The notes below the pieces were generated by a model that did no database searches, had not been told where the DNA came from, and was given only the letters and a program-made list of their open reading frames with translations. A stretch of 64,000 nucleotides of DNA from Thermoplasmatota archaeon (GTDB lineage Archaea; Thermoplasmatota; Penumbrarchaeia; Penumbrarchaeales; Penumbrarchaeaceae): contig JALOTP010000001.1 in the NCBI GenBank assembly GCA_025457865.1, forward strand, positions 96,457 through 160,456. Direction: 5' to 3'. Shown here piece by piece: positions 1 through 64,000 of the stretch; the stretch's first letter is position 1, and each line of letters opens with the position of its first letter. The position numbers and the translations under genes are program-made.

Positions 1-251
1 GTATCAGGGCATCCTTGACCAGCAGAACGGCCAGAGGGACCGTCAGAACGGATATTGTCAATGATGAGAATAGGAGGATGGGGACGAGTGGCGACCTCAT
101 GGTGGACCCTGCCCTGCCTTCTCTGACCCTCTTCCTTGAGGGAATGAGGACGAAAAGGACCAGAAGCAGGAGGAAAATGGACATTGCCATCACCTCGTAG
201 AGGATCACGAAGAGGTCAATCGCCATGGGGCTTTGTAGCACGAGCGGATAT

Positions 252-1535
252 TTAGGGGTTTTCCTTGAGCCTATCCCTGCGGTGTGGTTCGTGAACGAAC
301 GTAAAGACCATTACGGCCGCTAGGGCTAGAAGGACCGCGGATAAAAGGAAAGGGATGACATCGGCCGGGACCTCGAAGCCCCCGAGCATCATCATCTTGC
401 CGTCCAGCAGGTCCCAGAGGAACCCGCCAAGGACCGGTCCAACGACCCCCCCCAGGTTGTTGAACTGGTGGAGGGTCCCTATGAGCCGTCCGCGGACCTT
501 CTGGGGGACAAGGTCGGCCTGAAGGGCCCTCATGGCGGGAGCCGCGGACTGTATGCCCATCTCCCTGAGCGTGTAGGACCCCAGAGCGATGATCTTGCCC
601 CAAAGCAAGAGAGGCGTTGCTGAGAGGATGAGCGTGAAAAGAGCGGAGAAGAGGCTTCCGGAGACCATCACCGGTTTCCTTCCGTACCTGTCGGCCACCA
701 TCCCCGTCAGGAAGATCATCCCAAGGGCAAGGGCCTGGGCCGCCCCGACAAGGATCGAAAAGTCCCTTGCTTGCAGCCCGAAATGAACGGTCATGAAAAA
801 GACCATGACCACCCCCACCATGGAGAAGGAGAAGCCCTCGATGAAGGAATTGACATAGAGGAAGTCCAGAGACCTCCTGAGCCTCCCCTTGATGTTCGCC
901 ATGGCCTCTTTCTCGCCTGACCGGCGCTCCTTATCGGTGCCCTTCGGTAGGACGTTCTTCAGTAGGAAGAGCCCTAAAAAAGCACCCGCAAGAGAGATGG
1001 CGCTGGTGAAATAGAACGGGACCCTGTAGGATTCCAGAAGGTCAAGGTGGTGCACCTCCTGGGTATAGTAGAGGACGGCTCCCCCCAGGAGCGGGCCGGC
1101 GACCACGCCGGCATTGGTGAAAATCATATAGATGGAAATGGCCCTGCCCCTTTTGTCCTCCGGGGCGGAATCGACAACAAGGGCCTCTCCTGCAGGCCAG
1201 ACCATTGCAGAGGCCGTTCCCTGGAGGACCCTAACTATGAACAGGCCCCACCACTGGTCGGGGACCGTGAACAGGAAAGCAAGGAAGGCGTAGAGGAACA
1301 TCCCCGAGACAATGACCTTCTTCCTTCCGACACGGTCGGAGAGCCTGCCGAATGGAGTCGCAAGGAATGCCCTCGTGAGCATGAAAGAGGCCATCAGGGC
1401 TCCGACCGCGAGGCCGCCGCCGCTCAGCTCTTTGACGTAGAGGGGCAGGAGCGGGAGTATCATCCCGAAGCCCATGTAGATGCTGAAGGCAAGGAGGGAG
1501 GCCACGATGAGGTTTACGACCCACTTGGAAACCAT
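252..1535 (-). CDS. Major facilitator superfamily (MFS) transporter
   Basis: 427 aa. Multiple hydrophobic helices and the MFS-like motif GRLSDRVGRKKV between TM2 and TM3, with a 12-TM-like layout. Confidence 0.8.
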   Translation of the reverse strand: MVSKWVVNLIVASLLAFSIYMGFGMILPLLPLYVKELSGGGLAVGALMASFMLTRAFLATPFGRLSDRVGRKKVIVSGMFLYAFLAFLFTVPDQWWGLFIVRVLQGTASAMVWPAGEALVVDSAPEDKRGRAISIYMIFTNAGVVAGPLLGGAVLYYTQEVHHLDLLESYRVPFYFTSAISLAGAFLGLFLLKNVLPKGTDKERRSGEKEAMANIKGRLRRSLDFLYVNSFIEGFSFSMVGVVMVFFMTVHFGLQARDFSILVGAAQALALGMIFLTGMVADRYGRKPVMVSGSLFSALFTLILSATPLLLWGKIIALGSYTLREMGIQSAAPAMRALQADLVPQKVRGRLIGTLHQFNNLGGVVGPVLGGFLWDLLDGKMMMLGGFEVPADVIPFLLSAVLLALAAVMVFTFVHEPHRRDRLKENP

Positions 1536-1585
1536 TTACGGCCTCACCTGCGCACAGAGGGTTCAGAGCATGACGTCAAAGGGGA

Positions 1586-2413
1586 TCAAAGGTAGGCTAC
1601 CATGCCCTGGACGGACACTAGCGCCATTCCCCCAAGACAGCGTATCCTCAGGTCATATTTGCCGGCCACGGAGATATCCTCCTCGAAGAAGTCCCAGACG
1701 ATCTGCTGGGCCAGTACGACGCTCACCGTCTGGTTCTTGACCAACCTCTCGTAAGGGTCGAACAGGATGAGCTCGAGCTTGGAGGATTGCGTCTCCCTGA
1801 TGTTGGCACCGGTCAGGGTGATGGTGAGGTTCATCCCCTTTGCATCCTCCTTGATGGTCCAGCTAACGTTCGTGGAATTGGGCATGAGGCCAAGGAGCGG
1901 ATCAGCGAGGAGTATGGCGGATTCCGTCGATATCACCTCGTCCTGAGGGACCACCTTGACCGTGACGTTGTCGGAATCGCTCATACCATCCTCATCGTAG
2001 ACGGTCATAGTGATAGCGTAGATACCGGCCTCTGAATATGTCTGAACTATGGACCCGTTGACGGTGGATTCGGGGGCCGAACCGTCACCGAAGTCCCAGA
2101 GGTATGAGAAAATGCCCCTGTTCGATTGGTCCTTTGGAGCGTCAGGGTCGTAGGACCCGTTCCCGTCAAGATAGACGAAATCACCGACCTTGTAGAGGTT
2201 CTTGTCCGAAGAGAGATCGGCCACCGGTGGATTGTTCAGGCCGTCGTCATCGTCGTCCGTCTGGTTATCATTACCTGACGGTTTCCTCATAAGATTGTCC
2301 TGGACGAAGCCTATCACCTTGGGAACGAAGATGATCCCGGCGATCACCACCGCCACCAGCACCGCTATCCCCACATACATCAGGACCCTGTTCGATCCCT
2401 TGCCGGAAGCCAT
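1586..2413 (-). CDS. Membrane-anchored PKD-domain protein
   Basis: 275 aa. N-terminal TM helix (VLMYVGIAVLVAVVIAGIIFV), an acidic linker, then a PKD-like fold with the WDFGDGS motif. Confidence 0.65.
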   Translation of the reverse strand: MASGKGSNRVLMYVGIAVLVAVVIAGIIFVPKVIGFVQDNLMRKPSGNDNQTDDDDDGLNNPPVADLSSDKNLYKVGDFVYLDGNGSYDPDAPKDQSNRGIFSYLWDFGDGSAPESTVNGSIVQTYSEAGIYAITMTVYDEDGMSDSDNVTVKVVPQDEVISTESAILLADPLLGLMPNSTNVSWTIKEDAKGMNLTITLTGANIRETQSSKLELILFDPYERLVKNQTVSVVLAQQIVWDFFEEDISVAGKYDLRIRCLGGMALVSVQGMVAYL

Positions 2414-2508
2414 TTATCTCACCCGTTCTCCTGTAATGTCCGTCTAAGACCAGTAAGGTCATTGACCTATGGTATCTTAATGCTTTTTATGGACGGAGCC
2501 CAACCGTC

Positions 2509-3372
2509 CTAGGGCTTTCCCTTCTGGCGCTCCTCCTTCTGAGAGCGTCTCTGGACTATCCGGTCCATTATGAGCTTCATGTAAACGGCATCATGTTCGA
2601 GCAGCGGGGACTCGGAGATGACAGTGTAGTTGGTGTCCTCCCGGTCCAGCATCATCTCCGCAAGCGGGTCGAACCTGAGGTCCCCCTTCTTCACCGGTGT
2701 GTTCATTATCTTGTCCCCGTCCGAGTGCTCGACACCGGAGAAGTGGAGATAGTACTCGTCCTCTTTAGTGACAGCATGCACCTTCTCGAACAGCTCCTCG
2801 AACCTCTGCTTGTCTAGGAGCTCCCCCTTGGTCCTTGCATGGATGTTGGGAATGTTCAGAACTGGTATGGTCCTCTGGACCCTTTTTACTATGGATAGGA
2901 CCTCATCGACGGTCCCGAAGACCTTCTGCCGGCCGGATGTCTCGAGCCCGAGCCTCACATCGAGCTTCTCCTTCTTGAACCGGTCCCTTATGGCCCTGAC
3001 CTGTGTTACGGCCAGTTCGAGCGCCTTATTGTGGGAGAGATTATGGTACATGCCAATGTGGGTCACTACCAGGTCGCTCCCGAGCTTCTTTGCTATCTTC
3101 CCCGCCCAGATTATGTTCTCGAAGGACCGCTCCCTGTAGAACTTGTCCCCCAGGAGGTCCATGTAGTACGGGGCATGGATGGTCAGTCTGACATCCAGCT
3201 CCTCTCCGAGCTCCCTGATCAGGTCGAGGTCCTCCTGGACCTCCCTCTGAGGCCGCAGAAGCTGGACCTCCATAGCATCAAGCTGGAGGGCATGGATGTC
3301 CTCTATGCCGTCCTTCAATGTCCTGCCCTTGCAGGACAGTGGTATACCCGCAGGTCCGAACCTTATACCCAT
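2509..3372 (-). CDS. nfo: Endonuclease IV (Nfo)-family AP endonuclease / xylose-isomerase-like TIM barrel
   Basis: Blocks TIHAPYY, VTHIG, LGLETSG, NIPNIHA, YYLHFSG and TVISE align with the Nfo metal-binding motifs. The ORF 2509..3405 probably starts at internal Met 3372 (MGIRFGPAGIP, a typical archaeal Nfo N-terminus). Confidence 0.65.
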   Translation of the reverse strand: MGIRFGPAGIPLSCKGRTLKDGIEDIHALQLDAMEVQLLRPQREVQEDLDLIRELGEELDVRLTIHAPYYMDLLGDKFYRERSFENIIWAGKIAKKLGSDLVVTHIGMYHNLSHNKALELAVTQVRAIRDRFKKEKLDVRLGLETSGRQKVFGTVDEVLSIVKRVQRTIPVLNIPNIHARTKGELLDKQRFEELFEKVHAVTKEDEYYLHFSGVEHSDGDKIMNTPVKKGDLRFDPLAEMMLDREDTNYTVISESPLLEHDAVYMKLIMDRIVQRRSQKEERQKGKP

Positions 3373-3531
3373 CTTGCACCCAACTCCTTTGCTGTGAGAG
3401 GTCATGGACCACCGGCCTCTGGACCGTAGTCCCCAACCTTATTATTTGCACCTTGCTATTATTTATACCTTTCCCGTTTTTAACAGACATCCAAACCATT
3501 TTCTGCCTTATTGCCCGGTCCTCTGGTGGCA

Positions 3532-4413
3532 TCAGAGGGATACCTTACCCTTTTTGAGCAGCATTTCCACCGCCTTGTCCGCTGCATCTTCCAGCTTCTC
3601 TCCGTTATCAAGGGCCTCGTTGACAGCCTTGTTCTGTTCGTCCATCAGAGCCCTTGCGTCCCTTTTGAGCCTGTCCCTCTCTCCCCTAAGCTGCACGACC
3701 TTCTCCCGAAGCTCCAGGGACTTCTTGTGATATGAATCCGCCTGCTGCCTCAGCTCCAGGTACTCCTGGTGCTTCTTGTCCGCCTCGTTCCTCAGATGGT
3801 CCAGGGACGGTGTGACGGAATCGATCTCCTTCTGGAGGTCATCCAGTTTCTCCATGAGCTCCCGGACCTTCTTGTGCTCCTCATCGGAGAGCCTTCTCAG
3901 CTCCTCTATCTCCTCTTCCTTCGAGAGGAGCTCCGTCCTGTGGGTCTGGAACACCTCGCCCTTGCCCCTGAGCTCGTTCATCCTCTTCCTCTTCTCCTCT
4001 ATCTGGGAGACGAGCTCCCTCTCCTTGCCCATGGAGAGGGGCATGGTCTGATAACGGTGTTCGAGCTCGTTTAAGTCCTTTTCCAGGACCACTATGTCCT
4101 CGTAAGGGTCCTTGACGGCACCCTCTTTCTTCCTTTTGAAGCCGAGAAGTGCCCTGGCGCGCTCAGTGTACAGGTCCCTCCTTGCGCGGGCGGCCTTCAT
4201 CTCCTCTATCAGTGCCGACCTCTTGTCCCTGGTTGCCCTTAACTGCTCCAGGATCGCTTTGCGCTTGTTTTGCAGGTCGTCCCTTAGCTCCCTGACGACC
4301 TTGGCCTGATCGTTAAGGCCATCCCTCCTCTCATAGATGGACCTGAGCCGTTTCTCCCCGTCAGAGAGTTCCCTGACCAGTTCTTGGGGCACCTCATCCG
4401 GGTCCATACGCAA
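3532..4413 (-). CDS. Conserved archaeal coiled-coil protein (COG1340-like)
   Basis: 293 aa, almost entirely heptad-like and charged (E/K/R/L-rich). No enzymatic motifs. Confidence 0.55.
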   Translation of the reverse strand: MRMDPDEVPQELVRELSDGEKRLRSIYERRDGLNDQAKVVRELRDDLQNKRKAILEQLRATRDKRSALIEEMKAARARRDLYTERARALLGFKRKKEGAVKDPYEDIVVLEKDLNELEHRYQTMPLSMGKERELVSQIEEKRKRMNELRGKGEVFQTHRTELLSKEEEIEELRRLSDEEHKKVRELMEKLDDLQKEIDSVTPSLDHLRNEADKKHQEYLELRQQADSYHKKSLELREKVVQLRGERDRLKRDARALMDEQNKAVNEALDNGEKLEDAADKAVEMLLKKGKVSL

Positions 4414-4465
4414 TACCTCGAGAAAGGGATTTTTTGGTAATGGGGAACAGATACTTAAAGGACAC

Positions 4466-5242
4466 CTATGGTCGCGCCTTAGAATGGGAAGTGTTCGCTA
4501 TCTTGCCAGCCATTGCCCCGGCAACGAACCCGGCATCTATGTTGACGACTGCCAGTGGGGAGCAGCTCTGGAGCATGGCGAAGAGAGCGGTCTCACCCTT
4601 GCCGTGCAGGCCGTAGCCAGTGGAGACCGGCAGTCCTATCACCGGGACCTTGACCAGACCAGAGACCAGGGTTGGCAGGGCTCCTTCCCTTCCTGCCGAG
4701 ACTATGATGACGTCCGCCCCCCATTCCCTGAGCTGATGAAGGGGTCCCAGCAGCCTGTGGACACCTGCGACACCGACATCATGGAAGGCCATTGTGGCGC
4801 ACCCCATCTCCCTTGCCGTCAGCTCTGCTTCGAGGCTGACCGGTATGTCAGAGGTCCCAGCACTGAGCAGCCCTACCCTCCCACCTGTGGGGTGGAGGAT
4901 GGAACTGGCCGTCCTTGCGGTCAGGAAACCAGCCCTATCATCGTAGGTGTTCGTCAGGTCAGGGAAGCCCTCTTTGAGGGAACATAACAGCTCATCGCAT
5001 GCAGACCGCCCGAGCCTGGAGACTATCGCCCTTTGTGTCCTTCTCAGGAACTCCGAGGAGATCTCGAACAATTGTCCCTGCGTCTTTCCGTCGGCTATGA
5101 TGACCTCGGGTACCCCGGTCCTATATTCTCTGCCAGTGTCTATATTACATTCGAGCTCGCCGTAGAGCCTCCGTTCGAGCTCCTTAAGAGCATCATCGAC
5201 CGATGTCCTTTTCTCGGAGACCGCTCTCAGAAGGTCCTCCAT
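4466..5242 (-). CDS. larB: Nickel-pincer cofactor biosynthesis protein LarB (PurE-like AIR carboxylase family)
   Basis: GLLSAGTSDIPV, VGVAGVHRLLG, IIVSAGREGALP and VVNIDAGFVAGAMA match LarB/PurE-like motifs. The ORF extends to 5368, but the Met at 5242 (MEDLLRAV) gives the expected ~258 aa. Confidence 0.75.
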   Translation of the reverse strand: MEDLLRAVSEKRTSVDDALKELERRLYGELECNIDTGREYRTGVPEVIIADGKTQGQLFEISSEFLRRTQRAIVSRLGRSACDELLCSLKEGFPDLTNTYDDRAGFLTARTASSILHPTGGRVGLLSAGTSDIPVSLEAELTAREMGCATMAFHDVGVAGVHRLLGPLHQLREWGADVIIVSAGREGALPTLVSGLVKVPVIGLPVSTGYGLHGKGETALFAMLQSCSPLAVVNIDAGFVAGAMAGKIANTSHSKARP

Positions 5243-5310
5243 GACCGGTCCAAAGGTTCTGTCCTTATTATCATTACGGGTAGGGAAGGGCTTAATAGAG
5301 GCCTTACGGA

Positions 5311-7113
5311 TTGCCCAGCGGTCCAGCCTATGCTCTGGACCTGTCCAGGGATCGGCCCCGGGGTGCATGTTTGGTCAGGGAAACCGCTGTGGTCCAAGGC
5401 GACGGGAAGGCCCTCTCCGAAAGGGCCAGGGAAGCTGCCAGACAGCTTGGCCTCTCTTCCAGTGGTGCCGACCTCTTTTCTGTGGCCAGCATGTTCCCGA
5501 GGTTCGGAGGGTCCCATTTCCTGGTGATGAAAGGGCAGGACCCCCTCCATATTTGGGTGCCGGAAGGGGATGACTTCGTCTGGTCCCAACCGGCCCATGG
5601 ACCCCTGGGGAGGTTGGTATCGGACCAGCTGCGATGCCTGCAGGAAAGGCTCTCCATCGAAGGGATAGGGGGTCATAGATTGGTATATCAGCCGATGGGC
5701 CCCCTCCCCTCGTCAGTTGTTGATGTCCAGGAAGGTGCAGGGGTCATAGGTCTGGTCCTCGAAGAGGGGAACAGGGTCATCATAAGGAAAGAGAACGAAA
5801 ATAGCCGGACGGTCCTCGAATACCTCATCCGGCCCGAGACCGACCTGAGGCCGACGTTCATCCTGTCCCGATTGAGCTCAAAAGGGCTGAGGTCCGTCCC
5901 GGAGCTGCTCGGCACATCCTACTGGTCCCGTGGGGAGGAGCAAAGACCCTGGATGAGGATGGTCCGGTTCCCCCGCGGGACCGGTCCGGCCATGAGCCCC
6001 TTCCTCTCGGACCTCAGCGACCTGACATTGAGGTTCCTGGGCCTTGAGGGCGATAAGGCCAAACAGTACATGATGGGGCTTGCGAGCTCTGAGCAGTCTC
6101 CGTCCTTCAGTGCCGCCTTCAGACTGGGACTCTCCCTGGGCGAACTGCACGGGAAGGTCCTCTTCACACCGGAAGAAGCGTCGTCCGTCCGTGGGGACAG
6201 GAACCGTTCGGACCTGGCCGGTCTGTTCATGAACGGCAAGATGGGCATGGAACAGGTCGGGGCTTTGGTCGGGTGCTATTCCTCCTGTCAGGCTAGTGTT
6301 AGGAAGGGATTGACGAAGATACTCGGCGACCCCGAACCGGCCAGTCCATCCGGTCAGAGGAAGCTCAAGGTGGTCAGGAAGAAGGGAAGGGCTGTTCGAG
6401 GCGAAGGTCTGGAGCAGCTCTCGATGCTCAGATGGCATTTCCTCAGGGAGGCCGAGAGGCTAAGGTCACTGGTTATGGGGCTGAAGGCCCTCAGCGGGAC
6501 ACCGGCTGTGATGTCAGGTCTTGATGCTAGGTTGGATCGGATGGAGATGACAGGGGACGGGCAGTTCATCTTCAAGAGGTTCGATTTCGCTCTCCAGCGG
6601 GCCCAGGGGAGGACCGATGACAGGATGACAGGGCTCAAGGACCTCTCTTTGGTACTCAACTCCTTTATGAAGGTCCGCTACCTCTGCGCTTCCTCACTTC
6701 TGAGGAAGGCATCCCTTTCCCTGAGCGTACCTGCACAGGAGCTTGAGACGGTCTTCCTTGATTACAATATGGCAAAGAGAGGGCACCGTGCCATGCTCAC
6801 TGACCTACCGGTATGGCTGAGGATCGGTCATAAGGAAGCGGGCTTCAGGTACACGTTCGCCGCAGCCGTGGTCGGTTCCATCTGGTACGAAAAGGCCAGG
6901 AACCAGCTGGTCAGCGGTTACAACATGGGGGTCGGTCTTACAGGAAGGGATGAGCTCCTGGAATACCCGGAGAAGGTGGACACGGTCGAATGCATGCGGT
7001 CCATCCAGTGCCTTGCAGCGCTCTCATCCGCCTCTGATGCGCTCTCCCATCCCGAGGGCCCAAGGTCCTCCGTGGGGCTTTCCAATGACCTGTTCACCGC
7101 CCTACTGGTATGA
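5311..7113 (+). CDS. Hypothetical protein (600-aa ORF; possible phosphotransferase-like, unrecognised)
   Basis: Longest ORF in this region by far, whereas the antisense ORFs are 186 aa or shorter. I recognise no motif with confidence, and the true start may be an internal Met (e.g. MFPRFGG at ~5491). Confidence 0.4.
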   Translation: MPSGPAYALDLSRDRPRGACLVRETAVVQGDGKALSERAREAARQLGLSSSGADLFSVASMFPRFGGSHFLVMKGQDPLHIWVPEGDDFVWSQPAHGPLGRLVSDQLRCLQERLSIEGIGGHRLVYQPMGPLPSSVVDVQEGAGVIGLVLEEGNRVIIRKENENSRTVLEYLIRPETDLRPTFILSRLSSKGLRSVPELLGTSYWSRGEEQRPWMRMVRFPRGTGPAMSPFLSDLSDLTLRFLGLEGDKAKQYMMGLASSEQSPSFSAAFRLGLSLGELHGKVLFTPEEASSVRGDRNRSDLAGLFMNGKMGMEQVGALVGCYSSCQASVRKGLTKILGDPEPASPSGQRKLKVVRKKGRAVRGEGLEQLSMLRWHFLREAERLRSLVMGLKALSGTPAVMSGLDARLDRMEMTGDGQFIFKRFDFALQRAQGRTDDRMTGLKDLSLVLNSFMKVRYLCASSLLRKASLSLSVPAQELETVFLDYNMAKRGHRAMLTDLPVWLRIGHKEAGFRYTFAAAVVGSIWYEKARNQLVSGYNMGVGLTGRDELLEYPEKVDTVECMRSIQCLAALSSASDALSHPEGPRSSVGLSNDLFTALLV

Positions 7114-8952
7114 ACCAGAGTAATAGTACTCTCCGCTGGACTTCTGTTCGGTGTCAAGCCTGCTCCCGAGCTTGTTTATCCTCGGCCTCTTGGTGTCCAT
7201 GTCCCTTCTGAAGGTTATGCCCACGTCATTTAGGAAAAGGTTCATACCTTCCCGGAGGTCCAGCGGCCCGACGGCACGACCGTTCACCGAAGGGTCCCCG
7301 GAGAAGACCATCAGCGTGTCGGATACCAGGTCTATGAAATAGACATCATGGTCAACGATGAGGCCGGAGCGGGAGCTCTTCTCGATGACACGCCGAATCA
7401 CCTTTGCCGCCTCCATCCTCTGGTTGGCGTCAAGATAGGCCGAGGGCTCGTCGAGCATGTAGAGGTCCGCCTCCTGTGCAAGGCACATGGCTATGGCGAC
7501 CCTCTGCTGTTCACCGCCGGAGAGGCGCGACATCTCCTTGGGGTAGAGGTGCTTGAGATCGAGCGGCCCCTCTATCTCCGATGCGAAGAACCCTGCCGCG
7601 AACCGCTCCTTGAGGGAGATGATGAAGTACTCCTCCACGGTCCCATCGAAATCGTGCTTTATGTACTGGGGCTTGTACGAGATCTTGAAGTCCACCTTGA
7701 CGCTGCCCTTGTCCGGTGCGACCTCGCCTGCGAGCATCTTGACGAAGGTGGTCTTCCCTGTCGCATTGGGGCCCACGCAGCCCACGACCTCCCCCATGTG
7801 TATGACCCCTGCCTTGCTCTTGAAGTGGAAGCTGGGGAACCTCTTCTCTAGGGATGGGAAGATCAGGAGGTCGCCGCCCGACCATGAGGTTCGGGGCGGG
7901 TGGTCCAAGAACTCAACGGGCTTGTCCCTGAACCTCACGTTCTCCTCCCTCATGAAACCGTCCAGGAAGGTGTTTATGGCATGCTTGACGGTCTTTGGCT
8001 TGATCACGACACCATAGGACCCCGCCTCGCCGTACATCAGGCAGGCGTTATCGGCAAGGAAATCGAGTATGGCCAGGTCATGCTCCACGACAAGGACCTG
8101 TCTTCTCTCTCCCAGCTCCTTGATGACCTGGGAAGCGCGGAGCCTCTGTTTTATGTCCAGGTACGAGGAGGGTTCGTCGAAGAAATAGAGGTCCGCATCC
8201 TTCAGTATGGTCGCGGCAAGGGCGACCCTCTGCAGCTCGCCGCCAGAGAGCTTGTCAAGGGTCCTATCCAACACCCGCTCTATCTCGAACTTCGCGGCCA
8301 CCTCGGCAACGCCGTCGGGCCTCACCTTCGTGAGCATCTCCCTCACGGTGCCGCTGAAAGCCTTGGGAATCGAGTCCACGTACTGGGGTTTCAGCGCGCA
8401 GCGTATCTGGCCCTCAGATATCCTCTTGAAATGTTCGTAGAGCCCCGTCCCTGCGAAACGCTTCATCACATCCTGCCAGTTCTGCGGGGGGATGTCCATA
8501 TCTTCCTTCTCTAACCTTCTTGAACCGAAGGGCCTCGCCGCGTTCTTCTCATCCGGGTCTGGGTCCATGCCGAGGCCGAAATTGGGGAGGAGGCCTCCCG
8601 ATAGTATGTTGAGTATGGTGGACTTCCCTATGCCGTTCGACCCCAGCAGACCAAGGACCCTGCCCTCCTGAGGGTAAGGGATGCGGAAGAGCCTGAAGCC
8701 GTTGGGACCGAACTGGTGGATGAGGTCATATTCGAGCTCGGAGGGGAGGTTCGTTATTCGGATCGCATCGAAGGGGCATTTGTGGACGCATATGCCGCAC
8801 CCCACGCAGAGCTCCTCGTCTATGACGGGCTTGTTCTTGGGGTCCCAGGAGAATATCTCGTCCCCGGCCCTGACGCGGGGGCAGAAGTTGTAGCACTCCT
8901 TGGAGCACTTCTTGGGCTGGCATCTGTCGTATATGAGGGATGCGATGCGCAT
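7102..8952 (-). CDS. abce1: ABCE1 / RNase L inhibitor-type ribosome-recycling ATPase
   Basis: N-terminal 4Fe-4S ferredoxin cysteines (CQPKKCSKECYNFCP, CVGCGICVHKCP) followed by two ABC ATPase domains (GSNGIGKST, LSGGELQRVA; GPNATGKTT, LSGGEQQRVA). 616 aa. Confidence 0.95.
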   Translation of the reverse strand: MRIASLIYDRCQPKKCSKECYNFCPRVRAGDEIFSWDPKNKPVIDEELCVGCGICVHKCPFDAIRITNLPSELEYDLIHQFGPNGFRLFRIPYPQEGRVLGLLGSNGIGKSTILNILSGGLLPNFGLGMDPDPDEKNAARPFGSRRLEKEDMDIPPQNWQDVMKRFAGTGLYEHFKRISEGQIRCALKPQYVDSIPKAFSGTVREMLTKVRPDGVAEVAAKFEIERVLDRTLDKLSGGELQRVALAATILKDADLYFFDEPSSYLDIKQRLRASQVIKELGERRQVLVVEHDLAILDFLADNACLMYGEAGSYGVVIKPKTVKHAINTFLDGFMREENVRFRDKPVEFLDHPPRTSWSGGDLLIFPSLEKRFPSFHFKSKAGVIHMGEVVGCVGPNATGKTTFVKMLAGEVAPDKGSVKVDFKISYKPQYIKHDFDGTVEEYFIISLKERFAAGFFASEIEGPLDLKHLYPKEMSRLSGGEQQRVAIAMCLAQEADLYMLDEPSAYLDANQRMEAAKVIRRVIEKSSRSGLIVDHDVYFIDLVSDTLMVFSGDPSVNGRAVGPLDLREGMNLFLNDVGITFRRDMDTKRPRINKLGSRLDTEQKSSGEYYYSGSYQ

Positions 8953-9070
8953 CGTTATCCCGGGTCCATGGACGTATGGTAGATAAATGTTGGTCAGGGG
9001 GCGGGGAAGGAGCGGAGATCACGATAAGGTGCCATCGTCGATGGGAGGTCCGGATGGGTCATTGGTAAGG

Positions 9071-9099
9071 ATTATATATGTTTGAACATATGTTTAAAC
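9071..9099 (+). promoter_or_regulatory. TATA-like box (ATTATATAT) plus imperfect palindrome GTTTGAACATATGTTTAAAC directly upstream of the antitoxin start
   Basis: The AT-rich box at 9071-9079 lies about 25 nt before the ATG at 9104/9110, implying a near-leaderless transcript. The 20-bp inverted repeat at 9080-9099 sits between the box and the start codon, as expected for an autoregulatory operator. Confidence 0.45.
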
Positions 9100-9103
9100 T
9101 GAG

Positions 9104-10288
9104 ATGGAGATGGCAACTAAGACGATAACCGTGACCCAGGATGCATATGACGCGATGGCCCGGCAGAAGAGGGAGGGTGAGAGCTTCTCCGAGCTCTTCC
9201 TGAGATTGACCGGACGGGAATGCAACATCTCGGATTTCCTTGGACTATGGGAGATGGACGATGAGGACCAGAAGGTCTTTGATCAGATCAGGAGGTCCTG
9301 GTTGAATAATACCATTTATTATAACAATCGTCCACTTAATTACGGGACCTTAAATTCATTGTTATGGGATACAGATGGTGATAATATGTCCGACGGTTGG
9401 GAGATAAAATACGGATTCGATCCGTGCGATAACTCGAGCCCTAACAAGAATAATGATGGGGACCAGGACGGGATCAGTGATTACAATGAATATTGTCTTG
9501 AAGATACACCTGGAGCTTTCGTTGAGAACAATGTGACCATAAAGTACCATAACATGTCAAAATGGGGAGCGCAGCCAGACAGAAAAGATATCTTTGTAGA
9601 AGTTGATTGGATGGTCCGTGAATGGTTCGATGATTATTCATTTACTAAAAAAGAATTGAAATTAAACCAAGAAATGAAGGATAAATTGATATTATTATTT
9701 TTCAAACAAATAGAAAAGAACTATTCTTTCACTCTACATATTGATGATGGTTATATGGGTGGAGGTACTCAACTTGATTATCAACCAAGAATATATATAA
9801 ATAAAAAGAATGGAGGTTTTAATGATTTGCAGGATTTTTATTTAAATAATTTTTATTATATATTGAGACAGGGCGTTTTTCATTATTGTGTTATTGGAAA
9901 TGAAGTTTTTTCAAATGGGGAAAGCGAAGATACCGATTGGGTGCCTGGAGTTTCAACAAAAGGACATTTTATTATTGGAGGTGAGTTTCATACTCAAGAA
10001 AAAATGGCTAATGTATTTTTACATGAATTGGGACATACTTTTGGATTACTAAGAGAGGGGGGCAGCAATTTTACAGGGATTGACAATACTGATACTACAA
10101 GACCATGGAAATGTGAGTTTTGGAAATATTTAGAGTATAAAAGTGTTATGAATTATAATTTTATATACGACTTTTTGTTTAATTATTCTGATGGGTCAAA
10201 TGGAAATGATGATTTTGACGATTGGGACTGGATTAATAATAATCTATCATTTTCTCTTTATTTAAAAGGCCTGGGGGTGTGGGATTGA
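9104..10288 (+). CDS. Chimeric ORF: VapB-family (PF02697-like) antitoxin N-terminus (aa 1-~65, GC-rich) read through into an AT-rich metzincin-like zinc metallopeptidase (copy A)
   Basis: aa 1-66, MEMATKTITVTQDAYDAMARQKREGESFSELFLRL...FLGLWEMDDEDQKVFDQIRRSW, resembles archaeal putative antitoxins. GC content collapses at nt ~9300 inside the ORF. Downstream come a TSP3-like DTDGDNMSDGWE motif, then KWGAQPDRKDIFVEVDWMV, HELGHTFGLL (10022-10036) and an SVMNY Met-turn. The protease part may use its own internal start (e.g. the ATG at 9386). Confidence 0.6.
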   Translation: MEMATKTITVTQDAYDAMARQKREGESFSELFLRLTGRECNISDFLGLWEMDDEDQKVFDQIRRSWLNNTIYYNNRPLNYGTLNSLLWDTDGDNMSDGWEIKYGFDPCDNSSPNKNNDGDQDGISDYNEYCLEDTPGAFVENNVTIKYHNMSKWGAQPDRKDIFVEVDWMVREWFDDYSFTKKELKLNQEMKDKLILLFFKQIEKNYSFTLHIDDGYMGGGTQLDYQPRIYINKKNGGFNDLQDFYLNNFYYILRQGVFHYCVIGNEVFSNGESEDTDWVPGVSTKGHFIIGGEFHTQEKMANVFLHELGHTFGLLREGGSNFTGIDNTDTTRPWKCEFWKYLEYKSVMNYNFIYDFLFNYSDGSNGNDDFDDWDWINNNLSFSLYLKGLGVWD

Positions 10289-10860
10289 AATATCAAAAAA
10301 TTATTTCTTTAATAATAGTATTATTTTTATCTAGTGGGTGTTTTGATTTTTTTTCTGAGGAAGATTCCTATTTCAGGTTTAAATTTGAATTTAAAATTAA
10401 TGTATATTCTAATAATGACACGTATATGATTTATATACCTATACCAAAAAATGGTTCAAATAAGGGTGTTAATCCAATAATTAAGTATTTTATAAAAGAA
10501 GGAGATATTGAAACGAATATTTCGTTGGTAAAAATAAATGATCGTTTTGAATATGCACTTCAGATAGTTGGGAATGGAAATGCTCGTATTTGGTTAGATA
10601 ACAAAATGATATACAGTTTAGAATATTATTTAGGATACATGTGGTTATACTCAGATGCTAAACATTTATTTTTCTATTTTAATTCTTCGATGGAAGGTTG
10701 TGCGATTGATTATTATTTACAACAAGAAATATTTCACGATGATGGAGCCACTCACAAAATTTTTTATCGAACAGATTCAGATCATTCAGATACTGTTTTA
10801 GTTAATGGATGGAATAATGTAATTGTTTATCAATACGAATCACCAGTAGTAATGAGGTAA
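10279..10860 (+). CDS. Predicted lipoprotein (copy A partner)
   Basis: Signal peptide with lipobox (IISLIIVLFLSSGC). AT-rich and Y/N/K-rich. The start overlaps the stop of the upstream protease ORF by a few nt (GTG/TTG start). Confidence 0.55.
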   Translation: MGLKYQKIISLIIVLFLSSGCFDFFSEEDSYFRFKFEFKINVYSNNDTYMIYIPIPKNGSNKGVNPIIKYFIKEGDIETNISLVKINDRFEYALQIVGNGNARIWLDNKMIYSLEYYLGYMWLYSDAKHLFFYFNSSMEGCAIDYYLQQEIFHDDGATHKIFYRTDSDHSDTVLVNGWNNVIVYQYESPVVMR

Positions 10861-10864
10861 AATT

Positions 10865-11677
10865 ATGATTAAGACATGTTACAAAAATAATATTATGTGC
10901 CGAGTTCATGACATGTGCAGGTGGGGAGCACAGCCTGATAGGCAGGATATTTTCGTCGAGGTTGACTGGATGGTAGAGGAAAAGTTCCAATACAATTGGG
11001 AGATTGACAGATATGAAACTGAAATATCATATAAAATGTCAGATAAAGTAAAAGAGAAGGTAATAATAGCTTTTTATAAAGCATGCAAATACGGGAATCA
11101 TATCACATTGCACATAGATGACGGATGCATGGGTGGGGGAGGAGATAAAATTGATTATATCTATGAAATTTATGACACATGGAAAAACGATGATGGTGAC
11201 ATGTATGATTTTAAAGGTCATGATGCAAATAATAATTTCAAATTGGATAATAGTGAAGAGGTAACTAATCCATTAACAGGAAAACCATATTTTAGTAGTT
11301 CAAGATCAAAGATATTTCACTATTGTTTGATGGCTTATTATCTTAAAGGCTCTCATAAAACCCTTGGTTCATCAGATGGACCAAATGTTAAAGCCGGGTA
11401 TGATGTAGGGGATCTAGGAGGAGATGATATAACAATCTTTATGGGGGCTCTTGGAAGTGCAAACGATGCTGAAGTGGCTGATGTTTTTATGCATGAGTTA
11501 GGACATAATTTAGGATTGATTGATTATTATTCAAATCCTGATAAAGCAAAGACTATGTATGGTTGGGGACATAATAAATATTTGAATTATAATAATAATT
11601 TAAACGATGGATATGCGGGATGGCAAGAAATGGACTTAACTATATTTACTGATTCGACAAAAGACTTATGGGATTGA
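10865..11677 (+). CDS. Metzincin-like zinc metallopeptidase (copy B; lacks the TSP3-like N-region)
   Basis: Paralogous to copy A (RWGAQPDRQDIFVEVDWMV; TLHIDDGCMGGGG). HELGHNLGLID (11492-11524) fits HExxHxxGxxD, and TMYGW is a Met-turn-like motif. No signal peptide is visible. Confidence 0.6.
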   Translation: MIKTCYKNNIMCRVHDMCRWGAQPDRQDIFVEVDWMVEEKFQYNWEIDRYETEISYKMSDKVKEKVIIAFYKACKYGNHITLHIDDGCMGGGGDKIDYIYEIYDTWKNDDGDMYDFKGHDANNNFKLDNSEEVTNPLTGKPYFSSSRSKIFHYCLMAYYLKGSHKTLGSSDGPNVKAGYDVGDLGGDDITIFMGALGSANDAEVADVFMHELGHNLGLIDYYSNPDKAKTMYGWGHNKYLNYNNNLNDGYAGWQEMDLTIFTDSTKDLWD

Positions 11678-11689
11678 TGGAGGAATACT

Positions 11690-12190
11690 ATGAAAAATAT
11701 TATAATCTATATATTATCAATAACTTTCATATTAATTATTGGATGCCTTGACAATAATGAACCCAGTCAAGAAATGTATAATGGAAATATTGATTTATCT
11801 ATTCATATTTCAAATAATGATCTTAACCAAATTTTAGTAAATATCTTATTAGAAAATATTGATTCTCACAAAATAACGATTCAACCATTATACTTATGGG
11901 GAAATCTTCAAATTAATATTTCAGATGCAAATGGATTGAAGGTTTTTAGTGCGGATAAACCTAAGTTATTTTCTTTGACAAATGATGATTTGATAACGAT
12001 AAAAGAGAATCAAAATATCACGTTGACAATTAATTTATATGAGCATTTCAATTTTAATCGTAATTTCACACAACCATATTCAATATATGCACAATATAAA
12101 ACTTCAGATATTGGTGGAGGAAATGAAAAGCTTAATTCATGGAAAGGTGAACTAATTTCGAATATAATCGAATTCAAGATAACTTCATAA
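11690..12190 (+). CDS. Predicted lipoprotein (copy B partner)
   Basis: MKNIIIYILSITFILIIGC gives a signal peptide plus lipobox. A GGAGGAATACTATG RBS-like sequence precedes the start. 166 aa, N/I-rich. Confidence 0.55.
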   Translation: MKNIIIYILSITFILIIGCLDNNEPSQEMYNGNIDLSIHISNNDLNQILVNILLENIDSHKITIQPLYLWGNLQINISDANGLKVFSADKPKLFSLTNDDLITIKENQNITLTINLYEHFNFNRNFTQPYSIYAQYKTSDIGGGNEKLNSWKGELISNIIEFKITS

Positions 12191-12346
12191 AGTCGGAGTC
12201 ACAGATTACAGCCAAATTAATTGGCAATATACTGGACACGTCTTAGGCATAATTTGTGATGTTTAAAAATCAAGTAGCATAATTGATGTGCAAGAAATAT
12301 CATCAATCAGGAACGATGAATTGTTCCAGGTACGAGTGAATCTCAT

Positions 12347-12628
12347 CTACATCAACAGGAAGCTTAGAACAATCAACAATGATGATCTCATATCCTGGCA
12401 TCCTATACTGCTCGATCTTCCGGTTCCGGTACTTCTTGGAAACATGGAACTCAATTTCATACAAGGTCCTTGTTGTCTTGTCGCAAAGATCGACATATCC
12501 GTTTGGGACCTCCATTCGGATGATACATCATGTTTCATATCTCTTAGAATCCAGAACAGGATCGCTTTGGCAACGAAATGTTTGTAGGTTTCGTTCGATA
12601 ACTTCGTAAGATGGTTCGGCCCACTCAC
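12347..12628 (-). CDS. Hypothetical small protein (93 aa)
   Basis: GTG start preceded by a strong AGGAGG 7 nt upstream, in intermediate-GC sequence between the island and the AcnX gene. Overlapping ORFs (12303..12515 minus, 12288..12587 plus) cannot be excluded. No homology recognised. Confidence 0.3.
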   Translation of the reverse strand: MSGPNHLTKLSNETYKHFVAKAILFWILRDMKHDVSSEWRSQTDMSIFATRQQGPCMKLSSMFPRSTGTGRSSSIGCQDMRSSLLIVLSFLLM

Positions 12629-12731
12629 TGATTTGTTCCTCCTGAGGTCCTATCTTCGGAGGATTACGAGAAAGATATGACAGAGAGAAGAGACAACCAT
12701 ATCAAGAATTCTACCAACGATGACCCCGTCC

Positions 12732-13952
12732 TCATCCCATGCTCCTCTCCACCATCAGTTCCATCGGGAGCAGCTCCGTTTCGACCTTCGACATCTTGGG
12801 GATGTAATGCGCCGCCTTGCCGGAATCGGTACCTACGAGCCCTATGCCCATATCCCTCAAGGGCGTCACCACCATGCAGGTGTCGTCATATATCTCGACC
12901 CCCGCACCCACTATATCGTTCAGGACCCCGGACCCAAGCATGGACCTTACCGCCTTCGACGTGAAAACAATGATGCGCTTGCCCTCTTTGAGCTTCCGTC
13001 CCTTGATGGCGCCATGGAGCCTCCCGAACTCAGCAGGACCGAACTGAGGACAGCCCAGGACGTAGATGTCGGGCTCCTTTTGTGGGGCAGGGTAGAGGTC
13101 CTCCTGTGCTGCCTCGAGCTCCGAAGGTCCTATGACGAGCCTCTCACGGACGATGCCTTCCTTCCGTGACCTCTCCATCATCCTGTGCTCGGGGGTCACC
13201 CCTTCCATATGGAACATCGCATGCCCGCCCTTGGCGGCAAGGGATGCGCCCAGATGCTTGAGGTCTATGATGTCCGGTCTGCCTTTGATGCCAGAGAGAT
13301 GGGCGATCACGGAGTTCCAGTTCTTCCCTATGTAAGCCCCTAGCAGGTCGAAATGGAGATGTGAGAGATTGCCCCTTACCTCGACCTCGAAGGTGGGAAG
13401 CCTACCCCCGTCGAGGTGCAGTCCGTATTCCGGGGTCAGGCCCGTTATGGCCGAGGCAAGTGATGATATCCCGCCCTCCCGGTTGGTCCTTGCCCCCACG
13501 ACCGAGTTGGCATAGATCACGGCATTGGACTCGCCCCATGCCACATGCTCCCCCAGGCGGATAGGGTGGACCGTTCCCGATAATTCGTAGGGGATGCATG
13601 AGCAGGTGGTATCTATCCCCATCTGCGAGAATAGCTCGATTATCCTTGACTGCTTGGAGGCAAAGAAAGGGCCTATGCCCATCCTCTCCCAGCATGCAAG
13701 GTCCATCCCGGCAGGGTTCAGGGATGACGGGACCTTGGCCTTGGCCCCTTTCCGTGTGAACTCCTCAAGGAGCTTCAGCAGGGCCCCCCCGGCCGTGAGA
13801 TAGCTGACGCCGGAGACATGGGCGGACCCTATTGGAAGCATCCGCCCGGCCCCTTCGAGGTCGCCCAGATTGACCAGGACCTTCATGGCAAGGGCTGCGG
13901 CCTCGCCCTCCTCACCTTCAAGGGCCAGCTCCTCCTCCCTGGTCAGCTCCAT
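12732..13952 (-). CDS. Aconitase X-family (DUF521) large subunit, e.g. phosphomevalonate dehydratase large subunit of the archaeal alternative mevalonate pathway
   Basis: 406 aa with the AcnX catalytic-domain character (CxxC cluster TTCSCIPYEL, GESNAVIYANSVVGARTN, Gly-rich segments). Size and motifs fit DUF521. Confidence 0.65.
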   Translation of the reverse strand: MELTREEELALEGEEGEAAALAMKVLVNLGDLEGAGRMLPIGSAHVSGVSYLTAGGALLKLLEEFTRKGAKAKVPSSLNPAGMDLACWERMGIGPFFASKQSRIIELFSQMGIDTTCSCIPYELSGTVHPIRLGEHVAWGESNAVIYANSVVGARTNREGGISSLASAITGLTPEYGLHLDGGRLPTFEVEVRGNLSHLHFDLLGAYIGKNWNSVIAHLSGIKGRPDIIDLKHLGASLAAKGGHAMFHMEGVTPEHRMMERSRKEGIVRERLVIGPSELEAAQEDLYPAPQKEPDIYVLGCPQFGPAEFGRLHGAIKGRKLKEGKRIIVFTSKAVRSMLGSGVLNDIVGAGVEIYDDTCMVVTPLRDMGIGLVGTDSGKAAHYIPKMSKVETELLPMELMVERSMG

Positions 13953-14023
13953 GGCCAGGCCATGGACCCTGTATTGAAAAAACTTTCCAAGCCTTTCTAG
14001 CGTGGAGGAACAAGAGGGTGAAG

Positions 14024-14061
14024 AAATTATTTATATGAGGTAATGTAATGGCGTATTACAT
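14024..14061 (+). promoter_or_regulatory. TATA-like box (TTATTTATAT) plus inverted repeat ATGTAAT-GGCGT-ATTACAT upstream of the RHH gene
   Basis: AT-rich box at 14024-14033 and a 7-bp-arm palindrome at 14043-14061, about 40 nt before the ATG at 14100. Confidence 0.4.
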
Positions 14062-14099
14062 CCTTAATACAATGGTCCGGGATGCACGAGTGAGCAAGA

Positions 14100-14483
14100 A
14101 TGGCAGGAAAACCTCAGACCATATCCGCACGCTTTTCAAGCGAGCAGGTCGAGCTCCTCAACAGGCTCCAGGAGGAGCTGGCCATCTCAAAGACAGATGT
14201 ATTACAGATGGCCCTGGAAGCCCTCTCAAGGGGCAGGTCCACCGTTTCGGGCGGGACGGTAGCGGTCCCTGTCTCGGCGGACACCATGAGGAGGGCCATG
14301 AGGCTCCATCACGATTACGGCCTCAAGCATTCGCTCGAGGCGCTCCTGTCGGAGGCCCTTGACATAGGTGTCAGGGAGCTCAGGAGGACGATCGAGTCCG
14401 ACAGGAAGGGTGACCTCGACCTTGCAAGGTCCGACATGGACGCCGGGCTTGTCGAGGTCCAAAGAGGTGCAGTGAAGGGTTGA
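14100..14483 (+). CDS. Ribbon-helix-helix (CopG/Arc/ParG-like) DNA-binding protein
   Basis: The N-terminus TISARFSSEQVELLNRLQEELAISKTDVLQMALEAL has the beta-strand and two-helix pattern of RHH proteins, followed by a C-terminal extension. Confidence 0.5.
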   Translation: MAGKPQTISARFSSEQVELLNRLQEELAISKTDVLQMALEALSRGRSTVSGGTVAVPVSADTMRRAMRLHHDYGLKHSLEALLSEALDIGVRELRRTIESDRKGDLDLARSDMDAGLVEVQRGAVKG

Positions 14484-14601
14484 AGGTCCTAGGGCGGTAG
14501 GGATGCCCGCCCTCAGACGGTAACGGACGACCGCAGAGATGCAGGAACAGGAAAGCGGTCCTTGACCTTTCCGGGCGAACAAGAAAAAAGGGGGTATTAG
14601 A

Positions 14602-14790
14602 ATGGATGGGAGAGACCTTACCGAGAAAGCAAGGAGCGACCTGCTCTACCTTGAGCAGCTGAACGTGTATGCGGAGAACACAAGGAACACGCCCGAGTAC
14701 ATCAGGGCGATGGCGATGTACACCCAGGCCCTCCACGTCATAGACGAGAGGTACGGGAACCTGGAGCATATGATATACCGGTCCAAGTGA
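14602..14790 (+). CDS. Small helical hypothetical protein (62 aa)
   Basis: Lies between the RHH gene and the FtsZ-like gene on the same strand. Its stop is 1 nt before the RBS-like GTGAGGA of the next gene. Confidence 0.4.
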   Translation: MDGRDLTEKARSDLLYLEQLNVYAENTRNTPEYIRAMAMYTQALHVIDERYGNLEHMIYRSK

Positions 14791-14793
14791 GGA

Positions 14794-15852
14794 ATGCTTT
14801 TCATGAGGCCACTCGTACGCTCCCGCGGCAGGGAGGGCAGACTGCTTGTCGTGGGGGTAGGCAGCGGTTCGAGCAGGACCATGGAACTGGTCCAAACGGG
14901 CTCAGGAGGGCCCGTGGACACTCTGTTCGTGACCACCGACGAGTCGGACCTCCAGAGGACTTGTGCCGATGTCAAGTTCCTGATAGGGCGCAGGCTCTGC
15001 GGCGGAAAGGGCGCCATGGGCATAACCGAACTTGGTGAGAGGTCCGCAGAGGACGCAAGACGGGACCTTGAGCCGTACATGACCGGATATCCGTTGATCA
15101 TCATCGTCTCGACTCTAGGCAAGGGGACCGGCAGCGGCGCAGCACCAGTGCTGGCATCCATTGGAGAGGGTCTCGGGGCGTTGGTCCTGAACTTCGCCAT
15201 CATACCATCGGCGAACCTCGAGCCCATGCCAAGGACGGTGGCCAACCATTCAAGGAACAAGATGCTCAAACGGGGCTTCAACCTCGTCACCATAGACCAG
15301 GACAGGTTCATGGAGATGAACGGGAGCCAGCCCTTCGCCCAGACGATGGCCTCACTTGACGCATTGATATCATGGATAGTCATCTCCCTTGGCAATGTCG
15401 TCTTCGGCCAGTCAAAGAGATGCCTGACGGTATCGGACCTCCGTAGTGTGTTCCGGGAGGGCAACGAAGGCACCATCTTCATAGGCGGCAGCTTCACCGG
15501 CGACCCGAAGCACGCCGCGACCGAGTTCGTCACATGCGGACTTATGAAGAGGGACCCCAGGACCGGAAAGGGCTTCATGCTCAATCTCGTCACGCCCATG
15601 GGCGTCAAGGATGCCCAGACCAAGCCATTCATCGAAGCGGTCATGGATGAGGTTGACGGCAGGAACAAGACGGTCTTCGTCGGGAGCCTTGAGGACCCCC
15701 ACCGCAAGGAGATAGTGGACCTCATAGGCATAATAACGGGCATGGAGGACGGAAGCGTTAGGCTCTCGGACATAACGCAGAAGGCCAAAGCGGACAAGGG
15801 CCAGGTCCCCCAGGCCGTCCATGACCGATGGGACATACCTATGATCAGATGA
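14794..15852 (+). CDS. Divergent FtsZ/tubulin-superfamily GTPase (FtsZ-like/CetZ-like paralogue)
   Basis: T1-like [21 protein letters not shown] (cf. IAINTDAQAL), [18 protein letters not shown] (cf. GLGAGANPEIG..AEE), the tubulin signature variant [12 protein letters not shown] (15118-15147), and a T7-like [10 protein letters not shown]. 352 aa including a C-terminal domain. Confidence 0.8.
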
Positions 15853-16225
15853 TCCCATTGCTATTCCTTTTGAGCATCTCCCTTCCTTTTTCTATGAGCG
15901 GTAAGTATTCTTCCTGAGGGTAGGCAAGACCGTCAGGTAGCCGTTCGAAGAGGGCTACATCCGTTATCTCTCCTTCCCTTCGGATGCCTACCTTTGGACC
16001 TATGGTTCCGAAGAAGACCCGCCCAGTGCCCAGGTTCACGGACAGGTCATCGCTGGTATGGAGGATGCTACCCGTTTCCTCCATGAACTCCCTCTTTGCC
16101 GAGGCAACTGGCGTTTCGTCCGGTTCCATCCCGCCCCCCGGCATCTCCCAACCCCCCCTCTTTCGGGACCTGACCATAAGGAACCGGGTCCGGTCATCCG
16201 TGAAAGCTATGCAGTAGGTCCACAT
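15845..16225 (-). CDS. NUDIX hydrolase
   Basis: Nudix box [29 protein letters not shown]. 126 aa. Confidence 0.85.
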
Positions 16226-16228
16226 CCT

Positions 16229-16612
16229 TCACGCCTCGTAGCCCAGCGTCAGCATGGCAATGGGCCTCAATCCTTCCTTCAGACCGCATGCATCCTTGAC
16301 CTTTGCCTCATCGAAGGCACCGACCCAGCATGTCCCAAGGCCCAGTTCCGAAGCTTTGAGCATGGAATAGGTCGCCGCAATGGTGGCGTCCTGTACGCAG
16401 TAGAGGTCCTTGCCCCTGTCCCCGTAGGAGGCTATGGCCTCCAGGTCTGCGCAGAATATGAGGACGAAGGGCGCTTGGGCGACGAACTCCTGCCCGAAGG
16501 CGGCCTCCGAAAGCTCCTTTCTCTTCGATGCTGCCTTGATGAAGAAGACCTTCCTTGCCTTGAGGTCGCCGGCGGAAGGAGCTAGCTCCGCAGCCTTCAG
16601 GACCCTTTCCAC
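16229..16612 (-). CDS. Nitroreductase-family protein (the annotated ORF misses the N-terminus; homology continues upstream to ~16680)
   Basis: The C-terminal nitroreductase core (VLIFCAD..., GLGTCWVGAFDE) is present. Upstream in frame the sequence reads LDAVFNRRSVRSYTNFLPSDRDVER, a typical nitroreductase N-terminus, but the only in-frame start is a GTG. Confidence 0.65.
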   Translation of the reverse strand: MERVLKAAELAPSAGDLKARKVFFIKAASKRKELSEAAFGQEFVAQAPFVLIFCADLEAIASYGDRGKDLYCVQDATIAATYSMLKASELGLGTCWVGAFDEAKVKDACGLKEGLRPIAMLTLGYEA

Positions 16613-16689
16613 GTCCCTGTCCGAAGGCAGGAAATTGGTGTAAGACCTGACGGAATGCCTCCTGTTGAAGACCGCATCCAGGTCCAGGC

Positions 16690-17946
16690 TCAGTTTCCCA
16701 CCCCCTCTATGATGCTCTTACCACCAATGATGACCCTGTCAACATGGTTGGTCCCCATCTGATAGACGACATGGTCGAAGGAAGCTTCCTTGAGGACGAC
16801 CATATCTGCATCGTAGCCCGGTGAGAGCCTCCCCTTCCTGTGCGACAGACCAACGGCCTTTGCCGCGTTCACGGTGGAGGCGGCAAGGACCTGATGTGGC
16901 GTCATTCTAAGCCGGTAGCAGGCAAGGGCCATGACGAACTGCATGGAATGGCACATACAGTTGGGGTTTAGGTCCGTTGCCAGGGCAATGGGTAGGCCGA
17001 GAGAGAGCATCTCCTTGACGGGAGGTATCCTTTCCTCAAAGAGCGAAAGGATGGTGGCTGGGAGCAGGACCGGTACTGTTCCGGAAGCCTTCAGTGCTTC
17101 CAGGTCGCTCGCCGTCGAGACCAGCAGATGGTCAGCTGAGGCCGCCCCGAGGTTGGCACCGACGATGGTCCCTCCAAGGTTCTCTATCTCATCGGAATGG
17201 ACCTTGGTGCCGAGCCCTGCCGCCTTGGCAGCTGAAAGGAACCTCCGGGACTGCTCCGCAGAGAACACCCCCTTCTCGCAGAAGATGTCCGCAAAATCGG
17301 CTAGTCCCTCGCTCTTAACGGCTGGGAGGATGGAGATCATCAGGTCCAGGAACCCATCGCTCCTGCCTTTGTACTCGGGCGGGACCGTGTGGGGTCCCAT
17401 GAAGGTAGCGACCCTCTCGACAGGGTGGGAGGAACCCCTGACCGCTCTGAGGAGGTCCATTTCGGTCTCGGGGGTTAGACCGTATCCCGATTTCACCTCT
17501 GCGCAGGTGGTCCCGTGGACCATCATGATATCAAGGTGTCGGTCCAGTTCCCTTATGAGCGTGGGGACCCCCAAGGACCTTGTCTCCCTCACGGTCCTGA
17601 GTATGCCTCCGCCGCTTGCCAGGATATCCAAATAGGAAGCGCCTTTGAGCTTCATGACTAGCTCGTTCTCCCTTGTGCCGCCGAAGACCGCATGGGTATG
17701 CGGATCGACGAACCCAGGCACCACGGCCTTGCCCTTGCAATCTATGCAGAGCGCATCAGGGGCCAGTTCAGCATCCTTCCAGATATCCTTCTCCGGTCCG
17801 ACCCTGGTGATGGTCCTGCCTGACGCGGTGATGGCGGCATCCTCTATGATAACAGGGGTTTCCATGGCCTCGCCACCCACGGGTCCGGGGAAGCTGTAGA
17901 GCCTGCCTATGTTGTGAAGGATGAGGGTCTCATTGAGCTCGGTCAT
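16690..17946 (-). CDS. hutI: Imidazolonepropionase-like metal-dependent amidohydrolase
   Basis: VVPGFVDPHTHAVFGG, a HutI-like metal-binding motif, plus the other amidohydrolase H/D ligands (KVHSDE, ALATDLNP). 418 aa. Confidence 0.65.
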   Translation of the reverse strand: MTELNETLILHNIGRLYSFPGPVGGEAMETPVIIEDAAITASGRTITRVGPEKDIWKDAELAPDALCIDCKGKAVVPGFVDPHTHAVFGGTRENELVMKLKGASYLDILASGGGILRTVRETRSLGVPTLIRELDRHLDIMMVHGTTCAEVKSGYGLTPETEMDLLRAVRGSSHPVERVATFMGPHTVPPEYKGRSDGFLDLMISILPAVKSEGLADFADIFCEKGVFSAEQSRRFLSAAKAAGLGTKVHSDEIENLGGTIVGANLGAASADHLLVSTASDLEALKASGTVPVLLPATILSLFEERIPPVKEMLSLGLPIALATDLNPNCMCHSMQFVMALACYRLRMTPHQVLAASTVNAAKAVGLSHRKGRLSPGYDADMVVLKEASFDHVVYQMGTNHVDRVIIGGKSIIEGVGN

Positions 17947-18039
17947 GGAACCTACCCCTGATGTTCCTTAAAGGGGATAGACGATATTGGGATTAAACAG
18001 TAATGGGGAAAGGATGGGTGAGGAGGCCTTTTTCGGGAC

Positions 18040-21000
18040 CTATGTCCGGTGCCTTGGAAGCGTTATGGTGAACTTCGCTCCCTGTCCGGAGACACCCTCG
18101 ACCCTATCGCTGACGACAATGCTGCCCCCATAGCGGGTGACGAGCTCCTTGACGAGAGAGAGCCCTATCCCGCTGTAGGTATAGCTGGACCCCCTGATGT
18201 GCCTGTCGAAGATCTTGGTCTTCTGCTCATCGGCTATCCCCATGCCGTGATCGGATATCTCTATGACGACCTCATTCTGGGTCCCACCCAGTGAGATGTC
18301 CACCATAACTGGGTCCTGGTTCTGGAACTTCACAGCGTTGTGGAGCAGGTTGAAGAAGACCTCCTCGATGACAGGTTCGGCCGAGACCAGGGCCTTCCCT
18401 CTGGACGGTCCGAAGGATATTTTCATCTCCTTGTTCCCATAGAGCCCTTTGACCTCTTTTATGGACCTTGTTATGAACGGAACGAGGTCTATGGGTTTGA
18501 AGTCGCTTTTCATATCTTTCAACCTGGACAGAAGGAGTACGTTTCTGACGAGTTTGACGGACCTCTTCTCCAGCTCATCTATATGCTGGAGCGCGGTCTC
18601 TCTCATGACCGAGTTGGTAGAGCTCGACCTTGCAAGCGCCGTCCAGCCCTGGAGGCCTTGATGGATGTTTCCTATATCGTGGGATAGGAGGTCAAGGTAG
18701 AACTCGGCCCTGTTCTTCTCCGATTCGATCTGCTGTCTTGACAGGATGCGATCCGATACATCCCTCACGACGCCAACCAGGGAGACGCTCCCATCCTTAT
18801 TGTTCACCAACCTTGCCACGGTATTGACGTGGCGGATGCCCCCATCCTTATGGAGGGTCCTGACCTCGAAGTTGAAGATCTCTTTCTTGCGTACCATTAT
18901 CTCCAGCTGGCCCAATGCTATCTCCAGGTCATCGGGGTGGATGAAGTCGAGGAAGCTCTTGCCAAGGACCTCCTTGGGTTCGTAACCGAAGATGTCCTTG
19001 ATCTGAGGGGAGCAGTAGATCAGGGTCGAACCCATGTCAACCTCTATGACGGCGTCGGATAGGTTGTTCAGGAGGGTCCTGTACCTCTCCTCGCTCTCTT
19101 TCAAAGCCTCCTCCGCTCTTTTCTGGCCCGTGATGTCCCTTATTATGCTCAAGAACGAGGTGGGGTTGCCATTCACGTCGAAGAGGACCGATGAATTGAC
19201 CTGTATCCTTTGGTGTGAGCCGTCCTTAATGATTATATCATACTCCGTGCCTATGGAACTGCCGTCCTCAAGTGTCCTTCTAAAGTTCCCAAATGCGGAT
19301 CTCCTGTTCTCTTCGTTCATGAGGTCGCCTATGTTCTTTATGCATGCAAGGAACTCCTCCACAGTGGCGACACCATAGTTCTTGGCCGTACTTTCGCTGG
19401 CGTAGAGGATATTCCCGTTAAGATCATAGATGATTATAGGGTCGGGAGATGTAGAGATCAGCGTTCTGTAATATTCCTCACTCTGTGCCAACGCATCTTC
19501 TGCCCTTTTCCTGTCCGTAATATCGCTCATGAAATTGAGGGTGGCCGGCCTGCCCTCCCACTCGATGAGGACCGCATTGATCTCTACCCATCTTACGTCA
19601 CCGTTCTTGGTAACGAGCCTGAAGGAGTATTTGGGCAGGTCCTTCGAGCCCTGAAGCCTTTTCCTATGCCTTTCCGCGACAAGTGCCTTGTCTTCGGAAT
19701 GGATGAAATCCAGGAACGATCTGGAATAGAGCTCCGATTCCGTATGGCCCATTAGCCCCAAGCCCAATGGATTGATGTACTTCAATCTCCCATCCTGGGC
19801 GACGAGGATCATCTCGGATGCATTCTCCACGAGCAGTCTGTAGCGTGCCTCCGAGGACTTGAGCAGCTCTTCGGCCTTGATCCTATCCGTCAGGTCCGTT
19901 GCTATGCTCAGGATGACCTTCTGCCCGCTCCATTCCGCCAGCTTGGTGAGGACCTGCAGAGGGACGAAGGAGCCATCCTTCCTTCTATGTCTGACACCAA
20001 AGACCATCTCATGGCCTTTTTGAAGCTCGCCCATCCTCTCCTCTATCAGTGCCTCGCTCTCGGGGACGTCAAGTTGATGGAGGTTGAGCTCCAGGAACTC
20101 TTCCCGGGTGTACCCGTGGAGTTCGAGGTTCCTTCTGTTCGTGTAGAGGAAATTACCCATGAAATCATGGACCGATATTGCGGCCGGTGAGAGGTCCAAC
20201 AGCTCGTTGTCAACCATGATCCGCTCGAGCTGGGCCTCCCTCTCGGAGACATCGTTGAAGAGGACCGCGACCTTTCTGTGCTCCGTTCTGAAGACATGGA
20301 CCTCATATATGCCTTTGATGTCGCCATGTTCGTATGGAAGTCTGTCCACGAACCAAGGCTTCCCATCCTGGGCGACCTCCCTATACCTGACCGGGACATC
20401 GGTCCCTGCAAGTCCTGGAAAGGCCTCCTCCAGGGTCCTCCCGAGCAGGTCGGAGACCTTTATGTTCAGTATCCTGTCGGCAGCGGGATTGGAATCCCTC
20501 AGGATGAGCCTGTCATTCTCATCGAGCTCGTAGAGGAATATGCCAATGGGAGAAGCTTTGAGTATGTTCCTGAACCTCTCGTTGCTCTCCATCAGAGCCT
20601 CGTCCGATGACCTCATTTTTGTGATGTCCTCAAAGACGACGAATGACTCGATGGGCTTTGAAGTGACCTGATCGAAGACCGGAACGGCATCTATCTTGAC
20701 CCAGACCCTCATCTTTTTGATAGGGTTGAACAGGCCCATGACCGTATCGAGGACCTCCCTCCCCTCCGTGAGAGCGACCATCGATGGATGCTCGGCCCCG
20801 GGGAAAGGGCTGCCGTCCTCCCTGATGGCACCCCACTCCTCGTTCTCGGAGGTCCTCTGGAGCATATCCTCGAGGTCCACCCCCAATATCTCCGTAGCGG
20901 CCTTGTTGGCCATGATAATGCGTCCATCAAGGGCCTGGTGGACCACACCCTGTTTCATCGTGTCGAACAGTATCCTGAAACGGTCCTCCGGACCTATGAC

Positions 21001-21099
21001 GGACTCTGGGCCCTTGCGGTCCTTACCTAATCTGGACACAGAAGTTCTCTTGGGCATGGAAGGCTCCATCAAGGAGGGCAGAACAGAGGTCCCCCTCAT
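18040..21099 (-). CDS. Multi-PAS/PAC sensor histidine kinase
   Basis: 1019 aa with several PAS-like modules (repeated DITDRK/DVSDR PAC ends), an H-box (LSHDIGNIHQGL) and a C-terminal HATPase_c (NLLHNAVKF...DHGMGI...GIGLSLVK). Confidence 0.9.
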   Translation of the reverse strand: MRGTSVLPSLMEPSMPKRTSVSRLGKDRKGPESVIGPEDRFRILFDTMKQGVVHQALDGRIIMANKAATEILGVDLEDMLQRTSENEEWGAIREDGSPFPGAEHPSMVALTEGREVLDTVMGLFNPIKKMRVWVKIDAVPVFDQVTSKPIESFVVFEDITKMRSSDEALMESNERFRNILKASPIGIFLYELDENDRLILRDSNPAADRILNIKVSDLLGRTLEEAFPGLAGTDVPVRYREVAQDGKPWFVDRLPYEHGDIKGIYEVHVFRTEHRKVAVLFNDVSEREAQLERIMVDNELLDLSPAAISVHDFMGNFLYTNRRNLELHGYTREEFLELNLHQLDVPESEALIEERMGELQKGHEMVFGVRHRRKDGSFVPLQVLTKLAEWSGQKVILSIATDLTDRIKAEELLKSSEARYRLLVENASEMILVAQDGRLKYINPLGLGLMGHTESELYSRSFLDFIHSEDKALVAERHRKRLQGSKDLPKYSFRLVTKNGDVRWVEINAVLIEWEGRPATLNFMSDITDRKRAEDALAQSEEYYRTLISTSPDPIIIYDLNGNILYASESTAKNYGVATVEEFLACIKNIGDLMNEENRRSAFGNFRRTLEDGSSIGTEYDIIIKDGSHQRIQVNSSVLFDVNGNPTSFLSIIRDITGQKRAEEALKESEERYRTLLNNLSDAVIEVDMGSTLIYCSPQIKDIFGYEPKEVLGKSFLDFIHPDDLEIALGQLEIMVRKKEIFNFEVRTLHKDGGIRHVNTVARLVNNKDGSVSLVGVVRDVSDRILSRQQIESEKNRAEFYLDLLSHDIGNIHQGLQGWTALARSSSTNSVMRETALQHIDELEKRSVKLVRNVLLLSRLKDMKSDFKPIDLVPFITRSIKEVKGLYGNKEMKISFGPSRGKALVSAEPVIEEVFFNLLHNAVKFQNQDPVMVDISLGGTQNEVVIEISDHGMGIADEQKTKIFDRHIRGSSYTYSGIGLSLVKELVTRYGGSIVVSDRVEGVSGQGAKFTITLPRHRT

Positions 21100-21214
21100 T
21101 TCTTATACATTACTAACAGATTTCCTGTCTTACTACTAGTTTGCTCAGATTATATTAACCTTGAGATATCAGAATCAGCTCAGGTGATGGACGGAGCATG
21201 TCGTTGGATGACGG

Positions 21215-21559
21215 TCATCTTTCGTATTTATCATATTTCAGGTCCTTACCTTTGACGAGAGCGGCAGGATAACGCTTCTTATTCTTCTCCATCTTCCCGT
21301 TGAAGACCGTTGTCAGGTCCACTCCTTCCCTGATGGAGAGGTCAAGGAGGAAGAAGAGGACGTCCGCCATCTCGTCTCCGAGAGCTTCTCTGTCGGGCTT
21401 TCGGTCCCAAAGATAGAGCTCCTGCAGCTCGGCGGCCTCTATTGAGAGCGCCATGGCCACATCTTTGGGGCGGTGGAACCTCTCCCAGTCCCTTTCCTTG
21501 ATGAAAGGGTCTATGAGAGCTTTGAGAGCGTTCAGGGTAGTATCGGCATCGGCTGACAT
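21215..21559 (-). CDS. MazG-like nucleoside triphosphate pyrophosphohydrolase
   Basis: 114 aa with the EAAEL / EMADVLFFLLDL pattern of all-alpha NTP-PPases. Confidence 0.7.
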   Translation of the reverse strand: MSADADTTLNALKALIDPFIKERDWERFHRPKDVAMALSIEAAELQELYLWDRKPDREALGDEMADVLFFLLDLSIREGVDLTTVFNGKMEKNKKRYPAALVKGKDLKYDKYER

Positions 21560-21654
21560 GATGGGATGTAATTGTTAGGAACGGATAAATGTTGATGTTA
21601 AATGATATACGAAAACCTTTTAGGCTCCTCGTCCATGGGCTGTCTAGTGATATC

Positions 21655-22854
21655 ATGACCCAGATAGAGGACGTAGTCATCAGGAAGATACTTGACAGCA
21701 GGGGAAATCCGACCGTCGAGGTCGAGGTATGGGCCGAGGACGGCTTCGGGATGTTCGGGGCTCCGAGCGGTGCCAGCACCGGGAAGTATGAGGTGACGGC
21801 CTTCCCCAAGATAGGGGTGGACAAGGCGATATCCGTCTTCAGGGAAGAGATAGTACCACAGATGGTGGGTATGGACGTCCTCTTCCAGGAGGAGATGGAC
21901 GAGATGCTCCGCGAGACAGACGGGACAAAGGACCTATCCAGGATCGGAGGGAACCTGATAGTGGCCGCATCCATAGCCAATTCCAAGGCGGCGGCCGATT
22001 CTTTGGGTATGCCCTATTACCGGTACCTGGGGGGACTTATGAGCATGGAGCTTCCGTACCCCTTGAGCAACGTCCTTGGCGGTGGAAAGCATGCCATAGG
22101 CGGGACCGACATACAGGAGTTCCTTGTGGTACCTCAGGGCGAGACCTTCGTCGATTCCGTCTTCGCGGCCGCCGCCGTCCACAAGAAGGTGGGTTCCCTT
22201 TTAAAGAAGAAGTTCCCTGGTGCTGCCCTTGGCAGGGGGGACGAGGGCGCATGGGTCGCAAAGCTCGGCAATGTGGAGGCCCTTGAGCTCGTCTCCAAGG
22301 CATGCCAGGAGGTCTCCGATGAGGTCAAGTTCCCCGTCCAGCCCAGCATGGACGTCGCCGCTTCATCCTTCTTCGAAAAGGGGAAGTACAAATACTCCGA
22401 CAGGACCCTTGACAGGGATGGTCAGGTGGCTTTCATGGCAGAGCTTCACGATAAGTTCGGCCTTTTCATAATAGAGGACCCCTTCGACGAGGAGGATTAC
22501 GAAGGGTTCGCCATGCTCACCGACCAGATAGGGGATGACTGTCTGATAGTCGGGGACGATCTCTTCGTGACCAATGAGGAGAGGCTCGATAAGGGTATAG
22601 AGATGGGAGCCTGCAACGCTATCCTCATAAAACCCAACCAGATAGGGACCCTCACTTCGACCATAGAGACCGTGAAGCTCGCCCAGGAGGCCGGCTACCA
22701 GACGGTCCTGTCCCATCGCTCGGGAGAGACCGAGGACCCAACGATAGCCCATCTGGCCGTCGCCTTCCGCTCCATCTGCATAAAGACGGGTGCGGTCTCC
22801 GGAGAGAGGACAGCGAAGTTGAATGAGCTCATCAGGATAGAAGAGGACATCTGA
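21655..22854 (+). CDS. eno: Enolase (phosphopyruvate hydratase)
   Basis: IRKILDSRGNPTVEVEV; SHRSGETED; IKPNQIGTL. The ORF starts at 21589, but enolase begins at Met 21655. Confidence 0.95.
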   Translation: MTQIEDVVIRKILDSRGNPTVEVEVWAEDGFGMFGAPSGASTGKYEVTAFPKIGVDKAISVFREEIVPQMVGMDVLFQEEMDEMLRETDGTKDLSRIGGNLIVAASIANSKAAADSLGMPYYRYLGGLMSMELPYPLSNVLGGGKHAIGGTDIQEFLVVPQGETFVDSVFAAAAVHKKVGSLLKKKFPGAALGRGDEGAWVAKLGNVEALELVSKACQEVSDEVKFPVQPSMDVAASSFFEKGKYKYSDRTLDRDGQVAFMAELHDKFGLFIIEDPFDEEDYEGFAMLTDQIGDDCLIVGDDLFVTNEERLDKGIEMGACNAILIKPNQIGTLTSTIETVKLAQEAGYQTVLSHRSGETEDPTIAHLAVAFRSICIKTGAVSGERTAKLNELIRIEEDI

Positions 22855-22887
22855 GACTTTGTTCTATATGGTAGAAAGGGTCTATGA

Positions 22888-23463
22888 TCACATGGTCCCC
22901 TTCCTTTTTCTGTCGAGCAGTCCCTTCAATCTAAGGAAGGTCTCCCTGTCCAATTCCCCCTTCATGAACCTCTCAGCAAGCTCGATGAGCATCTCATCGA
23001 TGAGGTCCTCGTTCGAGACGTACTCATAGACCGTTCCAGAACCCTTCTCCACTTCCATGACCGCCCTGTGCTCCTTGAGTGAGCGGACGATCCGGTACAA
23101 TCGGGACTTAGATATGTCTGTCCGCTGGAGGAGCTGGTCCGGAGTTAAGCCAGGTTCGCTCCTTATCATTTCGAGGACCTTTCTCTGCTCGGGTAGGATC
23201 CCTTCCCAACCTACGGTTCTGGACGGGTCATGGGACGATGAGTAATAGGTCCTCATCCTACCGGTCTTCCTGGAGAAGACCTCACGCTTTTTCTCAAGGA
23301 ATCGCAGATGGTATTCCAGTGTACCCTTGTTCAGACCCAGGGACCTCTGTAGTGAGCTGAAGGAGATGCCTGGGAGCGAACGGATCCTCTCAAGCAGCAC
23401 TTGCCTGGTCCTGTGGATGTCCGCTTCCTCGGTAACGGCCATGGGATCGACCAGCCCCATCAC
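22888..23463 (-). CDS. Winged-helix transcriptional regulator (two wHTH-like halves)
   Basis: The SFSSLQRSLGLNKGTLEYHLRFLEKK and LTPDQLLQRTDISKSRLYRIVRSLKE helices give an ArsR/MarR-like fold. Confidence 0.55.
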   Translation of the reverse strand: MMGLVDPMAVTEEADIHRTRQVLLERIRSLPGISFSSLQRSLGLNKGTLEYHLRFLEKKREVFSRKTGRMRTYYSSSHDPSRTVGWEGILPEQRKVLEMIRSEPGLTPDQLLQRTDISKSRLYRIVRSLKEHRAVMEVEKGSGTVYEYVSNEDLIDEMLIELAERFMKGELDRETFLRLKGLLDRKRKGTM

Positions 23464-25688
23464 TCCTCATGGAGGATAGATCTGAGAGCTGAATAGATTT
23501 CCCCATCATAAGTGTCTCTCCTTGCTTTCAAGGCCTTCTTCAGTTCGGTCCTCCTTGAATCCCTTGGCAGTTTCACACCTTCGAAGGGGGCTGTCTCGAT
23601 CTCGGAATAAACTATCCTTTCTCTCAAAGTATCGAACTGGACGTCCATCGGTCCGTTCCGGGGCAATCCGTCAGGCGACAGGCGTTCGGACCATACCTGG
23701 GTAACCGATCCCCCTTCGAAGGTATGCGGGGTCATGCGGGGGGTAGGAACATCGATAAGGTCATCCACATGAGATGGCGCCTCTTCTTTCCTCTTCCTTT
23801 CCCTCTTATAAATGAAAAGGGAGATGATGCATAGGAACAATACGAGACCTGATGCGATCAGAACGAAGGGAAGGGAGCTCTTTTCATCGACACGATCCTT
23901 CCCGGCCACATCCAATACCACTATGATCTCGCATGTTCCATTGTAACTGTCGATCGCGCGCAGTCTGAGCGTATAGGTCCCTTTGTCCAGGGTAAGGTTC
24001 AGAAACTCTCCCTCCCCCACCAATCCGATACCGTCTATGTACCATTCGTACCTTACAGAGTCGCCATAGGTTAGGTCCAGGTCAAGCGATGAGGCCGAAA
24101 GGGTGAACGTTTCACCGCCCTTCACTTCCTTTTCGGGGGTCGATATCGATGCGTTGGTTGGCGGTCTGTTCGTTTCCGCGGTCCAAGAAAAGTCATCTGT
24201 CTTGTTATCTTCGGAAGGATCATCGGTGGTATTCCCATCATCGGTAGTACCATTATCTGGCGGTGTACTGTTGTCTATCGGTGTTGGAATGTAGTTCATG
24301 GTCACGTTCCAGACAGTTTCAAATCCGCTCTCATATACATGAGTGACAACAAAATAGCTCAGTCCGCTCCTATTGGAGTAATTGAAAATGAGGAGATCAG
24401 TATCTATAAGGAATGTCTCCTCATGACGGTCAAGCTTCCCTACCGTATAGTCAGAGGCAACCTTGTGGCTAGAAATACCAGCGGAATGGATCTTTTCATC
24501 GACGCCCTCATCATACGAGGAATAATAGAAAAGACATTCTCGGTATTCCTCGAGGAAATCGAACTCTAGAAGCCCAACAACGGGCACTTCCCGTATAGGT
24601 ATTGTGACGTTTGGATCGACCTTTGCAATGAATGGATAGCTACCACTTTCGTAGTCAATATCGCTGATGTTGATCCTATTGTCCTCACTTTCAGCATCGA
24701 ACCTACCGTTCCCCTGGACTATGTTCTTATAAAGGTTTGGGAAATGGCCGTTAAGGCTAAAGATGCCGCTACCAAGGTTGTTCCTTATAGAATTGTAGAA
24801 CAGGTTGCTGTTTGCCGTGGTAACGACTCCATTCTTTTTATTTCCCTCTATGAAATTATTGAAGATGAGGTCACCAGAGCTATCGACGACATAGCACAAT
24901 CCAAAGCCAAAATTATCGCAAAGCTGATTGCCAGCGATGAGGCTTTGTCTAGTATTGTTGAGGTAGAGCCCTCCGTTCGAGTTGTTATGACAGCTGTTGT
25001 TCCTGATTATTAGGTTGAACCCATGATGGATACGGATACCATATCCATAGGAGTCCACTTCATTTCCTACCAACCGGGTGCAATTGTTGCCCATACCCTC
25101 CAGGAAGATACCGGAACTACCCTGTAATCCATGTCCACGGATCTTATTGAACATGATATCGTTCCAATGGTTATCTTTGGCCAACCTTATCCCGCACAAT
25201 CGGTTACCGTTCATCTCATTATTTTGTATCAGGTTATTGTCCGACCGGTTGAGGAAAACATGACAATTGCTACTGTTCTCAAACAAATTCTCCCGAATGA
25301 CCACATTCTCGGCATTAAAGAGCGATGCTCCGAACGCTGCATAATTGAACCTACAGTTCTGGACAGTGATATATTTCGTGGTATTGGCGATGAAAATCCC
25401 GAAAAGGGGATTATGGTAAGGGCCCCCTCCATCGAAAAAGAATCCTTCTATGATGTAAGGATCGCTCTCTGTCCCGGTCCCCGAGACAACACCGTTGCCG
25501 GCCGTGAAGTCGGAATCGCCCTCTATGAGTATCGGCTCATGCAGCTCGTACTGTCCCCTTGTTCCATCGATGATCGGGCCGGTCGTTCCATCGGACGTAT
25601 CGACCGACAAGAGCACCGGCAGGACCAGAAGCAGGCACAGCAGGGTCGTTGCTTTTCCACAGGACATGGGTTTACGCTCCTTTTCCAT
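23460..25688 (-). CDS. Cell-surface right-handed parallel beta-helix (NosD/pectate-lyase-like) repeat protein with PKD-like domain, TM anchor and cytoplasmic tail
   Basis: Signal peptide, repeated N-x-x-x-N/G beta-helix rungs (NNSCHNNSNGGLYLNNT...) and a T/D/N-rich linker. A TM helix (LPFVLIASGLVLFLCIISLFIY) lies about 100 aa from the C-terminus. The gene is ~42% GC against ~60% around it. Confidence 0.65.
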   Translation of the reverse strand: MEKERKPMSCGKATTLLCLLLVLPVLLSVDTSDGTTGPIIDGTRGQYELHEPILIEGDSDFTAGNGVVSGTGTESDPYIIEGFFFDGGGPYHNPLFGIFIANTTKYITVQNCRFNYAAFGASLFNAENVVIRENLFENSSNCHVFLNRSDNNLIQNNEMNGNRLCGIRLAKDNHWNDIMFNKIRGHGLQGSSGIFLEGMGNNCTRLVGNEVDSYGYGIRIHHGFNLIIRNNSCHNNSNGGLYLNNTRQSLIAGNQLCDNFGFGLCYVVDSSGDLIFNNFIEGNKKNGVVTTANSNLFYNSIRNNLGSGIFSLNGHFPNLYKNIVQGNGRFDAESEDNRINISDIDYESGSYPFIAKVDPNVTIPIREVPVVGLLEFDFLEEYRECLFYYSSYDEGVDEKIHSAGISSHKVASDYTVGKLDRHEETFLIDTDLLIFNYSNRSGLSYFVVTHVYESGFETVWNVTMNYIPTPIDNSTPPDNGTTDDGNTTDDPSEDNKTDDFSWTAETNRPPTNASISTPEKEVKGGETFTLSASSLDLDLTYGDSVRYEWYIDGIGLVGEGEFLNLTLDKGTYTLRLRAIDSYNGTCEIIVVLDVAGKDRVDEKSSLPFVLIASGLVLFLCIISLFIYKRERKRKEEAPSHVDDLIDVPTPRMTPHTFEGGSVTQVWSERLSPDGLPRNGPMDVQFDTLRERIVYSEIETAPFEGVKLPRDSRRTELKKALKARRDTYDGEIYSALRSILHEE

Positions 25689-25875
25689 CGCTATGGCGTT
25701 GAGGCCGTTACCGGCTTATGAATGCATTATGAGCTTGGAAGAACAAGCTGGCCAAGAAGGGGTATTTCCCCTTTCTGTTCTTATCGCGTGATCATCCCCA
25801 TATCACTATCCCTCCCGACGGGCCCTTCAGAAACCCTTTTTAGCAGCCATGGGCTTGACCCGACGGCGAAACAAG

Positions 25876-26742
25876 ATGAAGCTCCTCTGCGGCTCTTCCA
25901 ACCCGGCCCTCTCAGCCAAGCTCGCAAATGCTCTGGGATGCCCTATCGTTCCTGCTGAGATCAAGCGGTTTCCAGACGGCGAGCTCTACACAAGGCTGCT
26001 GGAGCCTGTCAGGGGGGAGGACCTGGTCATCGTCCAATCCACATATCCGGACCATAACGCTATGGAGATGCTCATACTCTCATCCCTGGCAAGGGACCAA
26101 GGGGCCAAGAGTGTCATGGGGGTCATACCCTACTTCGGTTACGCCCGGCAGGACCGCGTGTTCAAAGAGGGCGAGTCCTTCACCGCAAGGACCATGCTTC
26201 GGCATCTGGAGCTCGCATTGGACCACATCATCTGTGTCAACCTCCACAAGGAGGCGACCCTGAGGGAGCTCTCGAGGCCCGGTTCGGGCACTAATGTATC
26301 GGTCATGGGGGAGATAGGCTCCTTCCTCAAGACCAAGGGGATAGACATGGTCCTATCCCCCGACAAGGGGGCCATAGCCTATGCAAGGGAGGCTGCCGTG
26401 ACGGCGGACTGCCCCTACGATAATCTCGAGAAGACCAGGCTCGACGGCATGAGCGTGGTCATGGCGCCCAAGGACCTTGACGTCAGAGGTAAGAGGGTCG
26501 CCATCGTGGATGATATTATAGCAACGGGCGGGACCATAGTGAAGGCCCAGGAGATGCTCAGGGCCCAGGGTGCCTCCCGTGTTGTGGCATGCTGCGCTCA
26601 CGGCCTCTTCACATCAGGAGGTCTGGAAAAGCTCAGGCCGGTCCTTGACGGCGTCCTCTCGAGCGATACCATAGAGGGAGCGACCAACGGCTATTCCGCC
26701 GCCGGTCCGATAGCCAGAGCGGTGAAGGATGTGGTCGTTTGA
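25876..26742 (+). CDS. prs: Ribose-phosphate pyrophosphokinase (PRPP synthetase)
   Basis: MKLLCGSSNPALSAKLANALG...FPDGE and the PRPP-binding VAIVDDIIATGGT. Start taken at Met 25876. Confidence 0.9.
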   Translation: MKLLCGSSNPALSAKLANALGCPIVPAEIKRFPDGELYTRLLEPVRGEDLVIVQSTYPDHNAMEMLILSSLARDQGAKSVMGVIPYFGYARQDRVFKEGESFTARTMLRHLELALDHIICVNLHKEATLRELSRPGSGTNVSVMGEIGSFLKTKGIDMVLSPDKGAIAYAREAAVTADCPYDNLEKTRLDGMSVVMAPKDLDVRGKRVAIVDDIIATGGTIVKAQEMLRAQGASRVVACCAHGLFTSGGLEKLRPVLDGVLSSDTIEGATNGYSAAGPIARAVKDVVV

Positions 26743-27713
26743 AGGCCAGGAAAGGCGACCTTGACGTCCAGGGCAGACCGCTCGAGGAAAGCTACATCCT
26801 CAGCCGCGTCGGCATCAAGGGGGTCAAACGCCCCATCACCATAATGAGACCGGGAAAAGCGGTGGCCCTCTCACCTACCATAGATGTATCAGTGGACCTA
26901 CCGGCCGAGCAGAAGGGCTCTCACATGTCCAGGCACATGGAGGTGCTCAAGGAGGCAATAGACCAAGCTCTCAAGGAGGAGAACGATTCCCTGGAGCGGT
27001 TCGTCGAGAGGGTCGCCTTCGCCCTTCTCCGCTCACATGACTATGCAAGGTATGCCGATGTGAGGCTCTCCACGGACTATTTCCTGGAGAGGACCTCCCC
27101 GGACGAGCGCAAGGTCATGGAGAACTACAGGCTGTTCGCCGAGGCAAGGCTCATAAGGGGCAGCAGTAAGGCATACAGGTCCATAGGCGTCGAGGTCTCT
27201 GGGATGTCGGCCTGCCCCTGCGCCATGGAGAACGTGAGGGAGCTCATCAGGGAGGAGATGTTGGAAAAAGGAGCGGACGTATCCCTGCTCTCGATGCTGG
27301 ACGAATACCCTGCTCCGACCCATAACCAGAAGAACGTCGTACAGCTCGAAATAGGGGCCTCCAGCGTCCTGAATGTGGATGCCGATGACCTGATAGGACT
27401 TGTCGAGTCGCAGTTCTCGGCCCCGACCTTTGAGATATTGAAGAGAAGGGGCGAGGCCAAGCTGGTCCTGGACGCTCACAGGAACCCCAAGTTCGTCGAG
27501 GATATCGTCCGGGACATGATCCATGCGTTCCTTGACCGGTACAGGGAGCTGCCTGACGATGCCATGCTCCACGTGAGCTCGGTCTCACTGGAGTCCATTC
27601 ACAAGCATGATGCATTCGCCGAGAGGACAGCGACCCTGGGCGAGCTAAGGGAGGGGACGGGCCACCAAGGGAAGGCCGGTTCCAAAACAATTATACGTAC
27701 CGACAAGCCTTAA
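26739..27713 (+). CDS. mptA: GTP cyclohydrolase MptA/FolE2 family (archaeal pterin biosynthesis)
   Basis: VQGRPLEESY...RVGIKGVKRPI... and later GVEVSGMSACPC, characteristic of GTP cyclohydrolase IB/MptA. TTG/GTG start overlapping the prs stop. Confidence 0.8.
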   Translation: MKARKGDLDVQGRPLEESYILSRVGIKGVKRPITIMRPGKAVALSPTIDVSVDLPAEQKGSHMSRHMEVLKEAIDQALKEENDSLERFVERVAFALLRSHDYARYADVRLSTDYFLERTSPDERKVMENYRLFAEARLIRGSSKAYRSIGVEVSGMSACPCAMENVRELIREEMLEKGADVSLLSMLDEYPAPTHNQKNVVQLEIGASSVLNVDADDLIGLVESQFSAPTFEILKRRGEAKLVLDAHRNPKFVEDIVRDMIHAFLDRYRELPDDAMLHVSSVSLESIHKHDAFAERTATLGELREGTGHQGKAGSKTIIRTDKP

Positions 27714-27724
27714 GGGAAGGGTCG

Positions 27725-28129
27725 ATGGAAATGAAGAAGATACTGGTCCCCACATCCGGATACATACCCGCCAAGGAGAGGGGCGATGCCATCATAGATG
27801 TGGCAAAGAGATTGGGGGCAGATGTGATCGTTGTACACATCAGGGACCCTGCGCATATCGCTCCCACGACAAAGGAATCGGAAGGATGGGCAGCCCTCAA
27901 GCTCTTCGAGGATAAGGGCAGGGCATCAGGCGTCAAGGTGAGCTCCTACTTCGCAACAGGCGAGCTCCTGCCGACCCTAAAGAGGTTCTCCGAGGAGCAC
28001 AGGCCAGACCTCATCTTGGTAGGGGCTTCCACGGACAGGTCAATAGCCCAGTGGGTCACATTCGAGCTGATATGCGACTGCGACGTGCCGGTCCTTGTGA
28101 TGCCCCAGGACATGAGCCACCTGATATGA
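27725..28129 (+). CDS. Universal stress protein (UspA family)
   Basis: KILVPTSGYIP...ADVIVVHI...LILVGASTDRS...VPVLVM. 134 aa. Confidence 0.85.
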   Translation: MEMKKILVPTSGYIPAKERGDAIIDVAKRLGADVIVVHIRDPAHIAPTTKESEGWAALKLFEDKGRASGVKVSSYFATGELLPTLKRFSEEHRPDLILVGASTDRSIAQWVTFELICDCDVPVLVMPQDMSHLI

Positions 28130-28244
28130 CCCGCCTGTCTCCGTCACCTTCACCCACCCCCCTATTTGAAGGCATTATAACCATACAGGTCTGGACCATT
28201 CTGCATTCATTTTCCAAAGGGATGGAGGGAAGGGTTGTCCATCG

Positions 28245-31200
28245 ATGGAAGGACAGGCTATGACCGGAAGCGATGTTGAGCTCATCAGGATGGCACGTGG
28301 GGACAGCGCCATGGACCTCGCTCGGGAGCTGTTCAAAGGGAAAGGGGGTCTAGATGGCGGTGCCCTGTTGGTCCTCCCTGACGAGAGGCTCTGCAGGGAG
28401 GTTAGGGCCAGGCTCGCGGGTGAAGGTGGGGCGGTGACGACCTGGGTCGTCACACCATGGGGCCTTGCAAGAGAGCTCTATACAAGGATGGGGCTCCCGG
28501 ACCCGGTCCTGGACAGGAAGGCAAGGCAGCTCCTTCTGCGCAGGGTCATGGAGAGGATCGGGAAGACCCCGCTGTCGCTCGATGAGGGTCCAAGGCCGGG
28601 GATGGTCCGGCACATCTCCGAAACCATTGAGGAGCTCATCCTGAACGGTGTGGCACCGGATGAGGTGAAAGGTGCGGCAAGGACGGAGAGGGCGAAGGCG
28701 CTATCACAGGTCCATACCGCCTACATGGCGGAACTGAGGGGGCTGGGGCTCATAGACACTGCAGAGGTCCCGGACCTCGTCCTCCAGGCACTGAAGGGGG
28801 GCAGTCCCCTGCCGCCATGGGACTCGGTAGGCTTCTACATGGTAGCGGACCAACCCGCACTGTTCTCCCAGCTCTTCTCGTTCATCATAGCATCCGCTCC
28901 ACGCACCCTGATAGTGGACACTGTTCACGGGAGCGCCCCGTCGTTCATCCCGCCCGGTGCAACGGTCCGGGAGCTCTCGGGCGGGGGACCGGCAAGGTTC
29001 GAGGTCCCCCTGGAGGGTTCGGGGATGAGGGGGGTCATCCGCTCCAGAGGGCCCATGGATAACATCATAGGACAGGACTGGAGCGAAGAGCTCCGGAGGG
29101 CGGCAAGGAGGATCAAGAGGACCATACTGGAAGATGGCTCGAGCCCCGCCACCATGGGCATCATGCTGCCTTCGGAGAGGAAGACGGACCCTTGGACCTT
29201 TTCGGTCCTCAGGGAATACGGGGTCCCTTTCGACCAGGGCAGCAGGTACAGGGTCCTTGACGTCCCGGTCGTAAGAGGGCTCCTTGACCTCTTCAGGTCC
29301 GCCGACCAGGGCTTCCCAAGGGAGGTCCTGCTTCCCGCTCTCTCCCTCCCCCAGTACGGTCTCAGGGACGATGAGGGAAGGTCATTCTCCCCGACCGAGC
29401 TGGAGCAGCTAACCAGGGAGGCTTTTGTGATAGGGGGCGGCATGGACCCAGTCAGGTCATGGACCGGCCCCATCTCCATGCTCTCCAAGGATGAGGGCAA
29501 GGGAGAGAGGCTCAGGGATGTCGCAGCAAGGGCCCTTGGCCCTCTGGAGAGATTGCTCACATCCATCTCCGACCTCAACAGGTCAAAGAGGAGCGTGGAG
29601 GAGCATCTCGAGGGGATGCTAAGGGTCTGGGGATCGCTGGGTGCTCTCAAGCTCGCTGAAAAGGATGATGATAGGTCTGACCCCATGGACGGGGCCAGTA
29701 TCGCATCCAGGGCGTTCTCGAAGCTTATGGATGCATTCTCGGCCGTGAGGGCCCATACGGTCCTCTCCGGAATGGAAAGGACCAATCTCAGGGACGTTCT
29801 GGAGCTGCTCGGTTCCGAGCTATCGGCATCCTGGCTCGAGGAAGGGCAGGGTCAGGGTGGCATAAGGGTCCTATCATATGACGAAGGGACCGGTATGGCC
29901 TTCAAGCACCTCTTCGTCCTGGGGTGCAACGAGGGGAGCATGCCGCCAAGGGAGGGCGGCTTCTCCCTGCTATCGGACATGGAGAGGAGGGACCTGGGCC
30001 TCCCCCCACTGAACAACAGGAGGCAGGCACTTGAACGGCTCTGCCTGGCATTATCATCGGCGGAGCACCCAGTCATCACCATGCATAGGACAGAGGGAGG
30101 CAGCCCAAGCCTTCCCTCTCCGTTCATAGAGGCTCTCCAGCTCGAACCCCTGCCGGATGACGGCCTTCCCATGTCCGAGCAGGAGGTTCAGAGGAGGTTC
30201 TCGGAGCTCAGGGACCCGCTTGCACTAGCTCTGAGCGGAGCGAATGGGAATACCGATCCCAGGCTCAGGGACGGTGAGGCGCTCCTCTCTCATCTGAATG
30301 AGATGACCGGAGGATATGTACGTGCCTCATCCGAGGGCCGGTCCAGGGACATGGTACTGGCCTCCGCAGGTCTGAAGGGTGTCATAGAGGACATCGCACT
30401 TCTCAAGGACCTGGGCGAACGCTTCGGCCCGTTGCACATCTGGTCCGCATCCAGGCTCGAGAGGTTGAGGATATGCCCGTATTCGTTCCTGGTCCGCTAT
30501 GTCATGGGAGTGCAGGAGCTGGACGAGGTCAGGCCTGAGGTGGGGCCCGACAAGCTCGGGACCATATTCCACTCTGCGGCGGAATCGTTCTACTCGAATT
30601 GGAGGGGCAGGACAGTAGGAAGGGTCCTTCCGGCCGAGACGGCCGCTGCGGAGGCGGCAATGAACGAAGCCGCCGCTTCCATCATGGCGGGCTACAGTTA
30701 TTCGGGACCTTACTGGGATGCCGTTAGGGAGAGGCTGCTGGGGGACGGCAGGAGGCCTGGTATGGTCCGGGGGTTCATAGAGAGCGAAGCCCTCTACAGA
30801 GGGGCCTTCGGCGTGTCCAGGACCGAGCTCAAGTTCGGCATGCCGGAGGATGTGGACGGCCACCCTGCGGTAAGATTGGGCGATATCGGCAGCTCGGTCG
30901 AGATGGCGTCCTTCCTTTTCAGGGGGTCCATAGACAGGGTCGATACCGTTGACCTGAGCACGTCCAAGGGTTTCTTCATCTGGGACTACAAGACGGGTTC
31001 CAACAAGGAGGACAACAAGAGCCTGCAGCTTCCCCTGTACCTCCTTGCGGCATCGAGGCTCCTCGAAGGCCAGACGCCTGCCGGCGGGGGCTACTATTAC
31101 GTGAGGAGGCCAGGCGACATCCAGCGGCAGATCATGCTCGGAGCCGAGGTATGGGACTCGCACGGGCCGACCAGGGAGATGCTCGGATCCGTCGCCAAGG

Positions 31201-31343
31201 GATCGTTGTCCAAGATGAAGGACGCCCTGGATACGGCCCTTGACCTCATAGCATCGGCAAGGAACGGCTCCTTCCCGCCCAAGGAGAGATGCAGCGACAG
31301 GTACTGCCGGTTCGGCGATGTCTGCAGGAGGGGGGACCTCTGA
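28245..31343 (+). CDS. addB: AddB/RexB-like helicase-nuclease subunit (degenerate helicase-like N-region, C-terminal PD-(D/E)xK nuclease with Fe-S staple cysteines)
   Basis: The C-terminus has RLRICPYSF (first Cys), the nuclease motif IDRVDTVD...FIWDYKTG, then CSDRYCRFGDVC (Cx3Cx5C), matching the AddB iron-sulfur/nuclease domain. 1032 aa. Confidence 0.7.
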   Translation: MEGQAMTGSDVELIRMARGDSAMDLARELFKGKGGLDGGALLVLPDERLCREVRARLAGEGGAVTTWVVTPWGLARELYTRMGLPDPVLDRKARQLLLRRVMERIGKTPLSLDEGPRPGMVRHISETIEELILNGVAPDEVKGAARTERAKALSQVHTAYMAELRGLGLIDTAEVPDLVLQALKGGSPLPPWDSVGFYMVADQPALFSQLFSFIIASAPRTLIVDTVHGSAPSFIPPGATVRELSGGGPARFEVPLEGSGMRGVIRSRGPMDNIIGQDWSEELRRAARRIKRTILEDGSSPATMGIMLPSERKTDPWTFSVLREYGVPFDQGSRYRVLDVPVVRGLLDLFRSADQGFPREVLLPALSLPQYGLRDDEGRSFSPTELEQLTREAFVIGGGMDPVRSWTGPISMLSKDEGKGERLRDVAARALGPLERLLTSISDLNRSKRSVEEHLEGMLRVWGSLGALKLAEKDDDRSDPMDGASIASRAFSKLMDAFSAVRAHTVLSGMERTNLRDVLELLGSELSASWLEEGQGQGGIRVLSYDEGTGMAFKHLFVLGCNEGSMPPREGGFSLLSDMERRDLGLPPLNNRRQALERLCLALSSAEHPVITMHRTEGGSPSLPSPFIEALQLEPLPDDGLPMSEQEVQRRFSELRDPLALALSGANGNTDPRLRDGEALLSHLNEMTGGYVRASSEGRSRDMVLASAGLKGVIEDIALLKDLGERFGPLHIWSASRLERLRICPYSFLVRYVMGVQELDEVRPEVGPDKLGTIFHSAAESFYSNWRGRTVGRVLPAETAAAEAAMNEAAASIMAGYSYSGPYWDAVRERLLGDGRRPGMVRGFIESEALYRGAFGVSRTELKFGMPEDVDGHPAVRLGDIGSSVEMASFLFRGSIDRVDTVDLSTSKGFFIWDYKTGSNKEDNKSLQLPLYLLAASRLLEGQTPAGGGYYYVRRPGDIQRQIMLGAEVWDSHGPTREMLGSVAKGSLSKMKDALDTALDLIASARNGSFPPKERCSDRYCRFGDVCRRGDL

Positions 31344-34300
31344 TGGACCTAACGCCAAGGCAGAAGGAGGCGCTGGTGACATCGCTTGACGTAAGCGTCA
31401 ATGCGGGGGCGGGGTCCGGGAAGACCAAGGTTCTCGTAGAGCGATATCTCAGGGTCCTTGAGGAGGACCCCTCGCTATCCCCCGGCTCCATCCTTGCCCT
31501 CACATTCACCGACAAGGCCGCCTCCGAGATGAGGGCCCGCGTGAGGAAGGGGATAAGGGAGCGGGCCGATGCAGCTGGCGGCAGGTGGGAGGCGATGCTC
31601 ACCGAGCTCGAGGGCGCCGACATATCCACCATCCATTCGTTCTGTATGAGGCTGCTCCGGGAGGACCCTGTGCCCCTTGGCCTCGACCCCGATATGGGCG
31701 TTGTGACGGACATGGGGGCGGAAGAGCTCCTGACCGAGACCATGTCCGAACTGCTCCTCAAGGACGGTCCGACCTCGAGCCCCCTCAAGCGTCTGATGAT
31801 GGATATGAACCACGGCAAGCTCTCTGATGCCATCAGGTCGCTCCTCAGGGACAGGGGCCGGCTCGTGGAGGATATCACAGGAAGGTCCTTCATCGAACGC
31901 TCACGGGAATTGCTCATAACGCTCCAGACCGAGGCCATGGACAAGGCCCGAAGGGAGCTCGCCGGCATCGTTCCCTCTCTGAAGAAGCTCTCTGTTGCCA
32001 GATACCACCCTAGCAAGAGCGACAGGATGATACCTGTAATGGAGGCCTTGAGGCCTGTTCTCGATATGTTCAAAGGCCCCGAAGGGGACATAGGCCAGCC
32101 CCTGGCAGAACGGACCATGGAAGGGCTCTACCTTGCCAGGGACGTCCTGCTGACCAAGGAAGGAGCGCCCAGGGCGTTCACCGGTACAGGCAGTTCCCAC
32201 GCTTGGGGGGACGACCTGTTCCCTGTAAGGCAGGCGATGATCTCCATCGCCACCTACGTCCATGACAATGTAACGGCGCTCAGGTTCGCAGGTAACGGGA
32301 AGCTCCTTGAGAGGGCCTTGGAGCGGCATGACGACCTGATGACGGTCCTTGGGGCTGTGGTCGAAGAGCTCTCGAGGCGCAAGCGGGAAAGGAACCTTGT
32401 CGATTTCGACGACCAGATCGCCATGGCCCTGAGGATGATGGAAGGGAACTTAAGCGGTGTGACGGACAGGCTCCGAAGGAGGTACCGCCAGATAATGGTG
32501 GACGAGTTCCAGGACACGGACCCAAGGCAGTGGAGGATGGTCTCACTGCTATGGGACGGCGGAAAGGGCGGCAAGCTGTTCATCGTAGGCGATCCCAAAC
32601 AGTCCATCTACGGTTTCAGGTCGGCCGACGTTAGGCTCTTCAGCAGGGCAAGGGAGGCCATCTCGGCGGGACCAGGCGGGAAGGATGTCATCCTGGACAG
32701 GAACTTCAGGTCCCGCAGGGAGCTCATGCATTTCGTCAATTCGCTTTTCGAACGTGTGTTCCCGTCCGGGGGCGGCCCCGGCGAATGGGGGGCAGCCTAT
32801 GACCCGCTCGATCCGGAGAGGGGGCCCGGTGGAAGCATCACGGTCGTAGGGGTCACCGGCACCAAGGATGCCGAGGCCAGGGAAGGAGCGTTCGCCGTCG
32901 AGGCCATAAGGAAGGCGGTGGGGAAGGAGATGGTGGAGGATGAGGAGGGCAAGCTGAGGCCCATGCGCTATTCGGACATTTCCATCCTCCTGCCCTACAG
33001 GACCCGGTCCAAGGCCTACGAGGACGCCCTGAGGTCCTCTTCCATACCCTATCAGATCAACAAGGGGAAGGGGTTTTTCGACAGGCAGGAGGTCAGGGAC
33101 GTATTGGAACTTGCGGCATTCATAGCGAACCCTAACGACGGTGTGGCCCTCCTCTCGGTGCTCAAGGGCCCATTCTTCTCCATGGGGGATGAGGAACTCA
33201 TCAGGATTGCCCTGAGCAGGGGGCAGACGCTTATGGAGAGGGTGCGGAGCTCGGGCCATGATGATATAGCCGCTTGTCTTGATGAGTGCACGGGCATTGT
33301 CCAGGCCTACCCTCATGTCCAGGCTCTGGAGATGGTCCTCAGTAGGGTCGGCGCTTTCGCCCTCTCGGGAGGGCGGAGGGGGCACAGGAACCTGGACAAG
33401 CTTCTCGAATGGGCGTCCGCACAGAGGACGGCTGAAGGGTGGTGCGGGCTTGTGAGGACCCTCAGGGCTGCGGTCGAGGACCCGCCCATGGAAGGGGAGC
33501 CGTCCTTCAATCCCGAGAGCGATGCGGTCTCCGTTCTCACGGTCCATGCGGCAAAGGGGCTCGAGTGGCCTTTCGTCATAGTGCTGGGACTGCACCATGA
33601 GCCGAATACGGACCGCGATGACCACCTCCTTGACCCGGACCGCGGCCTGGGCATAAAGGTCATGGACGACAGGGAAGGCCGGTTCTCCAGGACATCGGCC
33701 TACGAGCATGTCCTGGGCATACATGAGGAGAAGATGGCCCAGGAGAGGAAGAGGGTCCTGTATGTCGCCTGCACAAGGGCAAAGGACCATCTCCTCCTCA
33801 GCGGGGTCTCGTCCAGCGGTATGGACGGTTCAAAGGGCCCCACGGGCTCCATGGCCCTCTTGATGGAGGGCCTGGGCATAGAAGCGGGGGCTTTCAAGGA
33901 CGGGCATCTGAGGATGGGGGATGTCGATGTAAGACTAGTAGCCCTGGACCTATCCGAGGTCCGTCCATTGGAGGAAGGGGAGCTCGGAAATGCCGAGGCA
34001 GCAGGGGCAATATCGGACAAGGACCCTTTCAGGTTCATGAAGTCAGCGCTCCCGGAGATCGGTGCGAGATTGTTGAACCCCACATCAAGGGAGGTCCTTG
34101 ATGAGATAATGGCCGAGATGGGAATGGAAAAGGGTCGGTCCACCGGCGGACCGGAGGAGAGGATGCTCCTGGGCGGTCCGTCCCCCAGGACCATGGGGGA
34201 GATGGTCCATTCCGTGATGATGGGCGCACCCGTTGAAAGGGTAACCAGGGAGCAAGGGTATCCCGATGCCGCAGGCCTGGTGGAGGAAAGGGTCGGTTCC

Positions 34301-34567
34301 ATCAAAGGCCGTTTGGCGGGCAGACCGATAGCAAGGGAGTGGAGGGAGCTTGAGGTCTGCACCAGCGTCCAGATAGGGAAGCTCGGGAAGGTGAGGCTCA
34401 TGGGCAGGATGGACCTGGTGCTTAAGCTGGATGACGGTCGCTATCTTATCATCGATTTCAAGACCGGCCGTGACAGACCAGAGTATCGGGCACAGCTCGA
34501 GGTCTACAGGAGGATGCTCTCAACATTGGTGGATGCCACCGTCGATGTGGAAGTGCTCGCGGCATAG
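31343..34567 (+). CDS. addA: AddA/RexA-like UvrD-family helicase with C-terminal RecB-type nuclease
   Basis: Walker A (AGAGSGKTKVL), UvrD motifs (LTFTDKAASEM; QIMVDEFQDTD; FIVGDPKQSIYGFR; VLTVHAAKGLEWP) and a C-terminal nuclease (GRMDLVLKLDDGRYLIIDFKTG...YRAQLEVY). The start at ATG 31343 overlaps the addB TGA (TGATG). Confidence 0.85.
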   Translation: MDLTPRQKEALVTSLDVSVNAGAGSGKTKVLVERYLRVLEEDPSLSPGSILALTFTDKAASEMRARVRKGIRERADAAGGRWEAMLTELEGADISTIHSFCMRLLREDPVPLGLDPDMGVVTDMGAEELLTETMSELLLKDGPTSSPLKRLMMDMNHGKLSDAIRSLLRDRGRLVEDITGRSFIERSRELLITLQTEAMDKARRELAGIVPSLKKLSVARYHPSKSDRMIPVMEALRPVLDMFKGPEGDIGQPLAERTMEGLYLARDVLLTKEGAPRAFTGTGSSHAWGDDLFPVRQAMISIATYVHDNVTALRFAGNGKLLERALERHDDLMTVLGAVVEELSRRKRERNLVDFDDQIAMALRMMEGNLSGVTDRLRRRYRQIMVDEFQDTDPRQWRMVSLLWDGGKGGKLFIVGDPKQSIYGFRSADVRLFSRAREAISAGPGGKDVILDRNFRSRRELMHFVNSLFERVFPSGGGPGEWGAAYDPLDPERGPGGSITVVGVTGTKDAEAREGAFAVEAIRKAVGKEMVEDEEGKLRPMRYSDISILLPYRTRSKAYEDALRSSSIPYQINKGKGFFDRQEVRDVLELAAFIANPNDGVALLSVLKGPFFSMGDEELIRIALSRGQTLMERVRSSGHDDIAACLDECTGIVQAYPHVQALEMVLSRVGAFALSGGRRGHRNLDKLLEWASAQRTAEGWCGLVRTLRAAVEDPPMEGEPSFNPESDAVSVLTVHAAKGLEWPFVIVLGLHHEPNTDRDDHLLDPDRGLGIKVMDDREGRFSRTSAYEHVLGIHEEKMAQERKRVLYVACTRAKDHLLLSGVSSSGMDGSKGPTGSMALLMEGLGIEAGAFKDGHLRMGDVDVRLVALDLSEVRPLEEGELGNAEAAGAISDKDPFRFMKSALPEIGARLLNPTSREVLDEIMAEMGMEKGRSTGGPEERMLLGGPSPRTMGEMVHSVMMGAPVERVTREQGYPDAAGLVEERVGSIKGRLAGRPIAREWRELEVCTSVQIGKLGKVRLMGRMDLVLKLDDGRYLIIDFKTGRDRPEYRAQLEVYRRMLSTLVDATVDVEVLAA

Positions 34568-34573
34568 TTCCTA

Positions 34574-36655
34574 TCAACTTCCGGGCGGACCCTGCACGAA
34601 CATCTCTTTGCAGCTCGGACATGCAGAAGTGCCCTCGGCCACTTCGGACCCGCACTTCGAGCAGGTAAGTACCTCTTCGAAGATGGCCCCGCAGCCCTGG
34701 CACCTCATATCTCCCGGGGCCATACCGGTCCCGCACTCGGGGCAGGGCTCGGACCCTTCATCATCCTTATCCAGATCATCCTCATCATCTTCCGCTTCGT
34801 CCTCCTCATCTATGTCGTCCGCGGGAGGCTCCGCTCCATCCGAGCTCCCTTCACAGGACTGGCTGGATGCATCTTTGGCATCGGGGGCTGCCGATATTGG
34901 CGAAGTTCCCTGCTCCGCCTCCTCCTTGGAGCGCTCTTTCCTTGTCAAGAGCATGACGATGAGAGCGATAACTGCGAGGATGACGACCGCGATGATGATG
35001 ACCTCCCAGGGGAACCCCTCATCCTCCTCTTCTACCCTTATCTCAACGGTATCTGTGGATTCGAGGTCCCCGTCGGTCGCGTGGAGTGTGTAGGTGTACT
35101 TTCCGGAGGGGAGGTCGAAGACCTTGACAGAGGCCCCGTTTGCCCTCCATGAAGAGGCTTTGCTCCTTGTCCACCAGACTGTGACCTTGTCACCGTCGGG
35201 GTCGGTCGCGCTGGCCGACAGCGTGAACGCACCGCCCTCCTTGACCTTTTCCTGGTCGGATGCGGCCTTCGTTATGACAGGGGCCCTGTTGGCGTTCGAT
35301 GTGATGTTCTGGACGACCGTCCTTGTATTGCCCGCAGGGTCCTTGATGGTGACCGTTACGGTATGGCGGCCGGGAGCAAGGGACGGTATGGTAACGGTGC
35401 CGCCATGTGCGGTCCATTCGGGGTCGGTCGATATGGTCCATGTGAAGTTCAGTTCCTTTCCTTCGGGGTCCGATGCCTGGACGGTGAGCGTCACAGGCCG
35501 CCTCTCCCTCACTGTCAGGTCCTTGATTGCCCCAATGATGACGGGGCGCTTGTCATGTATTCGGGGGAGCGGGTCCTCGACATTGGGTATCTGGTCCCCG
35601 TCCATGTCGGGATCGAGCTCGTTCAATATGCCGTCGGAGTCCATGTCAAGGTCCAGCACCGTCGAGATGGATGACGGTCGCGCCTCATTGTAGTTCTCCG
35701 CCATCCTTTCAATGGTAGGCGCAGTGCCGGTGATGTCAGGGAAGCTGAGAATGGACATATCGAATGAGAACGTGCCTTCGAGACCGTCCTTCATTGCCCT
35801 GACCAGCGGTCTGACCACCGTTGTACCGGTCGGTGCCTCGAGAAGTGCAACGGAGTCCCCCTGCACCGTTCTGAACCGAAAGCCCCTGTCGGAAACGGAG
35901 AACTGCCCGGACCTGGTCTCGGGAGCGAAAAGGTGGTTAGACCCGTACATGACCTCGAGCTCGCAGTCGGGGGCTTCCTTCAGGACCATCAGAAGGAACC
36001 TGGTCCCGTTGCCTGCGACGGCATAGGGGTACGGGTACGGATCGATGAGCGTCCTGGGGGAACCGGGCTGTTCCGTTAAGAGGTCGGCGACCTCCAGCGT
36101 TATGGCCTCCTCTCCCATCCTTATCCCCGGGGAGGCCGGGGCATTGAAAAGGACCGAGATCTCAACGGTTTCGCTCTCGTTATCGACCATGTCCAGGGCA
36201 TCGTCAATGTTGCCGGCGACGTCGTACTGGGAGCTGCCTCCCGAGACCCTGCCGGGAAGGTCGTCCCTGGCGGCATATCGGATGGCGTCCCGGGCCGTTA
36301 TGGTCCAGTCCCATTCGTGTGGGATGGCGGGTTCGAACCAGGTGTGGCTGCCCGAGATCATGCTCGAACCCGGAACGGTGATGAACACTGTGTCAATATC
36401 GTTATCGGCATCATGGTTCTCGACCTTGAACGTCAGCTCTGCGCGTCTCCCGGCACCAAGTATGATGAGGCCCTCCGGGAGCGAAGGGTCGGACATGACG
36501 CCCTGGGTCCCTGATATGTCCGACATGACGTCCCCTCTCGAGATGGTGCTGCCGAAACCGCCATGGGACCTGTCAAGGAGCATGATGGCCCCCAACGAAC
36601 CAATGAGAACGACGAGCGCTATACTGACAGCTATCTTTTCGCTTGGAAGACCCAT
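34574..36655 (-). CDS. Surface protein with Ig-like/PKD-like domains, single TM anchor, acidic cytoplasmic linker and C-terminal zinc ribbon
   Basis: Signal/TM at the N-terminus and PKD-like beta domains (FTWTIS..., VTVWWTRS...). A TM helix (VIIIAVVILAVIALIVMLL) is followed by a D/E-rich stretch and CPECG...CQGCG...CSKCG...CPSC. Confidence 0.65.
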   Translation of the reverse strand: MGLPSEKIAVSIALVVLIGSLGAIMLLDRSHGGFGSTISRGDVMSDISGTQGVMSDPSLPEGLIILGAGRRAELTFKVENHDADNDIDTVFITVPGSSMISGSHTWFEPAIPHEWDWTITARDAIRYAARDDLPGRVSGGSSQYDVAGNIDDALDMVDNESETVEISVLFNAPASPGIRMGEEAITLEVADLLTEQPGSPRTLIDPYPYPYAVAGNGTRFLLMVLKEAPDCELEVMYGSNHLFAPETRSGQFSVSDRGFRFRTVQGDSVALLEAPTGTTVVRPLVRAMKDGLEGTFSFDMSILSFPDITGTAPTIERMAENYNEARPSSISTVLDLDMDSDGILNELDPDMDGDQIPNVEDPLPRIHDKRPVIIGAIKDLTVRERRPVTLTVQASDPEGKELNFTWTISTDPEWTAHGGTVTIPSLAPGRHTVTVTIKDPAGNTRTVVQNITSNANRAPVITKAASDQEKVKEGGAFTLSASATDPDGDKVTVWWTRSKASSWRANGASVKVFDLPSGKYTYTLHATDGDLESTDTVEIRVEEEDEGFPWEVIIIAVVILAVIALIVMLLTRKERSKEEAEQGTSPISAAPDAKDASSQSCEGSSDGAEPPADDIDEEDEAEDDEDDLDKDDEGSEPCPECGTGMAPGDMRCQGCGAIFEEVLTCSKCGSEVAEGTSACPSCKEMFVQGPPGS

Positions 36656-36850
36656 GATATCACTCCATTGCCATCTAAGGAATGAGTGCTAGGATGCTCA
36701 CATCATATATCCTTTTCTGAACGGTTCTACGAAATGTGGAAGTGTCCACTACCATGAATGTATCCAGATCCGATTAAGTTTCATTATTATTGATATTTAT
36801 AAAGTAAGATTAAAATATCTATATCGTTCGTGAAGCATCCTGGTGAGTTC

Positions 36851-37036
36851 ATGGAAAAGAAGTTCGAAGCCAAGGTCATATACCTGAGCGTAGGGGATGC
36901 CAAGAAGAGCGCCACGGGTAAGATAGAGCCTACCCAGAACTACATAAACGTGGAACTAAAACCCTCCAAGAGGAGGTCCAAGTTCGATACCATACTCATC
37001 CCCTGGAGCCGGGTCGTGAAGGTCATAGTCTATTGA
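36851..37036 (+). CDS. Small conserved hypothetical protein (61-68 aa)
   Basis: A TATA-like ATTTATAAAG lies ~55 nt upstream. Beta-rich basic protein (MEKKFEAKVIYLSVG...). The ORF can alternatively start at GTG 36830. Confidence 0.4.
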   Translation: MEKKFEAKVIYLSVGDAKKSATGKIEPTQNYINVELKPSKRRSKFDTILIPWSRVVKVIVY

Positions 37037-37068
37037 GACAGGACCTTACGGACGGAGCCTTAGGGCCA

Positions 37069-37797
37069 TCATTTCGAATGGGACAGTATCGAATCGAAAC
37101 CCCTGTTGACCCCCTCGAAGTACAGCCTTTCAGGTATCAACGGCCTCTTCAAGGCCTTTCTCGTCCTTTCCGTCAGTACTCCCTTTTCGCACATCTCCCT
37201 GCCCGCTCTCTTCATCGCTCTCAGGTACCTGTTCTTGAAGGGGGCTGCCAAGGGAGAAGGCATTGTCAGCATACCTCCCCCGCATAGATAGATCTCCTCA
37301 AGGACATCCGTATGCATGTTCCTGGCGATCCTCCTGAAGTGGTGGGAGACGACCTGGAAGTGGCTCCGCTCGGGGAAGCCGCAGTTGGAGATGATGACAA
37401 GGCGGGGGTAGCTCTCATACCTCCTCACATGCCTTGACTCGCCTTGGGGATCCCTTTCGAAGTGGGGGTCAAGTAGGGGTATGAGCCTGTCCAGGAAGTC
37501 CTTCATTAGTCCGGGGACATCGTCAACATAGAGCGGGAATGCCAAGACCGCAAGGTCTGCTGTGATGAGCTCCTTGGTCAGCTCCCGCATATCATCCTTT
37601 ATGACGCATCTGCCGGGGGTCCTCAACCAGCAGCCGAAGCATCCCTTGCAGTGGGAGATATCCTTCTCCGAGAGGACATGATGGACCACTTCCGCGTTCT
37701 TACCGGATGCTCCTTCCAGGAACGCTTCCACCAGGAGATATGTGGCAGAGCTACGGCCCTTTGGGCTACCGTTGAAGGCCGCTATCCTCATGGACAT
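37069..37797 (-). CDS. Flavodoxin-like NADPH-dependent FMN reductase / iron-sulfur flavoprotein family
   Basis: The N-terminal FNGSPKGRSS flavodoxin-like fold, the compact Cys cluster CKGCFGCW...C, and the FP(L/I)Y motif typical of Isf/NADPH-FMN reductases. Confidence 0.7.
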   Translation of the reverse strand: MSMRIAAFNGSPKGRSSATYLLVEAFLEGASGKNAEVVHHVLSEKDISHCKGCFGCWLRTPGRCVIKDDMRELTKELITADLAVLAFPLYVDDVPGLMKDFLDRLIPLLDPHFERDPQGESRHVRRYESYPRLVIISNCGFPERSHFQVVSHHFRRIARNMHTDVLEEIYLCGGGMLTMPSPLAAPFKNRYLRAMKRAGREMCEKGVLTERTRKALKRPLIPERLYFEGVNRGFDSILSHSK

Positions 37798-37910
37798 CTT
37801 TTCCCCATGGGCATCTATGGATTTACCTTTATCCGCTCCATATCGACATACCCCAGGGGATTCCCAAATGGCATGAATTATAACAACATTTTTTTATATA
37901 TTCACATAGG

Positions 37911-40898
37911 TTGGCCTTGTTCATGGTAGCTTGCAGGACACTTGCGATATGGACGATGGCCATCCCACTCATCATGACCGGTATTGCCATCGGCGTTTCC
38001 CAAGTAGCTCTTGCCGATGAGATGCCGACAAGGGATATCACTGGAAAGACCGCAATTTCAGGAGGTCTTCTCCAGAGCGGCTCCTTCACAACGGTAGAGG
38101 TCTGGGACCACGATAAGGATGGAAAGGACGAGATGTACCTGGGGGGTGCGGGCAGGTCGAACCCGAAGACCCAGGGCATCCTTGCCTACGAGTTCAACAA
38201 TGCCACGAAGACCTGGGCAGCCTATGGTTCAGGGCTCCCCACCACAGGTTATTACGGGGCGCTGGGCCTGGGCGATGTGAACAAGGATGGATATTTGGAC
38301 ATAGCCGCTCCAGTTCCTACCATGTGGTATTCAGTGTCCACCAACGCGGTCTATGTCTATACCAGCAATTCCGCCGGGGCCTTCTCGCTCTCCCATACCT
38401 TCTCCCCGGGCAAGTCCACCAACGAAGCGGAGATCGGCGATATTGATGCAGATGGGAACATGGACATCGCGTGGACGTACTACGGTGGCCTCACCGTTCA
38501 GTTCGGCTCGGGGAGCGCGACATCATGGACGGAGTCCAGCCCCACGGCCGCAGGGAACGAGCTTGATGGCCTGGCCCTGGGCGACCTCAACAGGGACGGT
38601 AAGCTCGACATACTCAGCACACCTTACAGTAACAGTGCGATAAGGCTCTATGTGCAGGGTAATTCAAGGTCTTGGACAGAGGTCACTTTCAAGACGGTAA
38701 ATGTTGGTTTCGGCATCAAGATAGCGGACATCAACAATGATGGGAAGAACGATGTGGTCTATGGTACACGCTCCTCTGGTATCAAGGTATGGACTGGTGA
38801 CGGAGCAAGCTCCGTGGGGGGCACGACCTTCACCTGGACCGATAACTCCTCAGGTCTGCCCACAGGGAGCGGTGACTGGTCCCAGCTGGAGCTCGGTGAT
38901 GTCAACGAGGACGGGAAGCTTGATATAATCGCTTCATCGAACGGTCAGAACAGGACAAGGATATACCTGAACAATCAGCCCAACAGCTGGACAGAGCTGT
39001 TCTCCGCCTCCGCAGAGGGGCTATACATAGGCGGAAGCGCCTACGGCGGTAATTTCGGCGACTGGGACGGTGACGGCAGGCTCGATTGCGCCGGGTGTTC
39101 GTGGGGAGGCGGGGTGGATGCATGGCTGATCAATAGGCCAGGAACACCACCACCGCCCCCTATCAACAAAGCCCCGGTCCCCAAAGCTTCGAACGATATC
39201 ACGCTGCTCGTCGGCCAGACGGCGAACCTAAACGGTCTGGCTTCGACAGACCCCGAGGACGCACCGACAGGGGACCCAGCAGGCACCGTTCTGTCCTATG
39301 ACTGGAACATCACTTCCGTCCCGGCAGGTTCGTCCATCACCGATGCTTCGCTGACCCCTTCCGATAAGACCGCTTCCGTAAGCTTCGTTCCGGACAGGGT
39401 CGGGACGTACAATATATCGCTTGCTGTGAAGGATAAAAAGGACAAATGGAGCGCCCCCGGAGCGGAGGACTGGGTCATCGTCAAGGCCCTCAAGCCCAAC
39501 GAGCTTCCAGTGGCGAACGCAGGTCAGGACAAGAGCGCTTACAGGGGTGCGATGGTCCAAATGGACGGTTCTGCCAGCTATGACCCTGACGGCACCATTG
39601 GCACCTGGGAGTGGGTCTGCACCTCCTTCAACGTGGCGTTCTCCAATCCGAACAGCGCGAAGCCAACATTCATCGCAACCCATCTGGGTGAGCATACCAT
39701 CACTCTGAAGGTGAGGGACAACAATCTAACATGGTCCCCAATTGACACGGTCCTTGTCAACATCAGGGACCTGGGTCAGGACCTGCCCCCTATAGCCAAC
39801 GCCGGGACCGATGTCCTGGTGACCTTGGGGGACACCGTGACGCTGGACGGTTCGGGTTCCTTCGACCCTGACGGGTCCATTGTGACGTGGGAATGGACCT
39901 CCCTATCCCATCCTTCGCTCGTACTGTCCTCACCCAACAGCTCATCCCCGTCCTTCGTTCCTGCTGAGGTATCGACCTACGTCCTCAGCCTGAGGGTGAG
40001 GGATACCAATGGAACGTGGTCCGCTCCTGACGATGTTGTGGTGACCGTCGAGGCGCCGTACTTCAACGAAAGGCCCATTGCCGATGCCGGGTCGGACCTG
40101 GACCTCAAAGTAGGGGAAAAGGCAACGCTCGATGGAAGGTCCTCAAGCGATCCCAACGGCCAGGTGACGGAATACAACTGGACCTGCACCTCCCATACGT
40201 TGACGCTCCAGGAACCAAGGACCGCTAGGCCCTATTTCGTTCCGTCAGCGGTCGGGAACTACATCTTCGAGCTCAGGGTGATGGACGATGAGGACGCATG
40301 GTCCGGTCCGGACACGGTGATGGTCAAGGTGACAGCTAGACCGGTCACCGCATTCGATGCCACAATAGGTCCTTTCCAGTACAACGATTCCACCCCACTT
40401 GTCGGCGCCATCGTCACCATTGCGATGGCATCCGCATCAAGGACGGCGACCGTGGGTTCATCGGGGACGGTATCTTTCACCGCCCTGCTCATAGGGACGT
40501 ATTCGGTGGATGTCGTCCTGAACGGGACCAAGGTGATATCAGGGAAGCGTTTCGTACTAGGGTCCGATGGTATAGTGAGCTATCCGGACGGTCCTTTCCC
40601 TGCTGTCGTCAAGGTGGTGGTGCCTCCGGTGGACGACGATGACGAGCCTCCTGCTGACGACGATGATGATGGCTCCCCTATGGTCGGGATCATAATAGGG
40701 GCCGCATTGTTCATTCTGGTCATGATAGTGATCGGTGCCATTGCGGCCTTATTGGTGATCTCCCGCAGGAAGGAGGCCGAAGATGGGCCTAAGGTCAGGG
40801 AGAAAGGCATGAAGGAATGCCCGAAATGCAAAATGCCCATGCAGTTCAAAAATGACTTTAATAGGTACTACTGCCCATCATGCAAGGGGTACCGCTGA
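37911..40898 (+). CDS. FG-GAP (integrin-alpha-like beta-propeller) plus PKD-domain surface protein with TM anchor and C-terminal zinc ribbon
   Basis: Repeated GDVNKDGYLDI / GDIDADGNMDI / GDLNRDGKLDI / ADINNDGKNDV / GDVNEDGKLDI / GDWDGDGRLD Ca-binding FG-GAP loops, then four or more PKD-like domains (YDWNITS, WEWVCTS, WEWTSLS, YNWTCTS). A TM helix (MVGIIIGAALFILVMIVIGAIAALLV) is followed by CPKC...CPSC. The start may be Met 37956. Confidence 0.75.
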   Translation: MALFMVACRTLAIWTMAIPLIMTGIAIGVSQVALADEMPTRDITGKTAISGGLLQSGSFTTVEVWDHDKDGKDEMYLGGAGRSNPKTQGILAYEFNNATKTWAAYGSGLPTTGYYGALGLGDVNKDGYLDIAAPVPTMWYSVSTNAVYVYTSNSAGAFSLSHTFSPGKSTNEAEIGDIDADGNMDIAWTYYGGLTVQFGSGSATSWTESSPTAAGNELDGLALGDLNRDGKLDILSTPYSNSAIRLYVQGNSRSWTEVTFKTVNVGFGIKIADINNDGKNDVVYGTRSSGIKVWTGDGASSVGGTTFTWTDNSSGLPTGSGDWSQLELGDVNEDGKLDIIASSNGQNRTRIYLNNQPNSWTELFSASAEGLYIGGSAYGGNFGDWDGDGRLDCAGCSWGGGVDAWLINRPGTPPPPPINKAPVPKASNDITLLVGQTANLNGLASTDPEDAPTGDPAGTVLSYDWNITSVPAGSSITDASLTPSDKTASVSFVPDRVGTYNISLAVKDKKDKWSAPGAEDWVIVKALKPNELPVANAGQDKSAYRGAMVQMDGSASYDPDGTIGTWEWVCTSFNVAFSNPNSAKPTFIATHLGEHTITLKVRDNNLTWSPIDTVLVNIRDLGQDLPPIANAGTDVLVTLGDTVTLDGSGSFDPDGSIVTWEWTSLSHPSLVLSSPNSSSPSFVPAEVSTYVLSLRVRDTNGTWSAPDDVVVTVEAPYFNERPIADAGSDLDLKVGEKATLDGRSSSDPNGQVTEYNWTCTSHTLTLQEPRTARPYFVPSAVGNYIFELRVMDDEDAWSGPDTVMVKVTARPVTAFDATIGPFQYNDSTPLVGAIVTIAMASASRTATVGSSGTVSFTALLIGTYSVDVVLNGTKVISGKRFVLGSDGIVSYPDGPFPAVVKVVVPPVDDDDEPPADDDDDGSPMVGIIIGAALFILVMIVIGAIAALLVISRRKEAEDGPKVREKGMKECPKCKMPMQFKNDFNRYYCPSCKGYR

Positions 40899-41390
40899 AT
40901 GGAAAGCCGATCATCCAAGGGTAACGACAGGACCGGCATCAAGTGGCTCTCGGACACCTTCCCTCATTTACTGACCCTTGTCCTAGGGACCATAGTTATG
41001 GGACTTTGCAGATGGTGGCTCGCCCCCATATACCTGCTCATCTCGTTCCTTGGCCTCCTGTGGTTCCTGACCCATATCTGCCCCTACTGCGGAGCCTACG
41101 ATTCACCATCCTGCCCGAGCGGGTACGGGCTGCTCTCGGCAAGGTTGGTGGCAAGGAAGAAAGGCAGCTTCAGGAAGGCCTTCCTCACGAACATCTGGTC
41201 CGTGGCACTGGAATGGTTCATCCCATTGATCACTGGTATCGTGTTCCTGGTCATCTCCTTCGATTTGGTCCTTCTCGTCCTTTTAGGCCTCTTCGTAATC
41301 GTATCCTTTGTCGTTCTGCCTTTGACCACGAGGAAGAAGGGATGCGCGAATTGCCCCCAGAGAAAGAACTGCCCATGGCAGGGAAAGTGA
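40899..41390 (+). CDS. Cys-rich integral membrane protein (hypothetical)
   Basis: Four TM-like segments with CPYCGAYDSPSCPSG and CANCPQRKNCPW motifs. It starts 1 nt after the preceding gene's stop. Confidence 0.45.
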   Translation: MESRSSKGNDRTGIKWLSDTFPHLLTLVLGTIVMGLCRWWLAPIYLLISFLGLLWFLTHICPYCGAYDSPSCPSGYGLLSARLVARKKGSFRKAFLTNIWSVALEWFIPLITGIVFLVISFDLVLLVLLGLFVIVSFVVLPLTTRKKGCANCPQRKNCPWQGK

Positions 41391-41392
41391 TC

Positions 41393-43039
41393 TCAATCGT
41401 CCATATCGGTTGACAGGTACAGCATATAGGCCATGATGCCCATGGCCGTGGCCGTTTCCAGTGAAATGTTGGACCCTGTGAGCTCAAGGTGATGGGGGAC
41501 GGAGCGGAGCAACGAGGGAGGGAGCCCTCTCTTACCCAGGCCCATGATGAGGCAGACCCTCCCAGAGGGATGGGAAAGCGCCCTGTTCACAGCTCCCTTC
41601 ATGTCCAGGGCCTTCAGGTTGTCCGGGTGGGGTGTGGTGGCCACGGGAAGTCCAAGACCGCTCCAGACCGAGGGCGGTGCGTCCTTGCTGCAGGGGACGA
41701 GGACCATCCTGCCCTTCTCCGCAAGCATCCTGATGTACTTGCCCTCCTCTCCCACAGATGTCTCGTTCACGGAGAGGTCAGCGAGCCTCTTCATGTCATT
41801 GGTGGGGAAACCGATGAGGGCGAGGTCAAGGGAATAGGCCCAGCAGAGGGGAGCGGCCCTTGCAAGGGCCCTTAAGTGGACAGGACCGAGCCTGCCTTCG
41901 TAGGTATCGCATAATGCCAGGACATGGTTCTTCCTTCCAACGCTTTTCGGAGCGTTCTCTCGGGGAGCCGCTCCGGGCCCTGTCCCCTTCTCGAGCCCAA
42001 GGACCCTTTTTACCTTCCTTGAGGCCGCATCATCGCTTTCGGCCATTTCCTGGGCCTTCTGCGAGAGCTCATCCGCCCTTTTCCCATCGCCAAGCCTCCT
42101 GAAGGCATTGGAGCACGATGCAAGGACCTCCCCCCTCCTTTCCATAGGGACAAGGGACGTTCTCTCTAGAGCGCTCATCAGGACAGTATGGGCTCTTTCT
42201 CCCTCCCCGAGCCTGTCCATGGAATCGGATATCACGGAGAGCATCTTCACGGATACATAGGGGTCACCTTCGGAGGAAGCGATCTCCAGCAGATGGTCCA
42301 AGCACTCGACCGACGAGGCCTTCCTTGCCAGGTCATTGAAGGCCTGGAGGAGCTCCTGGTCCTTCAGTTCGGAAAGGAGCGATACCGCGCTCCGAAAGGT
42401 CCTCTTTGCCTCCTCGCCCCTGGATGCCTGGTCCAGCTGAAGGAAGAGGTAGGAGAATAACAAGGTCCTTGTCAGATCCCCCCTCCTTCTCTCCAGGGTC
42501 CTTTCCATGGCTTCCACAGTTTCGGGCGAAGGCCCCTTATCACGGAAAATTGCCTTGATCACCGACTTGCCGTTCTCCAGTTCGAAGCCCCTGTTATCGA
42601 GCGCCAGGACCAGCAGTTCCATGCCGAGGACAGCATCCGCGCTCTTGGCGCAGGCCTTGATCCCCTCCGATAGGCCGTGGCCTGATGGTATGGCCCTTAA
42701 CAGGTCCAAAGACCCCCTGGTCAGCTGGGCGTTCTTCCTTGGGTCTTCCGACCTGTTCGCCTGGTGGAGAATCTCACCCAATAGCTCGCCCCGCCTCCAC
42801 TCGGATGTGACGGAGGAGGCCTCCTTCAACGCCTCCTCGAGGATGTGCCCCGCACGGTCCTCATGCATGCTGCCCTTGAGACCTATCTCAACGAGGGCAA
42901 TGGAGCGATAATAAGGGTCCTTCATGGACCTGGCACTGCCGAGCAGCTCTTCCCCCTTCCGGCCGCGCTTAAGTTCCCTTGATATCGATCTGCAGTTCTG
43001 AGGGTCCCCCACGGAATTAGGCATAGAGGCCCCTATCAC
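41393..43039 (-). CDS. Hypothetical alpha-helical repeat protein with possible C-terminal SPOUT-like domain
   Basis: 548 aa. The N-terminal ~350 aa are helical-repeat-like. The C-terminal ~170 aa (VLALCDTYEG...GLGKRGLP...HHLELTG...ATAMGIMAY) loosely resemble SPOUT/DUF531-type folds. Not confidently recognised. Confidence 0.35.
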   Translation of the reverse strand: MIGASMPNSVGDPQNCRSISRELKRGRKGEELLGSARSMKDPYYRSIALVEIGLKGSMHEDRAGHILEEALKEASSVTSEWRRGELLGEILHQANRSEDPRKNAQLTRGSLDLLRAIPSGHGLSEGIKACAKSADAVLGMELLVLALDNRGFELENGKSVIKAIFRDKGPSPETVEAMERTLERRRGDLTRTLLFSYLFLQLDQASRGEEAKRTFRSAVSLLSELKDQELLQAFNDLARKASSVECLDHLLEIASSEGDPYVSVKMLSVISDSMDRLGEGERAHTVLMSALERTSLVPMERRGEVLASCSNAFRRLGDGKRADELSQKAQEMAESDDAASRKVKRVLGLEKGTGPGAAPRENAPKSVGRKNHVLALCDTYEGRLGPVHLRALARAAPLCWAYSLDLALIGFPTNDMKRLADLSVNETSVGEEGKYIRMLAEKGRMVLVPCSKDAPPSVWSGLGLPVATTPHPDNLKALDMKGAVNRALSHPSGRVCLIMGLGKRGLPPSLLRSVPHHLELTGSNISLETATAMGIMAYMLYLSTDMDD

Positions 43040-43072
43040 CGTTCTCTCTATAAGCCTTGTGAGGGTGTAATC

Positions 43073-43774
43073 CTACACGTACATCGGACCAGGGCTGGGG
43101 CCGTTCTCTTTTTCGGCCTTTCCGTTCTTCTCAAGGAGGTCCATCATCTGCTTCAGGAATGTCTTTGCATCTGCCGGCTGGAGACCTGCCCTATCTGTCA
43201 GGAACTCGAGGATCTGCTCCTTGGACTCACCTGAGGCGAGCTTTTCCGCGACTATGGTCTTGTACTTGTTGACCATGAACTCCTCCATTTCCTTGGTCAG
43301 GTCCAGTATCTTTATGAGATTATGGGCACCCACGACAAGGAGGGTGAGGGCGTCGTTGAACTCCTGCTTGCTCAATGAATGGAGGTCGAGGTCCACCTGT
43401 ATGACGGGATTGTCATCGTAGCCGATCAGTCCTGCCTTCATGAGGTTCAGGTCGGTATTGAGGTGGAGGAGCTTCTTGTACAGCCTCATCCTCTCAGGTA
43501 CATCAAGGGCATCGGTCGGGATTATGGGGTTTATGACCAGGTTGGCATAGTGCTTGGTCACGACCACCTCTATGTTGAAAGGTATCTTCGGGTGGGTCGC
43601 CACTATAAGGTCGTTCTCGGTCCCCTCTACCTTCTTGACCTCCAGGTCCCATGGAATGTCCAGGAGGGATTCCGAATCTTCCTTCCCCTCCTTTAGCCAG
43701 TTGGAGAACATCTCCGTCCACTCGTTCATGGTCATCCGGTGCAAAACATGGTATTTATAGTTAAATGTATCCAC
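43073..43774 (-). CDS. Hypothetical protein (233 aa)
   Basis: Clean ORF with host-like codon usage. No motif recognised. Confidence 0.45.
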   Translation of the reverse strand: MDTFNYKYHVLHRMTMNEWTEMFSNWLKEGKEDSESLLDIPWDLEVKKVEGTENDLIVATHPKIPFNIEVVVTKHYANLVINPIIPTDALDVPERMRLYKKLLHLNTDLNLMKAGLIGYDDNPVIQVDLDLHSLSKQEFNDALTLLVVGAHNLIKILDLTKEMEEFMVNKYKTIVAEKLASGESKEQILEFLTDRAGLQPADAKTFLKQMMDLLEKNGKAEKENGPSPGPMYV

Positions 43775-43801
43775 GGAAATGATAGGATGGGAGAAAGAAC
43801 G

Positions 43802-44359
43802 TCATTTCGGGACCAGGTCCGTGCTCAGAAGTGAAAAGGCAAGGGCATCGAAGTACTGCCCATCCTTCAAGTAGTGGTCCCTCAGCCTACCCTCGTACCT
43901 GAAATGGGCCTTCTCCAGGACCCGTTTTGACCGGTGGTTTGGTTCGAAGATATGCGCTTCCAGTTTGTGGAGCCTCAGGGGGCCGAATGCATAGTCCGCC
44001 AGGGCCGACAGCCCCTCAACAACGTACCCCTTTCCCCACAGGTCCTTGGCGAGCCAGTATCCTACCTTGGCCTTGTTATGATTCGGTTCAAAGCCCATAA
44101 GCCCTATGACGCCCGAAAGGGTCAAGGTATCTTTCGGAACGATCGCGAGGTTCAATGCGGTCCCTTCCATGAAGGACCTCTTGCTGTTCACGATGAAGCT
44201 CAAGGCGTCGTCCAATGAATAGGGGAACGGTATCATAAGGGTGTACATGACCATCTCACGTGACGATATGAGGTTCACTATCTCGGGTGCATCCTTCATT
44301 TCGAGAGGCCTTAGGCTGAGCCTCTCGGTCGTTATCGGCAGTGCAGGCCATACCCTCAT
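43802..44359 (-). CDS. GNAT-family N-acetyltransferase (RimL/RimJ-like)
   Basis: TERLSLRPLEMKDAPEI...VIGLMGF...GYWLAKDLWGKGY, the acetyl-CoA-binding motif A. Confidence 0.8.
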   Translation of the reverse strand: MRVWPALPITTERLSLRPLEMKDAPEIVNLISSREMVMYTLMIPFPYSLDDALSFIVNSKRSFMEGTALNLAIVPKDTLTLSGVIGLMGFEPNHNKAKVGYWLAKDLWGKGYVVEGLSALADYAFGPLRLHKLEAHIFEPNHRSKRVLEKAHFRYEGRLRDHYLKDGQYFDALAFSLLSTDLVPK

Positions 44360-44514
44360 CCTTATCAGATGCTCCGGGGATCGAACGCATGTACACGAGG
44401 AGAGGTTCCATATTTAAGCCTTATATACTAACAACTGTTAAGGGGTGGCAAGACCTGTCTTCCCCAGGGTCCTTATGGAGACCTGGTGGGGACATCAGAA
44501 AATGGGGTGACCGT

Positions 44515-45057
44515 ATGGATATAAAAGTTGAGAACGTAGTTGCCTCCGGCTCCGCCGGTACAACGCTGGACCTTCAGAAGATATCGATGGCCCTTGATGA
44601 TGCCGAGTACGAACCCGAGAAGTTCCCTGGGCTCATCTACAAGCTCAAGGAGCCCAAGACCGCAATGCTCCTGTTCACGTCCGGGAAGCTCGTGTGCACC
44701 GGTGCCAAGAACATAGAGATGGTGAACGAAGCCGTCCGGATAGTCCTCAAGAACATAGAGAAGATAGGGATCAAGGTCGCAAAGAACCCTGAGATAAAGA
44801 TCCAGAACATTGTTGCCACAGCGGACCTGAAGAAGGAATTGAACCTCAACACCATAGCGATATCGCTGGGGCTCGAGAAGGTCGAGTACGAGCCCGAACA
44901 GTTCCCCGGACTCGTTTACAGGGTCGATAAGCCCAGGGTCGTCATGCTGCTCTTCGGTTCCGGCAAGATAGTCTGCACCGGCGCGAAGGAGATAAAGGAC
45001 ATAGACCTCGCGCTCCAGGAAGTCGTCAAAGAGCTTACCGATGCGAACCTGATATAA
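44515..45057 (+). CDS. tbp: TATA-box-binding protein
   Basis: Two direct repeats (IQNIVASGSAG.../IQNIVATADL... and LVCTGAKN/IVCTGAKE), ~180 aa from the Met at 44515. Confidence 0.95.
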   Translation: MDIKVENVVASGSAGTTLDLQKISMALDDAEYEPEKFPGLIYKLKEPKTAMLLFTSGKLVCTGAKNIEMVNEAVRIVLKNIEKIGIKVAKNPEIKIQNIVATADLKKELNLNTIAISLGLEKVEYEPEQFPGLVYRVDKPRVVMLLFGSGKIVCTGAKEIKDIDLALQEVVKELTDANLI

Positions 45058-45657
45058 CTAAATAATGACGTATTTATAAAAATATTATATTAATTTAATT
45101 ATTACCTTCTGGTTATTTCCATTCATATCTCACATGGGCAGTTCTTTGTCCAGCTCCGGCAAAGGTAAAATTGTAGTGGACTTACTAAAGGTTACTTGGA
45201 GTGATCACCTGACCGGCGCCCTGAGAACTCGTATCGTCGGGCGCTCGGTCTTTGATACCTAGTGTTGTGGCGATGGGGCTAGGAACCCCTTCCGGGTTCT
45301 TCTCTGGACCGAGGTGAGGCCTCGGACAGGACCGTGACCATAGCAGATCGATAAGGTCCTTGACGAAGGTCTCCAGGAGATGGTGGAGGAGGAAGAGGAG
45401 GAGAGCTGGGAAGATTGATAGGAATAGTGACATAAGGACCGATAGGATGGCCCCTTCTCTATGTATGTGTCTTAGGACGACCATGGATAAAATCTGCCTG
45501 ATAGGAAGTATTAAAGTCGCCTTCCTCCAATGAAGGGTATAGGACAGTCTATCCCGATCAGCAACTAGAGGCTCACGGATCTCATAGGTTTTGGTACGAC
45601 ATGAGGTTCCATTGAATGGGAATAGACAGTTCTTAAGGCGATTACCGGAGGGATACG

Positions 45658-48600
45658 ATGTTCAAGAGAGATCTACTGGTGGCAATAGCTATTCTTACTT
45701 TTTTGAGCGTACCATCTGTAACGTGTTACCCCCATTCATCTGGACCTGTAGGAACCCCTTGGACCATGGACGGTGACCTGGAGATGGACATGAACATCTC
45801 GGAAGCGTCTATGGCATCGTTCATTGGCGAAGGCGCTTGGGATTCTTCGGGTTTTTCCGTGTCAAGGGCAGGGGATGTGAACGGCGATGGGTTGGATGAT
45901 ATCATCATAGGTGCCCAACAGAATGGGGAGGGTGGCTCTGGTGCGGGTCAGACATACCTCTTCTTCGGAAGGGCGAGCGGTTGGGAGATGGATACGAACC
46001 TCAGCATGGCCGATGCCTCGTTCATTGGGGAGGATGATGGTGATGGTTCCGGCCATTGTGTGGTGGATGCCGGTGATGTGAACGATGATGGTTATGATGA
46101 TATCCTCATAGGTGCGAACCAGGATGAGGACGGCGGGAACGGGGCAGGTCAGACATACCTCGTTCTCGGTAGGGCGTCAGGATGGACAATGGACACCGAC
46201 CTGAGCTTGGCCGATGCCTCGTTCATAGGGGAGGATGATGGTGACAATTCCGGTCATACGGTGGATGGGGCGGGGGATGTGAACGGTGACGGGTTCGATG
46301 ACATACTCATAGGGGCCTATGGGGACGAAGATGGAGGCGGTGGAAACGCAGGTCAGACCTATTTGATATTGGGTAAAGCCTCGGGCTGGGCCATGGATAC
46401 TGACCTCAGCCAGTCCGATGCATCGTTCTGGGGTGAGGAAGGTGGGGATTGGTCGGCCTATTCGGTTGCGGGCGCCGGAGACGTGAACGGGGATGGTCTC
46501 GATGACATCCTTGCCGGAGCCTCCGACAATGATGCAGGAGGGAATGCCGCTGGCCAAGCCTATCTGATACTGGGAAAGGCCTCAGGTTGGGCGATGGATA
46601 CAGACCTATCAGCTTCCAGTGCATCCTTCTGGGGCGAGGAAAGCGTTGACTATTCAGGTATCACGGTATCAGGACCGGGAGATGTGAACGGTGATGGCTA
46701 TGACGATATCTTCATCGGGGGTTCGAACAATGATGAGGGGGGGGACAATTTCGGCCAATATTATCTGGTCCTGGGGAAGGCCTCTGGGTGGGCGATGGAC
46801 ACCGACCTGAGCCTCTCGGACGCTTCGTTCCGAGGAGAGTACAGTGGGAGTTGGACGGGGAGGCAGGTTTCCGGGGCAGGAGATGTGAACGGTGATGGGT
46901 TCTATGATATAATGGTAGCGGATTCCTATGCAAATGAGGGTAATTCCGGAGCAGGTCAGACCTATCTGATATATGGGAAGGCCTCAGGATGGTCGATGGA
47001 TCAAGACCTGAACGAGTCCGACGTCTCCTTCATAGGGGAGGACAACGGGGACCAATCTGGGTATTCCGCTCATGGTGCCGGAGACGTCAATGGGGATGGC
47101 AACGACGACATCCTTGTCGGGGCTCCCGGAGATGAGGAAGGCGGCCCGCAATCAGGTCAGACCTACCTAATCTCCATCGAAGGTTTCTCCGAACCATTGG
47201 CGGTCTATGACGTCACGGTCAGGAATGGAATGGGGGAATTGGTCCAGGCCGCCGATATAGGAGAATCAGTCATCATAGAGATTAAAGGTCTGGACAGGAA
47301 CGAATCACATATGGACAAGGCTAGGGTCAACGTTTCCTTCAGCTCCGGAAAACCCGCACAGATCACCGTTGGCCTGATAGAGACCGGTCTGGACACAGGA
47401 CTGTACCGCGGCATCTACAGGGTGAATGTGAACGCTGAATATTTCCAGAGTATCCATTTTTCGGCATATATAGCCCCATCTGAATACTACAATGTGAAGG
47501 TGGATTATCCCTATAGGCCCGATAATGTGGTATCACTGGGTGTCTATTCGAGCCTGACCAGTTCGACCTTGTTAGATAAGTTGGACCTGGGCCAGACAGT
47601 CTATATCAAATGCTCTGGAGAGGATTCGAACAAGTTGACCATAGATAAAGCGTTCGTTAACCTGACCTCGGACAAGAACACGACCTACCATTCCATGGTC
47701 GTCATGATGGAAACGGGGGCATCCACAGGAGTGTTCACCTCATCGTTCACCGTCCCTAGTACGATGGGTTATTTCGAGAACATAACAATGTCATCGGCAG
47801 AGACACCCTCTGTCACTGCGATGTTCATGGTCCATACGCCTGTCCAGCTAAGAGCTACAGGTCCGTTCCGAAAAGCCCAGGAAGATTTGGAGTACAGGGT
47901 GGGTTTCTACAATTTCGGTTATAGTACGGTGACCTGGACCCTGACCACTGATGCATATTGGCTGGAATGGGACGAGGTGGGACATGTGCTCGATGGAACA
48001 CCGAGGAACATCGACGTTGGGGCTGACATCTGGAAGGTCATGGTCCGAATATCGGACGATCAAAGCCGCAGTCATGAGCTGTTGTACAACATCACTGTGA
48101 AGAATACGGACCCGTCGATACTCACAGAGCCTATGACCGAATGCATAGAGTACGATCCGTACCACCTTGACCTGGATTCCAGCGATGATGAGGGCGGTGA
48201 GACCACCTGGTATCTCAACACTGATGCAGAGTTCCTGAGCATTGAGAAGGATACAGGTATCTTGAAAGGAAACCCGATAGGTGTGGATATCGGGGAATAT
48301 CTAGTCAATGTCCAGGTAAGGGACGGGAAAGGAGGGACCGGTAATCTGATCTATGACCTGACGGTGGTCGGGAGGAACGATGGACCCCAGATCACAACCA
48401 CCGACATCAAGCAGGTCGAACAGGACACACCCTTCCGAAGGGATTACGAGGTCTTCGACCCTGATGAGGGGGATTCCCATCACTGGACGCTTAGGACCGA
48501 TGCGGATTGGTTGAGCATGGAGAACGATACTGGAGTTTTGTTCGGGACACCAAATGGTTATGACGTTGGAGACTGCTTCATTAATATCACTGTCACTGAC

Positions 48601-49929
48601 GAGGGAGGGTTGAGCGACTATCGTCAGCTAACGTTCAAGGTCATCGATCTAAAGGATAGACCTGTGTTCGATTCATTGCCCGAGGATGTCGAACTGCTGC
48701 ATGGGAGACGATACAACTTCGATATGAACGCATCCGATCCGGATAAGGATACTATATTGGTATACTCTATCTCAACCGAACCCATCAGCGATATGGCAAT
48801 AGACTCAAGGACCGGAGAGGTCAATTGGATCGCATCCTTCAGGTCCATGCCAGTAACCGGGGATGGAATGGTGGTTCGGGTGAAGGTGTCCGATGGTGAA
48901 CTGTTCTCGGTCCATGAGTTCATGGTCAATGTCATACCGACAAGATCCCCCATCGCTCAGCTCTTATCCCCCGTCATAGGGACAAGGACCCTATCAGGAT
49001 ATTCATTGCTCGAATGGTCGGGGTCCGATCCCGAGAACGAACCTTTGACCTATACGCTCTACTTGGCGGACAGCAATGCCTACCTATCAGCCAGGAGGGT
49101 TGAGGATATCAAGGCTGAAAGGATCCAAGATGACCATATCAACCTGACCGGACTGATCCAGGGCAAGACCTATTACTGGTCGGTAGTCCCGGACGACGGA
49201 TGCACTCAGGGGACCTGCTCAAACGGTATCTTCAACTTCAGGGTCAACAGCAGGCCCGCTCTGATAGATGTGAAGGACCAGACTATTGAGGTCGATATGA
49301 TGTTCAGGTCCAAGCTATCAGGTAGTGATGACGACCAGGATGATGCCGTAAGGTACGAACTTGTCGATGGACCGTCCGGATTGACCGTAAAGGCCGAGAC
49401 CGGGATGATCGAATGGACCCCGGGGTCAGATCAGGTCGGGACCCATACGGTCACTATACGAGCGACAGATGGGTATGAGTGGACGAAGATAGACTTCGAA
49501 ATTAAAGTTGTGGAGAAATCTGGACCGAACCTTGGATTGATATTGGGCGCGTTAATAGTAATTCTGATAATTGTCATCATAGCTCTGGTCCTTTTCATCG
49601 TTGTTTTCAGGAAGCGACCCTCTGAGGAGGAAGTGGTGGTCGAGGAGGAAGATGAGGAATCGAAGAGGATACGCGAAGAATTGGTGCAGCTTCGTAGCGA
49701 GAAGGATTGGGAGTCGGCCCATTCAAAGCCGTCCGATCAGGTTGTGGCTTCGGTGCCCTCCTCTGTTACAGAGGCCCATGCCAATGATAGGACATTGAGG
49801 AAGATGAGCTATGAGGACCTCTATGGACAGCCCGCACCTGACAAGAGCGAGGAACTTACTACAGAGGAGCTGAAGGGAGAGCTCAAGAAGCTGACCGAAG
49901 AGCTGAAGGGCTCAATGGTCGAGGAATGA
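45658..49929 (+). CDS. Giant surface protein: signal peptide, ~8 FG-GAP repeats, Ig/cadherin-like domains, TM anchor and conserved coiled-coil cytoplasmic tail (paralogue 1)
   Basis: 1423 aa. Repeated GAGDVNGDG(F/Y/L)DDI(L/I)IGA modules, a TM helix LGLILGALIVILIIVIIALVLFIVVF, and a tail containing SVPSSVTEAHANDRTLRKMSYEDLYGQPAPDKSEELTTEELKGELKKL. Confidence 0.8.
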   Translation: MFKRDLLVAIAILTFLSVPSVTCYPHSSGPVGTPWTMDGDLEMDMNISEASMASFIGEGAWDSSGFSVSRAGDVNGDGLDDIIIGAQQNGEGGSGAGQTYLFFGRASGWEMDTNLSMADASFIGEDDGDGSGHCVVDAGDVNDDGYDDILIGANQDEDGGNGAGQTYLVLGRASGWTMDTDLSLADASFIGEDDGDNSGHTVDGAGDVNGDGFDDILIGAYGDEDGGGGNAGQTYLILGKASGWAMDTDLSQSDASFWGEEGGDWSAYSVAGAGDVNGDGLDDILAGASDNDAGGNAAGQAYLILGKASGWAMDTDLSASSASFWGEESVDYSGITVSGPGDVNGDGYDDIFIGGSNNDEGGDNFGQYYLVLGKASGWAMDTDLSLSDASFRGEYSGSWTGRQVSGAGDVNGDGFYDIMVADSYANEGNSGAGQTYLIYGKASGWSMDQDLNESDVSFIGEDNGDQSGYSAHGAGDVNGDGNDDILVGAPGDEEGGPQSGQTYLISIEGFSEPLAVYDVTVRNGMGELVQAADIGESVIIEIKGLDRNESHMDKARVNVSFSSGKPAQITVGLIETGLDTGLYRGIYRVNVNAEYFQSIHFSAYIAPSEYYNVKVDYPYRPDNVVSLGVYSSLTSSTLLDKLDLGQTVYIKCSGEDSNKLTIDKAFVNLTSDKNTTYHSMVVMMETGASTGVFTSSFTVPSTMGYFENITMSSAETPSVTAMFMVHTPVQLRATGPFRKAQEDLEYRVGFYNFGYSTVTWTLTTDAYWLEWDEVGHVLDGTPRNIDVGADIWKVMVRISDDQSRSHELLYNITVKNTDPSILTEPMTECIEYDPYHLDLDSSDDEGGETTWYLNTDAEFLSIEKDTGILKGNPIGVDIGEYLVNVQVRDGKGGTGNLIYDLTVVGRNDGPQITTTDIKQVEQDTPFRRDYEVFDPDEGDSHHWTLRTDADWLSMENDTGVLFGTPNGYDVGDCFINITVTDEGGLSDYRQLTFKVIDLKDRPVFDSLPEDVELLHGRRYNFDMNASDPDKDTILVYSISTEPISDMAIDSRTGEVNWIASFRSMPVTGDGMVVRVKVSDGELFSVHEFMVNVIPTRSPIAQLLSPVIGTRTLSGYSLLEWSGSDPENEPLTYTLYLADSNAYLSARRVEDIKAERIQDDHINLTGLIQGKTYYWSVVPDDGCTQGTCSNGIFNFRVNSRPALIDVKDQTIEVDMMFRSKLSGSDDDQDDAVRYELVDGPSGLTVKAETGMIEWTPGSDQVGTHTVTIRATDGYEWTKIDFEIKVVEKSGPNLGLILGALIVILIIVIIALVLFIVVFRKRPSEEEVVVEEEDEESKRIREELVQLRSEKDWESAHSKPSDQVVASVPSSVTEAHANDRTLRKMSYEDLYGQPAPDKSEELTTEELKGELKKLTEELKGSMVEE
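45850..47170 (+). repeat. Internal tandem FG-GAP coding repeats (~200-nt period) within giant gene 1
   Basis: Recurrent nucleotide blocks encoding GKASGWAMDTDLS...ASF.GE...GDVNGDG (e.g. near 46375, 46575, 46780). Confidence 0.55.
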
Positions 49930-50066
49930 CAGGACCTCGGGTCGACCTTAACAAGGGCGATTGGAATGGGGTCAGGACCAAATAGGTCGAAAAAACCCTC
50001 TCGAGAACTTTAAAAAAGGAAGCACACATCTAGGCTCTACCTAATAGTGCACGGGGTGTAGCTCAG

Positions 50067-53000
50067 ATGAGTTCGAAAGTGAACATGGTGCTAGTTGCCA
50101 GCGTGGTCCTTTTAATGGCCCTTTTCCCCACCGTCATCTCGGACGGCAGCGGACCAGGACCAGTTCCGGGCCCCAGGGGTGACCTTTCCAAGAACATGGA
50201 CCTCAAAGACGCTGCTTTCGCATCTTTCCTTGGAGAGAGGCCCAACAGCAGGTCCGGGACCTCGGTCGCAGGATTGGGTGATGTTAACGGTGACGGTATC
50301 GATGATATCATCATAGGCGCCAGTGACGACAATGAGTGGGGTATGCTATCTGGACAGGCTTACCTTTTCCTGGGAGGCCCTTTCGGATTGAAGAGAGGGT
50401 TGAGCCTATCAGAGGCAGATGCGTCCTTCTACGGCAATCAAGATGGATTGGCCGGGTTTTCGGTTGCCGGGGCAGGGGATGTCAACAATGACGGCTTGAA
50501 CGATATCCTAATCGGTTCTTACAACGACCCGGACGGAGCGTTGCAGGCAGGGAAGGCGTATCTCATCTTCGGTAAGAGGACAGGCTGGGAGATGGACACA
50601 TCCCTATCCAGCGCCAGTGCGAGCTTCATGGGGACCATGCCCCACATGCAGTGCGGTTTCTCCGTTGCGGGGGCAGGGGACGTAAATAAGGACGGGTTCG
50701 ATGATATCCTCATCGGAAGCAAGCTTGGCCGCGTCTATCTCTTCTTCGGAAAAGCGTCCGGTTGGACACAGAACAGGCAGCTCCCCACAGCCGATGTCAG
50801 TTTCACCGAGGAAGGACCTGTAGAAGGGATAGGGGATTCAGTGGCCGGAGCGGGCGATGTCAATGGGGATGGTTATGAAGATATTTTGCTGGGTGCCCCC
50901 CTTAACGATGAGAACGCTCCCGATTCAGGTCAGACCTATCTCATCCTTGGCAGGTCCGGACCATGGCTCCCGGACGTCCTGCTGACCAATGCCGACGCAT
51001 CGTTCCTGGGCGAGAGCGAGAACGACCGCTCCGGCATCAGCATCGCCGGGGGAGGCGACGTGGACGGCGACGGTTATGACGATATCGTCATAGGTGCCGA
51101 CGGCCACAGCCAGGTCGCGATGCATGGAGGGAAGTCCTACATCATATTCGGAAGGTCTAGCGGATGGTCCATGGACACAAGGCTCTCCGGTCCCGTTGTG
51201 TCGTTCATGGGAGATGACGAAGGGGACCAGATAGGGAACCCCCTCTCATCTGCCGGGGACCTCAACATGGACGGCCTGGACGATATATTGATATCCTCTC
51301 CCTTCAACGGGGAGAACGGGGTCCAATCCGGAAAGGTCCATCTTATCTTCGGTCGGAGGACCGGTTGGGGCGTAAACGTATCTATCTCAAAGGCCAATGC
51401 ATCGTTCATGGGGGAGACCGGAGGGGACAATGCGGGCTCATCCTTAGCGGCCGCTGGGGATGTCGATGGGGACGGATTGAACGAGATCGTACTGGGGGCC
51501 AAGCACCGTTCCGAGGGGGAGAACCTCGCCGGAAAGACATACCTTGTCAAGGGACCTGCGGGGACCGAACCATTGTCGGTCCAATCCATAAGCGTGTTCT
51601 CCGGAGGCTTCGGACTTAAAGCGGGCAGGTTCGACAAGGGTGACAGGGCATTCATAGAGATGAAGGGGGTCGATGGGAACCTGACGCATACTGACCATGT
51701 CAGGGTCATAGTGGGCTTCAGCAGGACCTATGCGGGGACCATCGATATCTTTCTCAAGGAGACGGGACCGAACACAGGTGTTTACAGGGGCTCCTTCCAT
51801 GTCCCGACAACGACCGAATATTTCGAGACCATAACGTTCTATGCGGCCAAGGACCCGTTGAAATATGCCAGGATAGTGGTGGACTATCCGTACAGACCCT
51901 CCAGCGTCACTGCGATAGGGGTCTACTCGAGCCCGACAGGTCTAACACCCCTTGACAAGCTCGACTACGGCCAGACGGTCTATTTCAGAAGCGTCGGGGT
52001 CGATTCGAACACGTCTCGGGTCGATAAGGCGTTCGTGAACATGAGTTCCGACAAGAACGCAAGCTACCTACCAATGCTGGTCCTGACCGAGACCGGTGCA
52101 TCGACAGGGACCTTCGTGGTGCAGTTCAAGGTCCCATCGACCATGCAGTGGTTCGAGAACATCACCCTCACCTCGGTCGAGACGGCGGCGAAGAAAGCGA
52201 AGTTCATGGTCCATACCCCCGTCCAGGTCAGGGCCGCTGGACCTTACAAGGACGCAGTGGAGGATTCTGAGTACAGGGTGTCATTCTATAACTTCGGATA
52301 CAATCCGGTCATATGGACCGCTACTAAGAACGCTTACTGGCTCAACTGGAACGATAAGAAGCTGGAGCTCTACGGTACCCCCCGCAACAACGACGTGGGG
52401 GACAGCGATTGGGAGGTCCTTGTGACCATAGAGGACGAGTTCGAGCACAGGAGCAGTCTCGAGTACGTCCTAAGGGTCATCAATACCCCACCCGAGATAC
52501 TCACACCACCGGTGACCGAATGGTACGAGAACAGGCCATATCTGGTGGATTTCAACTGCGATGACGACGGTCAGGGTTCCATGACCTGGACCTTGAGCAC
52601 CATTGCACCGTTCCTCAAGATCGACAAGACCTCCGGTGTCCTGAGCGGCACCCCTATTGTGGGGGATTCCGGGTCCTATGTTGTGACGGTACAGGTCCAC
52701 GACGGTCATGGCGGCATCGATGAGGTCCGTTACAACCTGACCATAGAGGATGAGAACGACCCGCCCCAGATAACGACCACGGACATCAAACAGGTGGAGC
52801 AGGACACCCCTTTCAGACGGGACTACGATGTCTATGACCCTGACCAGAACGACATCCATAACTGGACGCTAAGGACCGATGCGGAATGGTTGGGGATCGA
52901 GAACGGTACAGGCGTACTTTTCGGTACACCCGACGGGTACGACGTCGGCGACTGGATTGTGAACATCACCGTAACCGACCAGGGAGGTTTGAGCGACAGT

Positions 53001-54353
53001 CAGGAGTTCACGCTGAAGGTCCTGGATATAGAGGACGCACCGAAGTTCATAGATGTACCGAGGAACAAGGAGCTCCCCCACGGGACAGAACTCTACTTCG
53101 ATGTGAACGCAACCGACTATGACAAAGACGACAAGGTGGCCTACAGCGTCATGACCGAGCCTTCGAGCAATATGCTGATAGACCCAACGACCGGCGATCT
53201 GAGATGGACCGCGAGCTATCGCTCGATGCCGCAGAACGAGGTGGGTATGAAGGTCACATTGAGAGCTACCGACGGGCAGCTCACCACTTCTTACGAATTC
53301 TTCGTGAAGGTGACCCCGACGCTCTCCCCATACAGCCAGCTCGTGTCACCGGCCAAAGGGGCCAGGACAGCTCAGGATAAGACCATACTGCATTGGGGGG
53401 GGACCGACCCTGAGGACGACCCGCTGATCTACATACTCTACCTTGCGGACACGGAGGCCTATATAACATCGAAGAGCCCCGATAGTATGGTCTCATCCAC
53501 CATCACGGGAACGACCTATGAGTTAACAAGGCTCACGCCTGGCAAGACCTATTACTGGACCGTCATACCTGACGATACTTGCACCTACGGTACCTGTACG
53601 AACGGTGTGTTCAGCTTCAGGGTGAACAACAGGCCTGTCCTTGAGACCGTCAAGGACCAGTTCACTGCTGAAGGGGATGAGTTCCTCTACAAGCTGATGG
53701 GCAGCGATGGCGACCAGGACGACAAGTTGGTCTATGCCCTGGAGAAGGGTCCGTCGGGTATGACCCTGAGGGATTCCACGGGTATGCTCGTCTGGACACC
53801 AAAGAGCGGACAGGCCGGTACCCATACGGTGAAGGTCAATGTCACCGACGGATATGAGATAATGATGGTCCAGTTCAGGATCGTGGTTTCGGAGAAGGAA
53901 GGACCCAACATTGGCCTTCTGATAGGTATCGCGCTTGGGGTCATAGTTCTCATCATCGCCGCACTCCTCCTCTTTTTCCTCGTGATCAAAAAGAAGGGAG
54001 AGGAGGAAGGAGGGGAGGTCAAGGAGGAAGAGGACGAGGAGACCAAGCAGCTGAGGGAGGAGCTCGAGCAGAAGGAGAGAGAGACGGGGTGGACGGAAGG
54101 GGGAGCGAAGCCTCCCGGAGAACAGCGGACCATCACCTCTGTCCCATCATCCATCGCCGAGGCACATGCCCAGGACAAGACATTGAAGAAGATGGGCTAC
54201 GAGGAGCTCTACGGACAGCCTGCACCCGATAAGGACGAGGAGCTGACCACGGAGGAACTGAAGGACGAGCTCGAGAAGCTCGCAGAGCAGCTCCGGAACG
54301 CAGGGACCGAGGACGCATCCATAGACCTCGGTGAGGAAGAGAACGGGACTTGA
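50067..54353 (+). CDS. Giant surface protein paralogue 2 (FG-GAP repeats, Ig/cadherin-like domains, TM anchor, conserved cytoplasmic tail)
   Basis: 1428 aa, collinear with paralogue 1. Long near-identical blocks (NDPPQITTTDIKQVEQDTPFRRDYDVYDPD..., GKTYYWTVIPDDTCTYGTCTNGVFSFRVNNRP) and a matching tail (SVPSSIAEAHAQDKTLKKMGYEELYGQPAPDKDEELTTEELKDELEKL). Confidence 0.8.
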   Translation: MSSKVNMVLVASVVLLMALFPTVISDGSGPGPVPGPRGDLSKNMDLKDAAFASFLGERPNSRSGTSVAGLGDVNGDGIDDIIIGASDDNEWGMLSGQAYLFLGGPFGLKRGLSLSEADASFYGNQDGLAGFSVAGAGDVNNDGLNDILIGSYNDPDGALQAGKAYLIFGKRTGWEMDTSLSSASASFMGTMPHMQCGFSVAGAGDVNKDGFDDILIGSKLGRVYLFFGKASGWTQNRQLPTADVSFTEEGPVEGIGDSVAGAGDVNGDGYEDILLGAPLNDENAPDSGQTYLILGRSGPWLPDVLLTNADASFLGESENDRSGISIAGGGDVDGDGYDDIVIGADGHSQVAMHGGKSYIIFGRSSGWSMDTRLSGPVVSFMGDDEGDQIGNPLSSAGDLNMDGLDDILISSPFNGENGVQSGKVHLIFGRRTGWGVNVSISKANASFMGETGGDNAGSSLAAAGDVDGDGLNEIVLGAKHRSEGENLAGKTYLVKGPAGTEPLSVQSISVFSGGFGLKAGRFDKGDRAFIEMKGVDGNLTHTDHVRVIVGFSRTYAGTIDIFLKETGPNTGVYRGSFHVPTTTEYFETITFYAAKDPLKYARIVVDYPYRPSSVTAIGVYSSPTGLTPLDKLDYGQTVYFRSVGVDSNTSRVDKAFVNMSSDKNASYLPMLVLTETGASTGTFVVQFKVPSTMQWFENITLTSVETAAKKAKFMVHTPVQVRAAGPYKDAVEDSEYRVSFYNFGYNPVIWTATKNAYWLNWNDKKLELYGTPRNNDVGDSDWEVLVTIEDEFEHRSSLEYVLRVINTPPEILTPPVTEWYENRPYLVDFNCDDDGQGSMTWTLSTIAPFLKIDKTSGVLSGTPIVGDSGSYVVTVQVHDGHGGIDEVRYNLTIEDENDPPQITTTDIKQVEQDTPFRRDYDVYDPDQNDIHNWTLRTDAEWLGIENGTGVLFGTPDGYDVGDWIVNITVTDQGGLSDSQEFTLKVLDIEDAPKFIDVPRNKELPHGTELYFDVNATDYDKDDKVAYSVMTEPSSNMLIDPTTGDLRWTASYRSMPQNEVGMKVTLRATDGQLTTSYEFFVKVTPTLSPYSQLVSPAKGARTAQDKTILHWGGTDPEDDPLIYILYLADTEAYITSKSPDSMVSSTITGTTYELTRLTPGKTYYWTVIPDDTCTYGTCTNGVFSFRVNNRPVLETVKDQFTAEGDEFLYKLMGSDGDQDDKLVYALEKGPSGMTLRDSTGMLVWTPKSGQAGTHTVKVNVTDGYEIMMVQFRIVVSEKEGPNIGLLIGIALGVIVLIIAALLLFFLVIKKKGEEEGGEVKEEEDEETKQLREELEQKERETGWTEGGAKPPGEQRTITSVPSSIAEAHAQDKTLKKMGYEELYGQPAPDKDEELTTEELKDELEKLAEQLRNAGTEDASIDLGEEENGT

Positions 54354-54429
54354 GGTGATTTTTAAGGGTCAGGTGCCTTGGATGGCCATGTAAGAATAGC
54401 TACGATTATGATGACCACGATTATACATT

Positions 54430-56895
54430 CTATCCCATGCTCCTTTCCCTGATGACGTTCGCTATGTTTATCCTCGAAATGTACCTGAGGGTCATCAGCG
54501 AGACTAAGATGACCACACCGAGGATCATGATGGAGCCAAGGAAGAAACCCAGGTTCGAGAACCTTATGGTCAGGTTGAAGGCCTCATAGTCGTCCCCCGT
54601 CATCCTCAGCATCAGGTTCGCAAAGATGAAGCCGAACAGGACACCAAGGGTCATGCCTGAGACTATCACGAACAAGGCCTCCAGGGATATGAGCCTGGAT
54701 ACCTTCGTCATGGTCGCTCCGAGGGTCTTCATGGTAGCATAGTCCCTCTCCTTCTCCTCTGCGCTTATCTTGAACATCGTATATACTATCGCCCCGGCAA
54801 GGGCGGTACTGACGAGCCCGAGGATCGATATGGAGGAGACGAAGAGGTCGAAGTACTGGTCCAGCATGCCCTTCCTCTCATCGATGTTGGTCACGGAGGA
54901 GACGCCGCTCGTCGTTATCAATGCGTTCTCGAGGGGAACGTTCCTATCTTGCGGATCGGTCCTGATGTGGACCAGGTTCGCCATACCCTCTAGACCGGTG
55001 AGTGTCTGGATGGTCTGAAGGTCCGAGAAACAGTAGGGGCCGAAATGGTTCCCCTGGATTCCGGAGACCTCAAGCTGCATCCTCTCCATCCGGAGCCCTA
55101 TGACAGGGTCAACGACCGGGAGCATGACCTCAACACTATCGCCCACAGAGAGCGACAGCTTATCTGCTTGAAGGCTGGAGATGACGAGCTTTCCGGGTAT
55201 GAAGGAGCCTCTGTCCATCTCGAACTTGAAAGATAGCAGAGGGTCCCTCATGGCGTAGAGGACGCTGCCCTCCTCATCCCCCGAAGGCCCTAACTGGGTG
55301 GGGATGAACATCCCAGGGTTCACCGATGCTATGTCCCTGTGCTCCTCGGTCCATACCTCTGTGGAGTTCGCAGTAACGAACCTGTCCATCTGGACCTCGT
55401 AGGTCCAAAGGTTCCCCTCGGTCGTAGTATCCAGGACGACAGTGAAGACCTCAAGGACCATGATTATCGAGAGGAACAGTCCCAATGATATCCCGACACC
55501 GAGGGCTGTCGATATCGACCTGCCAGGTTTCCTTAAGATGTTCCTTGCCGTCAGTTTTATGGATACCGGTATGGTGCTCGATCTGCCTATGCTCCCAGAG
55601 AGCTTCCCGACCCGCTTCTTGGAGAGCCCCTCCCTAGATTGGATGACATCTATGGGTCTGACCCTCAGAGCGAAGAAGGCGGGAATGACCGTACAAGCCC
55701 AGCAGAGCAGCAGTGCTATGGCCAATCCGAGAACGTAGTAGGACCAGGTAGTACCGTATTCCATGAGGGGAAAGTCCAGGAGCGAATCAAGGAGCGATAT
55801 GAAAGCTCTGTTCAACGGGATCGACAGGAGCCATCCCATGAATGTCCCGAGGACCGCCACGATGGTGCCTATGGTCCCGAAATAGATGAGTACCGCCCTG
55901 TCCGGGATACCGAGCGCCTTGAACACACCTATCTGCGGTCTGTGCGTCCTTATCATCCTCCTTAGCGCCATGACCAATCCGAAGGCGGAGACGCCCCATA
56001 TGATGATGGGGAAGATGCCCATGCCCTGCTTGTCGTTCTCGTAATCGTTGATGAGGAAGTACCTGGAGGGGTTGTCGTCCCCCTTCGTTATCTTGACCGG
56101 GATGCCCTTGGACTCGAAAGCGGTCCTTAGGAGTTCCTTTACCCCGTCGATATCGCTCTTGTCCTTGAGGGTCAGGACCAGGTCATTGAAGAGAGGCTCG
56201 GTCCCGTTGTCGAAAAAAAGACCCATGGCCGTAACCAGGGGTACGCAGATGACCCCGAAGGAACGCTCCTCGGGCAAAATGGAACCTTCCCTCACGACAT
56301 AGAAATACTCCGGGACGGCCGTCTGCTCCAGGACCGTCAGCTCCATGGCCCTTAACCCCTTGATGACCGTTATCGAGCTCCCCTTGGTCAGATCGTATGC
56401 CTTTGAGTATTTCCTCTCGAGATAGCATTCGTTATTGACCTCATTTGAGAATGCGGGGACATCGTCGACGTAGTAGAGCGGTCTGTTGACCGTCTGACCG
56501 TTCAGATCGGTCCTGCCATCCTTCAGTTCATAGCCCATGATGAGGCCCTTTGTGGTCCTGGTGACATCTCCGTCCGTGTGGTTTATGAAGACCTCGAAGG
56601 AGAGCCTCGCCTCAAGGTCCTCTATCATACCGTTCAGGGACGGCGATCCCATCAGGTCCTCTATGAAGGACCGATTGACCGCTGCCCCGTACTGCAGCTG
56701 GACCTGCATGTCCATGAAAAGGCTCTCTGAATAGATGGCATCAAGGGAATCCCCCCTGAGCCTTGAGAAATCGTTGAAGGAGGAATATGCTGCCACGCCC
56801 AGGCCTATGACCAGGGCAAGGAGGAAGTACTGGACCTTGTGGGCCCAAACCTCCCGCAGCCCTTTCTTCAGGAAGGTCTTTTTCATGTTCACCAC
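54430..56895 (-). CDS. ABC transporter permease, MacB/FtsX-like (two FtsX domains)
   Basis: 821 aa with an N-terminal TM, a large extracytoplasmic domain, then three TMs, repeated twice. Confidence 0.8.
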   Translation of the reverse strand: MVNMKKTFLKKGLREVWAHKVQYFLLALVIGLGVAAYSSFNDFSRLRGDSLDAIYSESLFMDMQVQLQYGAAVNRSFIEDLMGSPSLNGMIEDLEARLSFEVFINHTDGDVTRTTKGLIMGYELKDGRTDLNGQTVNRPLYYVDDVPAFSNEVNNECYLERKYSKAYDLTKGSSITVIKGLRAMELTVLEQTAVPEYFYVVREGSILPEERSFGVICVPLVTAMGLFFDNGTEPLFNDLVLTLKDKSDIDGVKELLRTAFESKGIPVKITKGDDNPSRYFLINDYENDKQGMGIFPIIIWGVSAFGLVMALRRMIRTHRPQIGVFKALGIPDRAVLIYFGTIGTIVAVLGTFMGWLLSIPLNRAFISLLDSLLDFPLMEYGTTWSYYVLGLAIALLLCWACTVIPAFFALRVRPIDVIQSREGLSKKRVGKLSGSIGRSSTIPVSIKLTARNILRKPGRSISTALGVGISLGLFLSIIMVLEVFTVVLDTTTEGNLWTYEVQMDRFVTANSTEVWTEEHRDIASVNPGMFIPTQLGPSGDEEGSVLYAMRDPLLSFKFEMDRGSFIPGKLVISSLQADKLSLSVGDSVEVMLPVVDPVIGLRMERMQLEVSGIQGNHFGPYCFSDLQTIQTLTGLEGMANLVHIRTDPQDRNVPLENALITTSGVSSVTNIDERKGMLDQYFDLFVSSISILGLVSTALAGAIVYTMFKISAEEKERDYATMKTLGATMTKVSRLISLEALFVIVSGMTLGVLFGFIFANLMLRMTGDDYEAFNLTIRFSNLGFFLGSIMILGVVILVSLMTLRYISRINIANVIRERSMG

Positions 56896-57620
56896 TCCAG
56901 TCTCTCCACGGGGGTGGGGACCTGGTCCTTAACTTCCCTGACGACCCTGCCATCCTTCAGGTAGAGGACCCTGTTCCCTATCTTTGCCAGTTCCTTGTTG
57001 TGCGTGACTATCAGAACGGCCCTTCCATCGCAGGCGAAGGATGTGAGCAGGGACAGTATCATCTTTCCAGTGGTATAGTCCAGTTCACCTGTGGGCTCAT
57101 CGGCCAGGAGTATCTTCGGTTCCTTGGAAAGGGCCCTGGCTATGGAGACCCTCTGCTGCTCACCGCCGGACAGCTGATAGGGATAGTGGTCCCCCCTTTC
57201 TCCCAGTCCTACCTTGGTCAGGAGCTCCTGCGACCTCCTGTGGGCCTCCCTACCGCTGATGTCCATGATATATTCCAGTACGAACTCTATGTTCTCCCTG
57301 GCGGTAAGGTTCGGAATGAGATTGAAGAACTGGAAGATGAAACCTATGTTCTTCTGCCTGTACCTTGTCAGCTGGCGCTGGTTCAGGGATTGGACCTGAT
57401 GACCATCTACCCACAATCTCCCGCTGGTGGGAGTATCTATACCACCTATCTGATTGAGGAGAGTCGTCTTCCCGCAGCCCGAGGGTCCAAGTATTATGGT
57501 GACCTGGTCCGGGTAGAGCTCCAAAGAAACGTCCTTCAAAGCGGTGACCGTGACCTCGCCCATCCTGTAGACCTTCGACATGTTCTCTATCCTGATGACC
57601 GGTCCTATCGTTCCATTCAT
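56889..57620 (-). CDS. ABC transporter ATP-binding protein (MacB/LolD-like)
   Basis: GPSGCGKTT Walker A, LSGGEQQRVSIARAL signature, ILLADEPTGELD Walker B. Overlaps the permease start. Confidence 0.9.
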   Translation of the reverse strand: MNGTIGPVIRIENMSKVYRMGEVTVTALKDVSLELYPDQVTIILGPSGCGKTTLLNQIGGIDTPTSGRLWVDGHQVQSLNQRQLTRYRQKNIGFIFQFFNLIPNLTARENIEFVLEYIMDISGREAHRRSQELLTKVGLGERGDHYPYQLSGGEQQRVSIARALSKEPKILLADEPTGELDYTTGKMILSLLTSFACDGRAVLIVTHNKELAKIGNRVLYLKDGRVVREVKDQVPTPVERLEW

Positions 57621-58255
57621 CTTCCCAGCTCCTTGTAATGGTCCAAGAAGGTCCCCTTCTTGGCGCCCAGCACCCTTTCAATTATGTCAAGGATCCTTTC
57701 AAGCGACTCCATGACGATACTCTTCATCGTATGGTCAGACGTCCCCTCACCAAACTGTTGGGATATGCCAAGTACAGCTATGGCAGCTTCCCTCGGGTAA
57801 GGGACATCGAAAAGGCCTTCCCTGTTTCCCTGTTCAATGACCCTTGTAAAGGTGTTGATAAGCGAAGGCAGCATCCTCTTTTCGAGCTTGTAGTGGAGGA
57901 TTGCGTTCCTTTCCTCATGGATGAGGTCGGTCATCTTCTCCCTGCCGACCGTCAAGGACAGGGATGCCCTTGTTATGAGGACAAACTTTTCCATCGCATT
58001 CCTCCCGGGGTCATCCTCAATTTCTCTCATCTTAACTGTGAACTCGTTCACCAGTCTGTCCGCGAAGGCTTCAAGGACCTCCTCCTTGGACCTGAAGTAG
58101 AGATAGAACGTCCCCTGGGCGACCCCGACCTTCCTTACGATATCCGAGACGGCCGTATCGTCATACCCCTTCTCTTCGAAGAGGGCCTCTGCCGCATCTA
58201 TGAGCTCCTCCTTTCTGACCTCAGGGTCCTTGGATATGCGTGGTCCGGGGTTCAA
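57617..58255 (-). CDS. TetR/AcrR-family transcriptional regulator
   Basis: N-terminal HTH FEEKGYDDTAVSDIVRKVGVAQGTFYLYF. 212 aa, overlapping the ABC ATPase start. Confidence 0.85.
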   Translation of the reverse strand: MNPGPRISKDPEVRKEELIDAAEALFEEKGYDDTAVSDIVRKVGVAQGTFYLYFRSKEEVLEAFADRLVNEFTVKMREIEDDPGRNAMEKFVLITRASLSLTVGREKMTDLIHEERNAILHYKLEKRMLPSLINTFTRVIEQGNREGLFDVPYPREAAIAVLGISQQFGEGTSDHTMKSIVMESLERILDIIERVLGAKKGTFLDHYKELGR

Positions 58256-58278
58256 AGCTATGACACCTTCATAATCAC

Positions 58279-58310
58279 TGACTGACTATCAGTCATAATA
58301 AATATTTATG
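58279..58310 (-). promoter_or_regulatory. Perfect 7-bp-arm palindrome TGACTGA-CTA-TCAGTCA between an AT-rich box and the tetR start (candidate TetR operator)
   Basis: Palindrome at 58279-58295 and AT-rich ATAATAAATATTTAT at 58296-58310. The tetR start codon is at 58255. Confidence 0.45.
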
Positions 58311-58362
58311 TTTTACTGGGGAAATCCCTCAAATGGGACAGAGATGCATGGATGTTCCAAGG

Positions 58363-59043
58363 TCAGATATGGCCTTTTGAGGTCCTTATGAAACCATTAA
58401 TGACCTTGGTCCCGAAAGCAAGGACGCTCTCTGGAGCGTTATCATAGGCCTCTGGATGGAACTGGACCGCATGGACGTGTCTGGTCCTGTGCTTTGCATA
58501 TTGAACGTAGGAGGATCCCCCATCCCTGCTAACAGAACGGACCGAGAAGTCCCGTATGAGTACAGGGTCGTCCGGAGGGACGTAGTCCCTGTGGCTAACA
58601 TTGACTGGATGCTCACCGTTCCCCATGATCCCGCCCTCATCCCCATCCACATGGACCGTGATATCCCTCCCGTTCGGGAGCAGGAACTCGGTGGAATCCG
58701 GGTTCCGCATCACTTTGCAGCCAAAGGCATAGAGGACCAGATGGAAGCCGAAGCAGATCCCGAGGATAGGAAGGGGCGAGTCCCTGACCAGGTCGATCTC
58801 CATCCCTACCTTCCCCCGGTCCATAGGGTCCGAGATGTTCATGCCGGAACCGGAAAGGACCATCCGGTCGAATCCTTTCTCGATCGTCCTTATCCCGGGA
58901 AGGTCCTCGTAGCGTATGGTCACCACTTTGACCGGATATGAACGGAGGGTGTCCTCAAGCCTCTTTATCCGATGGTTCTTCTTCCCCTCCTCCTTGACTG
59001 TATTGTCGATGAGGAGGACTTTTGGTCTGGACCGTTCTATCAT
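58363..59043 (-). CDS. Class I glutamine amidotransferase-like protein
   Basis: The GICFGFHL nucleophile elbow and the HVHAVQFHPE His/Glu motif. 226 aa. Confidence 0.75.
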   Translation of the reverse strand: MIERSRPKVLLIDNTVKEEGKKNHRIKRLEDTLRSYPVKVVTIRYEDLPGIRTIEKGFDRMVLSGSGMNISDPMDRGKVGMEIDLVRDSPLPILGICFGFHLVLYAFGCKVMRNPDSTEFLLPNGRDITVHVDGDEGGIMGNGEHPVNVSHRDYVPPDDPVLIRDFSVRSVSRDGGSSYVQYAKHRTRHVHAVQFHPEAYDNAPESVLAFGTKVINGFIRTSKGHI

Positions 59044-59273
59044 CCGTGATCATCCAGTAACTTAGAGATAGAACAGGAGAAGGCTCTTCAATCTTTCCTA
59101 TGCATAACGTTCGGTCCATCACTCTGGCCCACAACGGATAATAATTAATCGAATGAAGGTCATTCCCTATATCGTGGGGGAACTAGTTCTGGAGCGGCCC
59201 ATCCTTGGCCCCTCTCCATGTAGGTTCCTGGTTTAGGGCATGATATGCCCTTCTATGACGTGAGGTGGTCAGT

Positions 59274-62200
59274 ATGGGTCGAACAAAGATAGTACTGATT
59301 TCGGTGATCTGTTTTGTACTTGTGGTGGGACCGATCTTAGACCCGGTCATCACTGGCTGGGTCAAGGGGCTGGGAGATGGCATGGACCTGGACACCAGGG
59401 CAGCCGTAATACCAGGGCCTTACAGGAACCTCAAGAAACTGGTGGACGATCTCCTTGCCGTTACAACGGATTGGACGGATTCGGATGAGGATGGCCTACC
59501 CGATGCGGTGGAAAGGATAATCGGGACCGAGTACGAAAATGCCGATAGCGACTACGACACATTGAACGATTCATATGAGGTGTCGCTGAACATCGACCCG
59601 TTGAAGGCCGACTCCAACGATGACGGATTGGTGGACCCTCGCGAGGTCTTGGATGTCCCATTGGACGTCGATGGAGATGGCGCACCCAACGGATGGGATC
59701 GGGACAATGACAATGACGGCTTCGAAGATGGTACGGACAAGTCACCCAGTGCCTGTACCGATCTTATAGATACCTTCCATCTGGACCTGAACACTACGGG
59801 AAAGCCCCTTTACATTTCCATGCAGCTCAGGCCCAAGAACCCGGAAAAGATGAAATTGATGCTCGGGACACTGGATTGGCCTTACGATGATAAGGGAGTG
59901 ATGAAGGACCTGGACAATTCGACCGGGGACGTCCTGGTATCGCCGATATTGAAATTGAAGGGGAATGTTTTACCAGCCCAGGATGAAGTGGTCGAATACG
60001 GCATGAAGGTCGGGGAAGATGGGGTAAAAGCACCGCTTTCCGCCGAGTGGGAATACGGACGCGTCGTTGGCTTAGGCGCCAAGATATTCTACCCGGGATC
60101 GGCAGAACCCATGAATCTGAGCCTGGATATGAGCATAGAATGGGTGGTGACGGGTATCACCGATACCGAGGTAAGGACGATCAAGGCCAATGATCAGAAA
60201 TACCTGACATCGATGGGCTCAGGATCGGTGAAGGCCAACTCCACCGAGAGGACCGAGCCCCAGCGGTTCGGTTGGGAGAGGATCGGCGAAGACAAGGTAT
60301 CTCTCAGGACAGCTGGCGGATATTATATCGGGGTGGACATGGACGGAAAGGTAAGATCCGGATTCGAAACGCGCGATGATCAATGTATATTCACGATAAA
60401 AAAAGAGACCGGCTACCAATATCTCACCGATGAAAACGGAAATTACTTAGTCCTGCTGGATGACGGCTCGATCGGAACGACAAAGGACAGGTCGGAAAAG
60501 GCAAGATTCGTCATTGAGAATGATGGTGTGCGGAAGAACAGCATCACACTCATGACCTATACGGATGAGTTCGTGATAGCGAGTCTAACGATTTCGGAGA
60601 ATTACGGGACCGATATCGGCCTGGTCTATTCCGAGGACGCGGAGGAGATGATCGCAGCGAACATGGTCCTTACAAGCAGTTACATGAGGAACTATTCTCT
60701 CAAATTGGATGAGATTCCCGAATTCCTCCAGGCGAGGAACATCACGATCCGCAATTCAACAGGAAGTTACCAGCATTCCGACCTGGCCGTCAAGGCTGCC
60801 CTGGGAACGATGGTTATTGAGGCTTTCGAGACCCTACCTGAGGGAGAGTTGTGTTCCATCACCACCTTAATGGAGGACAGTGCATCCATCGCCGACCTGA
60901 CGGGTATATCTTCCTTGAACGGCAGCTCTTTTTCTGTGGATATGTCGGATGTTCCAATTATCACGACAAGGCTCATGAAATCGACATGGTACGAACCCCC
61001 GTCGAAGGAACCGTTGGGACCCAGTGAATTCCTTTTACGGATCGATCCTTTGCTGGACCCGCTCAAGGATGAGGACAAGAAGTCGATGATCGGTATGGTC
61101 CTGTTCTGGAACGTGGGCGAGATACGGGTCATGAAGATAGGTGATGATGTAAAGGGTAACGGGACCGATGAATGGATGGAGGAAGCCTCGAGATGGAGCG
61201 GGGCAATAGTAGGAAGCATAAGTTTCGTCATCAATTTCGTGAAGGATTTCGTATTGCCGGTCCTTGAGTTCCTTACGTTCATGTATAAGCAATTCACGAC
61301 GAGCAGCCAGTTCCTGATCGCGATCATAAAAGGCACTGGCGCATCTGTACTGTACATCCTTAAATCCTTCAAGGACTGGGGCGCCTGGGGTTCGTCTGTC
61401 GCTAAGGTCCTTTTCGGGGTGGGGATCGTGATAAGCATCATCGGTTACGTCATAGATGTGGCGCTCCTCATATTCAATCTTGTGGCAATGTACGGCGCTG
61501 CTGCTTGCGACCCGTTCCAGATCACATTGACCACGATCTATGCTGTCATGGCTTTTTCATGGATAACAGCCCTGTTCGGAGTAGGCCTCTTCTTCTCGAT
61601 CCTAACCTTCATACTGAGCCTTCAAGCGATACCGGTAGGTGGCCAGATCGCAGGTTTCATAATCGGAGTGGTAGTGGCCATCGTCGGTTTGCTCTATGCG
61701 CTCGAGGAGCTGGTAGTCTCACTAATAACAGGTAAGAGCGGATCCGAATGGGTTATATCCTGGATCATAGGACTGATCTCAGGTGTGTGGGTGCTTACGA
61801 GCGTGGACATGGACCTGTTCAGTTCGGAGATATCGATAGATGATGTGACGGGTAACGGTCTCGATTCAAATGACAGGATCGAATTCAAGAACATCTGGGA
61901 CACTACTGTTACAAGGGATGATAAAGGAACGGCTGACCAGCTCAAGAACTCGTATATCCGACCCGATTACAGGATCTCGGTCCCCATGAACACTTCGGCC
62001 GGTCGGGTGTACTTCGAAACCGGCAATTACTCCAAAGTGATATCAAGCCAGGTCACGGACAATGAGAAGAAAGTACGATACGAATCGGGTGCATGGATCA
62101 AACCCGGCACCGGGATGGTGAACTATCCTGTGGTCGTTGACCTATTGATGAGCTACTCAAGGTACTATCAGGAATACCTTTTCTGGGGACTCATCCCGTT

Positions 62201-64000
62201 CGATCCCAAGACCGATTCCTCTGTTTCGGTCCTGGACACCTCGACCCATTATTTCGATATCTTGCCAGCCACAATCGATGAGTTCAACACCTGGAGATAT
62301 CTGATACATGCTGATGCGGACGGTGACGGGATCAACAATACGGATGAGGTCGGAACGGACCCGATGAGATGGGACACCGACGGGGATGGGCTCGGGGACA
62401 AGTACGAGCTGGACATCGGTTATGTGCCAAATGCCTCGGATTCGGATGGAGACGGATTGGTGGACAAGAGGGAGTTGTTCGCACGGATCGATCCGATGGA
62501 TGAGGATTCGGATGACGACGGTCTGACGGACATGGAAGAGCTCGAGGGATGGGTGATCAATTTCAGCTATTGTGGGAAGGATTTCGAGTGGCACATCATA
62601 TCGAACCCGGGGTACTCTGACACCGATGGGGACGGGCTCAACGATACCATGGAGTACCTCTGCCTCCTGAATCCAATGTCATACGATACGAACGGCGACG
62701 GGATGGACGACGAGCTGCAGGATTATACGACGACAGAGATCGAGCACGTCGAGACGATCGGCGATGATGACGGATACGCTCTCAAATCCTGCTATGGAGT
62801 AACTGTCCTGGAGGATGGAGGCTTGATCATGATCGGCACCAAGGATTTTAAAGATGATACCCTTGTGAAGATCGGTCCAGAAGGTGCGATCGTTTGGAAT
62901 TATACCGATCCGTATTCGCCCTTCGACGGGTTCGTGGATGTGGATTGCGGACCGGACGGGCGGATCTATGCATCCAATTATTATAACTATGACCCAACGG
63001 ATTCGATCGGGGTATGGGTCCTGAATCCCAATGGGACATATAATTCGACATTGCTGTTCCCGGACTTTGTTGTGGGTGTGCCAAATGCATTTTGGGTAAA
63101 AAGTCTGGCATTGGATGACGAAGGAAATCTCTATACATTGAGCACGTCCGATAGGGGCTTTGAACACATAGGATATCCAATTCAAGCCGGAGTGCATCTC
63201 GTCAAATTCTATCCGAACGGAACGGTCGCGGACATGTATTCGTTCCCTTCAGGGTCCACTAATCCTTTCCCGGGAGGGATCGAGTCCTTCCCGGACGGGA
63301 ACTGGCGCGGCACTCTGGACATCGACAGCAAAGGCAACATGTTCATCACGGATCCTTCCAGGGACCGGGTCCTGATCTTCGACCGTGAATATAATTTGCA
63401 GTTGGTCTGGGATATGACCCAGTTCGGTGAAGTGAAGGATCTCCAGATCGATGATGATGATAATGTCTACATCTGCGGATACGATGGTAGCCACGACCTG
63501 ATGCAGAAGTTCGATAGATACCGCAGGGTGATCGCGGAATGGTCCACTGATCTTTACGAGAACTCGGTGTGCCCCGATGGATCGGGTTTCGTCTATGTCG
63601 GCGGAGATGCGGCGACCGAACCTTACAGGGGTAGGATAATGAGGTTCTGGGAGAACGTCACTTTCCATCGGGTCTCGGAGAATTTCACTTACACTGATAC
63701 CGATGGGGAGGGGTTGACCGATGTTTTGGAGGAAACGGGGTGGAACGTGACCGTATCGTTGAAACATGCCTCCATTTCGTACCATATCAATTCGAGCATT
63801 AATTTAGTAGATACGGACATGGACGGATTGGATGACCTGGAAGAGTTCGAACTGGGATCGGATCCAAGGAATATAGATTCCGATATGGACTCTGTCCCGG
63901 ACCCGACAGAAGCACAGACCGGGACAAATCTGACATCATGGGACACGGATGGGGACGGACTAGGGGACGGACAGGAGGAGACGTTCAATAGCGATCCGTT
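59274..64000 (+). CDS. Very large protein (at least 1575 aa, 3' end outside the window): TSP3-like Ca-binding repeats, multi-TM core, NHL-like beta-propeller repeats
   Basis: I translated this myself because it has no stop before the window end. N-terminal TM, then DSDEDGLPD / DSNDDGLVD / DVDGDGAPNGWD repeats. About five TM helices fall in aa ~640-800, then DADGDGINNTDE / DTDGDGLGDKYE / DSDGDGLVDKRE repeats, then NHL-like blades (DDEGNLYTL, DSKGNMFITD). GC is ~48%. Confidence 0.7.
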   Translation, partial: MGRTKIVLISVICFVLVVGPILDPVITGWVKGLGDGMDLDTRAAVIPGPYRNLKKLVDDLLAVTTDWTDSDEDGLPDAVERIIGTEYENADSDYDTLNDSYEVSLNIDPLKADSNDDGLVDPREVLDVPLDVDGDGAPNGWDRDNDNDGFEDGTDKSPSACTDLIDTFHLDLNTTGKPLYISMQLRPKNPEKMKLMLGTLDWPYDDKGVMKDLDNSTGDVLVSPILKLKGNVLPAQDEVVEYGMKVGEDGVKAPLSAEWEYGRVVGLGAKIFYPGSAEPMNLSLDMSIEWVVTGITDTEVRTIKANDQKYLTSMGSGSVKANSTERTEPQRFGWERIGEDKVSLRTAGGYYIGVDMDGKVRSGFETRDDQCIFTIKKETGYQYLTDENGNYLVLLDDGSIGTTKDRSEKARFVIENDGVRKNSITLMTYTDEFVIASLTISENYGTDIGLVYSEDAEEMIAANMVLTSSYMRNYSLKLDEIPEFLQARNITIRNSTGSYQHSDLAVKAALGTMVIEAFETLPEGELCSITTLMEDSASIADLTGISSLNGSSFSVDMSDVPIITTRLMKSTWYEPPSKEPLGPSEFLLRIDPLLDPLKDEDKKSMIGMVLFWNVGEIRVMKIGDDVKGNGTDEWMEEASRWSGAIVGSISFVINFVKDFVLPVLEFLTFMYKQFTTSSQFLIAIIKGTGASVLYILKSFKDWGAWGSSVAKVLFGVGIVISIIGYVIDVALLIFNLVAMYGAAACDPFQITLTTIYAVMAFSWITALFGVGLFFSILTFILSLQAIPVGGQIAGFIIGVVVAIVGLLYALEELVVSLITGKSGSEWVISWIIGLISGVWVLTSVDMDLFSSEISIDDVTGNGLDSNDRIEFKNIWDTTVTRDDKGTADQLKNSYIRPDYRISVPMNTSAGRVYFETGNYSKVISSQVTDNEKKVRYESGAWIKPGTGMVNYPVVVDLLMSYSRYYQEYLFWGLIPFDPKTDSSVSVLDTSTHYFDILPATIDEFNTWRYLIHADADGDGINNTDEVGTDPMRWDTDGDGLGDKYELDIGYVPNASDSDGDGLVDKRELFARIDPMDEDSDDDGLTDMEELEGWVINFSYCGKDFEWHIISNPGYSDTDGDGLNDTMEYLCLLNPMSYDTNGDGMDDELQDYTTTEIEHVETIGDDDGYALKSCYGVTVLEDGGLIMIGTKDFKDDTLVKIGPEGAIVWNYTDPYSPFDGFVDVDCGPDGRIYASNYYNYDPTDSIGVWVLNPNGTYNSTLLFPDFVVGVPNAFWVKSLALDDEGNLYTLSTSDRGFEHIGYPIQAGVHLVKFYPNGTVADMYSFPSGSTNPFPGGIESFPDGNWRGTLDIDSKGNMFITDPSRDRVLIFDREYNLQLVWDMTQFGEVKDLQIDDDDNVYICGYDGSHDLMQKFDRYRRVIAEWSTDLYENSVCPDGSGFVYVGGDAATEPYRGRIMRFWENVTFHRVSENFTYTDTDGEGLTDVLEETGWNVTVSLKHASISYHINSSINLVDTDMDGLDDLEEFELGSDPRNIDSDMDSVPDPTEAQTGTNLTSWDTDGDGLGDGQEETFNSDP

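Follow-up and report, generated by a model that had tools for sequence, protein, structure and literature searches.

A conserved module in the cytoplasmic tails of tandem integrin-alpha-like surface proteins of a Thermoplasmatota archaeon as a candidate docking site

The question raised by this locus is whether two neighboring genes, A and B, encode surface proteins that engage a common partner inside the cell through their tails, as proposed in an earlier note on the same window (the whole stretch of 64,000 nucleotides that was analyzed). Judged from their sequences, the two genes, from a Thermoplasmatota archaeon, are tandem paralogues of old standing, each predicted to encode a cell-surface protein of type I with a single membrane pass. 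Both are real ORFs, collinear, 51% identical overall and located exactly where the earlier note had placed two genes of ~1420 aa (Table 1), and the database protein P0002 matches B at 100% identity and 100% query coverage, with a length of 1422 aa vs 1428. The signal peptide, FG-GAP repeats, Ig-like domains and single TM helix reported before were recovered in both proteins by sequence and Pfam (FG-GAP 2.2e-37 and He_PIG 4.9e-30 in A; 2.8e-43 and 1.6e-36 in B), and the cytoplasmic tail, put at ~120 aa, is present and acidic, although it measures 106 aa in A and 121 aa in B. The ectodomain of A has 13 N-x-S/T sequons, whereas its tail is free of them. The TATA-box-like element between the two genes is a candidate promoter for B alone.

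Table 1. Features of genes A and B, in positions of the window
Feature	Position	Strand	Description	Evidence
Gene A	45658..49929	+	1423 aa, type I surface protein made up of signal peptide, FG-GAP propeller of 7 blades, two beta-sandwich domains, stalk (He_PIG/Ig), one TM helix and tail of 106 aa	ORF and translation
Signal peptide of A	45658..45729	+	MFKRDLLVAIAILTFLSVPSVTCY	sequence read directly
Propeller of A	45778..47172	+	integrin-alpha-type seven-bladed beta-propeller, Ca-binding loop per blade	motif, phmmer, AF2, Foldseek
Beta-sandwich domains of A	47173..47817	+	two domains (aa 506-720), 3' of propeller	AF2
He_PIG domain of A	48343..48657	+	aa 896-1000; top conserved ectodomain block, not membrane-proximal	A/B identity
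TM helix of A	49531..49608	+	LGLILGALIVILIIVIIALVLFIVVF, then RKR	sequence; helix 8-34 of tail model (AF2)
Tail module of A	49747..49914	+	conserved cytoplasmic module, ASVPSSVTEAHAN...SYEDLYGQPAP...TTEELKGELKKLTEELKGS	71% identity to B
Core motif of A	49807..49839	+	short linear motif SYEDLYGQPAP	family-wide column conservation
TATA-box-like element	50009..50016	+	TTTAAAAA, about 50 nt upstream of B start codon	sequence read directly
Gene B	50067..54353	+	1428-aa paralogue, architecture as in A	
TM helix of B	53910..53987	+	IGLLIGIALGVIVLIIAALLLFFLVI, then KKK	sequence
Tail module of B	54135..54302	+	conserved cytoplasmic module, TSVPSSIAEAHAQ...GYEELYGQPAP...TTEELKDELEKLAEQLRNA	alignment
Core motif of B	54195..54227	+	short linear motif GYEELYGQPAP	sequence

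Comparison of A with B along their length shows that, although the acidic tail evolves fast for the most part, its last ~56 residues make up a conserved module of three parts, V-P-[LS]-S-x-x-EAHA, then SYE[DE]LYGxPAP, then an amphipathic helix (TTxELKxxIxxxIxxLE). In a per-domain comparison of identity and pN/pS, this C-terminal module (A1364-1419) stands above the ectodomain, at an identity of 0.71 against 0.51, whereas the proximal tail (A1318-1363, 0.43) and the TM helix (0.35) fall below average; over the whole tail identity is 0.58, so that tails described as almost identical are conserved in just their last ~56 residues. The ectodomain block that had been taken for membrane-proximal and nearly identical (A896-975, identity 0.71) lies about 300-400 residues ahead of the TM helix in a He_PIG domain (aa 896-1000, identity 0.70-0.71, pN 0.18, pS 0.67), whereas identity in the domain actually next to the membrane (A1201-1291) is an average 0.53; likewise, the supposedly strongly diverged propeller is 0.48 identical vs 0.51 overall. 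The best 48-column window of the A/B alignment is also found in this ectodomain block, with 38/48 as compared with 36/48 in the tail, and in a column-permutation test some window of at least 38 was obtained at p = 0.008. For the tail motif, pN is 0.13 vs 0.34 gene-wide and pS is 0.66 vs 0.72 gene-wide; because synonymous sites are saturated there, the module in A and B is kept by purifying selection and not by gene conversion. The duplication itself is older than the split from relatives that carry separate orthologues of A (P0007, L021 and L053) and of B (P0149, L017 and L060).

The same core stands out across the family, where column conservation is 0.757 in the core and 0.614 in the terminal helix, with a mean of 0.51, and the lowest conservation anywhere in the protein is that of the proximal tail around the core (0.32). 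Six positions (A, H, Y, Y, G and L) are invariant in 38 diverged tails, a pattern that disposes of the concern that the motif might be generic low complexity. About 35 listed homologues, with ectodomains just 30-55% identical, retain the motif, and in 87% of the 190 pairs compared, identity is higher for the motif than for the ectodomain. In the AF2 model of the tail, EAHA and YEDLY each form a short helix and the C-terminus a further one, all locally confident, and there is no globular fold (pTM 0.26), as is usual for docking elements that consist of a peptide or helix. A short conserved core within a fast-evolving, non-globular region, occurring on unrelated proteins and occasionally duplicated, is what would be looked for in a short linear motif, and the tail core shows all of these traits.

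To see where the module occurs, both the window and protein databases were searched. In the window, tblastn placed the quoted tail motif in A and B and nowhere else; other ectodomain architectures bearing it were found beyond the window. An exhaustive search of 1.84 billion (1.84e9) proteins with a 44-position profile gave 61 representatives, and in the 54 new matches that were read the motif was C-terminal behind a TM helix in all but one weak match (P0171). Neither Pfam nor NCBIfam nor the PDB contained a match to the module. By these sequence comparisons, the tail motif is a previously undescribed element common to what appear to be several kinds of surface protein in the lineage. For example, the module was found behind FG-GAP, DUF7948+SBBP and Laminin_G_3 heads, and the bare core in the tails of PKD/cadherin-like proteins of ~930 aa and of an fn3/PKD/Big_5 protein, whereas the tail of a Cadherin_4/Big_9 protein carries the core twice in tandem; in all, at least five other ectodomain architectures have the core in their tails. 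At the genome level, 28 of 30 DNA-pattern matches were in Thermoplasmatota-labelled MAGs and 2 were bacterial, against a chance expectation of about 4 by our own estimate, with 2-5 copies per genome in MAGs matched more than once. Paralogues are arranged in tandem arrays in the window and in L004, L027, L064 and L065, and two of the three tandem paralogues in L004 do not carry the module, which is thus dispensable for biogenesis.

Some relatives share this ectodomain but carry other domains after the TM helix, namely two wHTH domains, an AAA_16 (STAND) ATPase, or SHOCT; in the wHTH-tailed relatives, HTH_HVO_0163_N and HTH_24 follow directly behind the TM helix. The wHTH and AAA_16 tails show that in this family the ectodomain is coupled to cytoplasmic effectors.

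Conservation across a multi-copy family and on unrelated ectodomains, as seen here, is what a cytoplasmic docking motif would be expected to show, and on the evidence, all of it metagenomic sequence, we consider the chances about even that the module is a shared docking site through which many surface proteins meet one common partner. The module would then be recognized in the cytoplasm by an adaptor, a scaffold or cytoskeletal protein, or a signaling protein, serving a surface set made up of the 2-5 FG-GAP/He_PIG paralogues of each genome together with SBBP-propeller, laminin-G, PKD, fn3 and cadherin-like proteins, so that one constant machinery inside the cell might serve adhesive or sensing heads that vary and recombine. 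The conserved intracellular partner that the earlier note took to be implied is thus favored by selection on the tail and by its modular conservation, but no conserved or recurrent gene adjoining family members was found among the neighborhoods examined, and a candidate for the partner did not emerge. Other observations count against docking as well. Over the short distance between A and its orthologue, the tail is no more constrained than the rest (omega 0.20 in the tail, 0.19 overall). The conservation described as focused on the tail is confined to ~56 residues, on a level with one He_PIG domain, and family-wide the 44-aa tail window ranks merely seventh, the first rank going to the He_PIG block. 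In addition, part of the tail similarity in other genomes stems from gene conversion or recombination at the 3' end, as in EX4484-6 paralogues, where pS is 0.15-0.56 in TM-plus-tail and 0.58-0.81 in the ectodomain; a similar pattern is seen between B and the L060 copy, where pS is 0.11-0.33 in the last ~75 codons of B and the remainder of the gene is saturated. More tentatively, interchangeable heads (integrin-alpha-type, SBBP, laminin-G, PKD and cadherin-like) might be wired to one adaptor or cytoskeletal protein via a shared tail code made up of the three parts of the module, with sister receptors signaling via wHTH or STAND-ATPase tails. If true, this would amount to an adhesome-like system in a clade of uncultured Thermoplasmatota and to an outside-in coupling of archaeal cell adhesion that is analogous to integrin-adaptor coupling and evolved independently.

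The amphipathic helix might just as well join tails to one another, a point that also counts against docking. The module would then be a self-association element whose terminal helix zips the tails of paralogues into homo- or hetero-oligomers of a coat or lattice, with a structural role (S-layer-like or as an anchor) and not a signaling one. The heptad-like spacing of hydrophobic positions in the terminal helix, as read from the sequences, the single long terminal helix in the AF2 model, the tandem arrays, and the greater similarity of tails within one genome than between genomes are all consistent with this; however, the non-helical SYE[DE]LYGxPAP core is conserved above the helix, it is found on other proteins that lack the helix, once in duplicate, which fits peptide recognition by a partner better than a zipper, and some tandem paralogues do without the module. 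We regard self-association as a serious but rather unlikely explanation. With respect to an S-layer protein, an abundant, lattice-forming component of the outermost envelope, the sequence is neutral. Less probable still is that the module is a signal for sorting, turnover or processing, acting in protease recognition or quality control, in pole or vesicle targeting, or through Tyr/His modification. Two Tyr and one His are among the invariant residues, and the motif, which lies in a disordered region close to the C-terminus, is common to many otherwise unrelated surface proteins; yet it bears no resemblance to known archaeal sorting signals, being placed 47-80 residues after the TM helix where PGF-CTERM stands before it, and no link of the family to a protease or kinase gene was seen. 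Strictly, such a signal would be a special case of partner binding, with an enzyme as the partner, and not an independent rival to the docking reading.

Whether the heads make these proteins integrins is a separate matter. Our analyses show that the extracellular part of A and B is an integrin-alpha-type seven-bladed Ca-propeller on a long Ig-like (He_PIG) stalk. Seven D-x-[ND]-x-DG-x-x-D loops are present in B and seven in A (at aa 73, 140, 207, 275, 342, 409 and 476), and the AF2 model of A, which opens with a helix at the signal peptide and a low-confidence linker, has seven propeller blades (pLDDT 90.3), not the eight or so counted earlier. The region that follows (aa 506-720) is all-beta at a pLDDT of about 86-94 and gave no match in a Pfam scan. 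In the PDB, the best phmmer match of the A propeller is integrin alpha-V (E 2.9e-13), and the best 50 Foldseek matches of the head model consist entirely of integrin alpha chains (best E 8.7e-22), with a TM of 0.71 for the propeller-only target 8tcg_A; alignments of this model, which takes in the propeller and the two beta-sandwich domains, extend past the propeller over about 820-850 columns (TMq 0.45-0.47). By Pfam, the stalk of both proteins consists of He_PIG/Big_9 Ig-like domains, with sub-threshold matches to Ig_SIBA-E_2nd (20.9 bits vs a cut-off of 27.8). FG-GAP propellers are, however, common across prokaryotes. Metazoan integrin alpha subunits (alpha-V, alpha-5 and alpha-IIb) share with A and B the order of seven-bladed FG-GAP head with Ca loops, beta-sandwich legs, one TM helix and cytoplasmic tail, but sequence identity is merely 15-19%, Ca loops occupy all seven blades of A and B and not just the last three or four, the legs, as judged by Pfam, appear He_PIG/cadherin-like more than thigh/calf-like, and the tail of about 110 aa is acidic with its own EAHA / SYEDLYGxPAP / helix module. 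A GFFKR-type (KxGFFxR) membrane-proximal motif is absent from the sequences after the TM helix, FRKRPSEEE in A and IKKKGEEE in B, and a Pfam scan of 22 ORFs of the window turned up no VWA/MIDAS gene (beta-subunit-like). The earlier description as integrin-like transmembrane receptors is thus borne out for the fold of the head and not for the GFFKR hallmark, and it is very improbable that A and B are true integrin homologues, that is, alpha subunits pairing with a beta subunit for bidirectional transmembrane signaling as in metazoa. It is scarcely credible that the tail similarity has no functional meaning, as a product of recent duplication, of leftover gene conversion (a 3' event of this kind was seen in another genome) or of acidic low complexity in E- and K-rich tails, since the A/B motif is saturated at synonymous sites, the duplication is old, the invariant residues are neither E nor K, and the acidic flanking stretch is the least conserved part.

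Among known systems, bacterial integrin-type seven-bladed FG-GAP proteins share the propeller pattern of A and B, with seven uniform repeats and a Ca-binding motif in each blade, but have no TM helix in the examples of one paper (Chouhan et al. 2011, PMC3192720), whereas A and B are membrane-anchored and carry a conserved cytoplasmic module. ToxR/CadC-type membrane-tethered one-component regulators resemble only the wHTH-tailed relatives, in combining a DNA-binding domain with a TM helix, and the orientation of the latter is reversed, with the sensor N-terminal and outside and the HTH C-terminal; A and B have no DNA-binding domain. In PGF-CTERM signals, a short motif directly precedes a C-terminal TM helix, and a few basic residues follow. 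Substrates of archaeosortase are like A and B in having a conserved C-terminal feature on archaeal surface proteins, but in A and B the motif is cytoplasmic, about 65 residues beyond the TM helix; with tails of 106-121 aa after that helix and no PGF motif on inspection of their sequences, A and B were ruled out as archaeosortase/PGF-CTERM substrates. In PfEMP1, with its acidic terminal segment, and in the Dictyostelium SibA-E proteins, with their talin-binding tails, a variable ectodomain is combined with a conserved tail that docks to a submembrane scaffold. The tails of A and B are unrelated to these in sequence, and to our knowledge the source archaeon has no known talin or knob proteins; the likeness, by analogy only, is that of multi-copy, fast-evolving and recombining ectodomains borne on a constant acidic tail.

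The products of genes A and B are collinear in global alignment, with 51% identity and very few gaps, in line with the tandem paralogues reported in an earlier note on this stretch; the 137 bp between the genes contain a TTTAAAAA element about 50 nt 5' of the B start codon. Both proteins start with a signal peptide; Pfam assigns to each six to seven FG-GAP repeats, three He_PIG domains and Big_9, and the ectodomain of each carries 13 N-glycosylation sequons and is followed by a single 26-residue TM helix, RKR or KKK, and an acidic tail of 106 residues in A and 121 in B. The FG-GAP blades recognized in that note were confirmed but number seven rather than about eight, as calcium loops of the form D-x-[ND]-x-DG-x-x-D recur exactly seven times in each protein, at intervals of approximately 67 residues, and the AlphaFold2 model of A1-723 (46-sequence alignment), which is confident (pLDDT 90.3, pTM 0.77), consists of seven four-stranded blades and two subsequent beta-sandwich domains. 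Both genes are shown to code for type I surface proteins, the head of which is a calcium propeller of the integrin-alpha type. The two genes are old tandem paralogues, because related MAGs contain separate orthologues of A (P0007/L021/L053) and of B (P0149/L017/L060; P, database proteins; L, loci from other genomes or metagenomes). The genomic context is archaeal, with a TBP gene just upstream and a DUF531 gene nearby.

Features discussed in the text, with A/B identity for segments of protein A
Feature	Position	Strand	A/B identity	Remarks
Gene A	45658-49929	+		ORF, 1423 aa
Gene B	50067-54353	+		ORF, 1428 aa
Ectodomain			0.51	
He_PIG domain	A896-975		0.71	
Membrane-proximal domain	A1201-1291		0.53	
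TM helix			0.35	
Whole tail			0.58	
Proximal tail	A1318-1363		0.43	
C-terminal module	A1364-1419		0.71	
Core SYEDLYGQPAP			9/11	
CesT-like protein	43073-43774	-		233 aa; weak CesT (type III secretion chaperone-like) Pfam match; 2 kb upstream of A
Helix-rich protein	L011:3943-6957; L008:2419-5247; L005:3599-6400	L005, reverse		conserved, ~940-1005 aa; sequence helix-rich and coiled-coil-like by eye
Tubulin-like protein	L004:17742-19304			520 aa; faint tubulin-family match; immediately follows three family members in tandem

The signal that drew attention to the tails is real, although its extent and uniqueness had been overstated. With identities computed on exact segment boundaries, the tails are not almost identical as claimed; conservation is confined to a module covering roughly the last 56 residues, made up of an EAHA box, the core and an amphipathic helix. 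Likewise, the membrane-proximal ectodomain, also described as nearly identical, is average, and the conserved ectodomain block (A896-975) lies some 300-400 residues ahead of the membrane. The module thus exceeds the ectodomain as a whole, as proposed, but is not unique, since this block equals it; the best 48-column window of the full alignment falls in the ectodomain block (38/48, against 36/48 for the tail), and column shuffling gave a window of at least 38 anywhere at p = 0.008. Synonymous sites are saturated throughout, with pS at 0.66 for the motif, 0.67 for the block and 0.72 over the full length, while the corresponding non-synonymous values are 0.13, 0.18 and 0.34, so that the similarity of motif and block is held by purifying selection. 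The same saturation rules out recent gene conversion as its source and, together with the lack of Rfam and tRNA matches in the window, an overlapping antisense ORF, an RNA element or another nucleotide-level constraint.

A search with full-length B returned a very large family of FG-GAP/He_PIG surface proteins, assigned to Thermoplasmatota or Thermoplasmata wherever an archaeal name was given, with one listed match named only "bacterium". Among the sequences following the last TM helix in 120 of these matches, about 35 end in S/T-Y-E-[DE]-L-Y-G-x-P-A-P, an acidic linker and [LM]-T-T-x-E-L-[KR]-x-x-I-x-x-x-I-x-x-L-E, in proteins whose ectodomains are just 30-55% identical to A and B; a subset also carries V-[PA]-L-[ST]-x-x-E-A-H-A approximately 15 residues upstream, and A, H, Y, Y, G and L are invariant across 38 diverged tails. 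Across 35 full-length members, mean column conservation was 0.51, compared with 0.757 for the core, 0.614 for the helix and 0.32, the lowest of the whole protein, for the proximal tail; the 44-residue tail window ranks seventh, on par with the cores of folded ectodomain domains, and for 87% of 190 pairs the share of identical residues is higher in the motif than in the ectodomain. A word-seeded protein search with the tail alone gave one 61-aa match, and an exhaustive 44-position profile search of 1.84 billion representative proteins gave 61 matches (33 at E ≤ 1e-10). We read the sequences of the 54 that were new: the motif lies at the extreme C terminus in 53, the exception being P0171 (E 1.2e-5), a weak, repetitive match near its own N terminus, and wherever enough sequence was available it is preceded by a TM helix and a He_PIG-like TGxIxWTP...SDG module. 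Short matches are mostly fragments truncated by contig ends, and a stand-alone 61-aa ORF (P0001, L003:6980-7165) consisting of the tail module alone, after an FrhB-like gene and with no ectodomain gene upstream, could represent either a relic or an artefact of assembly. Searches of the tail against Pfam and NCBIfam and a profile search of the PDB gave nothing significant and we found no description of the family or motif in the literature, so the module appears to be undescribed.

The motif is also found behind several other ectodomains. A degenerate, 38-bit DNA pattern for YE[DE]LYGxPAP, scanned against one genome per prokaryotic species, matched 30 loci, 28 of them in Thermoplasmatota-labelled MAGs, which hold two to five copies where they matched more than once, and the genomes bearing the motif amount to about 11 species representatives; the other two are bacterial, our own estimate of chance matches being about four. 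Metagenomes added approximately 17 members and some unrelated chance families, and the viral scan yielded only an unrelated AYEEFYGEPAPR protein. Besides the FG-GAP head, DUF7948 and SBBP propellers or a Laminin_G_3 head on the He_PIG stalk are found in full-length proteins that carry the module. The bare core, lacking the helix, is present within the cytoplasmic tails of proteins with neither FG-GAP nor He_PIG domains, including a PKD/cadherin-like family of about 930 aa (VSYE[DE]LYGGPAP; L005, L008, L011, L013, and L031) and an fn3/PKD/Big_5 protein (L016), and it is duplicated (PPSYDELWGSAPS...TTYEDLYGAPAPS) in a Cadherin_4/Big_9 family (L035 and L061). Together, these comparisons show the predicted cytoplasmic module to be specific, selected and portable. 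Linear docking motifs are classically recognized by such properties, being short, conserved and disordered, transferable between proteins and sometimes duplicated. The AlphaFold2 model of the TM helix and tail agrees with such a motif, predicting a TM helix, an acidic helix, short helices at EAHA and YEDLY and a terminal helix with high local confidence but no tertiary packing (pLDDT 81.8, pTM 0.26).

The module would then dock A, B and other surface proteins to one common cytoplasmic partner, a reading to which we give an even chance and which is considerably stronger on this wider evidence than from the comparison of two genes. Its main rival, association of the tails with each other through the amphipathic helix to form a structural coat or anchor, is possible but less likely: the core is better conserved than the helix and also occurs without it. 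In relatives with the same ectodomain, the TM helix is followed by two winged-helix DNA-binding domains (HTH_HVO_0163_N and HTH_24) or, in P0029, P0082 and P0092, by a cytoplasmic region of about 680 residues with an AAA_16 STAND-type ATPase, which argues that the family passes information or force across the membrane rather than being a mere coat. Other members have tails of about 450-470 residues without a Pfam match (P0052 and P0079), a SHOCT-ending tail or an acidic EIDLDDLEDED end. Where four to six FG-GAP/He_PIG genes stand in a row (L064:1-24208 and L065:818-15782), wHTH-type and SHOCT-type tails roughly alternate. This arrangement hints at receptor pairs that include a membrane-tethered transcription factor, and it shows both that tandem paralogue arrays are typical of the family and that its ectodomain is regularly linked to cytoplasmic effectors. 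Recognition of the module by a sorting, turnover or modification enzyme is possible but improbable, and an archaeosortase-type sorting signal was rejected on topology. In the L004 array, the module is kept by the middle one alone of three tandem paralogues, which argues that membrane insertion as such does not need it. That A and B are true integrin homologues with a beta partner is very unlikely. Integrin alpha chains were the only matches in a PDB sequence search with A (best alpha-V, E 2.9e-13, over A265-492) and 50 of the 50 best Foldseek matches in the PDB (first 4g1m_A, E 8.7e-22; propeller-only target 8tcg_A, TM 0.71, rmsd 4.8). Scanning 22 ORFs of the window revealed no gene resembling a VWA/beta subunit. 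A functionless tail similarity is scarcely credible in view of the selection on the motif.

Protein A compared with its orthologue gives an omega of 0.19 overall and 0.20 in the tail, against 0.023 for the adjacent TBP gene (pS along A, 0.30 to 0.73); therefore, the whole protein evolves fast and, over such a short distance, its tail is not specially constrained. Between B and the metagenome relative L060 (window about 54135-56895), the last 75 or so codons are close (pS 0.11-0.33) and the downstream FtsX gene is 96% identical in amino acids, whereas codons 1000-1355, the approximately 350 preceding the module, are saturated and 40-77% identical, which places a recombination breakpoint inside B just ahead of the module. 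Judging by this breakpoint and the lower pS in the TM-plus-tail region than in the ectodomains of EX4484-6 MAG paralogues, recombination in other genomes and lineages shifts ectodomains relative to a constant tail end. The signal in the A/B pair of the window is purely selective.

No candidate partner emerged from gene neighborhoods: an all-versus-all comparison of ORFs at 30 loci and tblastn of the window neighbors against 63 loci revealed no conserved neighbor beyond the synteny of close orthologues, with TBP upstream of A and FtsX downstream of B. The CesT-like protein was rejected, since it is absent from the surroundings of other family members. The seemingly helix-rich protein encoded directly downstream of PKD-type surface genes with a VSYE[DE]LYGGPAP tail is a possible partner candidate and has no homologue in the window, and the tubulin-like protein is noted only as a lead.

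Other surface proteins of the window also have distinctive tails. Two single-pass proteins (34574-36655, minus strand, and 37911-40898, plus strand), one PKD/cadherin-like and one FG-GAP_3/PKD, end in zinc-ribbon motifs (double zinc ribbon; CPKC...CPSC), and a beta-helix/NosD protein (23460-25688, minus strand) has a tail of about 160 aa; in this organism, the cytoplasmic tails of surface proteins seem to carry extra elements as a rule. Elsewhere, a low-GC island (9104-12190, plus strand; GC 0.30 versus about 0.55) with a VapB-antitoxin-like ORF and three ORFs without Pfam match is probably foreign or mobile DNA, and a very large open-ended gene (from about 59256 to 64000, plus strand) runs off the window, its product on a matching JGI contig having 2167 aa and a faint Fascin match.

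How the surface proteins of archaea exchange information with the inside of the cell is, to our knowledge, poorly understood. The module offers a defined, testable peptide of some 56 residues, in which His, both Tyr and Gly are invariant. Purifying selection maintains it at the cytoplasmic ends of numerous, diverse surface proteins in a single archaeal lineage, and its profile could annotate proteins now named "putative Ig domain-containing protein", "FG-GAP repeat protein" or "hypothetical protein". A and B belong to a known kind of protein, the adhesin-like surface proteins of prokaryotes with FG-GAP and Ig-like domains, and the tail module is the part that appears new. If its partner were a scaffold or cytoskeletal protein, the system would be an independently evolved archaeal analogue of integrin-adaptor coupling. 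Docking to an intracellular partner, as first proposed, is partly supported. A and B are somewhat integrin-alpha-like in architecture, yet they differ from metazoan integrin alpha subunits in having calcium loops in all seven blades and He_PIG domains as the stalk, and in lacking the GFFKR motif. The bacterial integrin-type propellers reported in PMC3192720, on the other hand, share calcium loops in all seven blades with A and B but have no TM helix.

Follow-up and report, generated by a model that had tools for sequence, protein, structure and literature searches.

A mostly archaeal family of giant surface proteins with a conserved helical membrane module between two calcium-binding extracellular arms

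The window, a 64,000-nucleotide stretch of the genome of a Thermoplasmatota archaeon, ends inside a long forward-strand gene, and two FG-GAP protein genes lie 4.9 kb upstream of it. Frame 1 is open over 1,575 codons from the ATG at 59,274 to the window end; this start is the one chosen in the JGI gene call, and a Shine–Dalgarno-like GAGGTG (59,262–59,267, + strand) is located 6 nt 5' of it. The sequence-only reading of this DNA had described an ORF of at least 1575 aa that is open to the window end, and had proposed to obtain the full gene from the adjacent sequence. Both points were borne out by a JGI metagenome contig (Candidatus Thermoplasmatota MAG), which is identical to the window over 15,638 shared bases (0 mismatches) and carries the whole gene of 2,167 aa, annotated publicly as "hypothetical protein"; 592 further codons lie past the window end. 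The 1,575 in-window codons encode the N-terminal part of a genuine Thermoplasmatota surface protein of 2,167 residues. A cluster of transmembrane helices inside such a protein is odd a priori and the sequence is MAG-derived, which could suggest an assembly or frameshift artefact joining two ordinary genes, one for a protein that ends in transmembrane helices and one for a protein that starts with them. We regard this as virtually impossible, since the independent JGI assembly carries the same sequence without a mismatch in 15.6 kb, and dozens of homologues from diverse phyla and samples, about 2,000–2,500 aa long, show the same uninterrupted order of parts. The 22 full-length homologues, which come from several archaeal phyla and are collinear throughout, had already refuted a fusion or frameshift and indicate a single long gene.

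The base composition of the gene had been put at about 48% GC against about 60% around it. The GC content is indeed lower, but the contrast was overstated: it is 51.4% in the in-window part of the gene, 54.4% in the whole window and 55–62% in housekeeping genes. GC3, which was to be compared with that of core genes, is also lower (64–65% in the gene vs. 72–80% in housekeeping genes). This contrast is modest and common to the neighbouring surface-protein genes; it does not point to a foreign origin.

The gene belongs to a large, mostly archaeal and unnamed family, whose members have a conserved helical module embedded in the membrane and, on either side of it, a Ca-binding extracellular arm. 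A full HMMER scan retrieved 265 cluster representatives at E ≤ 1e-3 (99 at E ≤ 1e-30), most of them 2,000–2,500 aa long and collinear, and the alignment of the 22 full-length homologues extends over about 2,100 aa at 31–57% identity. Genome loci of the family occur in Thermoplasmatota, Methanosarcinales, Methanobacteriota, Thorarchaeota and Promethearchaeota; the named or genome-derived members come from Thermoplasmatota, Methanosarcinales, Methanobacteriota and Asgard MAGs, and include two distant bacterial-MAG proteins. One MAG contains divergent paralogues, and a second has copies in tandem. In public records, the members are annotated as "hypothetical protein" or "RICIN domain-containing protein". 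The family is defined by a conserved unit of the core plus its juxtamembrane flanks, and this unit is also found farther inward in further giant proteins (P0069, P0096, P0100 and P0140). The impression that this is not a described family held: in domain HMM searches, no curated model, Pfam or NCBIfam, covers the core in this protein or in the family members scanned. Of five further Thermoplasmatota loci, four have an FG-GAP protein of roughly 870–1,420 aa encoded next to the family gene.

The N-terminal half of the protein runs from a signal or anchor through five thrombospondin type-3 (TSP3) motifs, a beta-sandwich with an inserted beta-trefoil and an alpha/beta domain to the helical core. 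Its N-terminal hydrophobic segment (aa 4–30; 59,283–59,363; Kyte–Doolittle 2.54) is a Sec signal peptide or a signal anchor; the Sec signal peptides of most homologues have an A-x-A site for cleavage (such as QPAVA), and inspection of the N-termini revealed none in this protein and its closest relatives. The first TSP3-type Ca2+-binding array (aa 69–155; 59,478–59,738), with five motifs in a regex search, has Asp positions that are invariant across the 22-sequence alignment, and Pfam TSP3_bac matches 22/22 family members (best 1e-39). Domain A (aa 166–300; 59,769–60,173) is predicted to be a long-strand beta-sandwich (AF2 pLDDT 85.6), is without family assignment, and has W202, D205, D212, S216, D219, W290 and D297 as invariant residues in the same alignment. 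Other giant proteins have this domain by itself; P0082 and P0124 are among those whose matches are restricted to it. The trefoil, of the fascin/ricin type (aa 305–418; 60,186–60,527), is inserted in the N-terminal ectodomain. It is recognised by Pfam Fascin (27.9 bits, cutoff 23.1; 16/22 members), the family profile matches fascin at 1e-21, and its model superposes on Symfoil and CBM92 (TM 0.81–0.85, rmsd about 2.0 Å). At this site, some members have RicinB instead, and P0018 has FG-GAP repeats; the trefoil is likely a glycan- or ligand-binding module. Domain B (aa 420–640; 60,531–61,193), predicted as alpha/beta (pLDDT about 90), ends in a conserved W612..GE616 and gave no match in a Pfam scan of this protein and 22 members.

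The cluster of about five transmembrane helices that the first reading placed in the middle of the protein is real, with Kyte–Doolittle peaks of up to 2.73 over aa 643–848, but the number five did not stand: there are six segments of hydrophobic or amphipathic character here, of which three are conserved and a fourth is marginal. H1 (aa 641–667; 61,194–61,274; Kyte–Doolittle 1.69) is a marginally hydrophobic helix and a candidate first span, with a Hessa-type sum of +6.6 (family median +8.1), an AF2 pLDDT below 50, and a TM-like character in only 3/35 homologues. Next comes a K/R-rich, D/E-poor loop with the amphipathic H2 (aa 668–711; 61,275–61,406), defined by family column statistics (K+R 1.6–2.6 vs. 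D+E 0.3–0.8 per 15 columns; K+R 3–15 vs. D+E 1–6 per homologue). This loop, the sole basic stretch of an acidic protein, precedes H3 and is probably cytoplasmic. The conserved hydrophobic helices H3 (aa 708–743), H4 (747–783) and H5 (789–819), encoded at 61,395–61,730, have Kyte–Doolittle values of 2.35, 2.18 and 2.73 and Hessa-type sums of +0.3, −1.8 and −2.4, and are TM-like in 32/35, 31/35 and 26/33 homologues, respectively. H3 and H5 are each followed by a GWS-type loop, and H4 is joined to H5 by a P..G turn. In the AF2 model, H3–H5 are long helices (pLDDT 66–80) joined by loops of 3–5 residues. This secondary structure suggests that they run up-down-up, and the basic loop and the following beta domain would then be placed at opposite ends. 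H6 (aa 823–850; 61,740–61,823) is hydrophobic in this protein only (Hessa-type sum +0.7 vs. a family median of +11.5), and AF2 predicts there a 13-residue helix that leads into the initial strands of domain C. Judging by the sequence and the alignment, the core is devoid of His and Arg and has no polar catalytic residue that is conserved, and its TM residues are poorly conserved. Two to four membrane spans may be conserved across the family, with up to six possible in this protein; if only the three clearly hydrophobic helices crossed the membrane, the number of spans would be odd.

The C-terminal half continues from the helical core with a beta domain, six TSP3 motifs, a six-bladed NHL propeller, 11 TSP3 motifs, C-terminal domains without assignment, and a TM anchor with a basic tail. 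The juxtamembrane beta domain C (aa 836–1010; 61,779–62,303; AF2 pLDDT 84–95), modelled, like the N-arm domains and the core, in the segment-wise structure prediction that had been proposed, contains the conserved motifs D857-x-D-x-NGLD-x-GDRI, SYIxP, WVEPG..M.N.P and TLYFDV.P..I..F..W; its Foldseek matches are only weak, generic beta-sandwich ones. The second TSP3-type array (aa 1014–1149; 62,313–62,720) has six motifs by motif search, alignment and Pfam. The third (aa 1475–1722) has 11 in the full gene, four of which are within the window (63,696–64,000), so the acidic D-x-D-x-D-G-x-x-D-x-x-E repeats, noted earlier in at least three places, form three separate arrays. Between the latter two lies the propeller (aa about 1155–1470; 62,736–63,683), identified by Pfam and PDB profile matches. 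The NHL-like blades read from the sequence are weak in this protein alone (SBBP 23.2 bits; 2e-5 for the designed propeller Pizza and PknD), but strong with the family profile (Pizza 5e-35; Thin, TRIM71 and Brat 1e-22 to 1e-32), and Pfam NHL is present in 13/22 members (best 2e-28). The protein ends with a TM segment followed by RRRK, the cytoplasmic tail being of 9 residues; four homologues end instead in a PGF-CTERM-like signal, a motif absent from this protein.

The hydrophobic helical module separates two repeat-rich regions that both bear marks of extracellular proteins, as first proposed. N-X-S/T sequons number 10 in the N-arm (3.8 ± 1.7 expected), 24 in the C-arm (10.0 ± 2.7 expected) and 0 in the core, and because both arms are enriched in these glycosylation sites, both should lie outside the cell. 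For Dx[DN]xDG motifs, a strong bias towards secreted or surface proteins has been described (PMC3123361), and thrombospondin-type genes of Marine Group II Thermoplasmatota were read as adhesion genes (PMC6461757). The protein is therefore best seen, with some confidence, as a multiply anchored, Ca2+-stiffened cell-surface adhesin or envelope glycoprotein with its arms outside and a central non-enzymatic anchor. The N-terminal signal would export the chain, and the central module (aa 641–850) would fix it to the cytoplasmic membrane, the C-terminal TM anchor with its basic cytoplasmic tail being a second fixing point. The N-arm (aa 31–640), with its five TSP3 motifs, beta-sandwich, trefoil and alpha/beta domain, would be displayed outside, as would the C-arm (aa 850–2125), tethered at both ends and comprising the beta domain, 17 TSP3 motifs in two arrays, the propeller and further beta-rich domains. 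Four spans of the central module seem most likely: H1 would cross from outside to inside, followed by the basic loop of 45–60 aa in the cytoplasm; H3 would lead outside to the GWS loop, H4 back inside to the P..G turn, and H5 outside again. The marginal hydrophobicity of H1 speaks against this arrangement. The domain types suggest an adhesive or structural role, i.e., Ca2+-dependent adhesion or envelope/glycocalyx scaffolding, in which the TSP3 arrays would be Ca2+-stiffened spacers and the trefoil and propeller ligand-binding heads. A plain anchor leaves unexplained the family-defining, collinear conservation of the core and flanks, the need for a central anchor in a protein with terminal ones, and a match, weak but specific, between the core and the pore-forming domain of pyocin S5.

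Colicin and pyocin pore-forming domains consist of basic amphipathic helices around a hydrophobic helical hairpin. If the central module were a distant relative or functional analogue of them, only the H4–H5 hairpin would span the membrane, with H1–H3 on its outer surface, and the module would form a pore or insert on demand, in the cell's own membrane or in that of a target cell to which the lectin and propeller arms have attached. This would explain the odd number of conserved hydrophobic helices, the acidic residue in the middle of H3 and the basic amphipathic segment. The family core profile, searched against all PDB sequences, had one match at E < 0.01, the pyocin S5 domain (E 1.1e-4), with a co-linear alignment of about 110 residues that includes basic helices, G(D)W and a hydrophobic hairpin with a Pro/Gly turn. 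With a 35-sequence core HMM, pyocin S5 scored 32.6 bits (E 8e-7 at PDB size), which was reached by 0/200 full and 0/1,600 local shuffles. By hhalign, five colicin-type domains aligned in the same register (probability 27–44%, P 2.4e-4 to 6.9e-4, score 29–31), compared with 21.3 for the best of 150 column-shuffled decoys and 15.7 for the reversed alignment. However, colicins Ia, Ib, E1 and A scored only 4–7 bits with the same HMM, which is shuffle level, Pfam Colicin (PF01024) matched 0/19 members and, even at E ≤ 10, not the family consensus, and pairwise phmmer of pyocin S5 against family proteins was at noise level. The helices predicted by AF2 are long and TM-like and do not form a compact globule of ten helices, and no colicin was among the top 50 PDB matches listed by Foldseek for the core model. 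Moreover, the module is in the middle of the protein and not C-terminal as in colicins, and no conserved small membrane "immunity" ORF was found beside the family genes in the loci examined. We consider such a pore-forming module unlikely, though deserving attention.

Less probable still is that the module constitutes the active part of a channel, transporter or mechanosensor gated by the giant ligand- or force-sensing ectodomains, as in polycystin-1-like or adhesion-receptor architectures. The conserved unit of core and flanks, recurring in other giant proteins, fits this, and the Gly-rich helices, the twice-repeated GWS and the invariant Pro/Gly turn point to tight packing of the helices or to oligomerisation. 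Yet the TM residues themselves vary, no conserved charged or polar pore-lining pattern exists save the acidic residue of H3, and the core matches no transporter or channel family in Pfam and PDB profile searches. The cytoplasmic part, only about 50 residues plus the tail, would leave little room for signalling.

Among known systems, the resemblance to teneurins or Rhs proteins proposed earlier fails. Teneurins, teneurin-like and Rhs proteins are also giant surface proteins with a six-bladed NHL propeller, Pfam TEN_NHL is found in 5/22 members, and teneurin-like proteins in the PDB match at about 2e-12, but the propeller is the only shared part: a Pfam scan of 22 members found neither YD/Rhs repeats nor a C-terminal toxin domain, and the YD/Rhs shell and type II single-pass topology are not found in this family. 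Colicin/pyocin domains (PF01024) share the basic amphipathic helices, G-(D/N)-W and the hydrophobic Pro/Gly-turn hairpin followed by acidic residues, and pyocin S5 is matched by the family profile at 24–33 bits; they have two strongly hydrophobic helices, whereas this family has three and its host is archaeal. Archaeal S-layer and other surface glycoproteins, anchored by a C-terminal TM segment or PGF-CTERM, resemble this protein in being acidic and rich in sequons, in their Sec signal and in ending with a TM segment and a basic tail. S-layer proteins, however, are without an internal helical membrane module, and the occurrence of several divergent paralogues in a genome speaks against a single lattice protein. 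The TSP3 proteins CglD and MtsD of Myxococcus (NF033765, NF047639) and the Marine Group II thrombospondins are exported acidic proteins with 22-residue Ca2+-binding repeats, read as adhesion proteins (PMC6461757). The NCBIfam CglD and MtsD models match only the third TSP3 array, partially and far under cutoffs (CglD 47 bits vs. 400), and proteins of this type are lipoproteins or secreted, without a central hydrophobic module or a fixed 2,100-aa domain order. Finally, the FG-GAP/He_PIG integrin-alpha-like neighbours are unrelated in sequence outside the swapped insert of P0018, and a Pfam scan of them shows no internal membrane module of a comparable kind; they are, however, also Ca2+-binding propeller surface proteins, are co-located with the family in Thermoplasmatota loci, and may be partners of this protein.

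The open reading frame starting at ATG 59274 was found to be uninterrupted in frame 1 over the 1,575 codons up to the window end, as the sequence-only reading had stated, and it is preceded by GAGGTG at 59262-59267. The complete gene, sought in adjacent sequence, was recovered on a 49-kb JGI metagenome contig, which was reached via the glutamine amidotransferase gene at 58363-59043 (minus strand) and is identical to the window in all 15,638 shared bases. On this contig the frame terminates after 2,167 codons. The exact protein is present in NCBI as MCU0798171.1 ([quoted passage not shown]), encoded on a 178-kb MAG contig, and has the expected hydrophobic segment at its N-terminus (aa 4-30). 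A full-length alignment of 22 sequences is collinear throughout, with identities to the query of 31-57%, so that an artefact of gene fusion or frameshifting can be ruled out. The GC content of the gene is indeed lower than that of housekeeping genes, but the contrast had been overstated, with 51.4% GC in the part of the gene inside the window, as compared to 54.4% for the whole window and 55-62% for housekeeping genes. Similarly, its GC3 (64-65%) is only moderately lower than that of housekeeping genes (72-80%). GC is lowered likewise in nearby surface genes, those for FG-GAP and beta-helix proteins. As the moderate decrease in GC3 resembles that of other surface-protein genes of the window, a foreign origin of the gene was dropped from consideration.

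The two arms flanking the central module contain several repeats and domains of known types. Thrombospondin type-3 (TSP3) repeats, defined here as repeats of 22 residues in tandem that all contain the Ca2+-binding motif D-x-D-x-D-G-x-x-D-x-x-E, had been noticed in at least three places, and 22 motifs were found, distributed over three arrays (5, 6 and 11). Their Asp and Glu positions are invariant among 22 homologues, and TSP3_bac (PF18884) matches all 22 members (best 1e-39); the target protein alone scores 20.3 bits, under the cutoff of 25. Judged by motif and profile, the protein thus belongs among the TSP3 repeat proteins. The NHL-like propeller proposed downstream was recovered as well. 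The family profile matches Pizza7H (5e-35), Thin (1e-32), TRIM71 (3e-30) and PknD (5e-23) over about 250 profile positions, and Pfam NHL is found in 13 of the 22 members, indicating a predicted six-bladed beta-propeller of the NHL-repeat type; the signal of the target protein alone is weak (2e-5 versus Pizza, SBBP 23.2 bits).

A third domain, at aa 305-418, appeared to be a beta-trefoil. Pfam Fascin matches it in the target protein with 27.9 bits (cutoff 23.1), and the family profile matches fascin at 1e-21. Structure was predicted in segments, as had been advised, and the AF2 model of aa 160-645 (23 sequences, pLDDT 85.6) consists of a beta-sandwich with very long strands, the inserted trefoil and an alpha/beta domain. 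The trefoil (pLDDT about 90) superposes in Foldseek on Symfoil and CBM92 with TM 0.81-0.85 and rmsd of about 2.0 Å, so that both profile and predicted fold place it with fascin/ricin-type trefoils. It was the only part of this model matched by Foldseek; the beta-sandwich (domain A, aa 166-300) and the alpha/beta domain (domain B, aa 420-640) had no fold match, and a Cry35Ab1 match was rejected as poor overall (TM 0.29, rmsd 24 Å). In homologue P0018, residues ~400-640 hold FG-GAP repeats ("DWGGDDRFSGVAAGDVDGDGKDEIITY...") at the trefoil insertion point, and RicinB occupies this point in other members. Given the FG-GAP repeats in P0018, the trefoil site seems to behave as a swappable, putative ligand-binding module. 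Across the 22 members, Pfam detected Fascin in 16, FRG1 in 15, RicinB in 3, PKD in 9 and CarboxypepD_reg in 5. Domain A alone (aa ~162-300, with W202, D205, D212, S216 and D219 invariant) was observed in other giants of 3,000-5,400 aa (P0082, P0090, P0114-P0116, P0124 and P0138), and one of its carriers is a "VCBS repeat-containing protein" of an Anaerolineae MAG. This occurrence on its own in other giant proteins suggests that domain A is a mobile, unnamed module. No Pfam or NCBIfam model covers domain A, domain B, the core, the beta domain that follows it (domain C, aa 836-1010), or the last 400 residues of the target protein, and the C-terminal 592 aa have no Pfam match.

The hydrophobic cluster in the middle of the protein was located at aa 643-848. 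The estimate of about five TM helices was only partly right. The target protein has six hydrophobic or amphipathic segments: H1 (aa 641-667), H2 (within a basic loop, 668-711), H3 (708-743), H4 (747-783), H5 (789-819) and H6 (823-850). Their Hessa-type sums are +6.6, +5.0, +0.3, -1.8, -2.4 and +0.7, respectively, with all membrane-span figures drawn from hydropathy scales only. Just three helices are consistently TM-like across the homologues: H3 (32/35), H4 (31/35) and H5 (26/33). H1 is marginal (TM-like in 3/35), H6 is TM-like in the query only, and neither H2 nor H6 is kept as hydrophobic in the family. Residues within the core helices are poorly conserved, apart from a few glycines and an acidic residue in the middle of H3. 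A GWS motif occurs twice, after H3 and after H5, and the Pro/Gly turn between H4 and H5 is invariant. Conservation extends to the flank before the core (W612..GE616) and to the beta domain after the core (D-x-D-x-NGLD-x-GDRI, SYIxP, WVEPG..M.N.P and TLYFDV.P..I..F..W). The 45-60 residues before H3, with 3-15 Lys and Arg versus 1-6 Asp and Glu, form the sole basic, acid-poor stretch of a very acidic protein.

Segment-wise prediction was also run for this region. In the AF2 model of aa 600-1012 (19 sequences), loops of 3-5 residues connect three long helices (pLDDT 66-80), which are followed by a short helix and the beta domain at pLDDT 84-95, with no confidence before aa 706. Foldseek matches of the core and beta domain to alpha-hemolysin/leukocidin and to generic beta-sandwiches were weak (TM 0.1-0.3, rmsd >11 Å) and were rejected. 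Pfam and NCBIfam searches with the core alone, with 19 core segments and with the family consensus returned nothing meaningful. Enzymatic membrane cores, such as rhomboid, CPBP or archaeosortase, were dropped, since the core has neither His nor Arg.

Both flanks of the core bear signatures predictive of an extracellular location. Sequons are enriched in the N-arm (10 versus 3.8±1.7 expected) and in the C-arm (24 versus 10.0±2.7 expected), most homologues have Sec signal peptides with A-x-A sites, and the TSP3 motif class is biased to surface proteins (PMC3123361). At the C-terminus the target has a TM segment with an RRRK tail, which is replaced by PGF-CTERM in some homologues. If both flanks are extracellular, the core should contain an even number of spans. 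An up-down-up arrangement of the three long helices, which we infer from the secondary structure of the AF2 model, together with the positive-inside rule would place the basic loop opposite to the beta domain. This favours four predicted spans, H1, H3, H4 and H5, in which H1 would serve as a marginal stop-transfer helix. Alternatively, the H4-H5 hairpin alone could span the membrane, with H1-H3 lying on its outer surface.

The four-span membrane anchor was weighed against the reading of the central module as a relative of the colicin/pyocin pore-forming domain, which we consider unlikely, but not so unlikely as to be passed over. Domains of this type form a compact ten-helix globule with a buried hydrophobic hairpin, have pore activity and are accompanied by an adjacent gene for a small integral-membrane immunity protein. 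When the core profile was compared with all PDB sequences, a single match had E<0.01, namely that to the pyocin S5 pore-forming domain (E 1.1e-4). The alignment extends over ~110 residues, in which basic helices come first, followed by G(D)W and by a hydrophobic hairpin that has a Pro/Gly turn. The 35-sequence core HMM scored 32.6 bits against pyocin S5, a value reached by none of 200 full or 1,600 local shuffles (maximum 28.6 with 5-residue windows, otherwise ≤15.3). Hhalign placed five colicin-type domains in the same register, with a probability of 27-44% and a score of 29.2 versus a decoy maximum of 21.3 (150 decoys), and pyocin S5 scored 24-33 bits, over all decoys. A colicin-like origin would also neatly account for the three hydrophobic helices and the basic amphipathic segment. 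However, colicins Ia, Ib, E1 and A gave noise-level scores, as did pairwise searches, and Pfam Colicin (PF01024) matched neither 19 members (E≤1) nor the family consensus (E≤10), whereas the pyocin S5 segment run alongside scored 270 bits. Moreover, the predicted helices resemble TM helices and not a compact globule. The small ORFs adjoining family genes are not conserved between loci, and their translations, inspected by eye, were without clear hydrophobic segments. As no conserved small membrane ORF was found beside family genes, toxin-immunity pairing was dropped. On this reading, which seems to us improbable, the core would be an archaeal colicin/pyocin-domain relative that acts as a membrane-insertion or pore unit, placed centrally in a giant surface protein that bears lectin and propeller domains and is stiffened by Ca2+. 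If it were true, members of the family would serve in contact-dependent pore formation or membrane gating and not as passive adhesins, and no colicin-type domain would have been known before either in archaea or outside bacteriocins.

An exhaustive HMMER scan of 1.84 billion representatives with query aa 160-1010 retrieved 265 proteins at E≤1e-3, including 99 at E≤1e-30, so the family comprises at least 265 clusters at 50% identity. Most matches have 2,000-2,500 aa and align to query residues ~160 to ~1000. Of the best 100 matches, 61 have 1,900 aa or more; among these 61, an N-terminal hydrophobic segment is present in 46 and a C-terminal one in 34, and the median TSP3 motif count is 21. In a search of one genome per GTDB species with a 4-sequence alignment as query, 13 loci were recovered, all from archaeal MAGs (Thermoplasmatota including EX4484-6, Methanosarcinales, Methanobacteriota, Thorarchaeota and Promethearchaeota) and with full-length or nearly full-length genes. 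The core module was also found in two distant bacterial-MAG proteins, one from Firmicutes and one unclassified. Several genomes carry more than one copy: QCI82_05350 and QCI82_10660 are divergent paralogues within a single genome, MG1_202111_bin_239 and an EX4484-6 MAG have two copies each, and tandem paralogues lie on one Methanobacteriota contig (L009:2295-8153 and 9494-14886). Members are publicly named "hypothetical protein" or "RICIN domain-containing protein". In agreement with the sequence-only reading, which had recognised no described family, we found no curated Pfam or NCBIfam model for the core and, in a literature search, no description of this architecture. The family is best described as large, mainly archaeal and unnamed, with members that are multiply anchored, Ca2+-binding, glycosylated surface proteins.

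Upstream of the target gene, the window contains the divergent amidotransferase gene, a TetR/ABC/FtsX cluster and two genes for FG-GAP/He_PIG proteins of ~1,425 aa with integrin-alpha-like propellers (45658-49929 and 50067-54353, both plus strand). Of the five other Thermoplasmatota loci, four have an FG-GAP giant of ~870-1,420 aa that directly adjoins the family gene; such genes lie at L002:14178-18368, L003:8446-12282, L004:7262-11530 and L006:15112-17721. The L004 protein is 41% identical to the window copy, and the FG-GAP neighbours usually have He_PIG/Ig domains, with PA14 instead in L002. They may be functional partners of the family protein. The Methanosarcinales and Methanobacteriota loci have in common, instead, a downstream gene of 240-270 aa without Pfam assignment (L008:10211-11020 and L009:8175-8894, 40% identical between loci). 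The target and 10 of the 61 long homologues have -EE as their last two residues, behind the basic stop-transfer tail (RRRKDQIEE, RRRRMDIEE, ...SDFEE); in the full protein this region is encoded at L001:3267-3300 (minus strand). The -EE end may be a cytoplasmic recognition motif. A downstream TPR gene on the metagenome contig, considered as its partner, was dropped, as it is not kept at other loci.

Envelope proteins are unusually frequent in the window. Apart from the FG-GAP pair, it encodes a beta-helix/NosD surface-type protein (23460-25688, minus strand, GC3 56%), a PKD protein that has a double zinc ribbon at its C-terminus (34574-36655, minus strand) and an FG-GAP plus PKD protein (37911-40898, plus strand). 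Elsewhere, the highest GC of the window (about 61%) is that of two overlapping, AddAB-like genes (28245-31343 and 31289-34567, plus strand), of which the first encodes a PD-(D/E)XK nuclease and the second a UvrD helicase that also has a PD-(D/E)XK domain. Four co-directional ORFs of 394, 193, 270 and 166 aa (9104-12190, plus strand), flanked by ABCE1/RLI (7102-8952, minus strand) and aconitase X (12732-13952, minus strand), form a low-GC island. Two measured ORFs have 34-37% GC and 28-37% GC3, as compared to a GC3 of 72-80% in the genome's genes, and positions 8001-12000 average 39% GC. The first ORF starts with a VapB-type antitoxin domain (PF02697, 3.7e-10), and the other three have no Pfam match. 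This region looks like a recently acquired island. Scans of the window for tRNAs and with Rfam gave no matches.

Domain types, paralogy and neighbours together suggest that the target protein most likely functions in adhesion or envelope scaffolding. To our knowledge, almost nothing is known of how uncultured archaea (Thermoplasmatota, Methanosarcinales, Asgard) build their envelopes and adhere. Our results define a widespread, strictly collinear family of ~2,100-aa proteins with several paralogues per genome, encoded in most cases next to integrin-alpha-like FG-GAP giants. With a name for the family and for its new domains, of which there are three (A, B, and the core together with beta domain C), hundreds of giants now listed as "hypothetical" or "RICIN domain-containing" would become a class open to testing. 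A ~260-residue fragment would allow a direct test between a passive anchor and a colicin-like unit for pore formation or insertion.

Giant modular surface proteins of prokaryotes are of a known kind; what is new here is the fixed architecture with its central module, and what defines the family is this novel helical module, predicted to be embedded in the membrane and flanked on either side by a probably extracellular arm. The likeness to teneurin or Rhs proteins that had been suggested did not hold, as no RHS or YD family was detected by Pfam in the 22 full-length members (E≤0.01) or in the target protein. Teneurin and Rhs proteins carry a C-terminal toxin or nuclease inside a shell, whereas the last 592 aa of the target have no Pfam match and its C-terminus is a TM anchor. 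The target protein is not their relative. In contrast to PGF-CTERM substrates of archaeosortase A, which have P-G-F, a TM helix and a basic tail, the target ends in "...NVGLFLIIIAVLFLLLIVAIALLLRRRKDQIEE", without PGF, while PGF- or PGY-like ends are present in four homologues (P0017, P0028, P0037 and P0038).
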